Source: Owenia fusiformis (taxonomy: Eukaryota). From it: a stretch of DNA of 64,000 nt. The notes under the pieces were generated by a model, which was given only the letters and a program-made list of their open reading frames with translations, made no database searches and was not told the origin of the DNA. The translations under genes and the position numbers were made by a program. Below, piece after piece: positions 1 through 64,000 of the stretch (the stretch's first letter is position 1; the number at the start of each line of letters is the position of its first letter). Where the stretch lies: NCBI GenBank assembly GCA_903813345.2, contig CAIIXF020000001.1:5456001-5520000 (forward strand). Reading direction: 5' to 3'.

Positions 1-1529
1 GCTTTATTTAATCTCAATCTATCTATAGCAGCGATAACTTCGACTTCCGAAAACGGTTCCTGTAAATTATCGTCAGTTTGGGTGCGCGTTAATTGATCAA
101 TTCTATGAATTGCGCCTTCGACCTCTTGCTTAAAGCCGTTATCAAAAACAGGATTATTTGCAGGTGTATAAAGTTTTTGAAAGTACGCTTTCCACTCGTT
201 ACAAATATCTACTTCCGTGTCTAAAATACTACCATTGTCACCCCTCAATTGTAACACATTTTTCCCATTCCCCTTTCGTTTAGTTTTAACTAACCGCCAG
301 AAGTCATTAATATTAATATTGCCCGATACGTCTAGCTCTCTCTGTGTTTCCATTGCATGTTCGTATTGTTTATTCCTGAGCAGTTTTCTAAACTCGCGTT
401 TCGTGTTTTTATAAATAGCATAGTTTCGACCCGTTCTCGGTTTTCCACTTTCCCGCCAAGTATGATATGCAATCATTTTCTGTTTATACATAACTTTCAA
501 TTCCGGGCACCAATATGGTTTAATGTGTTTACGAAATTTCCCTTTGGGTAGATTGTTTTGCGAAGTATCTTTTAAGAGCTTAGCAAGCTGATTGAAGTAA
601 TTGCTAATTTGTTTGTTTGATAACGAGGGGGTCCTACTCAACTCATTTTCTATATCTATAAGTTTACTTGAAACCACATCAGTGAACAAGGATTTAATTT
701 GACTTTCACTGATCTTATTCCATTTTACATTAACTGCCCTCAATGCCTCAAGGTTACCCTTACAAAACACTGAATTTGTCGCCGCAATAGTCAAAGTTAA
801 CGTTAAGGGGAGGTGATCAGATGTGTTCAGTAGGGTCTCCTCGTGTACTTCACATGTAACACAGCATCTTATAAGAGGTGCTGTAACTAATATATGATCA
901 ATATACGTATTTATGTTGGGTTCTTTATAAAACGTGTACTTGGGTCCATTACGACAATCTGACATATCAGCACATATCAACCCATTCCTTAGCATAAAAT
1001 TATACAAGAGTCTACCATTTTTTGAGTGGTCCCCTTGACCCATGTCGGTCACCAAATTCCCAAGATTAGCATTCATGTCCCCTACAATGATGACCTCACC
1101 GATACCCCTGACTTGTTGCAGGCATTCGTCAAGTGTATCTAACACAACATCAAAACTGTCCCTTACACAAGTAGGTTGAGGTAAGTACACTGACAGAATA
1201 TGCATAAAACAATCATTCCATCTAACTTTAAGTCCTACTATTCTGTCCGATTCGAAATACACTGGCATTGCATTGATGTTCTTTCTATAGAGGATCCCAA
1301 CCCCGCCATGCCCTATATGAGAACCCTTATTCAATGGCTCTAAACTGCTACTACTGACTCCTATACCAAAGAAATCCTCATGTAATTCACTCAATGTTCC
1401 AATTTCATTGGGATATAACCAATGTTCTGATATACAAATAATATCGGATGAATTACACAGTTCACGTACATAATGTCTTTTTGTACTAAGACAATTCACG
1501 TTATAACCCGTGATGGATAGCAATGTCAT
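1..1529 (-). CDS. LINE ORF2p, partial: APE endonuclease plus linker up to the start of RT
   Basis: Manual translation from ATG 1529: TGYNVNCL, DIICISEHWL, GHGGVGILY, IIVGDMNA, IDHI, SDHLP; same frame at the window edge (EPFSEVEVIAAIDRLRLNKA). Absent from the ORF track, consistent with no stop before the edge. Confidence 0.9.
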   Translation of the reverse strand, partial: MTLLSITGYNVNCLSTKRHYVRELCNSSDIICISEHWLYPNEIGTLSELHEDFFGIGVSSSSLEPLNKGSHIGHGGVGILYRKNINAMPVYFESDRIVGLKVRWNDCFMHILSVYLPQPTCVRDSFDVVLDTLDECLQQVRGIGEVIIVGDMNANLGNLVTDMGQGDHSKNGRLLYNFMLRNGLICADMSDCRNGPKYTFYKEPNINTYIDHILVTAPLIRCCVTCEVHEETLLNTSDHLPLTLTLTIAATNSVFCKGNLEALRAVNVKWNKISESQIKSLFTDVVSSKLIDIENELSRTPSLSNKQISNYFNQLAKLLKDTSQNNLPKGKFRKHIKPYWCPELKVMYKQKMIAYHTWRESGKPRTGRNYAIYKNTKREFRKLLRNKQYEHAMETQRELDVSGNININDFWRLVKTKRKGNGKNVLQLRGDNGSILDTEVDICNEWKAYFQKLYTPANNPVFDNGFKQEVEGAIHRIDQLTRTQTDDNLQEPFSEVEVIAAIDRLRLNK

Positions 1530-1594
1530 AATAAAATGTATATAAAACATATTTACAAGCATGTTTCTTGCATAAGCTACAGGCAGAAGTCGTT

Positions 1595-3187
1595 TTAGCA
1601 ATCGTCCCAATCAGACCATCTTTTTGACGTATAGCCTGGCCACATCCTATCATCCTTGTCGGCGTTGTCGGCGTTGTTAACGCTGTCATCGGTACTATAA
1701 CCGGCGATGTCAACATCTTCACGGCGTTGATCATTATCATTGATTCTGTCGTATGTCCTCTCATAGGATGTTCCGCGCCAAAATCCACCACGCGGCGTTG
1801 ATCCGTAGTTACGACGTGTACGTGTTGGAGGCTCGCGTGACCACTCCCTGCACGTGACGTTTTCGGGCCAAAGGGATTCGCTCAGCATCACATCGCGCTG
1901 CGTATCGGGTATTGTCATTTTTATGCCGAAAGTATCACTACTGACCCGATTACGGATGATATATGAGTTCATTACACGTACTTTGTTATGCCTAAGATGG
2001 TCATTGACGGACGCCATGACTTCAGCGAATGATGATTCAGGAGGGCAAAAGACATTGCCAATGTACATTTGAATCGTTTTAACGGGTTTCATGCCCATAA
2101 AAAGTCTGCTCCTGTTAATCCTAGCATTAGCCGTACGTTTAAAATTAAAACATTGCTCCGACTCCGTACTTGTCCTCCGTGTTTGTTCCGTGCGTCTTTT
2201 AGATTTCCTACTCTGATGCATAATCCAGTCATTATCTCCCTTTGCAGGCGGGGATTTGATAGCATCCGCGTAAGACGCACTCGAAGAATTTGTACTGCTA
2301 CTTGCTTCCAAAGGAAGCCGCGAAGTTTTCCCGTTCGGCCATGCCTGTTTTGTGTTGTTATTGTTTACATCCTGGTTAGGCTTACATGAAGGAGTCTCTG
2401 ATTCGGCGCTCAAGTTTTTACCACTACTCACTTTCGCGCCTTTTTCTGGATCACCTTGATTCGAGGATAGGCCTTGATTTTGACTGCTTGTAACTTGTAA
2501 ATTGGCTCCATTTTCAGATTCGATAGAGTCTATAGTTATGTAGGAGCAATCAATGACCTTGTTTAGCCTGTCCAGTTCAGCTTCACATGATGCAATTTTA
2601 TCGGCCCTGGATTTCGAATCCGTCTCCAAATCCTGTACTTTTTTGCATAAATATTCAATCTTAGCGTCCCTGCTCTTCATCTCTTTCTTAAGATCAGTCA
2701 TTTCAGAATGTAAGAGTTCAAGTTTAGATTGCAAGTCGAGAAACTTTGCATCCATTGGCCTTTGTTTTTGACTATCCAATATATTCTGTGACGTTGTCAC
2801 ATCTGGGACAACGCTTCTGGATGTGACAACATTTCTTGGGAACGTTGTTGAAAGACCTGATACGTAAACGTACATACCGTAGATATCGTCTCCAACTAAA
2901 TTCAGCTTTGATTTCCCGTCCCGTCGTGTCACCTTTTTCAGCACAGGTTTATTCCCACCTAAATCAGGTCCATATTTTTCAATGCATTCATTCAATAATT
3001 TCGTCTCGCACGATTCGAACAATATATCTCTACAGCTTTCCAGTTGATCAGCTTCAAAATCCATCAAGAGTTCGTCAATAACGTCATCTTTAGCCCTATC
3101 TTCCACTGTAGTAAGGACTCTTACAATATTTGCATCTATCCTTGCAAAACAAGACAAAGCGTCTCCGTGATCGACCGCGTTCGCCAT
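1595..3187 (-). CDS. LINE ORF1p (coiled coil plus C-terminal RRM-like domain), 530 aa
   Basis: Heptad region LDLQSKLELLHSEMTDLKKEM...; C-terminal MYIGNV...FGIKMTIP...LWPENVTCREW typical of CR1/L2 ORF1; lies directly upstream of the APE ORF. Confidence 0.85.
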   Translation of the reverse strand: MANAVDHGDALSCFARIDANIVRVLTTVEDRAKDDVIDELLMDFEADQLESCRDILFESCETKLLNECIEKYGPDLGGNKPVLKKVTRRDGKSKLNLVGDDIYGMYVYVSGLSTTFPRNVVTSRSVVPDVTTSQNILDSQKQRPMDAKFLDLQSKLELLHSEMTDLKKEMKSRDAKIEYLCKKVQDLETDSKSRADKIASCEAELDRLNKVIDCSYITIDSIESENGANLQVTSSQNQGLSSNQGDPEKGAKVSSGKNLSAESETPSCKPNQDVNNNNTKQAWPNGKTSRLPLEASSSTNSSSASYADAIKSPPAKGDNDWIMHQSRKSKRRTEQTRRTSTESEQCFNFKRTANARINRSRLFMGMKPVKTIQMYIGNVFCPPESSFAEVMASVNDHLRHNKVRVMNSYIIRNRVSSDTFGIKMTIPDTQRDVMLSESLWPENVTCREWSREPPTRTRRNYGSTPRGGFWRGTSYERTYDRINDNDQRREDVDIAGYSTDDSVNNADNADKDDRMWPGYTSKRWSDWDDC

Positions 3188-5159
3188 CTTGGATTGCGTT
3201 GAACAGAGGTAATGCTTGTTATTTCGAAAATCCTTTTATGTTATGATGGAGTGGTCATATTGTTTTCTTGAAAATTGCCCCATTTCCAGGCAAGACTACT
3301 GTCAATATATGAGTAACATCACGGTCGTTTTTCACAAGCAAAACGGTGATTTTTCAGATCATGTTCATTATAATTCAATCACAACTAGTATCACGATTTG
3401 TAACACTTTGGTCTGATAAACTGAACTAAAGACTTTATAACTACGGATAATCAATTTATCTCGGGTTTCCCTACTGCCGTCTGGGCCTGTTTTAACGACC
3501 GTGACGTTTTTCACAGAATAAATTGTACACTTACTATAATGGGTATATATAATCGGTAGTAGGTGAGAAGCAAATACACTGCTGTCGTCACACTCTGACT
3601 GAATGTTTTCTATGCCAAAAGAACCAAAATGAAAAGATGCGACCATTTATAACTGAGATATGACATGTTTTCACGGGCGTGTTGTCCTGTTACATCAGCA
3701 AATTCACGAAATTCACAACTTATTAGCGAATTTTCAAAGTTATTTACAACCGGACTGATCAATAAGTATGCTGACCGAATAAAGATAGAAGCATATTATT
3801 TTAAAATACATAAAACAATAAGAAAAAATCATTTTAGTTTTAGCTATTTTCAATTACACGAAAAATACCCATTTTTAGACTAACATTTATTGGTTTTGAA
3901 TGTGCGGTCACGGAGATTACATGCGGACACCTAATGGATTTGCGGATAGCTTCATGAATACCACGCAACGCAATAAAATGCGGACACGCAATGGGTCCGC
4001 AAATACAATACGGACACGCAAGCTTGCGGAGCTTTCATGAATTAGGCCTCTGTGCAACAGCCCCCCTAATTTTGCATGGTGGTATGATGTGGCAATGTAT
4101 TGCATGTAAATCAATGCATCCTTCGTGCATGAACTCAAACTCAAATTGCAGACTTTAAGAAGAAGACTTTGAAATGCCTATCGAAGTAATTGGGACACTC
4201 GACTCCTAAGGTGATCAAGAGCTAGACTAGACTCCCGAGTTACACGTGTCAAAAATGGCCGCCACCGGTTTATCCTAAAAATTGTTCAACATAAATACCT
4301 CAGAATATGATGAAAGTAAGTTGGAAATTGAAATAGGTACTAGAAGTAAAGTCTGCAAAGTACATTGCAATATTATATCAAATACTCAAAACAAGAAACA
4401 AGAAACCTTTGCTATGTATTTCAAGAAAGGCAGAGAGATTCTTACCCGTTCCCATTTTCCTTTTTGAAACCGAGGCGAAGAGGTCAGTTATCCGGGCACT
4501 TGTTTGTCTATTGCAGCGCCACAGCGGATAAGCGGAAAAAAGTTTGCAAGAACAGAACAGAATAACGAAGTACACATCAAAACTCGATTTTAACAACATA
4601 CGTTTGTCAATTTGACTAATTTACACCCATTATAGTTATTCATTACACAAAAAATATATAACAGTTCCAAAGTGAATGCAGATATGGGGGAACTGTCCCA
4701 AAGTTGCAAGCGAATTGTAAGTGATTTTTTATCCTAAAGGCTAAAATTAAAAAAGTCAACAACATTTCATTCACTTAAACCTTGTTAACTGTAAAAAATA
4801 GCAAGAACATAACTTCAATATATGAGTGTTACCTGATGAATGGGACCCTCACGTGCCTTCCAAATGGTAGTAAACTAACTTTAGTGTACAGTCCTGGGAT
4901 ATATTAATTGATCAGTCGTTTATTGGCATATTTTCTTGAATTTTAACATTTAATGTTCCAAACTCCCACAAACTGCAGACAAGTATACCCCATAAATCAT
5001 ATTTACCAAAATGAGTGTATCCAAGGCTTCACACCAGCGTATGTATAATGCATTTGTCACGAGTTTGAGCTGAAATTTCGCCAAAATGGAGTAGGCTAAG
5101 GGTAGTCTCTGCCAGGTTTGTTTATTGTGGTATGCTTGTAAGTGCTCAGAAGCAAATAA

Positions 5160-5326
5160 TTCATGTGCGCAAAATAATCAAATAATCTGATTGGTCTAAA
5201 ATTTGCTGCACATGCGCACAATGTGTGCCATGTTTTTTCTAGTGATTTCGTTTCGTTTCATGGAGTTTGCGTTTCAGTGTAACTTCCGCAAAAATGGCGG
5301 ACCATGGACAGAATTAACAGGTAAAA
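5160..5326 (+). promoter_or_regulatory. Candidate TATA-less promoter/first exon of the host ZNF gene
   Basis: TGCGCA/CATGCGCA (NRF1-like), ATTGG (CCAAT), ACTTCCG (ETS-like), AAAATGGCGG (YY1-like), then a donor AG|GTAAAA at 5320/5321; its link to the 12467 exon is not shown. Confidence 0.35.
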
Positions 5327-6119
5327 TCACTCCGAAATTTCAAGAGAACTTTTTACCTATAATAGCAAAACTTTTGTTTTATTTGTGCATTCTATCTATC
5401 ACATAAGAGTCTCAGGGGTATGTAGGCAAATTCATTTTGATAGGAGCACTCTGTTTAGTTTGAAAACGCACCCTTAATTATTATATATCAGCACTTTAAC
5501 TACATCAGTTTATCGTTCCGTCCGATCAACAATAAGTACAGTTGTATACAAGAAATGTAAACGAAGGCCGTTGATGGTCTATTACCGGCGGCTCTTGCAG
5601 TTAATCTGATCCACTGACGAAGAAAAATCAAAAAAATCGAAGACTTAAACACCTCAAATCTGCCCATATTCAAGGTCTTCTTGACACGCGCATGGTATAA
5701 AGGAAACAGAATGTTGGATAGAACGATAGATAGATGTCATTTCACGATACTGTATACATTTCTCTGTTTATAACAGATACATACATATGCTGTAATCATT
5801 TTTCTATCAGTTTTAGTGTAAAATATCAACAAAATATACATTATACACTTACTTTTCTAACTTTATTTGGAGGGGGTCAAAATTTGTCAGACGAATTTCA
5901 CTTCTTGCGCAAAAGCATTTATGACAATGGCGGAAGTTAACAATTCTTAAAAAATGAAGAGATATTTCTAAATATATGAATAAATCATGAAGATTGGGAG
6001 TAATGGTGTTGAACTGTTTTTCATAACACTGGTTTAAAAGATGGTGGGTGCATATTTTAGCTATTTAGGACAATCGTGCGATAATTAGGACCGTGCGATA
6101 ATTAGGACCACTTCCCCTA

Positions 6120-7302
6120 CAGAGGATTGAAAAAGAGCCAAGTGTTGACAGACAGAGGTTTTAAACTTGCAACTATTTTGGACTGACTGAGAGACAGATG
6201 GACAAATCAATGTTAACTAAAATGGCTGAAAATAAAAAAAAAACGGATATAATATTTAGCCGATTTTTTGTAACAAAAGTATTTCATACAACTACTCTTT
6301 ACAGTGACATGGCTTTTTACAATGCAGGACAGCTGAAATTATTTGTAAAGCTAGGAAATGGGCCAAAAGTGAATTTCGCGAGACGAGAATGGCGACCATT
6401 TTGAAAATAGGCGAGCTTTTGAACCAAGAGTCATAGGAGAGTTTTTTGTATTGATGTTGAACAAAATTAACTTAAAACAGGAATCCTATCGACAGAGGGT
6501 TTAAGGCAAATGGTCCAAAAGTGGATTTTGCGAGACAGATGGACAAATCAATGTTAACTAAAATGGCTGAAAATAAAAAAAATGGATGTAATTTTTAACG
6601 GATTTTTCGTAACAAAATTATTTCATACATCTACTCTTTACATTGACATGGATTTTTACAATGTAGGACACTTGAAATTATTTGTAAACCTAGGAAATAG
6701 GTCAAAAGTGAATTTCGCGATACAAAAATGGCAGCCATTTTGAAAATAGGCGAGCTTTTGAACCAGGAGTCATAGGGGAGTTTTCTGTATTGATGTTGAA
6801 CAGAAATAACTTAAAACAGGAATCCTAACGACAGAGGTTTTAAAACGTGCCACTGTTGTTGACGGAAAAGTGGATTTCGCGAGTCAGATGGACAAATCAA
6901 TGTTAACTAAAATGGCTGAAAATAAAAAAATGGATATAATTTTTCGCTGATTTTTTGTAACAAAATTATTTCATATATCTACTCTTTACATTGACATGGA
7001 TTTTTACAATGTAGGACACCTGAAATTATTTGTAAGGCTAGGAAATGGGTCAAAAGTGAATTTTGCGAGACAAAAATGGTGGCCATTTTGAAAATAGGCG
7101 AGCTTTTGAACCAGGAGTCATAGGGGAGTTTTCTGTATTGATGTTGAACAGAAATAACTTAAAACAGGAATCCTATCGACAGAGGTTTTAAAACGTGCCA
7201 CTATTGTTAACGGACGGACAGACAGACGGATGGATGGACGGACGGACAGACAGACAGACGGACAAGTGAGCGATTGCAAAAGCTCACCATGTGAGCTAAT
7301 AA
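6120..7302 (-). mobile_element. Non-autonomous Helentron (HINE/DINE-1-like), family 1, with internal tandem repeats
   Basis: End reads TTATTAGCTCAC plus inverted repeat plus (GTCC/GTCT)n microsatellite on the minus strand; ~340-350-bp tandem units; inverted homologue of 10302-11240. Confidence 0.7.
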
Positions 7303-7557
7303 CCGGGAAATCATTAAAAGGTACGTGAGCATTTTTTCTGTCGATGTCGGGAGAAGATTCCCGGGGATTTAAGATGCCAGTGATTGTGAATATCGGCAGA
7401 AATTAAGTACGTTCGGGGGTTTTCTTTGTAGCTAATGAAAATAGATGTTAGCCTTGATGAAATATTCAAAATTCAATATATTTTGACACCAGGACCATGA
7501 TCGTTGGATACGTCTTTGCACTATTTATTCAACCTTTAATTGCTCACTGGACATGGG

Positions 7558-7750
7558 TTAGTTGTGGTGAAGAAATTTCTGTCTCATCAGGTGCTTATCA
7601 ATTCCATTCTTGAATTGATTTATATCTGTGGTGTCTATTACAGATTGGGGAAGATTGTTCCATGTGTTGATGATTCTATTTCCAAATACATTTTTCCTTA
7701 CATCGAGTCTGCTATATGTATGGCTTAATTTTTCTGTATTCCCTCTCGTC
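7558..7750 (-). pseudogene. CR1 ORF2 extreme C-terminal fragment
   Basis: RGNTEKL...RLDVRKNVFGNRIINTWNNLPQSVI...FKNGIDKH, the conserved CR1 ORF2 tail. Confidence 0.8.
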
Positions 7751-7959
7751 ATCTTATACATCTATCCCGTGCCAGGACTAAGTACTACTTAAAGTAGGAT
7801 GGGGGATTTATATGTCTTTACGGCGGAACAAATTCACAAGAACTCATGCATTTGAAAAAAACTAAACTCAGTACCCCAGTAAGAAATTGGATATTATATC
7901 TCTGGAGAATGAAAAATGGGAAAATTTGGAGTCATAATATAAGAATAAATTCAGGTAAA

Positions 7960-9279
7960 ATCAAATCATTTATTCTAGTGAGCAGTTCTGATGGTTAAAA
8001 TAACGAAATGATGTAATGTTGCCACGTTTCTACTTACCAGTTTGTTCTATACAATCCATCCTGCTAGGTTACATTGTGGAACACAGCCAAACACAACGAT
8101 GAAGGCAACAACATATCGATCTTAGCAGAATTTTTGGAAATTTAGATCGTCCATTTTGCAAGCTCACGTGACTGATCATGTGACACGTGTCTGATCACCC
8201 GACACTTGTCTGATCACGTGACTAGTTACTGTATCGATCATGTGACTTAATGACGTATCACCCAACCATGTCTTCAAGGAAAATGGTAGTAAATATTTTG
8301 GAAAATGTTTTGCGAGCATTTGCTACTGATTATAGAAGGCCCAATTATCCAACGAATGAAACTGCTAAATTGTATTTTTAGTCTGCTTAATGATCTATTG
8401 ATTCATAAAGACCCGAAATGATGCATTCAATAAGACTACCTCCTAATGAAAATACTACATATAAAGTGGTGAAAAACAACGAACTAAAATTGAAAGGTCG
8501 CAACGTTCGCTACTTTGTTCAATTCCGGAAATCTCCAAGGGGCTGCAAATGGGAAATTTTTTAGATTAAGCTTTTATAACCTCAGAATACTGCCTTCAGT
8601 GTCGTGTTTTGCTGAGTTCCCCAATCACTGGTGATCCACTTGATTACACTGGTTACCAAAACGAACCGTTTTGGTGACAAAATGTCGGAACATCCGGAAG
8701 GTACGATTTTTCTCGTTTCCTTATTTTACACTTGTAGGCAGAATTCCCATGACATTTTTTGACACAAACGTGTATCAGTATCATATGTTTAAGAAAGTGT
8801 ACATATTTGCGAACAAATAGTTCAGAAGACATCAGAATCGTCGATTTACTTCCTCACTTAAGTTACATAAACGGTTTGGGTTAAAAGTGCAGATCTTAAC
8901 TGTTTTTCGAAAAACCGTTTATGTAACTTAAGTGAGGAAGTAAATCGACGATTCTGTTGTCCTCTGAGCTATTTTATCGCAAACATGTACATTTTCTAAA
9001 ACATATGATACTGATGCACGTTGTGAGAAAAAAGTCGTGGGGATTCTGCCTACAACGCGTGAAATAAGGAAAAAAGAAAAATCGTGCCTTCGACGTTCCG
9101 ACATTTTGTTACCAAAACGGTTTGTTTTGGTAACCAGCGTAATCGAGTGGATCACCAGTGCCAATGTAACCTAGCTGGATGGATGACATAGAACAAACTG
9201 GTAAGTAGACACATGGTAACATTACATCATTTCGTTATTTTAACCATCTGAACTGCTCACTAGAATAAATGATTTGATT
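7960..9279. mobile_element. MITE-like element with ~115-bp terminal inverted repeats, containing a nested MITE
   Basis: 7960-8075 is the near reverse complement of 9163-9279. Confidence 0.65.
8626..9160. mobile_element. Palindromic MITE, CAC..GTG ends, 5-bp TSD CCAAT (Transib-like)
   Basis: CCAAT|CACTGGTGATCCACT ... AGTGGATCACCAGTG|CCAAT; ~250-bp arms. Confidence 0.8.
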
Positions 9280-9357
9280 ATAGCATGTCTTATCATGTCT
9301 TATATACACATTATCGCCCTCCATCCTATCCCCCCTCCGTCCAATATATATGGAGAC

Positions 9358-10046
9358 CCTATCTGTTGCAAGACTGGCACAACCGTCAACATGTTATTTA
9401 ATGTTTTTATTAAGTTTCGCAAGGATCCTGCCATGACCGTTGTAGTGTTATCGTGAAAGCCTGGTATAACTGTGACAACGCTATATTATATTGCAAGGCC
9501 TGTCATGACCATGGTAATGTTAAAGCCTGATATGACCGTGACAATGGTTGCAAGGCCTGACATAACCGTGGTAATGATAAAGCCTGATATGACCGTGACA
9601 ATGGTTACATTGCCTGTCATGACTGTTGTAAAGTTAAAGCACAACATGACCTTGACAATGGTTATATTAAATGATATTTAGTAGCATGAGAATACTGTAA
9701 TGAAAAATTTCATCGTAAAATCTAAACTACTACTACTACTACTTACTCATAATTCATTTCCACAAACTATATTTCTTATTTCATTCAAGAATGTGAACAT
9801 TGTCAAGGTCATATCAGGCTTTAACATTACCACGGTAATTACAGGCCTTGCAATATAATATAGCATTGTCACGGTCATATCAGGCTTACAGTCATGACAG
9901 GCCTTGCAATATGGTGTAACATTGTCACGGTTATACCAGGCTTTCAAGATAACACTACCACGGTCATGGCAGGATCCTTGCGAAACTTAAAAACACTAAA
10001 ATAACATGGTGATGGTTGTGCCAGGCATAAGTCTTGCAATAGATAG
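9358..10046. mobile_element. Foldback/MITE with internally repetitive inverted arms
   Basis: 9358-9670 mirrors 9790-10046; short tandem units (AAGCCTGATATGACCGTGACAATG) within the arms. Confidence 0.65.
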
Positions 10047-10051
10047 CATGT

Positions 10052-10300
10052 GTGGTATATGAGGTCCCCTCATTTTCTATGATACTGGAGTGATGGAATC
10101 CTCAGTGCATACGTTGTTCGTAGCTCAGGTTTTTATTTAAACTAGGAACAAGTTTGGTTACTATCCTTTGTACTTTCTCTACCATATCCTGATCAAGGGC
10201 ATATCCTGGTCCCCATGCGCTATTGGCATACTCTAGATGTGGCCTTACAAGTGATTTATACAATAGGGGAAGTGTTGTTTTATCTTTATTTTTAAATGTT
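10052..10300 (-). pseudogene. CR1 ORF2 post-RT fragment, probably the same copy as 7558-7750 split by later insertions
   Basis: LLYKSLVRPHLEYANSAWGP...EKVQRIVTKLVPS...LSYEQR on the minus strand. Confidence 0.75.
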
Positions 10301-10301
10301 C

Positions 10302-11240
10302 TTTTATTAGCTCACCATAGCTCACATGGTGAGCTATTGCAATCACTCACTTGTCCGTCTGTCTGTCTGTCCGTCTGTCAACAATTGGCCCCTTTTAAAA
10401 CCATTGTAAATAGGATTCCCGTTTTTAAGCTATTTTTGTTCAACATCAATATAGAAAACCCCCCTATGACTCCTGGTTCAAAAGCTCGCCCATTTTCAAA
10501 ATGGCCGCCATTTTTGTCTCACTAAGTTCACTTTTGGACCATTTGCTTAAAATCTCTGTCGATAGGATTCCCGTTTTAAGTTATTTTTGTTCAACATCAA
10601 TACAGAAAACTTTCCTATGACTCCTGGTTCAAAAGCTCGCCTATTTTCAATATGGTCGCCATTTTGGTCTCGAGAAATTCACTTTGTAAAAAACCATGTC
10701 ATTGTAAAGAGTAGTTGTTTAAAATAATTTTGTTACAAAAATTGGGCAAAAAATTATATCTGTTTTTTTATTTTCAGCCATTTTAGTTAACATTGATATC
10801 TCCATCTGTCTCGCGAAATCCACTTTTGGACTATTTGGCTTAAAACCTCTGTTGATAGGATTCCTGTTTTAAGTTATTTTTGTTCAACATCAATACAGAA
10901 AACTCCCCTCTGACTCCTGGTTCAAAATAATTTCAGATTTCCTGCATTGTAAAAAGCCATGTCCCTGTAAAGAGTAGTTGTATAACATAATTTTGTTACA
11001 AAATATTGGCAAAAAAAATATATCTGTTTTTTTCATTTTCAGCCATTTTAGTTAACATTGATTTCTCCATCTGTCTCGCGAAATCAACTTTTGTACTATT
11101 TGCCTTAAAACCTCTGTCGATAGAATTCCTGTTTTAACTTATTTTTGTTCAACAACAATAAAGAAAACTCCCCTATGACTCCTGGTTCAAAAGCTTGCCT
11201 ATTTTCAAAATGGTCACCATTTTTGTCTTGCGAAAATTCT
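10302..11240 (+). mobile_element. HINE family 1, second copy (3' end not seen)
   Basis: TTTTATTAGCTCACC..GGTGAGCTA, (GTCT/GTCC)n, same tandem units as 6120-7302. Confidence 0.7.
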
Positions 11241-11527
11241 GACCAATTTCAGAGCATTGATCCAATTCGTGGGTTGGAGTTCACCATATGCAATTGCATT
11301 ATTGATAATCCATAACCATCTATTTTGATCCAGTTAACATTCTTCTAGACCCACTAGTGAGCAGGCTGTCTATCTTCTGTATTTGTCACGCATTTGCTGA
11401 AGATATTGATGTCTCACTTTTTAAATACGCATTTTCTTCTGATTATTGTCAAGCAAAAATATTTCAGGAGAACATCAAAAAATGAATGCCAAAAAAACCT
11501 TCAGAATTTTTATGCGAACTGCTTATA

Positions 11528-12280
11528 CACCCTATGCAGACAGAGCCTGTGGAGAATATTGGGTGCGGAGCAAATGAGCGGAGGGTGCGGAGCTAACGGT
11601 TATTTTTGAATTTAAATTTGGGATATTTCTGAAACTAAGCCGTTTTGGGACTTCAAATATACCAAGATATGTGTATTTGACACCAAATATCAATACAATT
11701 GTGAAAATAGTAGCGCAATTCATTCTATAGCGACGCAGTGTGCCTTAAACCTTTCCCAGACCTATATATTTTGAAATTATCCTTTTAATACTGAGTCCCC
11801 AGCATTCATAAAAAATGGTGTTCAAGGTGCACTATCTATACAAATTAGCTCCATAAACGTAGCTCCGCACCCAATATTTAGAGGGGGCTCATATCTGAAG
11901 AACATTTCCGAATTTTTATAAAATCACACAGATACTGCCTGGCTTCCAAGATGCAAAAATAATTTGCATGGGTAGTGTATCTTGAACACCATTTTTTATG
12001 AATGCTGGGGACGCAGTATTAAAAGGATCAGTCTCAAAATATATAGGTCTGGGAAATGTTTAAGGCACACTGCGTCGCTATAAAATGAATTGCACTACTA
12101 TTTTCACAATTTTATTGATATTTGGTGTCAAATACACATATCTTGGTATATATGAAGTCATAAAACGGCTTAGTTTCAGAAATATCCCAATTTTAAATTC
12201 AAAAATGACCGTTAGCTCCGCACCCTCCGCTCATTTGCGCCGCACCCAATATTTCCCACAGGCTCTGTCTGCATAGGGTG
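11528..12280. mobile_element. Palindromic MITE, CAC..GTG ends, 5-bp TSD TTATA (Transib-like)
   Basis: TTATA|CACCCTATGCAGACAGAGCC ... GGCTCTGTCTGCATAGGGTG|TTATA; ~300-bp arms. Confidence 0.8.
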
Positions 12281-12466
12281 TTATATGTCACGCATTTGCT
12301 TTGAATTTTCTTGTAATATGCTTGACCATTTGTCTTTTGTTTGAGAATGGGACCATGCAATGGCTTCCCAATTATTTTTAGATAACATTACAAAACCACA
12401 GGAGGCTTTTTATCAAATATATGTAAAAGTAAATGAAGTGTAGCTGTATTTATTTTCTTATTTCAG

Positions 12467-12579
12467 TCACTACGTATTCAACTTTTATTTGATGATGTGC
12501 AGTCATTGACTGATGCTGAACAAGAGCAGATCATGGAGATTATTCGCGTTAGGCTGGATGAGTGGCAGGCTTTGAAAGG
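12467..12579 (+). CDS. Host ZNF gene exon A (helical segment SLRIQLLFDDVQSLTDAEQEQIMEIIRVRLDEWQALK)
   Basis: tttcag acceptor, GG|gtatgt donor; open frame phase-compatible with exons B and C; the start exon was not identified. Confidence 0.65.
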
Positions 12580-13417
12580 GTATGTCATATCATTTAAATG
12601 TGCATATATACTATACTGCCGGTAATTTTCGCATGCTACTATATTTCACTCTTTTCGCAAGTTTGGGAAAATTCGCAAAATATAATAACTGCGAAATTTC
12701 AATAGTTCAAATTCGCAAATGTAATATTTGCAAAATTTTCACGAAGTAATTCCACTAACAATCTGGTTTCAGGTTAAACTACAGATTCGTGAAAATTAAT
12801 AGCTGGGAAATTTCGAAGAAAATATTAACAAAAATTAACAGCTGCAAAATTTCAAAATCGCGAAATATATTAGCACAGGTGTCGCGCTTAACTTTTTTTA
12901 TCATGTAATTGTTTCACTACTTAATGAATTTTCCATGTAGCTATTTCAGAGATGCAGGTAGTGATAATTTTGATGAGAGATATCTTTATTTTCATGACTT
13001 AGCAGCGCAATGATAAGATATTACATTGTAAATATATGTATACTTACCCAGATATTACTATGTTTTAAGACAATTTACATACACATTTTATTGATAGTAA
13101 GAATGAAGTTGTGATTCAGCTCGAACATGAATTAACAAAGATCAGCTGATCGGCAAATCAATCGAAAATCTGTATATTTTCACATGGAGAGTTGTTAGTT
13201 GCGGTACTAGTGAAGTTAGCTAGTTGGAGGAAATGACAAGTAGTGTTCTTGGGAAAACAGGTAGCAAATCACTACCTTAGCAATGCTAATTTCGAGGCCT
13301 GTAGCATCAAATATTAGTGGGAGTACAGTATAACATTGTAATTTTGTTGGAATGAATATATGATCATATGTAAATAAAGATACACAAACTTTTATTTACA
13401 TGTATATCAGGTCATTA

Positions 13418-13876
13418 CCGGATATACGCCCCCCTAAATTTAGGTCCATGGGCCAAAAATCGAATGTAGTACGCTTATACACCCATGTGCCTATAAAAGA
13501 TGACTATTTATTGATTTTTTCAATAAATTCAAGAGTATTTTGTCACTGGCAGATCGTTCTGTGGTTACTTTGTTTCAACATTAAGTTCAACGCTGTGCCG
13601 TAAGTGGCAGTGGTGGATCGTTCTGTTGTTACTTTGTTTCAACATTAAGTCCAAGGTTGTAGGTGACATTTCCTTTATAATTCTTACAAAACATGCGGTA
13701 GGACTACAACAGTAGGTACGGTAGTCTCTCTTTTTTCTCACCTTTACGCCCACTGGGCCAAAAATCGAAAGTAGTACACTTACACGCCCATGGGCGAAAA
13801 ATAAGAGGTAAAATAACAGACGAAATTACCCCTTCTTTCAGTTATACGCCCAGGGCTTATATGCGAGAAAATCCGG
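13418..13876. mobile_element. Small TA-flanked MITE-like element
   Basis: TA|CCGGAT ... ATCCGG|TA with internal ATACGCCC/ACACCCATG repeats. Confidence 0.45.
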
Positions 13877-13993
13877 TAGTTCTTGTCTTGAGGAGGAAAA
13901 GGAAGTTTTTCAGGCTGAAGTCTGGGTTGACCTTTGTATGTAAATAAAATATAATAATAATACATATTATTTTATACAATTCTACCATTTCAG

Positions 13994-14110
13994 GTTAGAC
14001 TATCCTACAGAGAAGCTATCAGAACGAGCTGACCCCAATCCTACACCACCCAAAATGGCTAAACTCACAACCAATCTACAAGGGAGGAAAGAAAACCTGC
14101 TTTCACAAAA
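13994..14110 (+). CDS. Host ZNF gene exon B (LDYPTEKLSERADPNPTPPKMAKL...)
   Basis: tttcag acceptor and gtaagc donor, 117 nt, phase 2-2, open. Confidence 0.7.
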
Positions 14111-14561
14111 GTAAGCTACTAAAGTGAAATAGGAATACATGCACAAACCCTGATTGATTTGACCAGATTCTTTGTTAGAGCTCAACAACAGAAGTGATAC
14201 TGCAACATGATTCTTTATAATTTAAAAAGTCTTTATTTATTGATTATCAATTTATAAATTTATATCAACTGAGGAAAAGAAAGATCTAAACCATCTCAAA
14301 GTGTATGTCTACATATTATGTACATGTGTGTAATTCATGTCTGCAAAAAAATTATCTTGATGAAAACTATTACCACCCTTTGTAAAGCTTGAGCTATTGA
14401 GGTTATTGACCAGAGTAGAAAAATTAGGGTTTAGCACCCAGCTGAGGGATAAACTGATGATATCACTGTTATTATGGTCATATATGAAAGACAGGTTTTG
14501 TGCAAATTTGTTCAGTGTTGCAGGTTTAATGTACATTCAATATCAATATTTGTGCTTTCAG

Positions 14562-14997
14562 ACCTACCCCAAGTATCTCGCCAACAAAACCACATACTAT
14601 AACAACAGTTGCTTCACCCACCAAAGCTCCTCAGACTTTAACATCAGTGACACCAAGAACAGTTGACATGCACAACAATCTTGTGGAAATGGACTCTGAA
14701 CCAGTTGATCACAACAACCAGATATCTAATGAATTGGACATTAACTCATTTGGTAGGGATACTTCCAACAGTCAAGATACATCTACTTTGATTGATGCAA
14801 TAAAACAGGAATATGAGGATGATGACAATGATGAAACTGATGATGTTAATTATGATTCTAACTTTACCGATATTAGTATAAAAACTGAAAGTGATATTAA
14901 CAATAGTATAGATCAAGTTAAAGAAGAACAAATTGAAGATGACGACTGTGTCCCTCCTGAATCACTAAAGAAACCAACAGGAAAATCCAAACGAAAG
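14562..14997 (+). CDS. Host ZNF gene exon C (S/T/P-rich then acidic linker with IKQE/IKTE/VKEE motifs, ending KSKRK)
   Basis: ctttcag acceptor, AAG|gtatgt phase-0 donor; joins the ORF 14647-15012 frame. Confidence 0.75.
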
Positions 14998-15094
14998 GTA
15001 TGTATGTTTTGACTTTGACTTCTACTGAGTCATGGGAAATTAAATCTTTACAGTACTTGGGGACCAATGCAAAAGATCGATGTCAGATAATTAA

Positions 15095-17011
15095 CCTTTA
15101 GCATGCTACCGGCTTGCAGAGTCGCCCGTGCTCAACAATCCCCGGCAACTGCTGGCGACTCCGGTAGACTCAGTTTAAACTCATTTTAAACTTTCAAAAA
15201 CTTTTTTTCCCGCCGTTCTCCATAATCCAATCAGATAGCAATGACCTGACCTTTGTCACGTCACTTACGGTTTGTAAAATGTGAAAAAAAATTCAAAATT
15301 ACGAAGATTTAAGCAGGGTTTTGTGACTTTTCTAGCAATATAGCATTCTAGAAATGGGTGATGAATTATTGCCGGAATATTTTGCAGACAGTGATTTGGA
15401 AGATGAGTTCTTAGGATTCAATAGAGACGATGTTGACTAATTATTGAGCTCCGAAAGTTAACTTGATTTGGATGATGATTTGGATTTGTCAGAATATGAA
15501 ACAGACAATGATGGCAACAAGAATGACATTCCTAGTGGATATTCTCATAATTGGCTTGGGGAATTTGACGTAAATAGATCGGTAGTAAAAAATGTACCTG
15601 CTGATACAACTGAGGTCGATCTATTTGTCTGTTTTTTGATGACAGTGTGTTTGACTTGTTTGTTGAACAAACGAACATATATGCCCAGGAATATATTGAC
15701 AATCATGCAGCAATGAAACCGAGTGCTAGAGCTAGAACATGGAAGGAAGTGACACTTCCCGAGATGAGGGCATTTGTAGCAATACTGTTGTTATCAGGAC
15801 TAACAAAGAGATCAAGTTATGCGTTATACTGGTCAACAGAGACCCTCATAGAAATGCCAGGTTTTCGTACAATTATGCCACGAGACAGATTCCTCAACAT
15901 ACTGCAATAATGCCCTCCCATGTGACCACCCACAACATGACAAAGGATTCAAAATAAGGCAGCTGGTTGACATTATCGTGCCTCTTTGGTAGAGATACTT
16001 CCACCCCAATATTTAAGGAAGTCTCTCTGGATGAAAGTATGGTTCCCTTCAAGTTCAAAGGATGTACCAATATCATGCAATACATGCCTAATAAACCCAA
16101 CAAATGGGGTCTGAAAGCTTGGGGTTTAGGTGATGCCAAAACTGGTTACATGTACAATTGGGAGCTGTACTTGGGGAAAGAGCAAGGCAATCCCCGAGAT
16201 AGAGATGTTCCTCTCACACATAGTGTTGTCATGAGAGTTTCATACCTCAGAGACATATGAGAAACACATTTGTGCCAGACATCGTCGTGACAATCATCGT
16301 ATTGTTCAAAAGCCATGCGTCGCTCAATCTTATGCTCAGCATATGGGTGGCATTGATAGAACAGACAAGGCAATGACCTTCTACATGGTTTTACAAAGAT
16401 GTTGCAAATGGTGGAAAAAACTCTTCTTCTACTTACTAGAAGTATGTTTTATTTCAGGGATATCTACGAGAGAGACAACTGGGCTATGGGAGACCCACTG
16501 CGAATCCACCTGACCGCCTTGTTGGCGGAGTCCATTACCTGATGCCCAACCCTAAAAGGACCAGTAACAATGCCCGCTCTAAACCAGACTGTGTGGTGTG
16601 CAGTGACCGGTCTATGAAACGATGCCAGACAACTTATATGTGTAGACACTGTCAGTTGGCGATGTGTCCATTTCCATGTTTCGAGAGATATCACACAAGG
16701 ATGGACTTCAAAGTTCAATGTCGCCCTGGCCTCCATAATACATAAATACATAAACATTCAGTGATAACAATTTGATCTATAGTCAAACATTTTAGGAATA
16801 AATGTCCCATCCAGACTAATCAATGGAGCTGTTTACTTTCAAGATCGGTTACCTGAGCGTTAATTGCGTTATTTGAATGTTTGGTCATGTGACCCTGGAG
16901 ATGGAATAAATATTGCATTTTTAAACTCGCCAAGTACTTTTTTCCTAAAAACGCAAAAATAAGTCAGTTGCACGGGATAGCATGGCACTCGAAAATTCAG
17001 CATGCTAAAGG
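15095..17011 (+). mobile_element. piggyBac DNA transposon, decayed and internally deleted
   Basis: TTAA|CCTTTAGCATGCT ... AGCATGCTAAAGG|TTAA (13-bp TIR, TTAA TSD). Confidence 0.92.
15354..16745 (+). pseudogene. piggyBac transposase pseudogene
   Basis: Fragments in different frames: EQTNIYA..WKEVTLPEMRAF..YWS..MPRDRF; SLDESMVPFK..QYMPNKPNKWGLK; KWWKKLFFYLLE; Cys-rich tail CVVC..C..C..LAMC..CFERYH. Confidence 0.88.
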
Positions 17012-17579
17012 TTAACTAAATTTTGATAGTTAGGGGGAAGGGTGTTATTGTCCCAAATAATTAAGCTCTGCTGACATCGATTATTGAATTCCCGGGAATC
17101 TTCGCCATGTTCATTTCGTCCAGTGTGGATTCCCCATTCTACATGAAAAAGAAAAAACTTGAATTTTATCAGAAAACATCACATAATACTTGATCAAAGA
17201 GTAATATGAAGTCAATTACAGTAATTCTATAACAGAATATGAAAGTCTAGTGAACAATCTATGTAGTGACTTACTTGGAGTGGGTAAGAAAGGTAAAATC
17301 GTCTTACAAAGCAACTGAAGTTTTGAAATCAATAAAAACCAAGAACACAAATGTGTACAACATGTCCCCACCAATGGGTGATCCTATATACTGCAAATTT
17401 TTCATCCTGAATGCCTAACACAGGGCTTGCATTAACGGCATCCCGTACATGTTAAGGACTCAAAAATAATTTGGAGGACGCAAAAATTGAAAATATTTCC
17501 GTTTTTTGGACACAATTTTTTTTAGGTCAACACTACAATAACGATACCTAACAAAAACAAATAATTATGATCTCTCACC

Positions 17580-17800
17580 TTTATTATCCCAACGAACGAA
17601 GTTCTGTAGGGATATAGTGAAGCCCTCCGTCCGTCCGTCCGTCCGTCCGTCCGTCCGTCTGTCAGTCAGTCAGTCAGTCCGTCCGTCTGTCCGGAAGATA
17701 ACTCTAATACTAGTCAACAGATTTTCTTCATATTTGGTGGAAAGATGTATATTGGTGAATAGTTTTACGCAAAAAAAATTTTTCAAGATTTTAAAAGTAA
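17580..17800 (+). mobile_element. HINE family 2, 5' fragment
   Basis: TTTATTATCCCAACGAACGAAGTTC..AGGGATA plus (GTCC)n, same head as 18282. Confidence 0.65.
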
Positions 17801-18790
17801 ATGGAAGAATGAGTTTTTTGGAAAAGTCTAAGTGGACCAAATAGTCTGTTAAATGGACCCGTTCTTTGAAATTGATCCATAAAATGTTTATTCTGAAAAT
17901 GAGTAGACAAGACTTTACAAACTCAATTTTAGGACGAAAAAACCAAAATGGTCATGAGTGAATATGGGAGATATCCATGAGTGGATAAAAATAATAGCAA
18001 GAGAAAATCGCAGGATATCCTATTTATCTTATGGTAATTATCCAAATCCTTTGTGTAAATGTCCATCACATTTAATTTTTCACCTTGATTTCCGCGCTGT
18101 AATAGCATAACGGTTACCCCATCTCTGAAAACGAGGTTGGACGGCTACGTTCACTGATTTATCAAATAAACTAGCCATGATGGAACAGAAAGCTAAGGTT
18201 GGTGCATTATTTTCTACAACTGTGTATCAATAAAAGCATGAAAGATTTCATTCAAAACTACATGTTTAGTAGGCTAAGTTATTTATTATCCCAACGAACG
18301 AAGTTCGGTAGGGATATAGTGAAGCCCTCCGTCCGTCCGTCAGTCAGTCCGTCCGTCCGGAAGATAACTCAAATATTAGTTGACGGATTTTCTTCATATT
18401 TGGTGCAAAGATGTATTTTCAAGATGGCCGCTGCTTTAAAAATGACGGGACTTTTTCGTAAAAATCATAAATTTTTCATTCTAAACCAAAGTAATTAACA
18501 TTATTTTTTGAAATTTTGGTAGTATATTCGCAACATCTATATATTTCACATATATTCCATGTTTTTCATCCTGACCCCCAGGGGCCGTGTATGGGGGGGT
18601 CAGGAAAACAGAAATTTTCGCTAATTTTTAGATCTTTCTGAAGTATAGCTTTATTATACTCAAATGAAAGGCAATTAAGAGTAGATTGCAAATATTGTAT
18701 CTTTTTCTGATTCGAGCCTCATAAAATTCAAAATGGCCGTCTAATGTACGATTTCGCAATAATTTTTCGATCCCTTCAAAGTATGGCTAT

Positions 18791-21536
18791 TGTAACAGTT
18801 TGGCCTATTTTTGTGGATATACGTGGTAGCGTGGATAATAATAGGCCCACTGTTTAGTAAACGGTGTTTACTTGGTGAGTTACACGGCACACGTTAAATG
18901 TGCGATTGTCCCTAAAGAATTTAACAGACATATACAATTAAATATAAAATATAAAACAGTATATTGTGGCGTTTATAAGCCCAAATAAAGATGTACATTA
19001 AATTTCAAGTCTAATTATAAGAGTGTTACGATTTTAATATCTCTCTCAAAACTCACAACTCAAAAGTCCATATAAGCTAATATTTATCACTAATAAAACA
19101 ATATCCAGAGTCCATATAAACTAATAATAATCACTAATAACACAATATCCAGAGTCCATATAAACTAAAGTTGATGATCACTATATACCACTGTTGTATC
19201 TCCAATATTAAGTCCATATATGTTGTAACACTTGTAAGTCTTGTATTGTACTTGTAACTTGAACCTGAAATAGTAATCTCCTGGATCCTCTTCAATGTAG
19301 TGTAGTATGATTCAAGTTTGATGATATGAAATCATCTAAGTCAACCAGCGGCTCTGCAAATGTCTATCTCCTGGATCCTGTCAACTATTGCTCAGTAAAC
19401 GGCTATCTCCTGGATCCTCTTCACTGTATTGTAGTATAATTCAGCTTTGATAATGGGAAATCATCAAGTCAACTATCGGCTCGGTAAATGACTATCTCCT
19501 GGATCCTCCTCAATGTGTTGTAGTATAATTCAACTTTGATTATGTAAAATAATCTAAGTTAAACTATCAAGTCTGGAAACGACTATCTCCTGGATCCTCC
19601 TCAATGTGTTGTAGTATAATTCAACTTTGATTATATGAAATAATCCAAGTCAAATTATCAAGTCTGGAAACGACTATCTCCTGGATCCTCCTCAATGTGT
19701 TGTAGTATAATTCAACTTTGATTATGTGAAATAATCCAAGTCAAATTATCAAGTCTGGAAACGACTATCTCCTGGATCCTCCTCTCTGTAGATGTATATT
19801 CTAACTTCAATGACCCAAAATCATCAAAGTCAAAATATCTCGTTGAATAAACTGCTAAGTCCTGGAACCTCTTCTATGTAGATGTATATTCCAACTTCAA
19901 TGACCCAAAGTCATCAAAGTCAAAATATCTCGTTGAATAAACTGCTAAGTCCCAGAACCTCTTCTCTGTAGATGTATATTCTAACTTCAATGACCCAAAA
20001 TCATCAAAGTCAAAATATCTCGCTGGATAATCTGCTAAGTCCTGGAACGTCCTCTCTGTAGATGTATATTCTAACTTCAATGACACAAAATCATCAAAGT
20101 CAAAATATCTCGTTGAATAAACTGCTAAGTCCTGGAACCTCTTCTCTGTAGATGTATAAGTCAAACTATCACAATCTTCAAACTACCAAGTCCAAGGACG
20201 TCTAATACACGGCATCAACTGCTAAGTCCATGTAGCCTGCTTTCTTCACAATTAAATAATAAGGCTACCTACAAATATAGCATGCACACAACGACATATG
20301 CAAAAATATAACATGTGAAAATATTTGACCTCTAAAATGACTAAGTTCATTTAATGTTAAGTGATACTGATATTAAAATATTCTAAGTTCAATATTTCTC
20401 TTTCCAAAAACAACAAAGTCCACAATAATATTTCACCAAATGTTGACTAAGTTAATTTCATACTAAGTTATACTGATGTTGAAATATTCTAAGTTAAATA
20501 TTTCTATCTCCAAAAATAACAAAGTCCAAAATAATATTTCACCAAATACTGACTAAGTCCAATAATGTTGTAAATCGTCTAAGTTCCTTGATGATCAAAA
20601 TAGCTTGTTTCTCAAACACAAGTTATGTCAGCATTTCCTCTCAGTCTATGAAGGCTGGACAATACGTCTAATGCTTTGCGCTGGGGATAGCTTCACCCTG
20701 TTGAAGTTTTGTCCAGTCTTGTAGATCTCTCTTATTTCCAGTGCGGTAAATAAACTAAGTCTCACACTTAGCTACATCAAAGTTTTCCCAAAATTCCAAT
20801 CTCCAAAATAAACTAAGTTTCTCACACTTAGTTTCTCCAATCTGCCCTTGTATACTGCAAACGTATAGCTTGGCTCATCAGATGTATTCTACTAAGGTAC
20901 AGCTTCTATCTTCATGTGTATACTGCAAACGTATAGCTTCAAGACCACAAAATCGACTAAGTTCTATAAAACTTAGAAGATTTTAGCTGTTTCCCGAAAT
21001 TCCGCTCTGGAGGTCCTTCCTCGACAACATCTGGCATCGCACTGACGAGCCTTCAACAGCGAGATAGTTATATAGGCCCGATGACGTCATTGATTTTCGG
21101 ACAAGATTTCAACTGTGAATTACAGCTTACTTACGCCATATTTCGCTTTAATATTGATCATACAGCAAGATTATAATATTGACTCAAGAAATATAACAGT
21201 AATTAATCACTATCTAGTCTAATTTCACTTCGATTCAATCGAATCAAAAGCAGGAAGTAAAATAATAAAGGTGTCATGTTAGACTACCGATCAACTACAA
21301 ATTAGACTGCCAGATAAGACTTCCCGATCAACATAAACAAAATCGTGATCAAATAAATAAAACATGTGAACTATTTCACCTCTGTAAGTACAACCTAAGT
21401 GCTGCAAATGATACTACATTTATAAATCTTAATAATCTCAATGGGAAATTACTTCTCAAGTGTAATAATTACCTTATATACAAAAACACAGCACTTAATC
21501 AAAAATCAAAAATTTTACATTTAAAATTCCGTTACA
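18791..21536 (-). repeat. 3' LTR (2746 bp)
   Basis: Near-identical to 28587-31151, with one extra 91-bp unit and one extra 90-bp unit. Confidence 0.95.
19270..20160. repeat. Tandem array of ~90/91-bp units inside the LTR (copy at 29066-29775)
   Basis: TATCTCCTGGATCCT-type units spaced 91 bp, then AAGTCCTGGAACCT-type units spaced 90 bp. Confidence 0.9.
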
Positions 21537-21546
21537 CTCCCCCCTA
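21537..21546 (-). other. Polypurine tract
   Basis: Minus strand TAGGGGGGAG immediately before the 3' LTR. Confidence 0.85.
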
Positions 21547-21990
21547 CCAAGATATTGGTACGCCCTCGTACCAAACTAAGACATAAATGTACTTTCTAAC
21601 TAACTACAAACTTACAAAATATCTAACTTGCCAAAAATGTATAACATGTCAAATATGTTTAACCTATCAAATATGTTCAACCCCGGGGTTAACTAACTAT
21701 CAAGTTTAACTATCAACTATCAACTAATTTCTAACTACTTGCATATCTAACTATCCAAAGTTATCTAGATATCTAACAAGTTAACACCTAACTATATTTC
21801 ACTTCACATATTTAAAATTATACTTATGTGAATTTACTCTCTCTTGTAGCGCTTCCTGGATGATTGAGACCTGGACTTCCATCTACTGTCACGAGATCTG
21901 GATCTCCAATCACGATCCCTGCTAAGCCTTCTGTGACGTGGAAAACTGTCCAAAAGGTCTGCTTCACGAGTACGGTTTGACCTGTTAAGC

Positions 21991-24900
21991 TCATTTGATG
22001 CTCTGTCTCAATCGGGAATGTCTATCAGAAAAATGAGCTGATCGCTTTCTGTCATGTCGGTATTCTGATCTCCAATCATGTCTGTAATCAGGTGACTTTG
22101 AATACGGCCTCGACTGATGACTATCTCTGCTTGTTGAAACCTCAGCCACAAAATCATCCAAGTGTCTGGGACGTTTGCGCTCCCTCCTGGAAGGTTTGTC
22201 ATCCACTTCCTTCTTGGGTGATGTCTTGACAGTTTTCTTGTAGTCTGGAGTTTCATCTGGGAGAATAGGTTGAGAGTCTCTTTCAGGCTCTACTTCAGGT
22301 TTTTCTTCCTGATCCTTCCATTTCACAGTCTTAGAGATATGCTTAGTAGAACAGGGAACCTTGTCAGTAATTAACTCCTGCACGGGGTCATCTGTAAGAG
22401 GTTCCATTACTATCTCTGGCTGTGACTTTGGTATACGCCAATCATCTGGCAACTCAGCTTCATATGGCTTGAGCATATTAAAGTGAATAACTCTTGGTTT
22501 CTTGCCTTTGATCTGTATTCGATAGGTTACATCAGAGATCTTCTTGATGATTTGGAAAGGACCCTTCCATTTACTTTCCAATTTTGGCGACACTCCTTTC
22601 CTTTTGGTATTGTCTAAATACCAGACAGCATCTCCTTCACTGTAAGAATGTCCAGCCACCCTCCTATCATAAGCGACCTTCTGTCTTTCGGCACTGAGTT
22701 TAAGTTTCTCTCGCGCACGATCATGGGCTTCACTCAGTTTTTCTCTTAAATCGGTGACATAATCACTTTCCTCAGTATCCATCGGTGGGACTTCAATTAA
22801 TGTCTCCAGAGGAAGTTTCAGCTCTCTACCAAGCATCAACATGGCTGGTGTCTCGCCTGTGGATTCATTTACGGCCGTTCTGTAGGCCATTAGTGCAAAT
22901 GGAATTTGCAAATCCCAGTCTGTCTGGTGGGGTTCTGGCTGAAGGAGCTTAGCCAAAGAATCTAACAAAGTCCGGTTGTAGCGCTCTATCATTCCATCCG
23001 ACTGGGGATGGAATGGTGTTGTCCTTGTCTTTTCTATACCCAGCAAGTTGCACATCTCTTGAAAGACCTTCGCTTCAAAGTTACGTCCCTGATCGGAATG
23101 TAGGGTCGCAGGCATTCCTAGTCGACATACAACTTCAGCCACTATCTTGTCAGCAACAGTACGGGCCTCTTGATTGGGTAAAGCCTCTGCTATCTTCTCT
23201 AAAGTCCACTCTGGATGGATAGCCACTGTTGTTATATCCTCGACACAAAACATGGTAGTCTCCTCTGGTATTTCACAGTGGTCACACTGTCGGCAGGGAA
23301 TCCTGGACATCACATCTGCGTTCTGGTGTTTGTTGCCTGGTCGAAACTCGAGTTCAAAATTGTACTCTTGAATCACCTGCAACCAACGAGCCAGTTGTCC
23401 CTCGGGATCCTTAAAGTTGATCAACCATCTCAGTGAACTATGATCCGTTCGGAGTTTAAAGTGGACTCCATACAGGTATTGTCGAAAGTAGCGCACATAG
23501 TTCACTGCAGCCAGCAACTCCCTCCTGGTAACACAATAGTTCTTCTCTTGTTTACTGAGCCGCTTGCTGGCATAATATATCACTCTTTCTTCTCCATCTT
23601 GAAGTTGAGATAGGACAGCACCAATAGACTCGTTACTGGCAACTGTATCAAGAATATATGGGCAGTCATCTCTGGGATAGGCCAATATAGGAGCCGTAAT
23701 AAGCTTCTGCTTCAGCATGTCAAATGCTACTTGGCAATCCCCATCCCAATAAAATCTTTGGTTTTTCTTCGTCAAAGCATGTAAGGGACCAGCAATTTTT
23801 GCAAAGTCTTGCACATGGCGCCTATAGTATGATGCACCACCCAAAAATTGCCTAACTTCCTTGACGTTCTTTGGTGTTGGGTACTCAGCCATCTGCTGAA
23901 CTTTCTTTGGATTTGGAGCGATCCCATTCTCCGACACCACATGTCCCAAATAATCAACTTCTCTCTGAAACAAGGAACACTTCTTCGGTTTGAGACGAAG
24001 ACCTGCAGCTCTGAATCTGTCGAATACTTCTTGTAATCGATCCATACAGCCATCAAACGTTGGCAAAAACGTTATGACGTCATCCAAGTAGACGAGTGAT
24101 GACTGCGAACTGAGTCCATGTAACACTTGTTCCATTAATCTTGAAAATGTAGAAGGGGCATTCGCCAACCCAAAAGGCATGACAACCCATTGGTATAAGC
24201 CACCTCTTACGACAAATGCAGACTTCTCTTTGGCGTTCTCATCTAATTCACATTGCCAGTATCCGCTTGCCATATCTAAGCAAGAGAAGTAAGTTGATCC
24301 ATTCATCATGTTGAGGGTCTCCTCTATTCGTGGTATAGGGAATGCATCTTTCTTGGTGACAGAGTTGAGGCGCCTGTAATCTACACAAAACCTCCATGAA
24401 TTATCTTTCTTTTTCACCAAGACAATTGGAGATGCCCATGGACTTTTTGATTTCTCAATTATCCCTCTCTCCAACATATCCTCAATCTGTTTATTCACCT
24501 CCTCTTGTTTAACTTTCGGCAAGGGTCGATACATCTGTTTAATAGGGGCAGAATCACCAGTATCGATGTGGTGTTTAACTAGGTGAGTGCGTCCTAAATC
24601 AGCATCTCCCGTGGCGAATATGTCAGCATTTCGACACAGCATAACTTTAACTTTTTCCTTTTGATTATCCGTCAGATGTTCACAACTTCTGTCAAATAAT
24701 TCCTGTAAATGTGCTGGTAGTGTTTGTATGTTTATGTCTGTACCAGCAGATGCTCCCTGTAAGATGCATACATCATCTTGAGGCAACTCAGATGCATCTG
24801 TTAAATGATACACTCCAGTTTCAATGGTACTGTACTCTCCAATGGTTATTCCAGCCGGTAGATGTTTTTCAAATTCAGTATGATTCCACACTTCCACAAA

Positions 24901-27900
24901 CAATTGTTGCTGGCCTAATTCTACCAATGTGGACACAACTTCTACATTTGCTGCGTCAAAATCAGTAAGAGGCTCTATAATTCCCAACTCACACGAATTG
25001 ATGCTCTTCTGCATCTCCACTTCTATTAAACGCATTGTGTAAGATTCAATGGTAACATCCTCTTTCACTCTGCAATCCGTGACTGATTGACTTCCGCTAG
25101 CCTCTCCTATATTTGGTAACTCAGTATCATCTTGATTAACTGTGAGTCCTGTTGAACATTGAGCCTGCAACTCTGAAGCAGAACTGCAAGTCTGGAAGCT
25201 CTCTTCGTCACATTCTGCTGAGTCCCTGTTCAACTCTAACTCTGGACTACTTGATTTGTTTGAAAACAAATCTTCACTTTGCAAACTTCCTTGATATTGG
25301 GATAAATCAGGTTCTACATCTTGGGAATCTGGAGTGTCTTGAACACCCTGCACGTCACTCGACGATCCCTGGGACGTACTTCCCTGACTCACAGAGGGAG
25401 TCTCTGGTATCACTACACTCGTCGGTGTAACACAGATCAAACCCGGACAAAATGGTACATCAGGTGCAGGTTCCCATCCATCTTCTTCTCCGGATTTAAC
25501 TGGATAATAACCAATTGGACTTGATCTTACTCCAACAGGTGTCGACTGTGACACAGGAGTTCCAAGTTTGAGCTCAGTTAAATCATCATCACTGTTGTCA
25601 CTTTCATCTGTTGGACAAGGTGCTGGAGGCAACTCTGGTTCCTCAGGTTCCTCAAGCTGGATAATCTCGGTATCTGTATCTGCAGATGTCTTCTCTGAAG
25701 AAGTAGTGGAAGGCAGCATCTTATCTTCAATCACATTAGCTGCCATAGCCTCAGCAAGTTGACTTGCTGGAAAGGTCAATTCTTTAGCTCCATAATTTAT
25801 CACAGCACCAGTGATTGTCATGAAATCAGATCCTAAGATTCCATCATGATCAATATCTGCCACTACAATGGATGTTTGTGTTTCCTGACCATCTAATTCA
25901 ATTATTCCATCAATTATTCCACAGACTGCTATAGGACTGCCACTTGCTTGAATGAATACCCTATCTGCAGGATACAATCTGGGTTTCAGTCTATCTGGTA
26001 TCTGCATATAACTTCGCTGGCCAATCATAGTTCGAACGGCTCCAGAATCCACTAAGAACTCTACCTTCGTTCCACACACAGTACCAGTGGCTATTATCTT
26101 GCGTATCGTAGTGTCGCTACTATCACTTTTGGATATCTCCAAGTCTCCATGTGTTAGAAACTTGACAGGATTTGTGGATTCTCCTTTCGAATCTTTGATG
26201 ATGCCTTTCTTGATGTCATTCTGCTTTTTGTAACAATCAGACTGATAATGTCCTAACTTGTCGCAATAATAACATTTGACACCTCTGGACACAGGCCTTT
26301 TCTCTCCAGACTCATTGGATTTTTCTTTGTCCTTCAACTCTTGTATTATTGTCTTAAGATTAGCTGTAGATTCTTTGTGCATCTCTTGCACCACCTTCAT
26401 AAGATTCTCCTGCATCAATTTATTTTGCATTACTGTAGAGTCCCTATGCATCTCCTGAAACGCCTTTACCAATTGCATCATTTCATTTTGAGCCTGTTTC
26501 TCTTCTACAGCATTTACTCTTTCATCTCTATGTCTTGGTTTTAAACCTTTGCGCATCCTTTCAGACTCAAGATAAGACTCCTCTCGTATGGCAATTTCAA
26601 TGGCCTTGTCTAAAGTGCTGCAATCTCCGCTATGATTATGAATGGATCGCCTAATCTCATCATCAGGGATAGCCTGTGCAAAACGTTCCCTAGCCAAACG
26701 ATCTTGAGCAGCCCGAGGTAACTCAGGATATGCTAATGATGTCAGCCGTCTGACATCTTGACCAAGAGTCTGTAGTGTTTCCTTGGGTTTACGTGTTCGG
26801 CCCACCCACTCTGCTTGGTACACATCTGCTTTACCTCCTGGGCCAAACCTTTTATCTAAGGCAGACACCAATTCATCATACGTATAGCCAGGGTCCATCT
26901 CATAGATGAGTTGTTGCGCTTGACCCCTAAGGCTAGTTGCAAGAAACTGTTTCTTCTCTTCATCGCTCCATGAATTTGCACTTACACACATGGCAAAATA
27001 GGCTTTGTAGTCAATCCATGGTGTAGTTCCATTGTATGTGTCAGGTTTTATCTTTGTCTTGCTCTGAGAGGCAGCTCTCTTAGGTATTGTCTCTTCCAAT
27101 ACCTTCCCAACTAATTTAGTCGTCTCTTCATGCATCTTTGCAAACTGAGCTATCACTGAAGGCATTGTATCATTCATTGGTACGGCCGTTTCCTCTTCTT
27201 GAGGAGTAAAATGTGTCATATTTGCATTAGTCTGCAGAGCTTCTTCATATCTGGTTTCAGCCTCATTCGGTAATTCATCATATGTAGATCGGTATCTATC
27301 CTTGGAAGGCTGACTTTGAGTCTGTTGAGGCACAAACATTCTTTTACTCGGTGTTCCCACAAACTTTGTCTCTCCGAATCCATAGTCATCTTCTGACTTT
27401 ACAGCTGCAACTCTCCTTTTTGTCGGAGGACTCTTAAATGCAGGTCTCTTTGGCAATCCTGTAAAATCTTCATCAGAAGCAATTCTCTTCTGGCGTATGA
27501 GTGGCCACTTTGGGGGAGTTACTATTCTGGGTTGATCAGCAGTTAATTCTGGATTAACTAATGTAGGCCCCCCTACCACTCCTTGCTGCGGATTAAATGT
27601 AGAAAGAACTTCTCGAGACTGTAATCTCTGAGAAGTCGCACTGGACTTAGCCTGTAACATTGTTCTGGTGTCTACACTTGTTCCTAATTTCACTACAGGA
27701 CTTGAAGGTCTGACGTCACCCTGTAAAACTGGTTCAGGACGAGAAGTTGAACTTTGTAATGCCATATGTAAGGTCTGGCATAAGTTATTCATCTCTTCCT
27801 TAAATTCCGCCTTCAAAGTTTGTGACAAAGTTCCAATATGATCTTTGATCTGTGTGACTTCTCCACCAATGTTAGACATATGTCCTTCCATATTAGCCAC

Positions 27901-28515
27901 CTGTCCTTCTATATGAGACATGTGTCCCTCCATGTTAGACACCTGTCCTTCCATCATGTTTATGGTAGTCACATTCTGGTTAATGGCATCTTCCATAACA
28001 TGTATATGCGTTTTCATTTCTCTATCAACTGGTCTTTCCTGCGTGCCCAGTTTAAGTTCTGCAGGTGTAGTTATCATTGTTGAGGTGCGAGGCATATATC
28101 TATCTCCTTTGGGTCTGGCTCCCCATGCTTGACTCTGTGGACTATAAGCACCATCATGTACTGTGCCTGACCAATAGCCAGTAGTCTGTCCACCCCAGAC
28201 TTTCTTAAACTCTGTTTCTATCCCAGTCTTATCACTAGGGTAGATTGCTTCTGCACCACCAACTGTACGACGTCTCTCATCTGGATCTGCCTCACTTGGC
28301 AACCTCCATTTCTCCATCGCTGGGAGTTCTGTAGCCATGTGTTCCATAGCCTTTCTTCCTGTATATTGAAGAGTGTCATCCTTGGCTATGGGATTATCTA
28401 TCTCACCATCGGTAGCTAACTTTACAAAGACAGTCTTCTCTACATCTTTAGACTTGTCTGTATTTGTATCCGAGAGATCACCACTCTCTATCGACTTTGG
28501 AGCTTCTGTATCCAT
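21991..28515 (-). CDS. Gypsy Gag-Pol polyprotein, 2174 aa (RNase H and integrase apparently defective)
   Basis: Capsid KPDTYNG..W..Y; CCHC knuckle CYYCDKLGHYQSDC; protease FLVDSGA; RT SPWASP, MPFGL, YLDD; RNase H; integrase HSDQG..MIERYN; WKGPF. Confidence 0.95.
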   Translation of the reverse strand: MDTEAPKSIESGDLSDTNTDKSKDVEKTVFVKLATDGEIDNPIAKDDTLQYTGRKAMEHMATELPAMEKWRLPSEADPDERRRTVGGAEAIYPSDKTGIETEFKKVWGGQTTGYWSGTVHDGAYSPQSQAWGARPKGDRYMPRTSTMITTPAELKLGTQERPVDREMKTHIHVMEDAINQNVTTINMMEGQVSNMEGHMSHIEGQVANMEGHMSNIGGEVTQIKDHIGTLSQTLKAEFKEEMNNLCQTLHMALQSSTSRPEPVLQGDVRPSSPVVKLGTSVDTRTMLQAKSSATSQRLQSREVLSTFNPQQGVVGGPTLVNPELTADQPRIVTPPKWPLIRQKRIASDEDFTGLPKRPAFKSPPTKRRVAAVKSEDDYGFGETKFVGTPSKRMFVPQQTQSQPSKDRYRSTYDELPNEAETRYEEALQTNANMTHFTPQEEETAVPMNDTMPSVIAQFAKMHEETTKLVGKVLEETIPKRAASQSKTKIKPDTYNGTTPWIDYKAYFAMCVSANSWSDEEKKQFLATSLRGQAQQLIYEMDPGYTYDELVSALDKRFGPGGKADVYQAEWVGRTRKPKETLQTLGQDVRRLTSLAYPELPRAAQDRLARERFAQAIPDDEIRRSIHNHSGDCSTLDKAIEIAIREESYLESERMRKGLKPRHRDERVNAVEEKQAQNEMMQLVKAFQEMHRDSTVMQNKLMQENLMKVVQEMHKESTANLKTIIQELKDKEKSNESGEKRPVSRGVKCYYCDKLGHYQSDCYKKQNDIKKGIIKDSKGESTNPVKFLTHGDLEISKSDSSDTTIRKIIATGTVCGTKVEFLVDSGAVRTMIGQRSYMQIPDRLKPRLYPADRVFIQASGSPIAVCGIIDGIIELDGQETQTSIVVADIDHDGILGSDFMTITGAVINYGAKELTFPASQLAEAMAANVIEDKMLPSTTSSEKTSADTDTEIIQLEEPEEPELPPAPCPTDESDNSDDDLTELKLGTPVSQSTPVGVRSSPIGYYPVKSGEEDGWEPAPDVPFCPGLICVTPTSVVIPETPSVSQGSTSQGSSSDVQGVQDTPDSQDVEPDLSQYQGSLQSEDLFSNKSSSPELELNRDSAECDEESFQTCSSASELQAQCSTGLTVNQDDTELPNIGEASGSQSVTDCRVKEDVTIESYTMRLIEVEMQKSINSCELGIIEPLTDFDAANVEVVSTLVELGQQQLFVEVWNHTEFEKHLPAGITIGEYSTIETGVYHLTDASELPQDDVCILQGASAGTDINIQTLPAHLQELFDRSCEHLTDNQKEKVKVMLCRNADIFATGDADLGRTHLVKHHIDTGDSAPIKQMYRPLPKVKQEEVNKQIEDMLERGIIEKSKSPWASPIVLVKKKDNSWRFCVDYRRLNSVTKKDAFPIPRIEETLNMMNGSTYFSCLDMASGYWQCELDENAKEKSAFVVRGGLYQWVVMPFGLANAPSTFSRLMEQVLHGLSSQSSLVYLDDVITFLPTFDGCMDRLQEVFDRFRAAGLRLKPKKCSLFQREVDYLGHVVSENGIAPNPKKVQQMAEYPTPKNVKEVRQFLGGASYYRRHVQDFAKIAGPLHALTKKNQRFYWDGDCQVAFDMLKQKLITAPILAYPRDDCPYILDTVASNESIGAVLSQLQDGEERVIYYASKRLSKQEKNYCVTRRELLAAVNYVRYFRQYLYGVHFKLRTDHSSLRWLINFKDPEGQLARWLQVIQEYNFELEFRPGNKHQNADVMSRIPCRQCDHCEIPEETTMFCVEDITTVAIHPEWTLEKIAEALPNQEARTVADKIVAEVVCRLGMPATLHSDQGRNFEAKVFQEMCNLLGIEKTRTTPFHPQSDGMIERYNRTLLDSLAKLLQPEPHQTDWDLQIPFALMAYRTAVNESTGETPAMLMLGRELKLPLETLIEVPPMDTEESDYVTDLREKLSEAHDRAREKLKLSAERQKVAYDRRVAGHSYSEGDAVWYLDNTKRKGVSPKLESKWKGPFQIIKKISDVTYRIQIKGKKPRVIHFNMLKPYEAELPDDWRIPKSQPEIVMEPLTDDPVQELITDKVPCSTKHISKTVKWKDQEEKPEVEPERDSQPILPDETPDYKKTVKTSPKKEVDDKPSRRERKRPRHLDDFVAEVSTSRDSHQSRPYSKSPDYRHDWRSEYRHDRKRSAHFSDRHSRLRQSIK

Positions 28516-28571
28516 CTTTAAAGTGCTATAATGTGCCTCTGGTTCAAGTCTTCAGAAACAGTCAATCCCAA

Positions 28572-28585
28572 CACCGCTGCCACCA
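28572..28585 (-). other. Primer-binding site complementary to tRNA-Leu (AAG/TAG type)
   Basis: Plus strand CACCGCTGCCACCA matches the 3' end of animal tRNA-Leu as recalled (..AATCCCACCGCTGCCA-CCA), 1 nt from the LTR. Confidence 0.8.
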
Positions 28586-28586
28586 A

Positions 28587-31151
28587 TGTAACAGTTTGGC
28601 CTATTTTTGTGGATATACGTGGTAGCGTGGATAATAATAGGCCCACTGTTTAGTAAACGGTGTTTACTTGGTGAGTTACACGGCACACGTTAAATGTGCG
28701 ATTGTCCCTAAAGAATTAAACAGACATATACAATTAAATATAAAATATAAAACAGTATATTGTGGCGTTTATAAGCCCAAATAAAGATGTACATTAAATT
28801 TCAAGTCTAATTATAAGAGTGTTACGATTTTAATATCTCTCTCAAAACTCACAACTCAAAAGTCCATATAAGCTAATATTTATCACTAATAAAACAATAT
28901 CCAGAGTCCATATAAACTAATAATAATCACTAATAACACAATATCCAGAGTCCATATAAACTAAAGTTGATGATCACTATATACCACTGTTGTATCTCCA
29001 ATATTAAGTCCATATATGTTGTAACACTTGTAAGTCTTGTATTGTACTTGTAACTTGAACCTGAAATAGTAATCTCCTGGATCCTCTTCAATGTAGTGTA
29101 GTATGATTCAAGTTTGATGATATGAAATCATCTAAGTCAACCAGCGGCTCTGCAAATGTCTATCTCCTGGATCCTGTCAACTATTGCTCAGTAAACGGCT
29201 ATCTCCTGGATCCTCTTCACTGTATTGTAGTATAATTCAGCTTTGATAATGGGAAATCATCAAGTCAACTATCGGCTCGGTAAATGACTATCTCCTGGAT
29301 CCTCCTCAATGTGTTGTAGTATAATTCAACTTTGATTATGTAAAATAATCTAAGTTAAACTATCAAGTCTGGAAACGACTATCTCCTGGATCCTCCTCAA
29401 TGTGTTGTAGTATAATTCAACTTTGATTATGTGAAATAATCCAAGTCAAATTATCAAGTCTGGAAACGACTATCTCCTGGATCCTCCTCTCTGTAGATGT
29501 ATATTCTAACTTCAATGACCCAAAATCATCAAAGTCAAAATATCTCGTTGAATAAACTGCTAAGTCCTGGAACCTCTTCTATGTAGATGTATATTCCAAC
29601 TTCAATGACCCAAAGTCATCAAAGTCAAAATATCTCGTTGAATAAACTGCTAAGTCCCAGAACCTCTTCTCTGTAGATGTATATTCTAACTTCAATGACA
29701 CAAAATCATCAAAGTCAAAATATCTCGTTGAATAAACTGCTATGTCCTGGAACCTCTTCTCTGTAGATGTATAAGTCAAACTATCACAATCTTCAAACTA
29801 CCAAGTCCAAGGACGTCTAATACACGGCATCAACTGCTAAGTCCATGTAGCCTGCTTTCTTCACAATTAAATAATAAGGCTACCTACAAATATAGCATGC
29901 ACACAACGACATATGCAAAAATATAACATGTGAAAATATTTGACCTCTAAAATGACTAAGTTCATTTAATGTTAAGTGATACTGATATTAAAATATTCTA
30001 AGTTCAATATTTCTCTTTCCAAAAACAACAAAGTCCACAATAATATTTCACCAAATGTTGACTAAGTTAATTTCATACTAAGTTATACTGATGTTGAAAT
30101 ATTCTAAGTTAAATATTTCTATCTCCAAAAATAACAAAGTCCAAAATAATATTTCACCAAATACTGACTAAGTCCAATAATGTTGTAAATCGTCTAAGTT
30201 CCTTGATGATCAAAATAGCTTGTTTCTCAAACACAAGTTATGTCAGCATTTCCTCTCAGTCTATGAAGGCTGGACAATACGTCTAATGCTTTGCGCTGGG
30301 GATAGCTTCACCCTGTTGAAGTTTTGTCCAGTCTTGTAGATCTCTCTTATTTCCAGTGCGGTAAATAAACTAAGTCTCACACTTAGCTACATCAAAGTTT
30401 TCCCAAAATTCCAATCTCCAAAATAAACTAAGTTTCTCACACTTAGTTTCTCCAATCTGCCCTTGTATACTGCAAACGTATAGCTTGGCTCATCAGATGT
30501 ATTCTACTAAGGTACAGCTTCTATCTTCATGTGTATACTGCAAACGTATAGCTTCAAGACCACAAAATCGACTAAGTTCTATAAAACTTAGAAGATTTTA
30601 GCTGTTTCCCGAAATTCCGCTCTGGAGGTCCTTCCTCGACAACATCTGGCATCGCACTGACGAGCCTTCAACAGCGAGATAGTTATATAGGCCCGATGAC
30701 GTCATTGATTTTCGGACAAGATTTCAACTGTGAATTACAGCTTACTTACGCCATATTTCGCTTTAATATTGATCATACAGCAAGATTATAATATTGACTC
30801 AAGAAATATAACAGTAATTAATCACTATCTAGTCTAATTTCACTTCGATTCAATCGAATCAAAAGCAGGAAGTAAAATAATAAAGGTGTCATGTTAGACT
30901 ACCGATCAACTACAAATTAGACTGCCAGATAAGACTTCCCGATCAACATAAACAAAATCGTGATCAAATAAATAAAACATGTGAACTATTTCACCTCTGT
31001 AAGTACAACCTAAGTGCTGCAAATGATACTACATTTATAAATCTTAATAATCTCAATGGGAAATTACTTCTCAAGTGTAATAATTACCTTATATACAAAA
31101 ACACAGCACTTAATCAAAAATCAAAAATTTTACATTTAAAATTCCGTTACA
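28587..31151 (-). repeat. 5' LTR (2565 bp)
   Basis: TGTAAC..GTTACA inverted ends; adjacent to the PBS. Confidence 0.95.
30655..30705 (-). promoter_or_regulatory. LTR core promoter: CRE, TATA box and Inr
   Basis: Minus strand ATGACGTCAT (30705-30696), TATATAA (30689-30683), TCAGT with its A at 30658, i.e. TATA at -31; copy at 21041-21090. Confidence 0.65.
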
Positions 31152-31430
31152 CTATATAATACTCAAATTGAAGGAATTTTGGAGTAAATCACAATTATGG
31201 TATTATTTGTCAGATTTGTACCTCAGAAAATTCAAAATGAATGGATTTCAAGATGGCCGCCGCTTTAAAAATGACGGGACTTTTTCGCAAAAATCATAAA
31301 TTTTTCATTCTAAACCAAAGTAATTAATATTATTGTTTGAAATTTTGGAAATATATTCGCAACATCTATCTATTTCACATATATTCCGTGTTTTTCATCC
31401 TGACCCCCAGGGGCCCGTGTATGGGGGGTC

Positions 31431-31570
31431 CCGAGACTGCGGCTAATTGTAACCCTGTCGGTTACAATTGGCCGCAATGCGGCTAATTGTAACCCGACTG
31501 TGGATATTGCGGCCAATTGTAACCCAATCACTAATTGTAACCTAAAGCGGTTAATTGTAATCCAAATTTT
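31431..31570. repeat. Truncated DNA-transposon end with AATTGTAACC subterminal repeats
   Basis: About 6 copies of GCGG(C/T)(T/C)AATTGTAAC in both orientations. Confidence 0.5.
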
Positions 31571-31804
31571 GGAAATTTAATTTAAAGTCTTAAATACAAT
31601 TAAATTGGTATTTATGTAGTTTTAGAATCTGTTAATCTTACAATTGAGTCAGATGTCCAGAAATAAGCCCTTTATCAGTTCATCTTTTCAGAAAAGCAAT
31701 TAACTTGGTATATTGGCGATATCTAATTTATCCCTAATTCTTTCAAAATTCATCAATATCATAATGAAAGGTACATCTAATTGTTTTTATAGATATTTAA
31801 ATAT

Positions 31805-31940
31805 GGTGGGGTCGAGTTGACTAAGGGTTGAGTTGACCAAGGGTTGAGATGACTAAGGGTTGACTTGACTTGGAGTCGAGTTGACTAAGGGTTGACTTGA
31901 CTTGGGTTGAGTTGACTTGGAGTTGACTTGACCAGTTACC
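31805..31940. repeat. GAGTTGACT short-period repeat, probable transposon subterminal region
   Basis: GGGT(C/T)GAGTTGACT units ending ACCAGTTACC. Confidence 0.5.
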
Positions 31941-33807
31941 TTTTTAAAGAGGGAAAAACCTTTTCATACACCCCACTTTCAAATAAACGCCCATGGGCCT
32001 ATTCGCGAGAAACTAACATCGTATGTGTACAAAATAGAGAATTCCTTCCCAATATAGTGCTATTCCACACCATTGAAAAAACAGTTATTTACAAACCTGG
32101 CTGCTCTTCTCTGCCCCTGTTCCAACATATCAATATTTTTGCCAGTATGGATCCCATGCAGAACTGGCATATTCTGCAGGACTAGTGTCTTATATGCCTG
32201 AGCCTTCACTTTTTAAGGCCATTGATGGAGGTTGCGTCTGAGGAACCAAAGCACTTTATTGGCTTTGGATAGTTTGAATATGTGTAGTCAAGCGTAAATT
32301 ATTTGAAATATATATTATATAGATTAATCTGCTGGTTACTATCACACTGACGATATCTTTAGCATAAGTATTAGTTTTAGTTCAAACTATTTGAGATGTT
32401 TGAGTTATGTTATATTATGATAAGTATGTATATTTGTTATACACGTTCTATTATTTCAGGTACTGTTCACTGTAGACATTATTAGACGCCAGATTTTCAA
32501 TCTAGAGTGTATTGCTTTTGCCTGAAATCTTATTCTTGGAGCAATGGAACAACCATTCCTATTGGAATTTGAAAGATTTATTAAAGAGACAATTCCGAAT
32601 ATATAAAACTGTCATAGCAATGTGTTTTAAATGGGTCTTTCCACCACTGTCACTCAGCATGTAACATATATTGTATTCGTCTTTAAGTTGGCGAGCACTT
32701 TAAATTGGCGTATTTTGGCGGATTAAAAAAAATTGCTAAATTTGATATACGCCAAAATCCCCGGGAATTCGACATGTTCTTCCTTTGGTGCATTTCCGGT
32801 TATAAAAAAGTTATACCAAAATGGCCAAGCCATTTAAATTGTTAGACACAACAACAGCTATTGAAGAAATGAATATCAACAATAGGAAATACTGAAATAT
32901 GTTCATCAACAACACTGACTATGGGTATTTGACTTGGGTAAGACAGGGGGATGTCTGGGACACATAAAAAACCACCATAAATAGACGACAATAGCCCAAA
33001 TAGCACAAAATCGCCAAATTAAGTAGCGCCAAATTAATGACAAATACATGCATACGTATCTGGAGACTTTAGGTTCAACTGTTCAAGCAAAAAAACTGTA
33101 TTTTATTGACAGTGAAGTGTTTTTGAAAAAAGCCTATCAAAATCATGAAATTAGGAATTGGAATTTAGATAAAATATTCAATTCCCACGTTGGAAATTGT
33201 TTTGGGTACTTTCTATATCACTTTTTTTAGATTTGTCACTATTTAGTTTTTTGCAAGCATTTTTACGGTATTTATTTTTAGATTCTTTAAGGTTTTTTGT
33301 GTAATACAATATTACAACAATACAATTACATATATAGCCGTTCAACAATTATCTGGAGTCTTGTATTGAAATCTGTTCAATTTCACCAATCTAGTTTTTT
33401 TAAACAAGTTATTTGTGTATAGTTACCGTTTTTTACTGTTTATTTATTTGCTGTGGTGTCTATTTTCTGTTTAACATAAATCGACTTGTCGTCAGCAGTT
33501 CAGATAGATATTTATAAGGTAATTAATTAATTAATTCCTCCATTTAATAGTAATACCCTATAGTAAGTTATTTTGTACTTGTTAAAAACATTAATTCCAA
33601 ACGTACTCTAAAAAAACTGGTTCAAAAATAAATTTTATTCAGAAGTAAAAAGATTGCACTGTTGCCTATTGGTGAAATTAGAGAAAAGTATGCTACTCTG
33701 TCTGTGTTACATGTATAGAATTTGGGAGGTTGCATACCAATCTCTTTAAAGCCAATCATATAACGTACATAAGTGAAACATATATTTTATTATTTCAGAG
33801 TTACAAA

Positions 33808-35145
33808 ATGAGTGAAAGTGACATAGAGGGAGTATGGCCACTGTCTGACAGTGAACAACAAAACATATTAGAGACATTTGAGACTGAACCTGAGGAGCAA
33901 CAAATACTATTAGAGACGTTGGAGACTGAGCCCCAGGAGCAACAAATAATATTAGAGACGTTGGAAACTGAGCCCGAAGAGCAACAAATACTATTAGAGA
34001 CGTTGGAGACTGAGCCCCAGGAGCAACAAATAATATTAGAGACGTTGGAAACTGAGCCCGAAGAGCAACAAATACTATTAGAGACGTTGGAGACTGAGCC
34101 CCAGGAGCAACAAATAATATTAGAGACGTTGGAAACTGAGCTTGAAGAGCAACAAATAATATCTGAGGAAATGACATATGCCTTCAAATGCTGTATTTGC
34201 GGCTTCAAAACAAATGTATCATGGAAGGAACAACGTCACAAACATAGTCATACAAATCAGTACCAATGCGCGTTTTGTGGAAAACGGTAAGTTAAGAACT
34301 TGAATTTCTTCAACATATATTGCAATGACTTCAGTATGAATGAATGTTCTGGTCCTTGACTGTAATATGACTCTTGTTTGGGAGAAGGGTGTGTAAGACA
34401 CTATTTTTTCACGTAAGATCATGGTTTCGGGATATATAGCATCTATTTTTCTTATGACCATTTGACACTTAGAGTTTGCTTTTCTTGCTGGGTTTCTTTA
34501 ATGTTTTTACTCCTTTCCCTTTGGCGCTTGTGCTTAGTTATGCATATACTTCAAAGTTAATAAAAGTGTCAGGATATCACATTGGACACTGGACAATACT
34601 TGTCTTTTGCCACTTACTTAGGTTTTGAGTGAAGGGATATATCATGTGCTTTTTGTTTTGTTTATTTCAGTCATGGACAAAAGAGTGACCTTGACTCACA
34701 CGCGTGTCTACATACTCTTAGAATCAAAGAGTGCTCCACTTGTAGTAAGACTTACAAAACAGAGCTAGGACTTCAGAGACACGAGGCTGAACATACTGGC
34801 AACTATAGGCACATGTGCGAATATTGTGGGAAGGGGTTTTCTTACATAAACCTCTTTCAAGATCATCAGATGATACATACGGATCAAAAGTTAAAATGTC
34901 CCAAGTGTCCCAAGGAGTTTGCCTCTGCTAGAAATCTGAGAGAACATAAGGACATATGTGGTAAGACAGTAAAGGACTTTAAGTGCAGTGAATGCGGAAA
35001 TGTTTACAAGTCCAAACGGTACCTAAAAGAACACATATCACTGAAACATTCTTTAAATCCTCCTGTATACGTGTGCCATGAGTGTGGTAAAACATTCTGT
35101 TACAGGGCAACGCTTTCGAAACATATGAAAAGCAATCACAAGTAA
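33808..35145 (+). CDS. ZNF-1: 7-finger C2H2 protein with acidic 14-aa repeats; exons 33808-34286 and 34671-35145 (317 aa)
   Basis: CG|gtaagt .. tttcag|T splice restores finger 2 (CAFCGKRHGQKSDLDSHACLH); no stops; finger 5 is C2HC. Confidence 0.85.
33855..34170 (+). repeat. Coding minisatellite, 42-bp units alternating as an 84-bp dimer
   Basis: EPEEQQILLETLET / EPQEQQIILETLET, about 7.5 units. Confidence 0.9.
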
Positions 35146-36263
35146 ATAGTTCAGTGAAGTTTGTTAAGTTGTAAGTCTGTTCATGTATTTCTTTTATCTT
35201 ATATTGAATAGTATCTATGGAAGTATCGCATGTTTGGGGGCTGTTTAGTTATAGAGAACTTTGAACATTTCCCCTCAAACCTTTAATACAGATATATTAG
35301 TGGTAATGTAATCAACATGGGAAATGCAAAAGCTATCATGACGTCATCATCAAGTTCAGTTAGAGTCATTCTAAGTGAAGCCGTTTTCTTTAAAATTCTC
35401 CAATATCGCGGTTGTTTGAGCATTTATTTGTGGTTATTTACCATCGTAGCTTTATTAATTTGCATGGCGAAACATTTGGAATCCAGATTCAACTTATTTT
35501 AGCTGAAATCGGAGGTTTATCGAAAACGAAATGATCTCGGCAACCATCTTGAATGAAGCTAACTGCAGTTAGAGTCATCCAGTTGTGGAACAGTGTTTAT
35601 GCCTTCTACGCACACACCCATGCATACCCAACAAGGTAGCTGTTTAATAAATAAGGGGGAGGGGTCCAGAGATTGAGGACTGAACAATTTAATAGTAGTA
35701 ATGCTTTATTTGTAAGATGATAATGTCTGATTGTCATGTACAATAACACAACAAAAATCACAATATAAATTTGCCTCTTGAGCCAAAAGAAGTGGGTAGG
35801 CATAATTCTTTGGTTTCTTGAACATGATTTATTTAAATTTACGTCCATCAGTATATGGTGTCCAATCAAATCGCAGGATTTGATCAATTGAACAATCATG
35901 AGCATGTGCTCTCTCAGAGCTCCGCATGCGCAAATTATAATTTGATATTGTGGAAATTTGGAGGCTTTGAACTGAATTAACACATCTTAATGCTGTTGCC
36001 CTGATAATTAAGAAAAAGTAAAATAAATTCGAATTTTCTCTCTACAGGCCTTGTTGGCCCTTAAACTTATTGAGAATCGTAAAACAACAGTGAACATTTT
36101 GAGATAAATTTCAATGGTAAATGAGACCTGTTTATAAAATTGGTTATCGAACGTGCCAATACCATTACCAACAGATATCTTTTTGACCCCCCCCCCCCCC
36201 CACTGCTCTTAAGCTACAAATTAAAATACAATCTTTTCATGTTGCAATTATTGAAATATTACT

Positions 36264-39200
36264 CTACCTTAAGTCTGGATTTTGTCTGTAGTGTAACACT
36301 TCTGTTACTTGACTCATAACACGCTCTAGATTCACAGCTTTTGGGCATCCAAGTCTATTACTGTCAACTTCCGAAAGCGTTCCAAAGAAGGATTCATTTT
36401 CTAAAGAGCTGAAAGCTCGTTGATTGTTAGTTCCGCCTCTTACCAGTTTATATAGCTGAAGGTGGCTATCAATTGACAAAAGAAACCCCTCGAACATCTG
36501 AATGGGGAATCCTTTGATGTATCCTGCAAGTATACCATTGAAACAGGTTTTTATTAGACATATTTTACATATTTAACAGTGGAAATGAATTTAAAAAATA
36601 TATGTTTTATCACCTGAAGGCGGGGGAAATGTGTCGAACTTCACATTCTTTAAAAGAAGTGTCCTCATCTGAATTTGTTTTTCAATTCTCTCCATTGCTG
36701 GCATTCCTCTTTCGTCTTGTGCCTCGTACCAATCCCTGACAGTGCGTGTAAAGTTAGCTTCCTCTATAAAACATCACATTACCCTTTTAATTCAGTAACA
36801 ATCTCTAAGAAGAGATCTGAATTTGGAAGTCCCCTCTCATAGAAAGTGTAATAAAGAACCTTTTAAAAAGTGATTAATTGTAACTAAAGACTTGGAAAAG
36901 ATTAAAATACATAGGCTTTCATACACTTTCCGGAAGAAGATGTACCAGTTGCCAAACCTATCAGCGTTGTGTCACCTTTAAAAGTTTTGTTCAACTGCCA
37001 ATGATTCAACAAGATAATAACAAATTTATATTTCCTTACCCAAAAAGCCAAGATCACGCATGGCACTTTCAACTTCTGGTGAAAAGGTTCTTACAGCATA
37101 AGAATTCCTCTGTTTATCAAGAAGATCCTCAACTAAACTTTTGCTAATAATGGATTGGTCTTTATTGGCAACAGAATGCCAAGCAGATTTGCTAACTCCT
37201 TAGCAAATCTGCTTGGCCATTTCATCAAGGCCTCTTAAGTCAGACTCTTAAGATCTTTGAGTTTCCTCTTAGGCTTGACAACATGTATTTCTGTTGAATC
37301 ACCTATTGTTTTGGCGAGGTAGTTCACTTTCTTTGCCTTTGTCCAGCCTTTAACTGTCGGCTTACTGCTCAATGCCTCAAGTATAATGTCTATCTCTTTC
37401 ACTGTCATGCTTTGTATTCGTATGGCGGAGTTAACACTCAAAAACGTTATTAGCTGGTGAGGAGTGTAATCTTTCCATTTCAATGGTTTTATATTGCTCA
37501 GTCTCGCCAGGATTCTGATATAATCCAACTCCTCTAATTCATTGATGTTGGCTAAGATGTCGACAGGTTCAACTTCATCAGATGATCGAATTTGGCTCGA
37601 CCTACAATATTGTTAGGAATATGAAACATTATTATACTCTTCAATGATTTGAGTAGGATTGTAATAACATATTATGTCAGGAGACAATGATAATAAAAAT
37701 TAACTGTTTCATTTAGTGTACCAATCTTTTGAAAACCTTAAAGGATAATTTAAGTCACCAACCTTCCACCAGTGTGTTGTTTTTCAAATGTTTGGTTCAG
37801 TTTTCTTCAATTCACCTTCTCAACTACTCCTTCCAGATTACCGTTTGTAAGCACACGTTCGGTCCACCTTTGAAATACGAAAGTGGTATTATTGATTTTT
37901 AAATTGTTGTTTATGTAATACGTAGGCCAAATGCCTCTGACATATAAAACCAATTAATTAGGCGCACATATAAATACAATACCAATACTCTAATATGTGG
38001 CACTTACAAAATTATGTTCAATTTTACATTATTTTGTCTTTGTGTGAAAATATAATGACAGAACTGACATGACATGACAGATAATAGAAGTCCATTGTAA
38101 ATTAATTTTGAAAGTGAATTTTTTTAAAATTCTAAAAAGAAAACAAAAGTTGCCTAAATTAGATGAATGCTCTGGTGTTTAAAATGTTATACATGTATAT
38201 AGAAGGACAAAGGAAAGTAGAAGTTTAAGAAAGATTAAGTAAATGGCATGAGATTGAAGAAGTCCATTGTAAATTAATTTTGAAAGTGATTTTTTTTAAT
38301 TCTAAAAAGAAAACAAAAGTTGCCTAAAGTAGATGAATGCTCTGGTGTTTAAAATGTTATATATAGAAGGACAAAGGAAAATAGAAGTTTAAGAAAGATT
38401 AAGTAAATGGCATGGATAAATTAAAATATCAATAAAACAATATCAAACAACCTGTTCATTATAAAATACAAAAAATCCTACATACCGATTATTTGCATTT
38501 TACTTTGTGAAGATAGCTCAGTTATTACTCCAACTATATCTTCTTTTTTCATCTTTTGGCTTTTACTCCAAACAAACTTCTGCAGTTGTAGCTTTGTCAA
38601 TGGATTGCCATTTGCACTTGTATTAAATACGGGTAACCACTGTCCATCTGATGCCAATCCTGGTACCAATATTTTTCGTTTGTCACAACTATTGAGAATG
38701 TCGTCAATCATCTCTCTCATAATCTTGCAACTCAGACTATAGCCCTTCAAATACATTGAAACGAGCATGAAAAAGAAGTAACACGTCCATGTCCTTGAAT
38801 CTTCATTTGAAGTCTTCAAGGACTCGAATTGAGATATCATTTTATCAATTTTCTAATCAAAACATCAAAACCAAATGATTGGTTATTAAATGTAAGGATG
38901 ATCGCGAGTGTCTAAAAGAGTTTAAACATTACAAAACCAAACAGCACAAGACAAAAAATAGTGTATAATCAGTCATAAGGATAAGAAAATCACATTTCCC
39001 TTAACAAAATTCTAACTAACAAAATATGCATTATATCTCCTAGTTGGAAAAAAAACAAATCAAAATTTTACCTTCATGCAATACGCAATTGGTATTGAGT
39101 GTGGACACTCTTTTTTGTAGTGTCGGTTAGTATTTTGAAGGAGCCAAACAACGACCTCTGCTGCTTTTTTCCGACTTATTGAGTACATTTCGTAAACACA

Positions 39201-42200
39201 CTCCTTTGCCTTTACCAGCGAATCTTCAATAGCACTCGGCTGAGACAGTTCATCTGATTGCGCGGCAAACAGAAAAGGAGACTCGGCTGAAGTTTGGAGC
39301 TGCTCAATTAATTCATTGGCATTTTGTCTTGATGGAAACTCTCCAAGAAACTCGACATTGCTGCTGATAAATAATTTCAGTTTATCAGCTAACTCTTTGG
39401 TGAATGGTGGGCTGTGTATGGGCTTCTTAGTCTCAACTGTACAATAGAGAGCTGTAGAATGCATGACCAACTCGTCCCACAATGTCGCATCAAATGTCAC
39501 CTGAAAATGCCATTGATTATGTGTCAACTCCAATTGTTCCCTGAATGAATGAAGTAAAATAATCATACTTTAGTATATGATTCGAGCAATATTTTAGGAT
39601 GACAATATGGAGAGAATGCAAAAATTATTAAGCTCACTAGCTACCATTTGCATTGCGATAGTGTGATTTTGCTTTTTGAAAGATAGCCTCTGCATTCTAG
39701 GGTACTCACCAGCAATACAGTTGTACTTTCTTCAGTATAACATACAAGAAGAAGTTCCATTGCATCCAAAACATACATCTCGGCTAATACTTGACACACA
39801 TGATAATCTGGCAGGGTATAGTAGAGTGGCACTCTGTTGTAATTTCCACTTTGAACAGGGGCTGGGCATTTGATCTCAACGGCTAGGTTTGCTGGTAGAG
39901 ATGTCAACGTGTTCATACCACTGGGTATATCTACTTTTGATCTAACACTGCCATCTGGTGAAACTAGAATAAATGGACGCATTTCACTCCCCTCACCGTC
40001 ATCTGAAAACAGTTACATTAACAATAACAATAACTCATATAGAAAAAAAAAAAAAAACATACACACAAAATATCAAAAGACTTACATGAATACTACAATG
40101 GAGTAGACATGCCATGGTGTGTTAAAATTCCAACAGTTATTTACTGTAGAAAAACTTACCTTCATAATTTACAGCGTAAAAGCCTTCTTCAACAAACACG
40201 ATTGAAGGGTACAAGAAAGGTGGAACGACTCCTGATAATGTAGCTACTGCGTTAACTTCATTTATAGTTCCGTGCTGCATTCTCTGCCTTTCTTCCGCAG
40301 TAAAAATCCTTTCCTGTCCGAGAACCGCGCTGTTGAAATGTTGTTTCATTGCTTTCAGAGATCTGAGACCAAGGGCATTGTGCATTGTCGAACCAGTGAC
40401 TTTGAATTCTTTCCTTGCGTTGTACCATGCAGGCATTCTCTGTTGAATAAACCGCGGTATTGTTTCAAATTCATCTGGTAACATATCTTGTGATTTAAGA
40501 GTTACCCAGTTACCTTGTGCAGATCGTTTTACCTCTGGATTTTTGACGAAATCCTTGGACTTCCACAGTGAGCTATTTCTCCGACAGCATCGAGACTTTT
40601 TCTGATAACTTCAGTTGTTCTATGAATTAGGGTTCTGGCCGAATCCATTGCATATGCATACTTTCCAGTTCCACCACTTTCTTTCTCTTTTAATTCGTAT
40701 TGACATAATGCATATTCTTGCTTGGCTTTCGTATTTCGCATATCATGGATCCGTTTTCCTAACATTCGCACAACTTGTTGCATTTCGACTAGTTGAGTTA
40801 TTTCCGATGCTTTGATACTGTCCTACAAAATTCATATTGTTTTTCATTTATGATTAAAAAAAACAAAAGAAATAAAAATTGGGAGATCATTTATGAAGGA
40901 CTCCCTGTTTAGTTATTGACTTGCCATGTAATCTTGTAGATTTAAATGTCCTCTTTTGAATATTCGTAGTTTAATTTGGGTAATATTTCTATATTTTTCA
41001 TGAAAGAAATTATTAGCCCAGGAGACTGTTCTCCAAACCGAGAATCGTCCTTTGGGGTAGGTTCTTTAAATGGCCAGCAAATGGGCCATACACAAGCTAC
41101 AGTGATAAAACTTTGTCAACTTAGAGAACATTGAATCATCTTTAATTATCTCAAACAAGATGTGTCATACTCTATTTATTAAAAAGATATGCAATGTTAG
41201 GTGGGTTTCATTTTTTTTGAAACGCCCTGTACTTTGGTATTTAGGTTATTCAAAGTTAATTATGTTCAACATTCTGGAAGGAATTCACATCTTATATACC
41301 ACCTTTAAGTATTTGATGTCTATATAAATTCTTTAATAATTATTCCATTTGATAGCAATATATAAATACAATAATACATGTATAGTTAACAGAGCTATGT
41401 CAGTAAACAGAGCTATGTCAGTAACCCATGTATGTACATTTTGTTGGGAGTGAACATGTGAACTGCAATTCATATATTGAAAAAATTACAAAAATGCTTT
41501 ATTTTCTCACTAGAATGCGGGTACGTTACGTGTATAACACTATACAAGTCTTTTTCAAGAATTATATTCCATCGAACTCGTGAAATCGCGAAATATTTTG
41601 ATGCAAAATAACATTGTAAAATGTTACTGCATGGCCATGCAATACTTACAATTAACTTTTGAATCCTAGCTGTTTCATCATCAGCACAGGCTTTAGCATT
41701 AGCTGCAGTTTCTCCTTCCTCGTGTCCAAATAGATCGACCTCGCCACCTTTTTTGTTAAGACCTTGGGCTAACTTTTTCCCATCGAAGCTTAGTATATGT
41801 GATCCTTCAGAATTCTCAAAATTCTCTAGAGTTTGTTCTATTATCCCACACGGAATACTTTTGGGGAATTTAACAGTATTGAAATCTCTGATTATTTTCA
41901 TAGTTGGAGCGGCAAACCCATTTGACTTGTCCCCGCCCAGGAAAAGGACGAATTTTTCCTTGAAAAGGCGATAACCTATTTTCCAGAAGGTTAGAGTATC
42001 TGAATAGTATGTCATTCTTCGTTTGTCTGAAATCCTGTGCCATTTTACTGTTTCCAAAAATAATCTGAAAGATAGGTTGTCCATAGGGAAGGAATCGTCT
42101 TCAAGCAAACTAAATAGAGTGACAAATTCATTGAAGGAGTCCTGTTTGCTAAATTTCTGAACAAGGTTGTCAATTGTTCCCGCTATTTTCTCAGCCACTC

Positions 42201-42459
42201 GTTTGAGCTTTGGACTTGATAACTTTGATACAAAACTTTTATTTGTTTTTACAAATAATTTTCTGCTCGTAGATTTATTTTTTGGGGTGCCCCATTTCTT
42301 TTTTTTCAAAGGAGCGCTTACTGCTTCTATATAGCCTTCTCTTTGATGGCTATTACCCTCATCTTCAGTTTTAAACCCAGATTCTGTGTCTAGCTTCAGT
42401 TTCTTTCTTTTAGTTTTACACCAACGTGATTTAACAGCTTTCCTTTTTCTACTGTCCAT
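36264..42459 (-). pseudogene. Multi-exon P-element/THAP9-like DDE transposase with an inserted YqaJ exonuclease domain; disabled
   Basis: GT-AG exons 42459-41650, 40822-40160, 40002-39710, 39500-39072, 38744-~38486, 37601-37040, 36763-36614, 36523-~36268, mostly phase-consistent. Motifs LSFDGKK, LASDGQW, DKQR..A..FS..V, SSLENESFFG; YqaJ QR..WYNAR..VTGS, M.HG..NE, SPDG, EIKCP, CQVLAEM. Frameshift ~40560, stop at 37235, frame break ~37205. Confidence 0.7.
38086..38415 (+). repeat. Direct tandem duplication (~172 bp x2) in a transposase intron
   Basis: AGAAGTCCATTGTAAATTAATTTTGAAAGTGA.. at ~38086 and ~38258. Confidence 0.85.
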
Positions 42460-42749
42460 CGTAATTATCTGCCGTAAAATCAAAAATGTATCAATACAAA
42501 ATTTCACTGGCTGCATATTGCATACTGTTTCAATAAAGTTGTACTTAACATAGGGTTCATGTAAACTGCAACCAGACTGCTATTGTTGCTATAATTAATT
42601 GGCTATATAATAACAAGTTGTAACCAATAAGAGCCACAGTTACTCGGAGCCTGATTGCAGTTTGCACACTTCGTTTAACATATGTCAGCAGATGAACTGG
42701 AATCAATATTCAATGTACGTACAGTACACCTACTAATAAGGTGTGGATA

Positions 42750-45293
42750 GGTGGTCCAAAATATGGCGAAAAACCAACTTTCTTTCGGATCATCTTCCTC
42801 ATTTGACTTACTGTTGTCCATGACCTAAAACACCTGCACACCAAATTTTGAGACCCAAATCCCATGGAAAATTTACCCACGCTTCGACTGAAAAATTCGG
42901 TTATTTCATGATTTTTTGCTATTTTCGATAAATTGCCATCTCCTTTTTCTTGGTATAAAATGTTTCTATTTTTCATAATAAACATTTTTGTAGGACTCTT
43001 TATTACTTAATAATACTAGGAGCCCAAACACCAAATTTTGAGACCCAAATCCCATGTGAAATTTACCCATGCTTTGACTGAAAAATTGTGATTTTCACAG
43101 TTTTGTCCGATTTTCAATAGATTACTGTCTCCATTTTCCTGGTATAATATGTTTCTATTTTTTCATAATAAATATTTTTGGATGACTCTTTATTACTTCA
43201 TAATACTAGGAACCCATACACCAAATTTTGAGACCCAAATCCCATGGGAAATTTACCCATGGTTTGACTGAAAAATTGTGATTTTCACATTTTTCCGATT
43301 TTCAATAAATTGCTGTCTCCATTTTCCTGGTACGATATGTTTTATAATTAACATTTTTGAGGACTCTTTATTACTTCATAATACTAAACACCCATACACC
43401 AAATATCCACCAAATTTTGAGACCCAAATCCAATGAGAACGTTACCCATGCTTTGACTGAAAACTGGTGCTTATGATAGCTTATGATGTCTGTTTTAGGG
43501 GCATAATATGTTAATAAACATTATGGTAATTCCTTCTTAATCCAAAGAAACACCTAAATATCAAGACTTTAAGTCTTATTGAAAGGCGACAAATTCAGTA
43601 GTTTGGGGAAAATTTAGGATCTTTTACTTGTACATTTATATACTGTGGTTAATATTAAGAAGTGATGACTCGACAGCAACTCAAATGCCTTGAAGATTTG
43701 GTCTGTTGGTTTCAGTAGGGATGCATCACAGGACTTTGTTTGGATTTGTGTGAGATGTCATATTCTTTCTCACATCTTTGCAGGGTTAGGTCAAATATCA
43801 AATCTGATTTTCTTTGGAGAAATGATTTTTTGATTGATCAATGTATCAATGGCATGGTCTCTGTTGTAACCAGTAAGCCTGTACCAAATCTTCAAGGGAT
43901 TCGAGCTTCCACTGAGCTTTGTCATTTCTCTGAAAATGTTCATGTCCTGAAAGTACACAATGTAGAAGATAGGAAGAGCAATGAGAAACACTTAAGGTAA
44001 TTCTGTATGTTCAGAAATTTTAAGTGGAGTCCAATGTTATTTCTGGAACTCATTCCATACTTGGTCAGCTCTTTCAATTTTACACTGAGTTCAAATATGT
44101 ATTTAGATTATTAGTTGATGGTTAGTAATTTTCTATAATGTACTATGTGCTATGTTTATACACTGTTTGTGCATCTGAATGGAATGAGTTATGTGTTCCT
44201 GAAAAAACACGGGGCTCCAATTAGGAAGCCATTAAAACTGAAAATAAGGAATGACCTTAAAGTACTATATAACCATCTTTCACGATGTAACGTATGTAAG
44301 GCCAAACAGGATAATTAAGACAACGTGTAATACAATTTATTACAAATTGCACATCACACAACAAAGATATGGTGCTCTTAACGACACAAATCAAAAGTAT
44401 ATGATCAAAGCAAACGTGAATTTCCCATGGGGTTGAGGTCTAAACATTTGGTACATATTAAATGTATGGGTTCCTAGTATTAAGAACGTATTAATGTCCT
44501 CCTAAAATGTTTAAAAACTAAATATAAGATTAATGTTGATCTATTGAAAATTGGAGAAAATTTGCAGAAAATCACAAATTTTGGTTGAAGCATGAATTAA
44601 TTTCTCATGGGGCCAGGGTCTCAAAATTTGGTGCATATTTGGGGTATGGGTTCCTCGTATTATGAAGTAATAAAGAGTCCTCCCAAAATATTTATTATAA
44701 AAAATAGAAACATATAATACAAGGAAAATAGAGATGTATTGTATTGTATATGAAATAACCCAATTTTTCAGTCGAAGCGTGGGTAAATTTCCCATGGGAT
44801 TTGGGTCTCAAAATTTGATGTATGGGTTCCTAAGTATTATGAAGTAATAAAGAGTCATCCAAAAATATTTATTATGAAAAGACATCTACCATTTTATACC
44901 AGGAACATGGAGATGGCAATTTATCGAAAATAGCAAAAAATCATGAAATAACCGAATTTTTCAGTCGAAGCGTGGGTAAATTTCCCATGGGATTTGGGTC
45001 TCAACATTTGGTGTATGGGTTCCTAGTATTATGAAGTAATAAAGAGTCCTACAAAAATGTTTATTATGAAAAAATAGAAACATATTATACCAGGAAAAGG
45101 GAGATGACAATTTATCGAAAATAGCAAAAAATCATGAAATAACCGAATTTTTCAGTCGAAGCGTGGGTAAATTTCCCATGTGATTTGGGTCTTAAAATTT
45201 GGTGTGCAGGTGTTTTAGGTCATGGACAACAGTAAGTGAAATGAGGAAGATGATCTGAAACAAAGTTGGTTTTTCGCCATATTTTGGACCACC
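42750..45293. mobile_element. Foldback-type element: long inverted arms built of ~190-bp tandem units
   Basis: GGTGGTCCAAAATATGGCGAAAAACCAAC at 42750 mirrors 45265-45293; CACCAAATTTTGAGACCCAAATCCCATG recurs every 190 bp; ~950-bp unique centre; no clear TSD. Confidence 0.8.
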
Positions 45294-46486
45294 CTTACTG
45301 TGGAACTGTTACAAAGAAACAGTGGAGCTTCGTGTCAAATTGTGTTGATCGTCAAATGGGATGGAATATTATATGAACGAACAAAAGGATATTATCTTTA
45401 ACATTCATGGCACAATTCCAATTATATGTGGTAGCTGGGGGAACTAATACAAACACGAGTTTTACCAAAACAACTGGCCACGAGAGATTTTCGAATGATA
45501 ATTCCCGACTGTGCGCCCGTTTATGAAGAAACTTGAGGTAAGCTGGCGTGGGACATGGGTGAAAATGGTAGATAAATATGTGATTCAACTTATTAGACCA
45601 TAAACAGATCGGATAATTATTGTGAATTTCGATTTAGATGCAGTTCTATGACCTACCTGTCCGTGATTTCTACTCGAAGGCGCGGTAACCTCTACGGAAA
45701 ACGGCGGTATGAACGGGAAGGGGCGAATTTTCGCTCATTTTTAGATCTTTCTGAAGTATAGCTTTATTATACTCAAATGAAAGGCAATTAAGAGTAGATT
45801 GCAAATATTGTATCTTTTTTCTGATTCGAGCCTCGTAAAATTCAAAATGGCCGTCTAATGTACGATTTCGCAATAACTTTTCGATCCCTTCAACGTATGG
45901 CTATATAATACTAAAATTGAAGGAATTTTGGAGTAGATCACAATACACTGTATTATTTTTCAGATTTGTACCTCAGAAAATTCAAAATGGCTGCTTTGCA
46001 GGAATTTGCAATTCTAAAATCTAAATTTTTCAATTTTAACCAAAGTAATGAGTATAATTGATTGGAATTCGGTAATTGATATTTTGTTCGTTGGGATTTG
46101 CTACTCCGCGGAGTTGCCATTATCTAGTTTTCCTTGTTAGGGCATGGTCTACATTGCCTAACAACATTGGTGTATATAGACGTAACCTACATACGAGCAT
46201 ACAAAGCCAATTAAGCATAGGAAACCACCTCATATGTTCTACTCAAGGCATAATAATGTATTTTGTATTTGAATTTGCGGTTAAGCAAAAAATTGATGGA
46301 CAGTTACACGAACCTCATTCATATATGAAACCCTGATTCATTTCACATCGCTTGTGATCCAAAATTGAAATGTTGCTAGATATTTTTCAACCAGATTTGA
46401 GTTTTGTAAGCCATTATGTAGGATGAAATCATTCTCTCAAAATAGTGACATAAACAGCTGAATATGATTTGTTTTTGTAATTTTAG

Positions 46487-46900
46487 TTCCAGTGCGACGT
46501 GTGCCTGAAGTCATACACAACAAAAAACGGATTGAAATTGCATAAATTGCAAACTCATTTAGGACAGCCAAAGTTTGTATGTGAAATTTGTGACAAAGGA
46601 TTTTCTAGGAAAATAGATGTAGAAAGACATGCACATGTACACAGTGGGGAAAAGCCACATAAATGTCAACAATGCAACAAAGCATTTGCTACCACTGGGA
46701 GTCGAACACGCCATTTGGAAGTTTGTAAAAAGTCGCCAAAAAATTTTTCATGTGAATTCTGTGGCAAAAAATTTAAGGCAAAGCGATATTTGAAAGAACA
46801 TGTGATTTTCCACATGGATCCTCAGAAATACATCTGTCCAAACTGCGGTGAAAAGTTTAACTTTCGGCAGACTTTATATGCACATTTGAAGAAACATTAA
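46487..46900 (+). CDS. ZNF-2: terminal 5-finger exon of the host gene
   Basis: ttttag|TTC CAG TGC phase-0 acceptor with no ATG of its own; joined to exon C gives KSKRK-FQCDVC; HSGEKP linker; AATAAA at ~46969. Confidence 0.85.
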   Translation, partial: FQCDVCLKSYTTKNGLKLHKLQTHLGQPKFVCEICDKGFSRKIDVERHAHVHSGEKPHKCQQCNKAFATTGSRTRHLEVCKKSPKNFSCEFCGKKFKAKRYLKEHVIFHMDPQKYICPNCGEKFNFRQTLYAHLKKH

Positions 46901-47162
46901 CATCAACCTGACATTTTTCTCATCATATTGTACATGTATTATATCAAATGACATGATACATTTATGGAAATAAAGAATTTTTATAACATTTTAATCACAT
47001 CTTTTACTTTCTTCTTTAATATACATTCTTTTAAGTATAGAAATGCCCATTCATGAGACAAGTCTGCGTCTTAGTGACAGTGAATTCTAAAGCAATTTAA
47101 TTTTTGCACGTTTCTCAGGTAAGATTTTTGAAAAACTGCCTGATTGGTAGGGACCCTCTGGT

Positions 47163-47668
47163 GGGCTTTGTATAAAAAACCTCATACCCACCTACCCACG
47201 TACGTTGGACATGATACAGTCTTTGAAGGGTTCAATTTTAAAGATCTTTATTAAATCTTAGTTTATTAAATCTTAGTTTATGATGAATTATAGATGCATT
47301 TGTAACGACCCTTGTGGCAAGTTGCTCCTACATCCCAGCTGGGTTCGATTCCCACTCGGGGTATCGAATTTAGCACACTTTCTTTCAATTTCTTTATCTG
47401 GTTTGTTGGACCTATGCTCGCGGTCGTTAGTTATGTATTCCCCTGGGGCGCCCTCGGGTCATTGCACATTAAAAGGCATCCATATGCCTTTGTTCATGGA
47501 TCTGTCATCTGTCTAGTCATAAATTAAAGCCGGAATTCTAGAAATGTTAATAATTTGAGATATTTTGAGATTTCATAATCTTTAAAATTGAACCCTTCAA
47601 TGACTGTATCATGTCCCACGTAGGTGGGTAGGTGGGTGTGAGGTAGGAGTTTTTTTATACAAAGCCCC
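47163..47668. mobile_element. Inverted-repeat element containing a SINE-like insert
   Basis: 47163-47245 mirrors 47578-47668; B-box GGTTCGATTCCC at ~47342. Confidence 0.5.
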
Positions 47669-49190
47669 TCTGGTGGGTTTTGTAATGTCCCCTATGTCAC
47701 CAGGCTTATTATTTCTCTGCTTTCACATGGCCCTTTTAGTCAAAATGGTGTGACCTGAAAAAAGAATACCGTGTTTTTTTTATTATCTCATCGAACGAAG
47801 TTTGACTTGAGAAATATCCCTCCGTTTGTTTCTGTAGGCGATCAGTGAAATACGTTTCTGTTAACATTTCCGGCCGTGGAACTTTTCATGAAAATGAGAG
47901 CTTATACAACTAACATATTAACATTATATTATTCTATTCAAATAATATAGCCTTATTAAATATATGTTTCTTGTTGAACCAAGAGGAACATATTAAACCC
48001 CTAGCCACGACTTACACATTCTATCAACAAGTTACTTGATGTCCAAAGTATCTGTTTTGATTTAATTCCATTATCAGATAATAGTGTTTGTCACAATGGC
48101 AACTGGTAGGAAAGGAAGAAACAAAATGGGTCATAATAACAGAAATGTAATGGGGTTATATCTCAGGACATCTGATCGTGTTAATAAATAGAATGGTGAA
48201 TGGTTCAATGCAAGATTCCAGATTAAGACTTTTTATCATAAATAATTGTTGAACAATCAACTAGAAATGAATTTCTATCAAGATATTGTGTAAAAAGTTG
48301 AGCTCAAAAGTGACAATTCTAAAAATAATGAAAATGACTAAGATTTTGAGCTTGACCTTTGTCCCTCAAAACTTTGAGTTTGACTTTTTAAGGTCATCTT
48401 TTATTGATTCAACTTATTTTTTGTGACACTTTGGATCAATATCATTTTCTATTTCTTTAGCTAGTTACCTTACCTCAATGTAGCATGTGCAAGATTTTTG
48501 GCTTTCAACCAGGTCGCTTTTGAGTATATCGACTGCTAAGTCAACAGAGTAATATGTTTTGTGCTCGGGGTGAGTCAATATTGTTATTCGCTGAGCTTCA
48601 ATGGTGAAATAGTGAAGTCCATGTTCAAAGTTATATGATGGTTGAAGGAAGAATATGAATAATATCGTTTCAAATTTTAAAATATTTGATATGTCATAAA
48701 ACAGGGTACAATGTTTCAAAAGTTGATCAATACAGGGAGCGAAGAATGTAAATTGTTCAATAGAACAAGATACATGAAAGTAAGCTGATATACACAGACA
48801 TATTTGATGCTTACCATTGAAAAACCAAAAATACTGAGATCTTTCAGTTACATACTAGAATTTGATATGCTAATAGTACAATAAAGTCATTTCACTATAT
48901 TGTCCACTACAACCGTTAATGCCCAGGCCTGAAATAGCAAGAACTAAACGAGAATCTTACGCACTGAACGATATCTTATTTCTCGGGAAAATTGCCGGGC
49001 ATTAATGCATTATTGACCAGTCACTATGGCCCGCCACTATGACGTCACGTATTGCTCAGGTTGATATCGTAAAAAATGCCTTCTAAACTAGCACTAAAAC
49101 CCCCAGAACAGGCTCGGAAAGGTGGTAATAATAGACAGTTGTGCAAATTTGTGAAGCAGAAAATGAAAATGGTCTTATTTTAATTCTCAG

Positions 49191-50195
49191 ATGAGTTCAG
49201 TAAAGACATACATGTGCACAGAGGACGGATGTTTGTTCAAGAGTGTGCGCAAATGGAACCTTAATGAACATAAAAAGAACGTACATAGCAACCCAGCAGA
49301 TAGACCATTGTGTGGCATGTGTGGAAGAGATTTCAAAAACAAGGTAATAAGATTATATATATTCTTGATTGTAATTTTTATGGATCAGTATACGCTCCTT
49401 ACCCTCTGACATAATGCAATATATACAGGGTGTCAAATGCCATCCTCTACCAGTCTACCCTCTGTATTCAAAATATCGGCATAGGTAACTAAGTGTACTC
49501 GTACAACTTATTACTATTATTTTTCTTGGATTTTCAAAAACTGAGTGTCATCGCACTTTTTTATTCAACACTTTTTTTAGACAGAATTAAATCATCTTTC
49601 TCATGATACACAGCATAGTCGGGTACATGACCAATTTAAAGTTTTGTCAGTTTATTTTAGCCGGATGTTGTAATGAATATATATATTTATATTGCTTTCT
49701 TCTTGGTTTCAGAAAGGCTTAACACAACATCTGAAATATGGCCATAACAACAGGTTGATGTGTAGTGAATGCCCAAAGACCTTTGGTTCACAATCTGGAT
49801 TAGATGACCATTTCACCAGGCATCACAAAGGTGAAGGAAAGGTCTTCAACTGTAATGAAGAAGGATGTGCGCAATCCTTTCTTCGAAGGACTGCACTGGA
49901 AAGCCATATTAATAGTTGTCATAGAAAATACTTCCCGTTTGCCTGTCCCAAACTTTCATGTAAAAGAAAATTCCCATCTCAGACAAAATTGAATGCTCAC
50001 AAAATCCAATGTGGAAAAAAATGTTTGGTAGGCTGTACAAAGTGCGATAAGAAATTCAATACATATAATGGTATGAATGAGCACCGAAGAGCAATGCATG
50101 GGTCTGAGACATACAAATGTGAATGTGGAAAGGTGTATATGTACAGGTCTGGTCTAGCAGTACATCTTAAGACATTCAATCATAGAAAGATGTAA
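49191..50195 (+). CDS. ZNF-3: 7-finger C2H2 protein; exons 49191-49343 and 49713-50195 (211 aa)
   Basis: AAG|gtaata .. tttcag|AAA splice completes finger 2; open; finger 5 is C2HC. Confidence 0.88.
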
Positions 50196-51626
50196 TATTT
50201 ATACTAAAATGTGGTATTATTATGTTGTTATACTATGCAAAAGTTTGCACTTCAGTTTTGATGCTTAACCAATTGGAATTGGAGGCCAGTGTGCCACAAT
50301 TTATAAATGTATTTTTATTTTATATACAGAGGTTATGTAAAATGGAACCTCAAGTTCAGGGAACCAAATACTTTTGCAAAGAGATTGATGTTTCAGAGTT
50401 TGATGTTTGTACATGTATGCATGGTATATATTTTGTTTTGATAACCAATATTGGTGACCATGCTTGTGTGCCACATTTTATGAATGTCTTGTCAGTATTA
50501 TAATTTCTCCTTTTATTTACAGACATTGTGCAAAATGGTATTTCAAGTTCAGGGAACAAACTATTTTTGCAGTGGCTGACACATCAGAGTATGATGTTTG
50601 TATACATGTAACATAATTTTAGTTTTGATGCTTACTAGTATTAGCCCATTGGAATTGATGACAAGGCCTCAATTTATCAATGTCTAGTCAGTATTATCAT
50701 TTTCATTTGATACACAGAAGTTATGTTATGTAAATGGAAACTAAAATTCAGAGAACCAAATATTTTTGCAGTGACTGACACATCAGAGTTCAATGTTTGT
50801 ACATGTTATACTTGACTGGTATGCACTTCGAGTTTCCTTTTTCTTGCTAAGTTCCATTACAACTTTTGGTCCTTTCCCTTTGGCACTAGTGCTTATATAT
50901 TTACTTATTTTGCTGGTTTAAAGGTCAACTTTGAGATATGCTATTTTTGTCAAAATTTTACATTTTCTAATCCAAGAAATGAAAGCAATTGGCTTAATTT
51001 TGACTGTGATTTTGACATGTGTGGAAATAAAAATATTTTAATGAATTCTCAATTCTGGCAATTACATAAAAATCTTGAAATAAATCCCCATATGGGCATT
51101 TTGAGGGGGGCTAAATATTTTTGTTTCAAAAATGAATGTTCTTGTTGCCTTTTGAGACTCTAACAGTATCCTAAGCATGTTATAAGAGTTGGGATGTGAT
51201 TATTATTTTAAATGTCCATGGGCAATTAGGATAAAATGACTGCAATTAAATGCACACAAGGGCACTTTAATGAGAATTACTTCTCTTATTTCAATTGCTT
51301 CTCACCGGTTTTCTAAACATAAAGTGATTTCTACTTATTCCAATTTAGAAAAACACTTAGGCCATTCAAAGATTTTTATAATTAGTGTCACTAAATACTT
51401 TGTTTTCAGAAAAAATAAAATGTTCCCATGTACTCTGTACTTGTAATGCATATAAATGACAAATGTGATCTTGAACTATATTGTAGTGAAATGAGTTCCT
51501 AAAGATTGATTCAAAACTATATGTATATACACTTCAGTATTGTCTTTATTAACAAGGTAATCTGAATCAAGAGGTGTATTACTTGCTTTGCCAGAATGTG
51601 TTATTGCATTTCACTCTTAAACAATA

Positions 51627-52130
51627 CAGGGTGGGCCAAAATATTTTGCAACCTTTTTAGAAGGCAAAAAAAAGTATCATAACATTATGGTAGTGACATG
51701 AAATTTTTTTTACAGAAACTTAGGATAGGCATATTTTACCATTCAAATACTTAAGCTAATACTGACTACAATTTTTTTTGTCAGATGTCTGAATATTAAT
51801 GGTAAATTGTTCATGTGTCCGAGATTTACCGATTTTCCTAGAAAATGTGATTTTCTATAATTTTATGTGATCATCAATAGAACATTTATTATATTCACTA
51901 AATCTGCTGCAATCTTTGTTAAGTGGTGTAATGGGCGGCTATTCATCAGGACTAATGAATCAAGGGGTATTTTGCTCCAGATATTCCATAGTGACTTTTG
52001 GCTTATGGTCATGAGCGCTATCCTGCTGGAATATGTAATCACTTGGGACTGAAAGAGCCCCCATTCTTGAAAGATGTCCCTTTTGAAGAAGATTAGTCCT
52101 GAGTCGAAACTGTACATACAGTAATGTAAA
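51627..52130 (-). pseudogene. Tc1/mariner remnant
   Basis: YIFQQDSAHDHKPKVTMEYLEQNTP*FISPDE*PP (FQQD-x-A-x-x-H and WPP region); TA|CAGGGTGGGCCAAAA end at ~51627. Confidence 0.65.
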
Positions 52131-53451
52131 GTACATGTATGCCCAGTTTAGCAGCCATATTGTAAACATAAACCAGTCAGCCTTTCATAACATTCCATTT
52201 TCATCACATAAGTTAAGTTTTAGTGGTTAACTCCCACAATGATGATATTTGCAGAGAAGCTACTTTACTGTCTCTGCATTATACATTTTCAATATCTTTT
52301 TTATGGGTGTGTGGGCTGACGGTTAAATGTTCAATGAAAGGGAATGAGCACCGTGCTAAAACTTGATAGCAAAGTGAACAAAAAATGTGACAATGTTTTC
52401 CCGATTTGCATATGTAAACTTCATACATAGCTGGATTTTGTCAATGTTCTATTCTGAATACTTGTATGCCATATGTTCCATATAATAAATTCTATATAAT
52501 GTAGTTTTGATATTATTTTGATTGTAAACATAGTGTGTACCCATATTATGACAGCCTTGTGATAGAGGTTCTTTCTTACTGCCAATATTTCAAAGAAACT
52601 GAAAACTTATGCCACTTTTCGAAGTTGCACATCTCAAGAAAAATTCTACAACTTGGTTTCAAAAGTAAATTGAAGAATGATGTTTTTGGAAAAAGTCCAA
52701 GTGGACCAATAGTCTGTTAAATGGACCTGTTCTTTATTGTATATTGTACATATCATAGCAAATGAGACCAATACCTTTAACTTTATCAAATTATACTTTA
52801 ACTTAGTGCAATTTAGTTTCGCGATTGCGGTAAAATCACGATAATTATCCTCGCGAAATTGTCAATTAAATCCCCAGTGATTAGTGAAACTATTTATTAC
52901 CTGGTTATTACCTGGGATTCCATTGCAATTCGTGTTTTTGTAAAATGCTTGTCAAGTGTTTTTGGCTATTAATTGGATAGTAAGTAGCAATGCCTGTTAC
53001 AGTGGCTTATTAGGTCAAATAAACCACAAAATGACGATGAGGTTAATAGAGGTTAAGGTGCAGCGAGTCCTTGACCAAGATGACATAGTATTAGGTGTAC
53101 TTCGTGAAATTCACGAAATTTGAATAGCCGCAAAATTGTGTTATTTCAAAGTTCTTAAAAATAACTGGGAGTACAGTATACTCTAATTTCAATCACTTAA
53201 ACTGGAGTCACTCAAATCGACACATGCTCTTTTATGGTATAATATCTTCTCCTGTGCCCTCAGACAGTTCTGATAGGTTCACAACCTGCTGCCAAATCAT
53301 GAATTCCTCTCAATGATGCACCCTTATATTTGCATTCCTCAGTAGCTTCTTTTAATGTAATGTAATGTGTGTCCCTTTTAACTGATATCTTATGATAGGA
53401 ATCTCTGTTCTCTTAGATTTGCATTCACCATGTTTGCTTCTTGATGCAACT

Positions 53452-53915
53452 GTAGCACCGGAAGCTTACGACGTTATACAAGTATTTTCGGCGGGAGATT
53501 TTTAAGTACTCATTTGTCTCGATGTTTTGACAGAATATGGTTCTTTCTTTTTTATAGAAACATTGACCATACCATGCAGATATACCTCTAGTATCACTAC
53601 GTCTCAACATTACACTGTACTTCTGAACACGGTATAAACAGGCCTGTCAACTGTCCCGCAATTTGCGTATTTGTCACGCATTTGCTGAAGAATTTGAAGT
53701 CACGCCAGTTTTTTTTGCGTGACAGAGAATGTCACGCAAAATACGCATTTTACCTGGTAATTGTCAAGCAAAAATATTTCTGTAGAAATTTTTTCGAAAT
53801 ATGTTTACGATACGGTAAAAATACGAACGCCGGGAAAAACCGAACGCAATTTGTTCGAATTTGTCACGCGAATCCCGTATGTGTCACGCATGTTCATTGG
53901 AAATTTTTCGTACCT

Positions 53916-53952
<37 letters not shown>

Positions 53953-54417
53953 ATGTTGACGACATCGCGAGCGTAGCGAGCGCGAAAAATTTGAGGTGTT
54001 CAAAGTTTGGCAAAGGTGCTCAAACTTTGGCCAAAGGTGTTTAAAAGTTGGCCAAAGGTGTTCAAAATTTGGACAAAAGTGTTCAGATTTGGACTTAGGT
54101 GTCCAACATTTTGAAGTCACTCATATTAGGTGGTCCCAAGTTGACAGCCCTGGTATAAAGCCTCTCAAACCTTCTAGAAAGCACAACAGTTTTCAAGAAA
54201 TTGTCATGCTTTCTGGAAGATCTATGAAGTTTTAGGCCGTATTCGTACAAAATGTCGAGACATAGTGATACTAGAGGTATATCTGCATGGTATGGTCAAT
54301 GTTTCTACGAAAGGGAAAGGACCATATTATGTCAAAACGTCGAAATAAATGAGTACTTATATTAACAAATCTCCTGTGGAAAATACTGGGTATAATGTCG
54401 TAAACTTCCGGTGCTAC
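53452..54417. mobile_element. Inverted-repeat MITE (~160-bp arms) interrupted by a second MITE
   Basis: 53452-53611 mirrors 54250-54417. Confidence 0.65.
53639..54152. mobile_element. hAT-like (or P-like) MITE
   Basis: GTATAAA|CAGGCCTGTCAACT ... AGTTGACAGCCCTG|GTATAAA; a related fragment lies at ~11362-11520. Confidence 0.7.
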
Positions 54418-54601
54418 GACGTATAAGGGAATGGGGTGTGATTGTGACCTCTTGTTTGAAAAGAACACCTATAACAACGTGCTCGGAAATGGTATCCTGT
54501 ATTCCTGTGCCAAATTTCAAAGAAAATGAACAAACATAAAAGAAAAGAAAAATGTAGCGAATATACTGATTTGCATTTGACTACGTTGCAATTCTTTTTA
54601 G

Positions 54602-55207
54602 ATGGATCTTGTTATCATACAAGGAGTGAAGAGAGCTGCCCCACGACGTCACATATGTGAAGAATGCGGCAACCTTTTCAATAGCAAATCTGCGCTAAAT
54701 ACACACTGTAAAGAACAACATGGACAGGGAGTAATGTGCAGCTTCAAGGTAAATGTTTTATATGAGCTAAACGGTTCTAAAACAGACAACATCACATTCA
54801 TAAATTGAAAAACCAGGGTTATGGTAACTTCATCAGCCTGCAGGATTTCTATTTTACAGGGCTGTGAGAAGGTGCTAGCATCCAGTTCAAGACTCCATAG
54901 ACATGAGCGTATCCACACCAGGGGAGAAAGAATATTGTGTGATGCCTGCACTAAAAGTTTCTGTAGTAAAGCTACACTTTTGAACCATCTAAAGACATGT
55001 AGGGGGATTCCAACATCACCAGGAAGATTTGAATGCCCCGAGTGCAAAAAGCGATACATTAGAAAGGCTGATAAAAACCGCCACATAAGAGTAGAGCACG
55101 AGGGATCTTATATTAGCTGTATAATTGAAGGATGTATTGAAACATTTAAATGGAGAAAGAACTTTTTACAGCATATGGCCAAGAGTCATGGAATTAATGA
55201 TAATTGA
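54602..55207 (+). CDS. ZNF-4: 5-finger C2H2 protein; exons 54602-54748 and 54860-55207 (164 aa)
   Basis: AAG|gtaaat .. tttacag|GGC splice yields CSFKGC finger 2; third finger is C2HC; AATAAA after the stop. Confidence 0.85.
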
Positions 55208-56347
55208 ATATATAATAAATTAGACCAATGATATATTTTGTATATTCATTGTTTTATTTTTTTTTATTCTATTCTGTATTCACTGTTATAATCTGGCCAA
55301 TTGTTCATCTGTAAAAAGATCATTATGATAAAAGTATAATTTAGAAAATTGCATAATATCACTGTCAATCCAAATGTTACATTACATATTGGAATCACAT
55401 TATACATATGTATATGTATAATGTGATTCCAATATGTTTAGTGTACGAGAAGTTGTTCAAATATCTTCTCTACAAACAGGAATGTAGTAGCTGAAACGGT
55501 CCTATATTATTGTTGTACTACAGTATATATATCGACTATGTATGCAAGATTCAGTTTTGTTAAAAAAAATTCAGTTAAACTAAAAAGAAAAAAATGCAGT
55601 ACATCCTACATGCATTATACCACCGGGAGCACCCCCCCCCTTAAATTTTTTTCTGAAATCCGATAAAATACCTGTTATATTGTTAAAATTTCTCAGAAAA
55701 TTTCTCCAGAAGCCTTTCTCTATGAAGTCATTCATATTTTAATTGTATGAAAATGCTCAGATTGCCCTAAAATAAAGCGATTCACTTTTTTGGGACACCC
55801 AATATCACGGGCAGATTTGTCCGCTGTGACGGAGCATGCTATTTTTCATAAGAACACTAAGACAACTTCACAAATTGTTTTTTAACTTATATGTTTCGTT
55901 AAATCAAAGAAAATTACCCCATGCAAAGGATGTATCATTTGTGGGTAACCTTCACTTCTGTTTGAAGTCCAATAACGTTAGAAGTAAAAGCTATTGAACA
56001 CGAATCCAGAGTATCATACTATAAACTGTAATTTATTTCTTTAATTTAAAGTTGTATTCAAACCATTTTACTCTATTTAGAAATTTATATGCTATCTTAC
56101 CATATGAAGGCCACACTTTGCGATAGTGAACCATCAACAATTCCAAAAGTTCATTTTATCATGATATCTGGGATATAAATCAGCATGTGTCTGTTTTCGC
56201 AGCAAAACTGATTTCATTTTCAGAGCAGAAATTTTACGTCATATGACATGACGTGTGTGGTTGAAACAATTTGCCACGAAATACAATTTTGAATATAAAA
56301 ATTAAACCCAATCAAGCTGAAAGGCTATTGAAAGCAAGTAAGTTATA

Positions 56348-57024
56348 CGAGGGTTGATCCAAAAGTTCTGAACTGTTTGCTCTAAAAATTTTAATATTTT
56401 ATGAATATTGTTCATATTTGGCTGTGATATCATACATGCTATAGTTGGCAGCTGTGATGTCATTGACCAAAAGAATGCCTTGCTCCAAAAATCCAGTTCA
56501 ATTTCGAGAATGCACATTTCCATACAATACTTACTCAAACGTCAATGAAAATATGCACATGCCTTAGCTTACCCTTGCATCCTTTCACTATATCTGCCTC
56601 CCTCTGACTTTTATCTGAAGGATAAATTACGGTCTTTGATTAAGGGGTCAGCAGATATAAGTGTATATAAGGGGATAAGAGACTATTTTGCAAAATTAAA
56701 TGAAAAACTAACAATGAAATATGGTCACATTGAAAAAATAATTGATTAATAGGCATGACTGACACATTTGAAATTTGGTACCCTGTAACACTCTTTAAGA
56801 GCCATCTTTTTCCACCTCTACAATGTGTCTTACTCTTGCTTCACATACCCTGTTGTCATGTTACTATGGTAACCAGACAGCTATGTTGCTGGTCAAATTT
56901 ATTGCTTATTATTACACAAAATGAAACTACTATATATGGGGTGGTTGTGGCCAAATATGAACAAAATTCATAAAATATTAAGATTTTTAGAGCAAACGGT
57001 TCGGAACTTTTGGATCAACCCTCG
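56348..57024. mobile_element. mariner-type MITE, TA TSD
   Basis: TA|CGAGGGTTGATCCAAAAGTTC ... GAACTTTTGGATCAACCCTCG|TA. Confidence 0.8.
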
Positions 57025-57056
57025 TATAACAGCAAACATTGCCACTTCATATACAT

Positions 57057-57620
57057 CACGCCTAACCATCAACAATGTACAGTGACAAAAATATACCGTC
57101 GTACACTTTAGGTGTATGGTGTCACTATTAACTGATTTGAAACAAAAACTATGATGCAGGTGTGATGTAGGTTTTAATAAATTAATCTTGGGAATACTTG
57201 AAAGATTTCATGTTTAATTTCGTGTGTATTCGCTTTGGAAGGCTTTTAGCTTTCTTGTTACGTTAAAAATTTTCGAGCAATGATTTTTTTTTCAATTCAG
57301 ATTTATCGTTTACCCACAAAAATTGATCAGTTGGAAAATGTTGGGTTTTTCACATTTCCTTTGATCCCTTTTCCCCCTGTCGCCTAAGAGTGTTGATTTT
57401 TTATTATGATCATTGTTGGTGGGTAGATTCACTACGAAAAAAATCGAGCACTGCTTGAAAATCTTTCAACGTAATCAGAAAGCAGTCTTCCAAATAGAAT
57501 ACACACGGAATCAAACATGAAATTCTTTATGTATTCCTCAGATTCATTTTTAAAACCTTCATCACACCTAGATCATAGTTTTTGCTTTTTGTCACTGTAC
57601 ATTGTCGATAGTTAGGCGTG
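57057..57620. mobile_element. Palindromic MITE, CAC..GTG ends, 5-bp TSD TACAT (Transib-like)
   Basis: TACAT|CACGCCTAAC ... GTTAGGCGTG|TACAT. Confidence 0.8.
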
Positions 57621-57723
57621 TACATATACATACAAGTATTTAGGGATATGTACTATAAGAGAACACCTCAAAATGTACAAATCAAGCTTTTCATAGATAT
57701 TTGATGAGAAATCACAATCACTA

Positions 57724-59064
57724 CAGGGTGTCCCGAAAGTATAGCCCCCCCCCCCCCCCCCCCCCTAGGCAGACATATACCAGTGTCATCATAGTATTTG
57801 TCATATATCATTTTAAAGCTTATCCAAAGTTACATTGATTTACCAAGTATCATGGTCACGGGGTACCATCGAATAATTTTGGCAACGTACCGGAGAACGA
57901 CATTTTACTAAGAAATGGCAATAATTTAGCACAATACATTTTTTAACTAGAGTTCTACTTTGATTTTGACAAAAGTAAGTATTCCATTCCATATAATTAA
58001 AAAATAAAATATATGATTTAAAGCATATATATTAATAAATACGCATTCGAACAATCCCGTATGTTTTTAAATTAGTATATGTGCTTTAAATCATATATTT
58101 TAATTTTTTTGATTAAATAATTCAACTGATCTGCTCCGGTTACGTTCCCAGCTCCGGTTACGTTCCTAAGTAATATTTTTAAAACTTTTTTTTTAATTAA
58201 ACAAATCAGAGTCGTGTGAATCAGAAATAACAGAATTATTCAAAAGTATAAGGACTATTCTGTACTTTTTTCAAAAGTCTATACTTAAATGTTGTGAAAA
58301 GTTATAAGCGAAAAACCATCTTTCGGAGTAAAGTCCGTCTGCGCCGATTTCAATAACTTCGTACTCCAACAGAATTCCTACAAACTCATGAATGAAATAG
58401 TTATTGCATGGAATACTTACTTTTGTCAAAATCAAAATAGAACTCTAGTTAAAAAATATATTGTGCTAAATTATTGCCATTTCTTAGTAAAATGTCGTTC
58501 TCCTGTACGTTGCCAAAATTATTCGATGGTACCCCGTGATGGTTCAACTCTCAAATGTGAAAAAATTACAGGCATTTCAAAATTTAGTGTTTGGTCAAAA
58601 TTAAGTTCAATTTTACACCAAATCAATAGTCAATGTGTCCTCCCGGGCAATCTTAACAGCAGCAATTATTTTCGGGTCGGATGGATATTGAGTTGGAAAA
58701 AGAGAACGGTGAGGGTAGAAACTCTATGGAAACTCTTCTAAAGTCCCTGAACAGGTTTTAAGAGGGTTATAAAGTTCCACACTCCTATTTGAAGGACTTT
58801 TAAGGTCATATCTGAAAATAATTGCCGCTGTTAACATGGCCAAGGGGGGACACATTGACTAGTAATGTGGTGTAAAATTGAACTTTATTTTGACAAAACA
58901 CTAACTTTTAAAATGACTGTAACTTTTTCCCATTTGGGAGCTAAACCATGATACTTGGCAAATCAATGTAACTTTGGACAAGCTTTAAAATGATATATGA
59001 CACATACTATGAGGACACTGGAATATGTCTGCCTAGGGGGGCCCCATACTTTCGGGACACCCTG
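57724..59064. mobile_element. Tc1/mariner-type palindromic MITE, TA TSD
   Basis: TA|CAGGGTGTCCCGAAAGTAT ... ATACTTTCGGGACACCCTG|TA. Confidence 0.8.
57857..58538. mobile_element. Nested MITE, CAC..GTG ends, 5-bp TSD ATGGT (Transib-like)
   Basis: ATGGT|CACGGGGTACCATCGAATAATTTTGGCAACGTAC ... GTACCCCGTG|ATGGT. Confidence 0.82.
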
Positions 59065-59617
59065 TATAGTTTTAGAATCTGATTTGTGATTCATGACAAG
59101 ATCCATTTCCTCTGTGAAATGTTAGGGACTGCTACAGATCTCTTCACTCCTATCCTTTTATAGTATTTATGGACATTGATAATGTTAGGTTTTCTATCAA
59201 TGGATAGCATTTTTGCCTTCATTGTTAAGGAAGAACTTCAATGTCGGCCAACTTTTTTCTACGATTCAGATTTTCTTGAAAAAATCAAGGTGAAAGATAT
59301 ACTGATGCATTACAAAATATGTGAAAGATTGACTGTTTATGTTTATCTGAAAAAATATTCATTAAACAGTTTACATTTTTTCAAAAAAATTGATTCTATG
59401 ACAATAGGCGGACAATACAAAAGTGTTTAAAATAAATTGTTCAATACCACTTGCTCCGGGAAAGAAAGCTGATGTACAGAATTATTTGATGGTTTTATAC
59501 CAAAACTAATACTTTGAGAATTCAGTAATACACTTATAGAATTATGTGTTTTGTTCAATAGTGCAATGGTACATTTGTGAACTGGTAAATGGAAATAGTC
59601 TAATTTTTTATTTTAAG

Positions 59618-62600
59618 ATGAGTACAGTAAGAACATACATATGCCCAGAAGATGGATGCTTGTTCAGGAGTACACGCAAGTGGAACCTTCAAGAACATCA
59701 AAAGAATGTGCATAGCAACCCAGCAGAGAGACCATTGTGTGACACATGTGGTAGACATTTCAAAAACAAGGTAGCAAAGGTTGTATACAGTATATTCTGT
59801 AACTAACAGATCTATGTACCCTCCTCAACACTCAGGGTCCCACGATACACTCCTTTGAATGTCAATACGAGCAAAGATATTTGCCTCACGATAGAGCAAT
59901 AGAAATATGGTAAATGAAGTTCATGAAAATGTTCACAAAAAAGATGAATATCAAAACTGTTCAGGCTTTCAGGATTTGTATAGCGATTTTGTTCATATTT
60001 GGTATGTGAATACAAATAGGCATGGCACACTGTTTAATGACACTTTTGGAGCAAATGGGCGCCATTTTAACATTTTTTACTATATCTCTGAAAGGAATGG
60101 AGCGATTCTATTCATATATTTGATGTTGTGAATACTATAAGCATGGCATACTCCATGTCTAATGGCACTGGGGAGTAGGCGGTCATTTTGAAAAATGGCC
60201 ACCATTTTTACATGTGTTATTTTACGATGTTTAGTATGATATAGCAGTTTCGTTCACATTTTGATATTTGAATACTCATAAGCATGGAGCACTGTCTTAT
60301 GACATTTTGGCTGGTGGCCATTTACATGTATGCTGTGTGCGATTTTGTTGAAATTTTATATCCTACTGAGAAGCATTTTACACTTTCTGATGACAATTTG
60401 GCTAGTGAGCAACCATTTTGATAATCCTGGCCATTTTGGGGTCTCATTTTATGATTTTTGCTACATACTTTGTTTGTAAAATGCCAGCCAAATGAAATAT
60501 ACTTTTGAATGAAAGTACCTCAAATAAAATATTATCACATTTAAAAAACAAAAACAAAAAAAACATTTAAGTTATCAATAGAGAAGCAGTTTTTTAAAAT
60601 GACAATGAAAGAAAGGCCTTTTTGATGATGTTTTCAACATTTACTAATGGCCACTAATACTTTTAAGATATTGTGACTGTTTTTTCAAGTTCAAGATACG
60701 ATACAATTAGTTTTCAATATTCAAGTTGAATATCGAAGCTCATATCATGACCAATTGCTTGAGCACTCGAGCAATCGCGGGACCCCTACTCAACACCCCC
60801 GACATAATACAATATATACAGGGTCTTTAAAGATTCTCGCAATCTTTATCCAATCAGCGTTTGCGATGTGTATCGGCTCACGTATAAAAGGCGAATCCAA
60901 CTCAAATCCATGCAGGGGTGTATGAGGTACTCAAATAGGAAAGAGCTCGGAAATCTGAATTTATATACACATGGTCAATGTTTACACATGTTTGGAGTTA
61001 TTGAAGAAAATGTGATATGGGTGTGGTTCCGAATTTGAAGTCATTGCTGGAAAATATAATTTTAATACGTGAAATTATATCTATAAATACAGCACTAAAA
61101 ATAACAGTTCACATGAAGTACATGTATGATCGTGTCCAGAAATGTTTGAAACCCTTACGGAAAATTCTGTCCGCATTTTGTCACCATTGCTCTTTCTTCC
61201 CGCATTCTAGTGCTGTTTGAATGAATATATTAATTAATGTATTTCTAACTAAAATATATCACATTTTTTTATAAACCACAAACATTTAGATCATAAAAAA
61301 AATTATTCAATACTTGAGTGAGCATGATATGCAAGGGTTACTAAGTTGACACAGTAAATGACCACTGATATTGTGTTAGTCCATGCACACAGCGTATTCT
61401 GCTAATACATATTTGCTAACACCCCTCACTTTCATAGTGAAGTGACTAATTGGTTTATGTTTACGTTTTAATGTGTTTTGTGTTCCTTGTTGCAGCAAGG
61501 GGGGCCAGTAAAGTAGACTAACATGTTTGCATGGCAAGTTTTGATCGAATATGTGAGACACTTTAAGACACTACACAGTATATTTGGGTACATATCCAAC
61601 TAAATGTTAGGGCAGCTAATGTTAGTTCCTTTACTTTATCGATATGGCGAACTGAATTCAACAATGTTTTTCTCTTAAACCAATTATTGAAAACATTCTG
61701 TAAAAAAACACGGTTTTTATGTAATGTTGACTGATTGGCAACAATTTAATTCAAACATTATTTTAATATATTTTATATAACTGTTTTTGTTAACATTTTT
61801 GTTTTTTAGTGCAATTGTTTTTTGTTCCTTTATACCAATTCTTTCCGAACCTTGTTGGAACAAAATAGCATACACAACATTTTCTTAGACCTCTCAATAT
61901 TATAGTTATACAGAGGAAACTTTGGTTCATTTAACAAAAAGTATGCAAAATAGATAAAAATTAAGATAAACCTTTTATTTCATTAACAAGATACTTTTTT
62001 AAAATCAACCAAACTTTCGTTTGTACAATAACAATATTGAGAGACCTAAACATGTTGTTTTTATGTCATTTTGTTCCAATGAGGTTCGGATAAATGTTAC
62101 ATTTACTTCCGAACATAAGATACCTAGAACGAAAGAAGTGTGTGGTGTGTTTTCTAAAACAAGATAGAATATATATGTATATGTATGTATAATTCAAATT
62201 ATAATGTTACCATCCAAAAGCTGACCATTAAATTGACGATGTGTAAAATTTTCAGAATGCTTTTATGACTGGTTTAAGAGAAACAGGTGTTCAAAAAGTT
62301 CATCATATTGATACCACTCCTTTAAGTGTATATGTATTGCTTTTGTTTTGGTTTCAGAGAGGGTTGATACTGCATTTGAAATATGACCATGAAAACAGGC
62401 TGATGTGTAGTGCATGTCCAAAGACATTTGGCACACAATCTGGACTAGATGAACATTTCTCCAGAATTCACAAAGGAGAAGGAAAGATTTTCATATGCAA
62501 TGAAGATGGCTGTGTGAAGTTCTTTCGTCGAAACCAGGCACTTGAAAGCCATATTAATAGTTGTCATAGAAAATGCTACGAATTTGCCTGTCCTAATCTT

Positions 62601-62840
62601 TCATGTGAAAGAAAATTCCCATGTCAAAAAAAATTGAATGCTCACAAAGTTGAATGTGGAAAAAAATTCTCAGTAACCTGCACAAAGTGCGATAAGAAAT
62701 TTAATACATATAATGGTATGAATGACCATCGAAGGGCAATGCATGGGTCTGAGACGTACAGATGTGAATGCGGAAAGGTGTATACATTCAGGTCAGGGTT
62801 AGCAGCACATCTTAAGAAATTTAATCATAGAAAGGTGTAG
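59618..62840 (+). CDS. ZNF-5: 7-finger paralogue of ZNF-3; exons 59618-59770 and 62358-62840 (211 aa)
   Basis: Same exon lengths (153 and 483 nt) and intron position as ZNF-3; open frame. Confidence 0.88.
61842..62092. repeat. Degenerate inverted repeat (old MITE) in the ZNF-5 intron
   Basis: TCCGAACCTTGTTGGAACAAAAT.. mirrors ..ATTTTGTTCCAATGAGGTTCGGA. Confidence 0.5.
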
Positions 62841-64000
62841 TATTTGTACTAACATGCCGTTTTACTTCACTGTTATACAAACATATGCACCATTCTGCAT
62901 AATTTAGTCTTGATTCATAGGCACTTTCACTTTAGAAATCGGTGATAGGATGGTGTGCCACAATTTATCAATGTCTCATCAATATTATAATTTCCTTTTA
63001 TACACAGATCTTCTGCCTTTATTTTATGTTAACTGGAATCTCAAGTTCAGGGAACCTAATGTTTTTGCAATGACTTGCACACACACTTTGATGTTTATAC
63101 TTGTATAATTATTGTATTTCTATCTACAATAAAATTATGCATATATGACTTGTATATAGATGAGTTTTGTGGGATTCATATTATAGATGGTTAAACTGCT
63201 AATATTGTTCACATCATATCATGTCATGTCATATGCAATACTTATGCATCCTATCTCAGTTGTCCAAACAAACTTAAATTCGTAACCAGAATTGGCATAT
63301 TTATTGAGATATTAATGCTGTTTTTCATTTCGAAAAATGATGTTCTCTTTTAAGCGCTCTAACTCAGTACGATCTCAGTATGATCTCCATTCAGATTTTG
63401 AAAATATCCTAGGTTCAGGGCCGATATAAAGATGGCAGCACCAACAGAATCCATTATTATCTTTTTCTTGTACCGTAAAGGGTAGATAAAAAGTAAAAAT
63501 ATATTTCACCCAATCCTTTAACATGTACTAGTATTTGAATGTATGGTTGCCACCTCGAAAAAATATATTTCCTAAGTGACATCTATAATTGAGTAGGGTG
63601 AATGTTTATTCTTAATAGGGAATTCGAGGGAGGTAGTCCTTAGCGGAGGGAATGGATAATATTTAACACATCATGAAATTAGGAAATGATTGAAAAAAGT
63701 CACCCACCCAACCAAACCATTTCCCGAGGCTGTACAATCTGTACATTCCGGTGGGTTTCACTTAAAAATATTTTTCACCTAATCCTTTAACATGAAATCT
63801 ACTTGAATGTATGGATGTCACTTGAGAAACATACATTCTGAACTGAATGCTCACTTAGGACTATCAATGATAACTCTAAACATCCACTGATATGCAAAAT
63901 GGCCAAAATGTCACCACCTGCCATTTCATGTGTTACGGATGCCGATCGTTGTCACAAAAAAGTTGGGGACTAATAAATATTGTGGCAGTGACATAAAAGT

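Follow-up and report, generated by a model that had tools for sequence, protein, structure and literature searches.

A widespread transposon family of marine invertebrates pairing a predicted P-like, YqaJ-containing transposase with a C2H2 zinc-finger gene

Transposons of the P superfamily duplicate 7-8 bp of target sequence, and their transposase has a GTP-binding insertion domain with GTP dependence. In Tn7, TnsA cuts the other (5′) strand. The genes of ProtoRAG lie tail to tail. This element is described, in the accessible part of PMC7481187, as having two genes and promoters in its two TIRs, where the C2H2 protein YY1 is bound, and Transib elements as having CAC termini and 5-bp duplications (accessible part of PMC1131882). 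KolobokE and ISL2EU are DDE transposons that encode a YqaJ or PD-(D/E)xK nuclease, and PIF/Harbinger and Nuwa combine a transposase with a separate Myb/SANT gene (available portions of PMC9587614 and PMC4482050 for the former pair, of PMC4482050 for the latter). Tandem C2H2 genes are usually viewed as host weapons against transposons, according to the available portion of PMC10547256.

The window, a 64,000-nucleotide stretch of an Owenia fusiformis contig, contains a C2H2 gene (ZNF-1) and a lesioned transposase gene on opposite strands, which an earlier note had proposed to form a two-gene transposon. Its features are these:

31722..32305, no strand: remnant of the ZNF-side end, tip deleted; 93-99% identity to TIR-bounded deletion copies at 12 loci
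32300..32648, plus: transcribed region 5′ of ZNF-1; stranded RNA depth 4.7 and 4.0, polarity as for the ZNF exons
33808..34286, plus: ZNF-1 coding exon 1; ATG at 33808, acidic 14-residue tandem repeat at 33856-34162, finger 1 and the start of finger 2
34671..35145, plus: ZNF-1 coding exon 2; fingers 2-7 and stop (Pfam zf-C2H2, E 1e-19)
35332..35596, no strand: high-copy repeat between ZNF-1 and the transposase; many 85-99% matches genome-wide
36268..36775, minus: last two recognisable transposase exons; catalytic Glu motif (SSLENESFF), profile positions 1224-1359
37030..37601, minus: lesioned transposase exon; stop at 37235-37237, ~90 codons including DxxH lost, 40-bp palindrome at 37178-37217
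38486..39500, minus: two transposase exons; RNase H strands 2-4 and second catalytic Asp (ASDGQW)
39710..40430, minus: YqaJ/lambda-exonuclease domain inside the transposase, in two exons (Pfam YqaJ, E 1.3e-4 and 0.04)
40431..40822, minus: transposase exon 2 (helical); frameshift near 40560-40570 in the assembly
41650..42459, minus: transposase exon 1; Lys/Arg-rich N-terminus, helical region, first catalytic Asp (SFDGKK)
42460..42747, no strand: stretch 5′ of the transposase ATG; 94-99% identity in 8 of 40 scored loci, shared with deletion copies
42748..45298, no strand: later foldback-type insertion with long inverted arms, splitting the transposase-side end; absent at the same site in deletion copies
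45299..45730, no strand: transposase-side end; 93-95% identity in 16 other loci

The gene pair lies between the two halves of an element end that is common to dispersed copies, in agreement with the original view that both genes occupy one inserted block. The right end of the window copy recurs in 16 internally deleted copies, 12 of which also retain the left part, and the family has 16 TIR pairs (the reversed pattern gave 0 matches). At 16 other loci the transposase-side end continues to ...CCTGTG and a 5-bp duplication; the window has the inner part of this TIR at 45715-45730 and has lost the outer 14 bases. All three deletion copies checked carry 5-bp target duplications (AACAT, TCCAT and ATGAT). 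A TIR search inside the window gave no surviving pair, as had been reported; CACGG at 45665 was considered as the element end and rejected, being internal by comparison with the deletion copies. To the left, the deletion copies extend further than the window remnant, up to the TIR. They part from the window at 32305, where at least 860 further bases are missing from the latter, and the link of ZNF-1 to the left end therefore has a gap. A contig from run X1 contains 443 unmatched bases left of 32304, an observation that is suggestive only of the assembly's haplotype having lost sequence there. Overall, the region from ~31.7 to 45.7 kb is very probably a single damaged copy of a DNA transposon, both of whose tips have been lost.

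ZNF-1 spans 33808-35145 and comprises 317 codons, a GT-AG intron and 7 fingers with zero internal stops, and is thus intact as first described. The terminal residue of finger 5 is Cys, and the splice junction is that of the public protein P0052. The transcribed stretch upstream probably holds a 5′ untranslated exon. On the minus strand, the last transposase exon matched by the profile runs to 36268, leaving 1.12 kb to the stop codon of ZNF-1, in agreement with the tail-to-tail spacing of ~1.1 kb initially noted. Four further C2H2 genes occur in the window, all five being on the same strand, and the closest relative of ZNF-1 (66-69%) is a member of a ZNF cluster around which no transposase match was found in 30 kb scanned. 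Together with the break at 32305/32306 relative to the deletion copies, these features would suit a reading, for the window only, in which ZNF-1 belonged to a host cluster beside which the element landed, or entered the element later. This is very improbable: ZNF-1 resides between both ends of one element in the usual place and orientation, the nearest element is the C7 copy for ZNF-1 and for the transposase alike, and the unmatched X1 bases suggest, if no more than that, a haplotype loss at the break.

The transposase N-terminus read from the ATG at 42459 is Lys/Arg-rich and gave no DNA-binding Pfam match, as the earlier note had it. The YqaJ motifs (G-x3-E, SPDG, EIKC and Q) are all present, and the last exon shares 61-65% identity with its C7 and C3 counterparts. 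Lesions mark the assembled gene, namely the frameshift in exon 2 and the stop adjoining the ~90-codon loss. Contigs from runs X1 and X2 contain 13 extra bases near 40560-40570 and lack the frameshift, and the X2 contig departs into unlike sequence at 37213. Within the species these lesions have not reached fixation, other haplotypes being without at least one of them; this finding, the YqaJ domain and the four further C2H2 genes go beyond the earlier note. Stranded RNA reads show that both genes are transcribed, on opposite strands, with no splice joints in RNA reads among the joints listed. The survival of an open finger gene beside a decayed transposase had been taken to fit retention by the host. 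This proposal is left unsupported, because one lesion or more is missing from other haplotypes and transcription extends to both genes; moreover, with 2-3 lesions in ~3.9 kb, an adjacent 954-nt frame would stay open by chance 48-61% of the time.

Three separate searches of the genome returned the same 8 near-complete transposase loci. In 6 of the 7 other than the window, a multi-finger C2H2 gene is found inside CAC…GTG TIRs, within ~5 kb of the transposase and with matching 5-bp flanks outside the TIRs; 5 of these copies are convergent and 1 is divergent. Such a gene occurs in 0 of 20 control regions (Fisher p 2.4e-5), and the proposed two-gene transposon is borne out by this linkage, the lack of which the earlier note had named as grounds for rejecting it. 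The linked copies are:

C3, 11.0 kb, convergent
C5, 10.8 kb, convergent; 4840270-4851071
C5, 17.4 kb, convergent
C6, 9.2 kb, convergent; 5362210-5371450
C7, 11.1 kb, convergent; left TIR starts CAA
C11, 15.7 kb, divergent

The near-complete transposases share only 27-48% identity, so the pairing is old. A near-complete, open transposase at C11:19.85 Mb has neither a multi-finger frame nor an enclosing TIR within 60 kb, and among partial-transposase loci only 2 of 7 have a ZNF inside TIRs, one of these on the same strand. This one transposase lacking a finger gene, the variable orientation in the C11/C8 clade and the location of TIR-less relatives in host-like clusters could indicate that the finger gene is a captured host passenger, comparable to the cargo of Pack-MULEs, that has no role in transposition and was possibly kept by the host as a repressor of the element. 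Such an origin is improbable in view of the gene's presence in 7 of 8 near-complete loci across that range of identity, its recurrence in another organism, and the lack of any other recurrent cargo gene.

The other organism is represented by a metagenome contig, L114, in which an uninterrupted transposase frame of 1,461 codons is accompanied by a convergent C2H2 exon and the YqaJ motifs appear partly degenerate. It is the one locus of 7 from other organisms that is informative for ZNF linkage, six being too short, cut or fragmentary. A homologue search with 6 element ZNFs yielded 22 proteins, mostly generic C2H2, none with a locus tag adjoining a transposase, and no relatives were found among viral contigs. 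The transposase family forms 296 clusters at 50% identity (E<=1e-30); in Solemya, 7 named proteins fall into one 90% cluster, and one of them occurs on 4 contigs. The family with its paired zinc-finger gene is widespread in marine invertebrates.

In 7 of 9 cases, transposase and ZNF have the same element as nearest neighbour (exact p 4e-4, for a post hoc statistic). A Mantel test of transposase against ZNF distance over 94 columns was not significant (rho 0.23, p 0.12), and 11 of 22 inner branches of the ZNF tree are open. Pairs of ZNF genes have dN/dS values of 0.21-0.26. A YY1-like motif, a pattern chosen post hoc, is present 65-98 bases inward in 14 of 26 ends, where 0.07 per end is expected. 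A predicted complex of C11 transposase residues 95-850 with its own finger protein scored 0.00 and counts neither way. The N-termini of 37 homologues comprise 15 with a CxxC-H-H finger, 9 classed by rule as Lys/Arg-rich (one with a truncated start) and 13 that are other or partial. The earlier suggestion, in which the finger gene makes up for a DNA-binding domain lacking in the transposase, is weakened: the gene is not merely a THAP replacement, because relatives with their own N-terminal finger keep it.

It seems somewhat more likely than not that the finger protein binds the ends of its own element. Mobile ZNF-only derivatives of the element also exist, and their frames stay open; related element-type ZNF genes are found in same-strand clusters. 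Conceivably, the finger gene is cargo that acts away from the ends, steering target choice or countering host silencing. Long co-inheritance and purifying selection would suit whatever function benefits the element, the ZNF-only elements are mobile in trans with their frames preserved, and element-type ZNF genes accumulate in clusters. This alternative is nonetheless unlikely: the target duplications all differ, with no visible consensus, and the short repeated motifs at the ends, which appear family-specific, would call for a reader.

In structural comparisons of a relative's model, the best match was the P transposase (Z 26.2, rmsd 2.8, 303 aligned), covering chain residues 170-545. Lambda-type exonucleases matched residues 227-441 (Z 14.7 and 14.1), and RAG1 (6CIJ) gave Z 8.3 and rmsd 4.9. 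As modelled, this relative's transposase has a P-element-like fold whose RNase H core is interrupted by a lambda-exonuclease (YqaJ) domain. The insert, of ~480 residues including the nuclease, resides between RNase H strands 1 and 2, and the YqaJ nuclease residues are invariant in 41 of 41 aligned sequences. The D-D-DxxH-E motif order is found in the family, DxxH being deleted in the window's assembled copy. A sequence search of solved structures gave an exonuclease as its sole match (E 0.019); of 14 proteins, 4 gave a weak Pfam TNP-like_RNaseH_N match, the best at E 1.5e-4, and 0 matched THAP at E<=1. Among 30 CAC..GTG inverted pairs, collected without requiring a duplication, duplications were 5 bp in 16, 6 bp in 2, 7-9 bp in 0 and <=3 bp in 12. 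With regard to the heptamer-spacer-nonamer ends of Transib and RAG, only CAC is shared by eye, one family starting CACTGTG. The features of a TIR-bounded, cut-and-paste DDE transposon are present in 6 complete relatives and, for the window family, by way of its deletion copies. The family fits neither the P nor the Transib superfamily, because THAP is absent and the ends are Transib-like.

The explanation we favour, and consider somewhat better than even, is a cut-and-paste transposon with a P-like DDE transposase, a built-in YqaJ domain and a separate C2H2 protein that likely binds motifs near its own ends. Each end likely holds an inward promoter, from which the tail-to-tail layout would follow. 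The finger protein would bind family-specific subterminal motifs and help to load the transposase, set promoter output, or both. The DDE core would act on the 3′ ends, cutting and joining them, and the 5′ strand would be cut or trimmed by the YqaJ domain in the manner of TnsA in Tn7.

No description of the family was found in the literature, in a search whose scope left aside subscription journals, Repbase Reports, supplements and the Repbase/Dfam libraries. We tentatively raise the possibility, short of an even chance, that these animal DNA transposons form a lineage of their own, at superfamily level and so far undescribed, with a P-type transposase, a TnsA-like nuclease in the catalytic fold, RAG-like ends, an exchangeable tandem zinc-finger end reader and ZNF-only derivatives that seed host clusters. 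In worms and molluscs, transposons would then supply rapidly evolving C2H2 genes as well as being their target. Tandem C2H2 genes are here transposon cargo, mobile without the transposase, and the ZNF-only copies suggest a possible and testable route by which animals gain new zinc-finger genes. Many CAC-ended elements with 5-bp duplications that are now filed as Transib may belong to the family. One transposase chain has two predicted nuclease centres, and P-type catalysis is mixed with RAG-type ends; this combination bears on the evolution of second-strand cutting and end recognition. Open copies exist for experimental work, the genome having transposase frames of 1,438 and 1,467 codons.

Among described systems, the P superfamily (Drosophila P-element transposase, PDB 6P5A; Galileo; THAP9) provides the top fold match across the whole catalytic span and shares the motif order, as well as introns in some family copies. 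The family differs in lacking THAP, in its YqaJ insert and second gene, and in duplications of 5 bp rather than 7-8 bp. Like KolobokE and ISL2EU, it is a DDE transposon encoding a YqaJ nuclease; in those elements, as far as the available portions of their descriptions go, the nuclease follows the transposase domain or has an ORF of its own, the second one, and duplications are TTAA or AT, whereas in the present family the RNase H fold encloses the nuclease and duplications are 5-mers of variable sequence. The features listed for KolobokE in the accessible part of PMC9587614 (TTAA, RR...YY termini and a downstream exonuclease) are not those of the family. PIF/Harbinger and Nuwa, as partly described, likewise combine a transposase gene with a separate gene for a protein predicted to bind DNA, but here the fold match differs, the partner is a tandem C2H2 rather than a Myb/SANT protein, and duplications are 5 bp, not 3 bp. 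PIF/Harbinger and ISL2EU, on the same partial accounts, have TWA or AT duplications and a Myb/SANT or YqaJ second ORF, in contrast to the C2H2 ORF found here. CAC termini and 5-bp duplications are shared with Transib and RAG, as given in the available text on Transib. Unlike in Transib and ProtoRAG, the ends vary beyond their first three bases, and the transposase is closer to P (Z 26.2) than to RAG1 (Z 8.3); the partner of ProtoRAG is RAG2-like, whereas that of the present family is a C2H2 protein.

The earlier note described an intact seven-finger C2H2 gene lying tail to tail with a decayed transposase, and this arrangement is confirmed. In the assembly the window spans C1:5456001-5520000. 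ZNF-1 (plus strand, 33808-35145) is an open frame of 317 codons in two exons, encoding seven fingers, with the same splice junction as its public protein match, P0052. About eight exons make up the transposase gene, which begins at 42459 on the minus strand and extends to 36268 or beyond; its end and that of ZNF-1 are 1.12 kb apart. Its product has a Lys/Arg-rich N-terminus, the first Asp (SFDGKK), second Asp (ASDGQW) and Glu motifs, and an internal YqaJ domain (Pfam). In the assembly the reading frame shifts near 40560-40570, and further along the gene a stop adjoins the loss of ~90 codons, DxxH among them. A 40-bp palindrome (37178-37217) at the junction of this deletion resembles a hairpin-repair footprint.

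The Owenia fusiformis assembly (500 Mb) was searched with three parts of the transposase, each of which recovered the same eight near-complete loci (plus a single fragment in one of these searches); the N-terminal part, used in a fourth search, returned 55 matches, for the most part fragments. In six of the seven near-complete loci other than the window's, a multi-finger gene lies within ~5 kb of the transposase, and both are enclosed by inverted repeats and a 5-bp duplication.

Two-gene elements in the assembly
C3:22030556-22041577, convergent genes, duplication ACCAC
C5:4840270-4851071, convergent, TACAT
C5:40973451-40990880, convergent, GAGAG
C6:5362210-5371450, convergent, TTTAA
C7:16362885-16373950, convergent, ATTAA; left repeat begins CAA
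C11:10089561-10105233, divergent, TATTA

Frames with two or more fingers occurred in 0 of 20 arbitrary 10-kb control regions (p = 2.4e-5 against the seven other near-complete loci). These other copies favour the earlier proposal of a two-gene transposon: the genes form one mobile unit, and ZNF-1 and its transposase very probably constitute one such element. Neither a multi-finger gene nor a TIR was found in the 60 kb examined around the seventh locus (C11:19849832-19857807), whose open transposase is a candidate domesticated copy. A ZNF also lies within the TIRs at two of seven partial transposase loci examined (C2:1316131-1322720, with convergent genes; C8:28687873-28694127, with both on the same strand). 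Among seven metagenome loci, L114, a contig from another organism, was the only one to combine an open transposase with room downstream, and there a convergent C2H2 exon accompanies the transposase.

No TIR pair survives around the window copy, as had been noted earlier. Sixteen other loci share the segment 45299-45725 at 93-95% identity, and 12 of these also align from 31722 onward; eight were seen to align with the sequence directly preceding the transposase ATG, their inner breakpoints falling between 42587 and 42652. Judging from these alignments, the 16 loci derive from a single longer element by internal deletion. On either side they terminate in CACAGGTAGGGATCA (16 pairs, against 0 matches to the reversed pattern), and 5-bp duplications flank all three checked. 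Of the right TIR, the window still has the inner portion (45715-45730). Judged against the deletion copies, 42748-45298 is a later insertion; it is a 2.5-kb foldback-type sequence whose subterminal repeats are 190 bp long and which contains a short frame at 43719-44000. Past 32305 the deletion copies carry at least 860 bases missing from the window, a gap in the left-end link, and 443 unmatched bases left of 32304 in a contig from sequencing run X1 hint that the assembled haplotype lost them.

We found 51 transposase homologues, of which those carrying a species name belong to bivalves, a gastropod and the annelid Owenia fusiformis; the family comprises 296 clusters at 50% identity with E<=1e-30. 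For the C11:19.85 Mb copy, a fold was modelled over 1,200 residues (pLDDT 80, pTM 0.71). The predicted structure best matches P-element transposase (Foldseek rank 1; Z 26.2, rmsd 2.8, 303 aligned), with RAG1 at Z 8.3, and its residues 227-441 resemble lambda-type exonucleases (Z 14.7 and 14.1). This nuclease and a helical bundle are predicted to lie between RNase H strands 1 and 2. The transposase has two predicted nuclease centres, and the YqaJ nuclease is likely active in most family members, because its Glu, Asp, Glu-Lys and Gln do not vary among the 41 aligned sequences.

The element ZNFs have roughly 4-7 fingers. The nearest neighbour by transposase is also nearest by ZNF in seven of nine elements (p 4e-4, for a statistic picked after the fact); the full Mantel test on transposase and ZNF distances was not significant (p 0.12). 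dN/dS is 0.24 for ZNF-1 and its C2 paralogue, 0.21 and 0.26 for other ZNF pairs, and ~0.5 for ZNF-2 and its mobile relatives. Three further elements, bounded by CAC repeats and 5-bp duplications, contain a ZNF but nothing that matches the transposase.

ZNF-only elements
C6:8849823-8852150
C6:25753228-25755517
C4:27634490-27640319

The second C2H2 gene of the window (46128-47172; at 46487) is 82-85% identical to the two 2.3-kb C6 elements, whose TIRs accompany no transposase among the eight near-complete loci. Another (54595-55551; at 54602) shares 80% identity with the ZNF of the C6:5362210-5371450 element and is followed by a fragment of that element's transposase-side end; together these are an internally deleted copy of it, without TIRs. 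A paralogous pair (49147-50418 and 59573-63106; 76-83% DNA identity, dN/dS 0.26) yielded no parent element. All five window ZNF genes share one strand, as do 10 of 10 multi-finger frames in each of two clusters (C8:28.65-28.71 Mb and C2:0.69-0.73 Mb) that mix element-type and long ZNFs.

Short CAC...GTG elements with 5-bp duplications in the window
8626-9160
11528-12280
57057-57620
57857-58538

The C11:10.09 Mb element is the likely autonomous source for 11528-12280, the first 24 bases of which recur in that element's TIR. Two CAC-ended elements (L048 4966-8337; L035 5040-6026) have 6-bp rather than 5-bp duplications. The window also contains a Gypsy-type LTR retrotransposon (about 18791-31160; minus-strand frame of 2,186 codons at 21991-28551; long near-identical direct repeats), a broken piggyBac-like transposase (14530-16745; Pfam DDE_Tnp_1_7) and two long minus-strand frames, LINE-like by eye (3-3235).

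Both element genes are transcribed. In two stranded RNA runs from one study (6% of each examined; depth per bin and polarity), depth in bins over ZNF exons was confined to one polarity, at 0.4-6.3 as against 0; bins over transposase exons had 0-2.0, on the opposite polarity. The transposase decay is specific to haplotype or copy, because contigs from runs X1 and X2 differ from the assembly at the lesions: both carry 13 extra bases at 40558 that abolish the frameshift, an X2 contig diverges at 37213 into 361 unlike bases, and the X1 contigs fork at the stop codon, with the assembly's version also present in an X1 contig. Chance alone would leave the ZNF open beside two to three lesions in about half of cases, and so the earlier suggestion that the host had retained the finger gene is left unsupported.

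The transposase would recognise the constant CAC, and the family-specific subterminal repeats would be the target of the finger protein, whose binding to the element's ends we consider somewhat favoured. Tn7 TnsA processes the non-transferred strand, and the YqaJ domain could by analogy do the same here. The finger gene is no plain THAP substitute, because elements whose transposase has its own N-terminal finger still carry the ZNF gene. Inward promoters may reside in both ends, on the model of those in ProtoRAG (PMC7481187); a YY1-like motif lies 65-98 bases inward from 14 of 26 ends.

The literature searched gave no description of this transposon family; an entry in Repbase or Dfam is possible, though we think it less likely than not. 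Comparison with known transposons draws on PMC9587614, PMC4482050, PMC1131882, PMC10547256, PMC3688188 and PMC7481187. The transposase falls outside Transib, and the ends and layout fall outside Kolobok and PHIS. Like Harbinger, the element has a separate partner gene beside its transposase. Its P-type cut-and-paste working resembles that of the P superfamily, but it stands outside that group on two counts, duplication length and the lack of a THAP domain (none found in 14 of 14 transposase proteins), and it is possibly a superfamily-level lineage.
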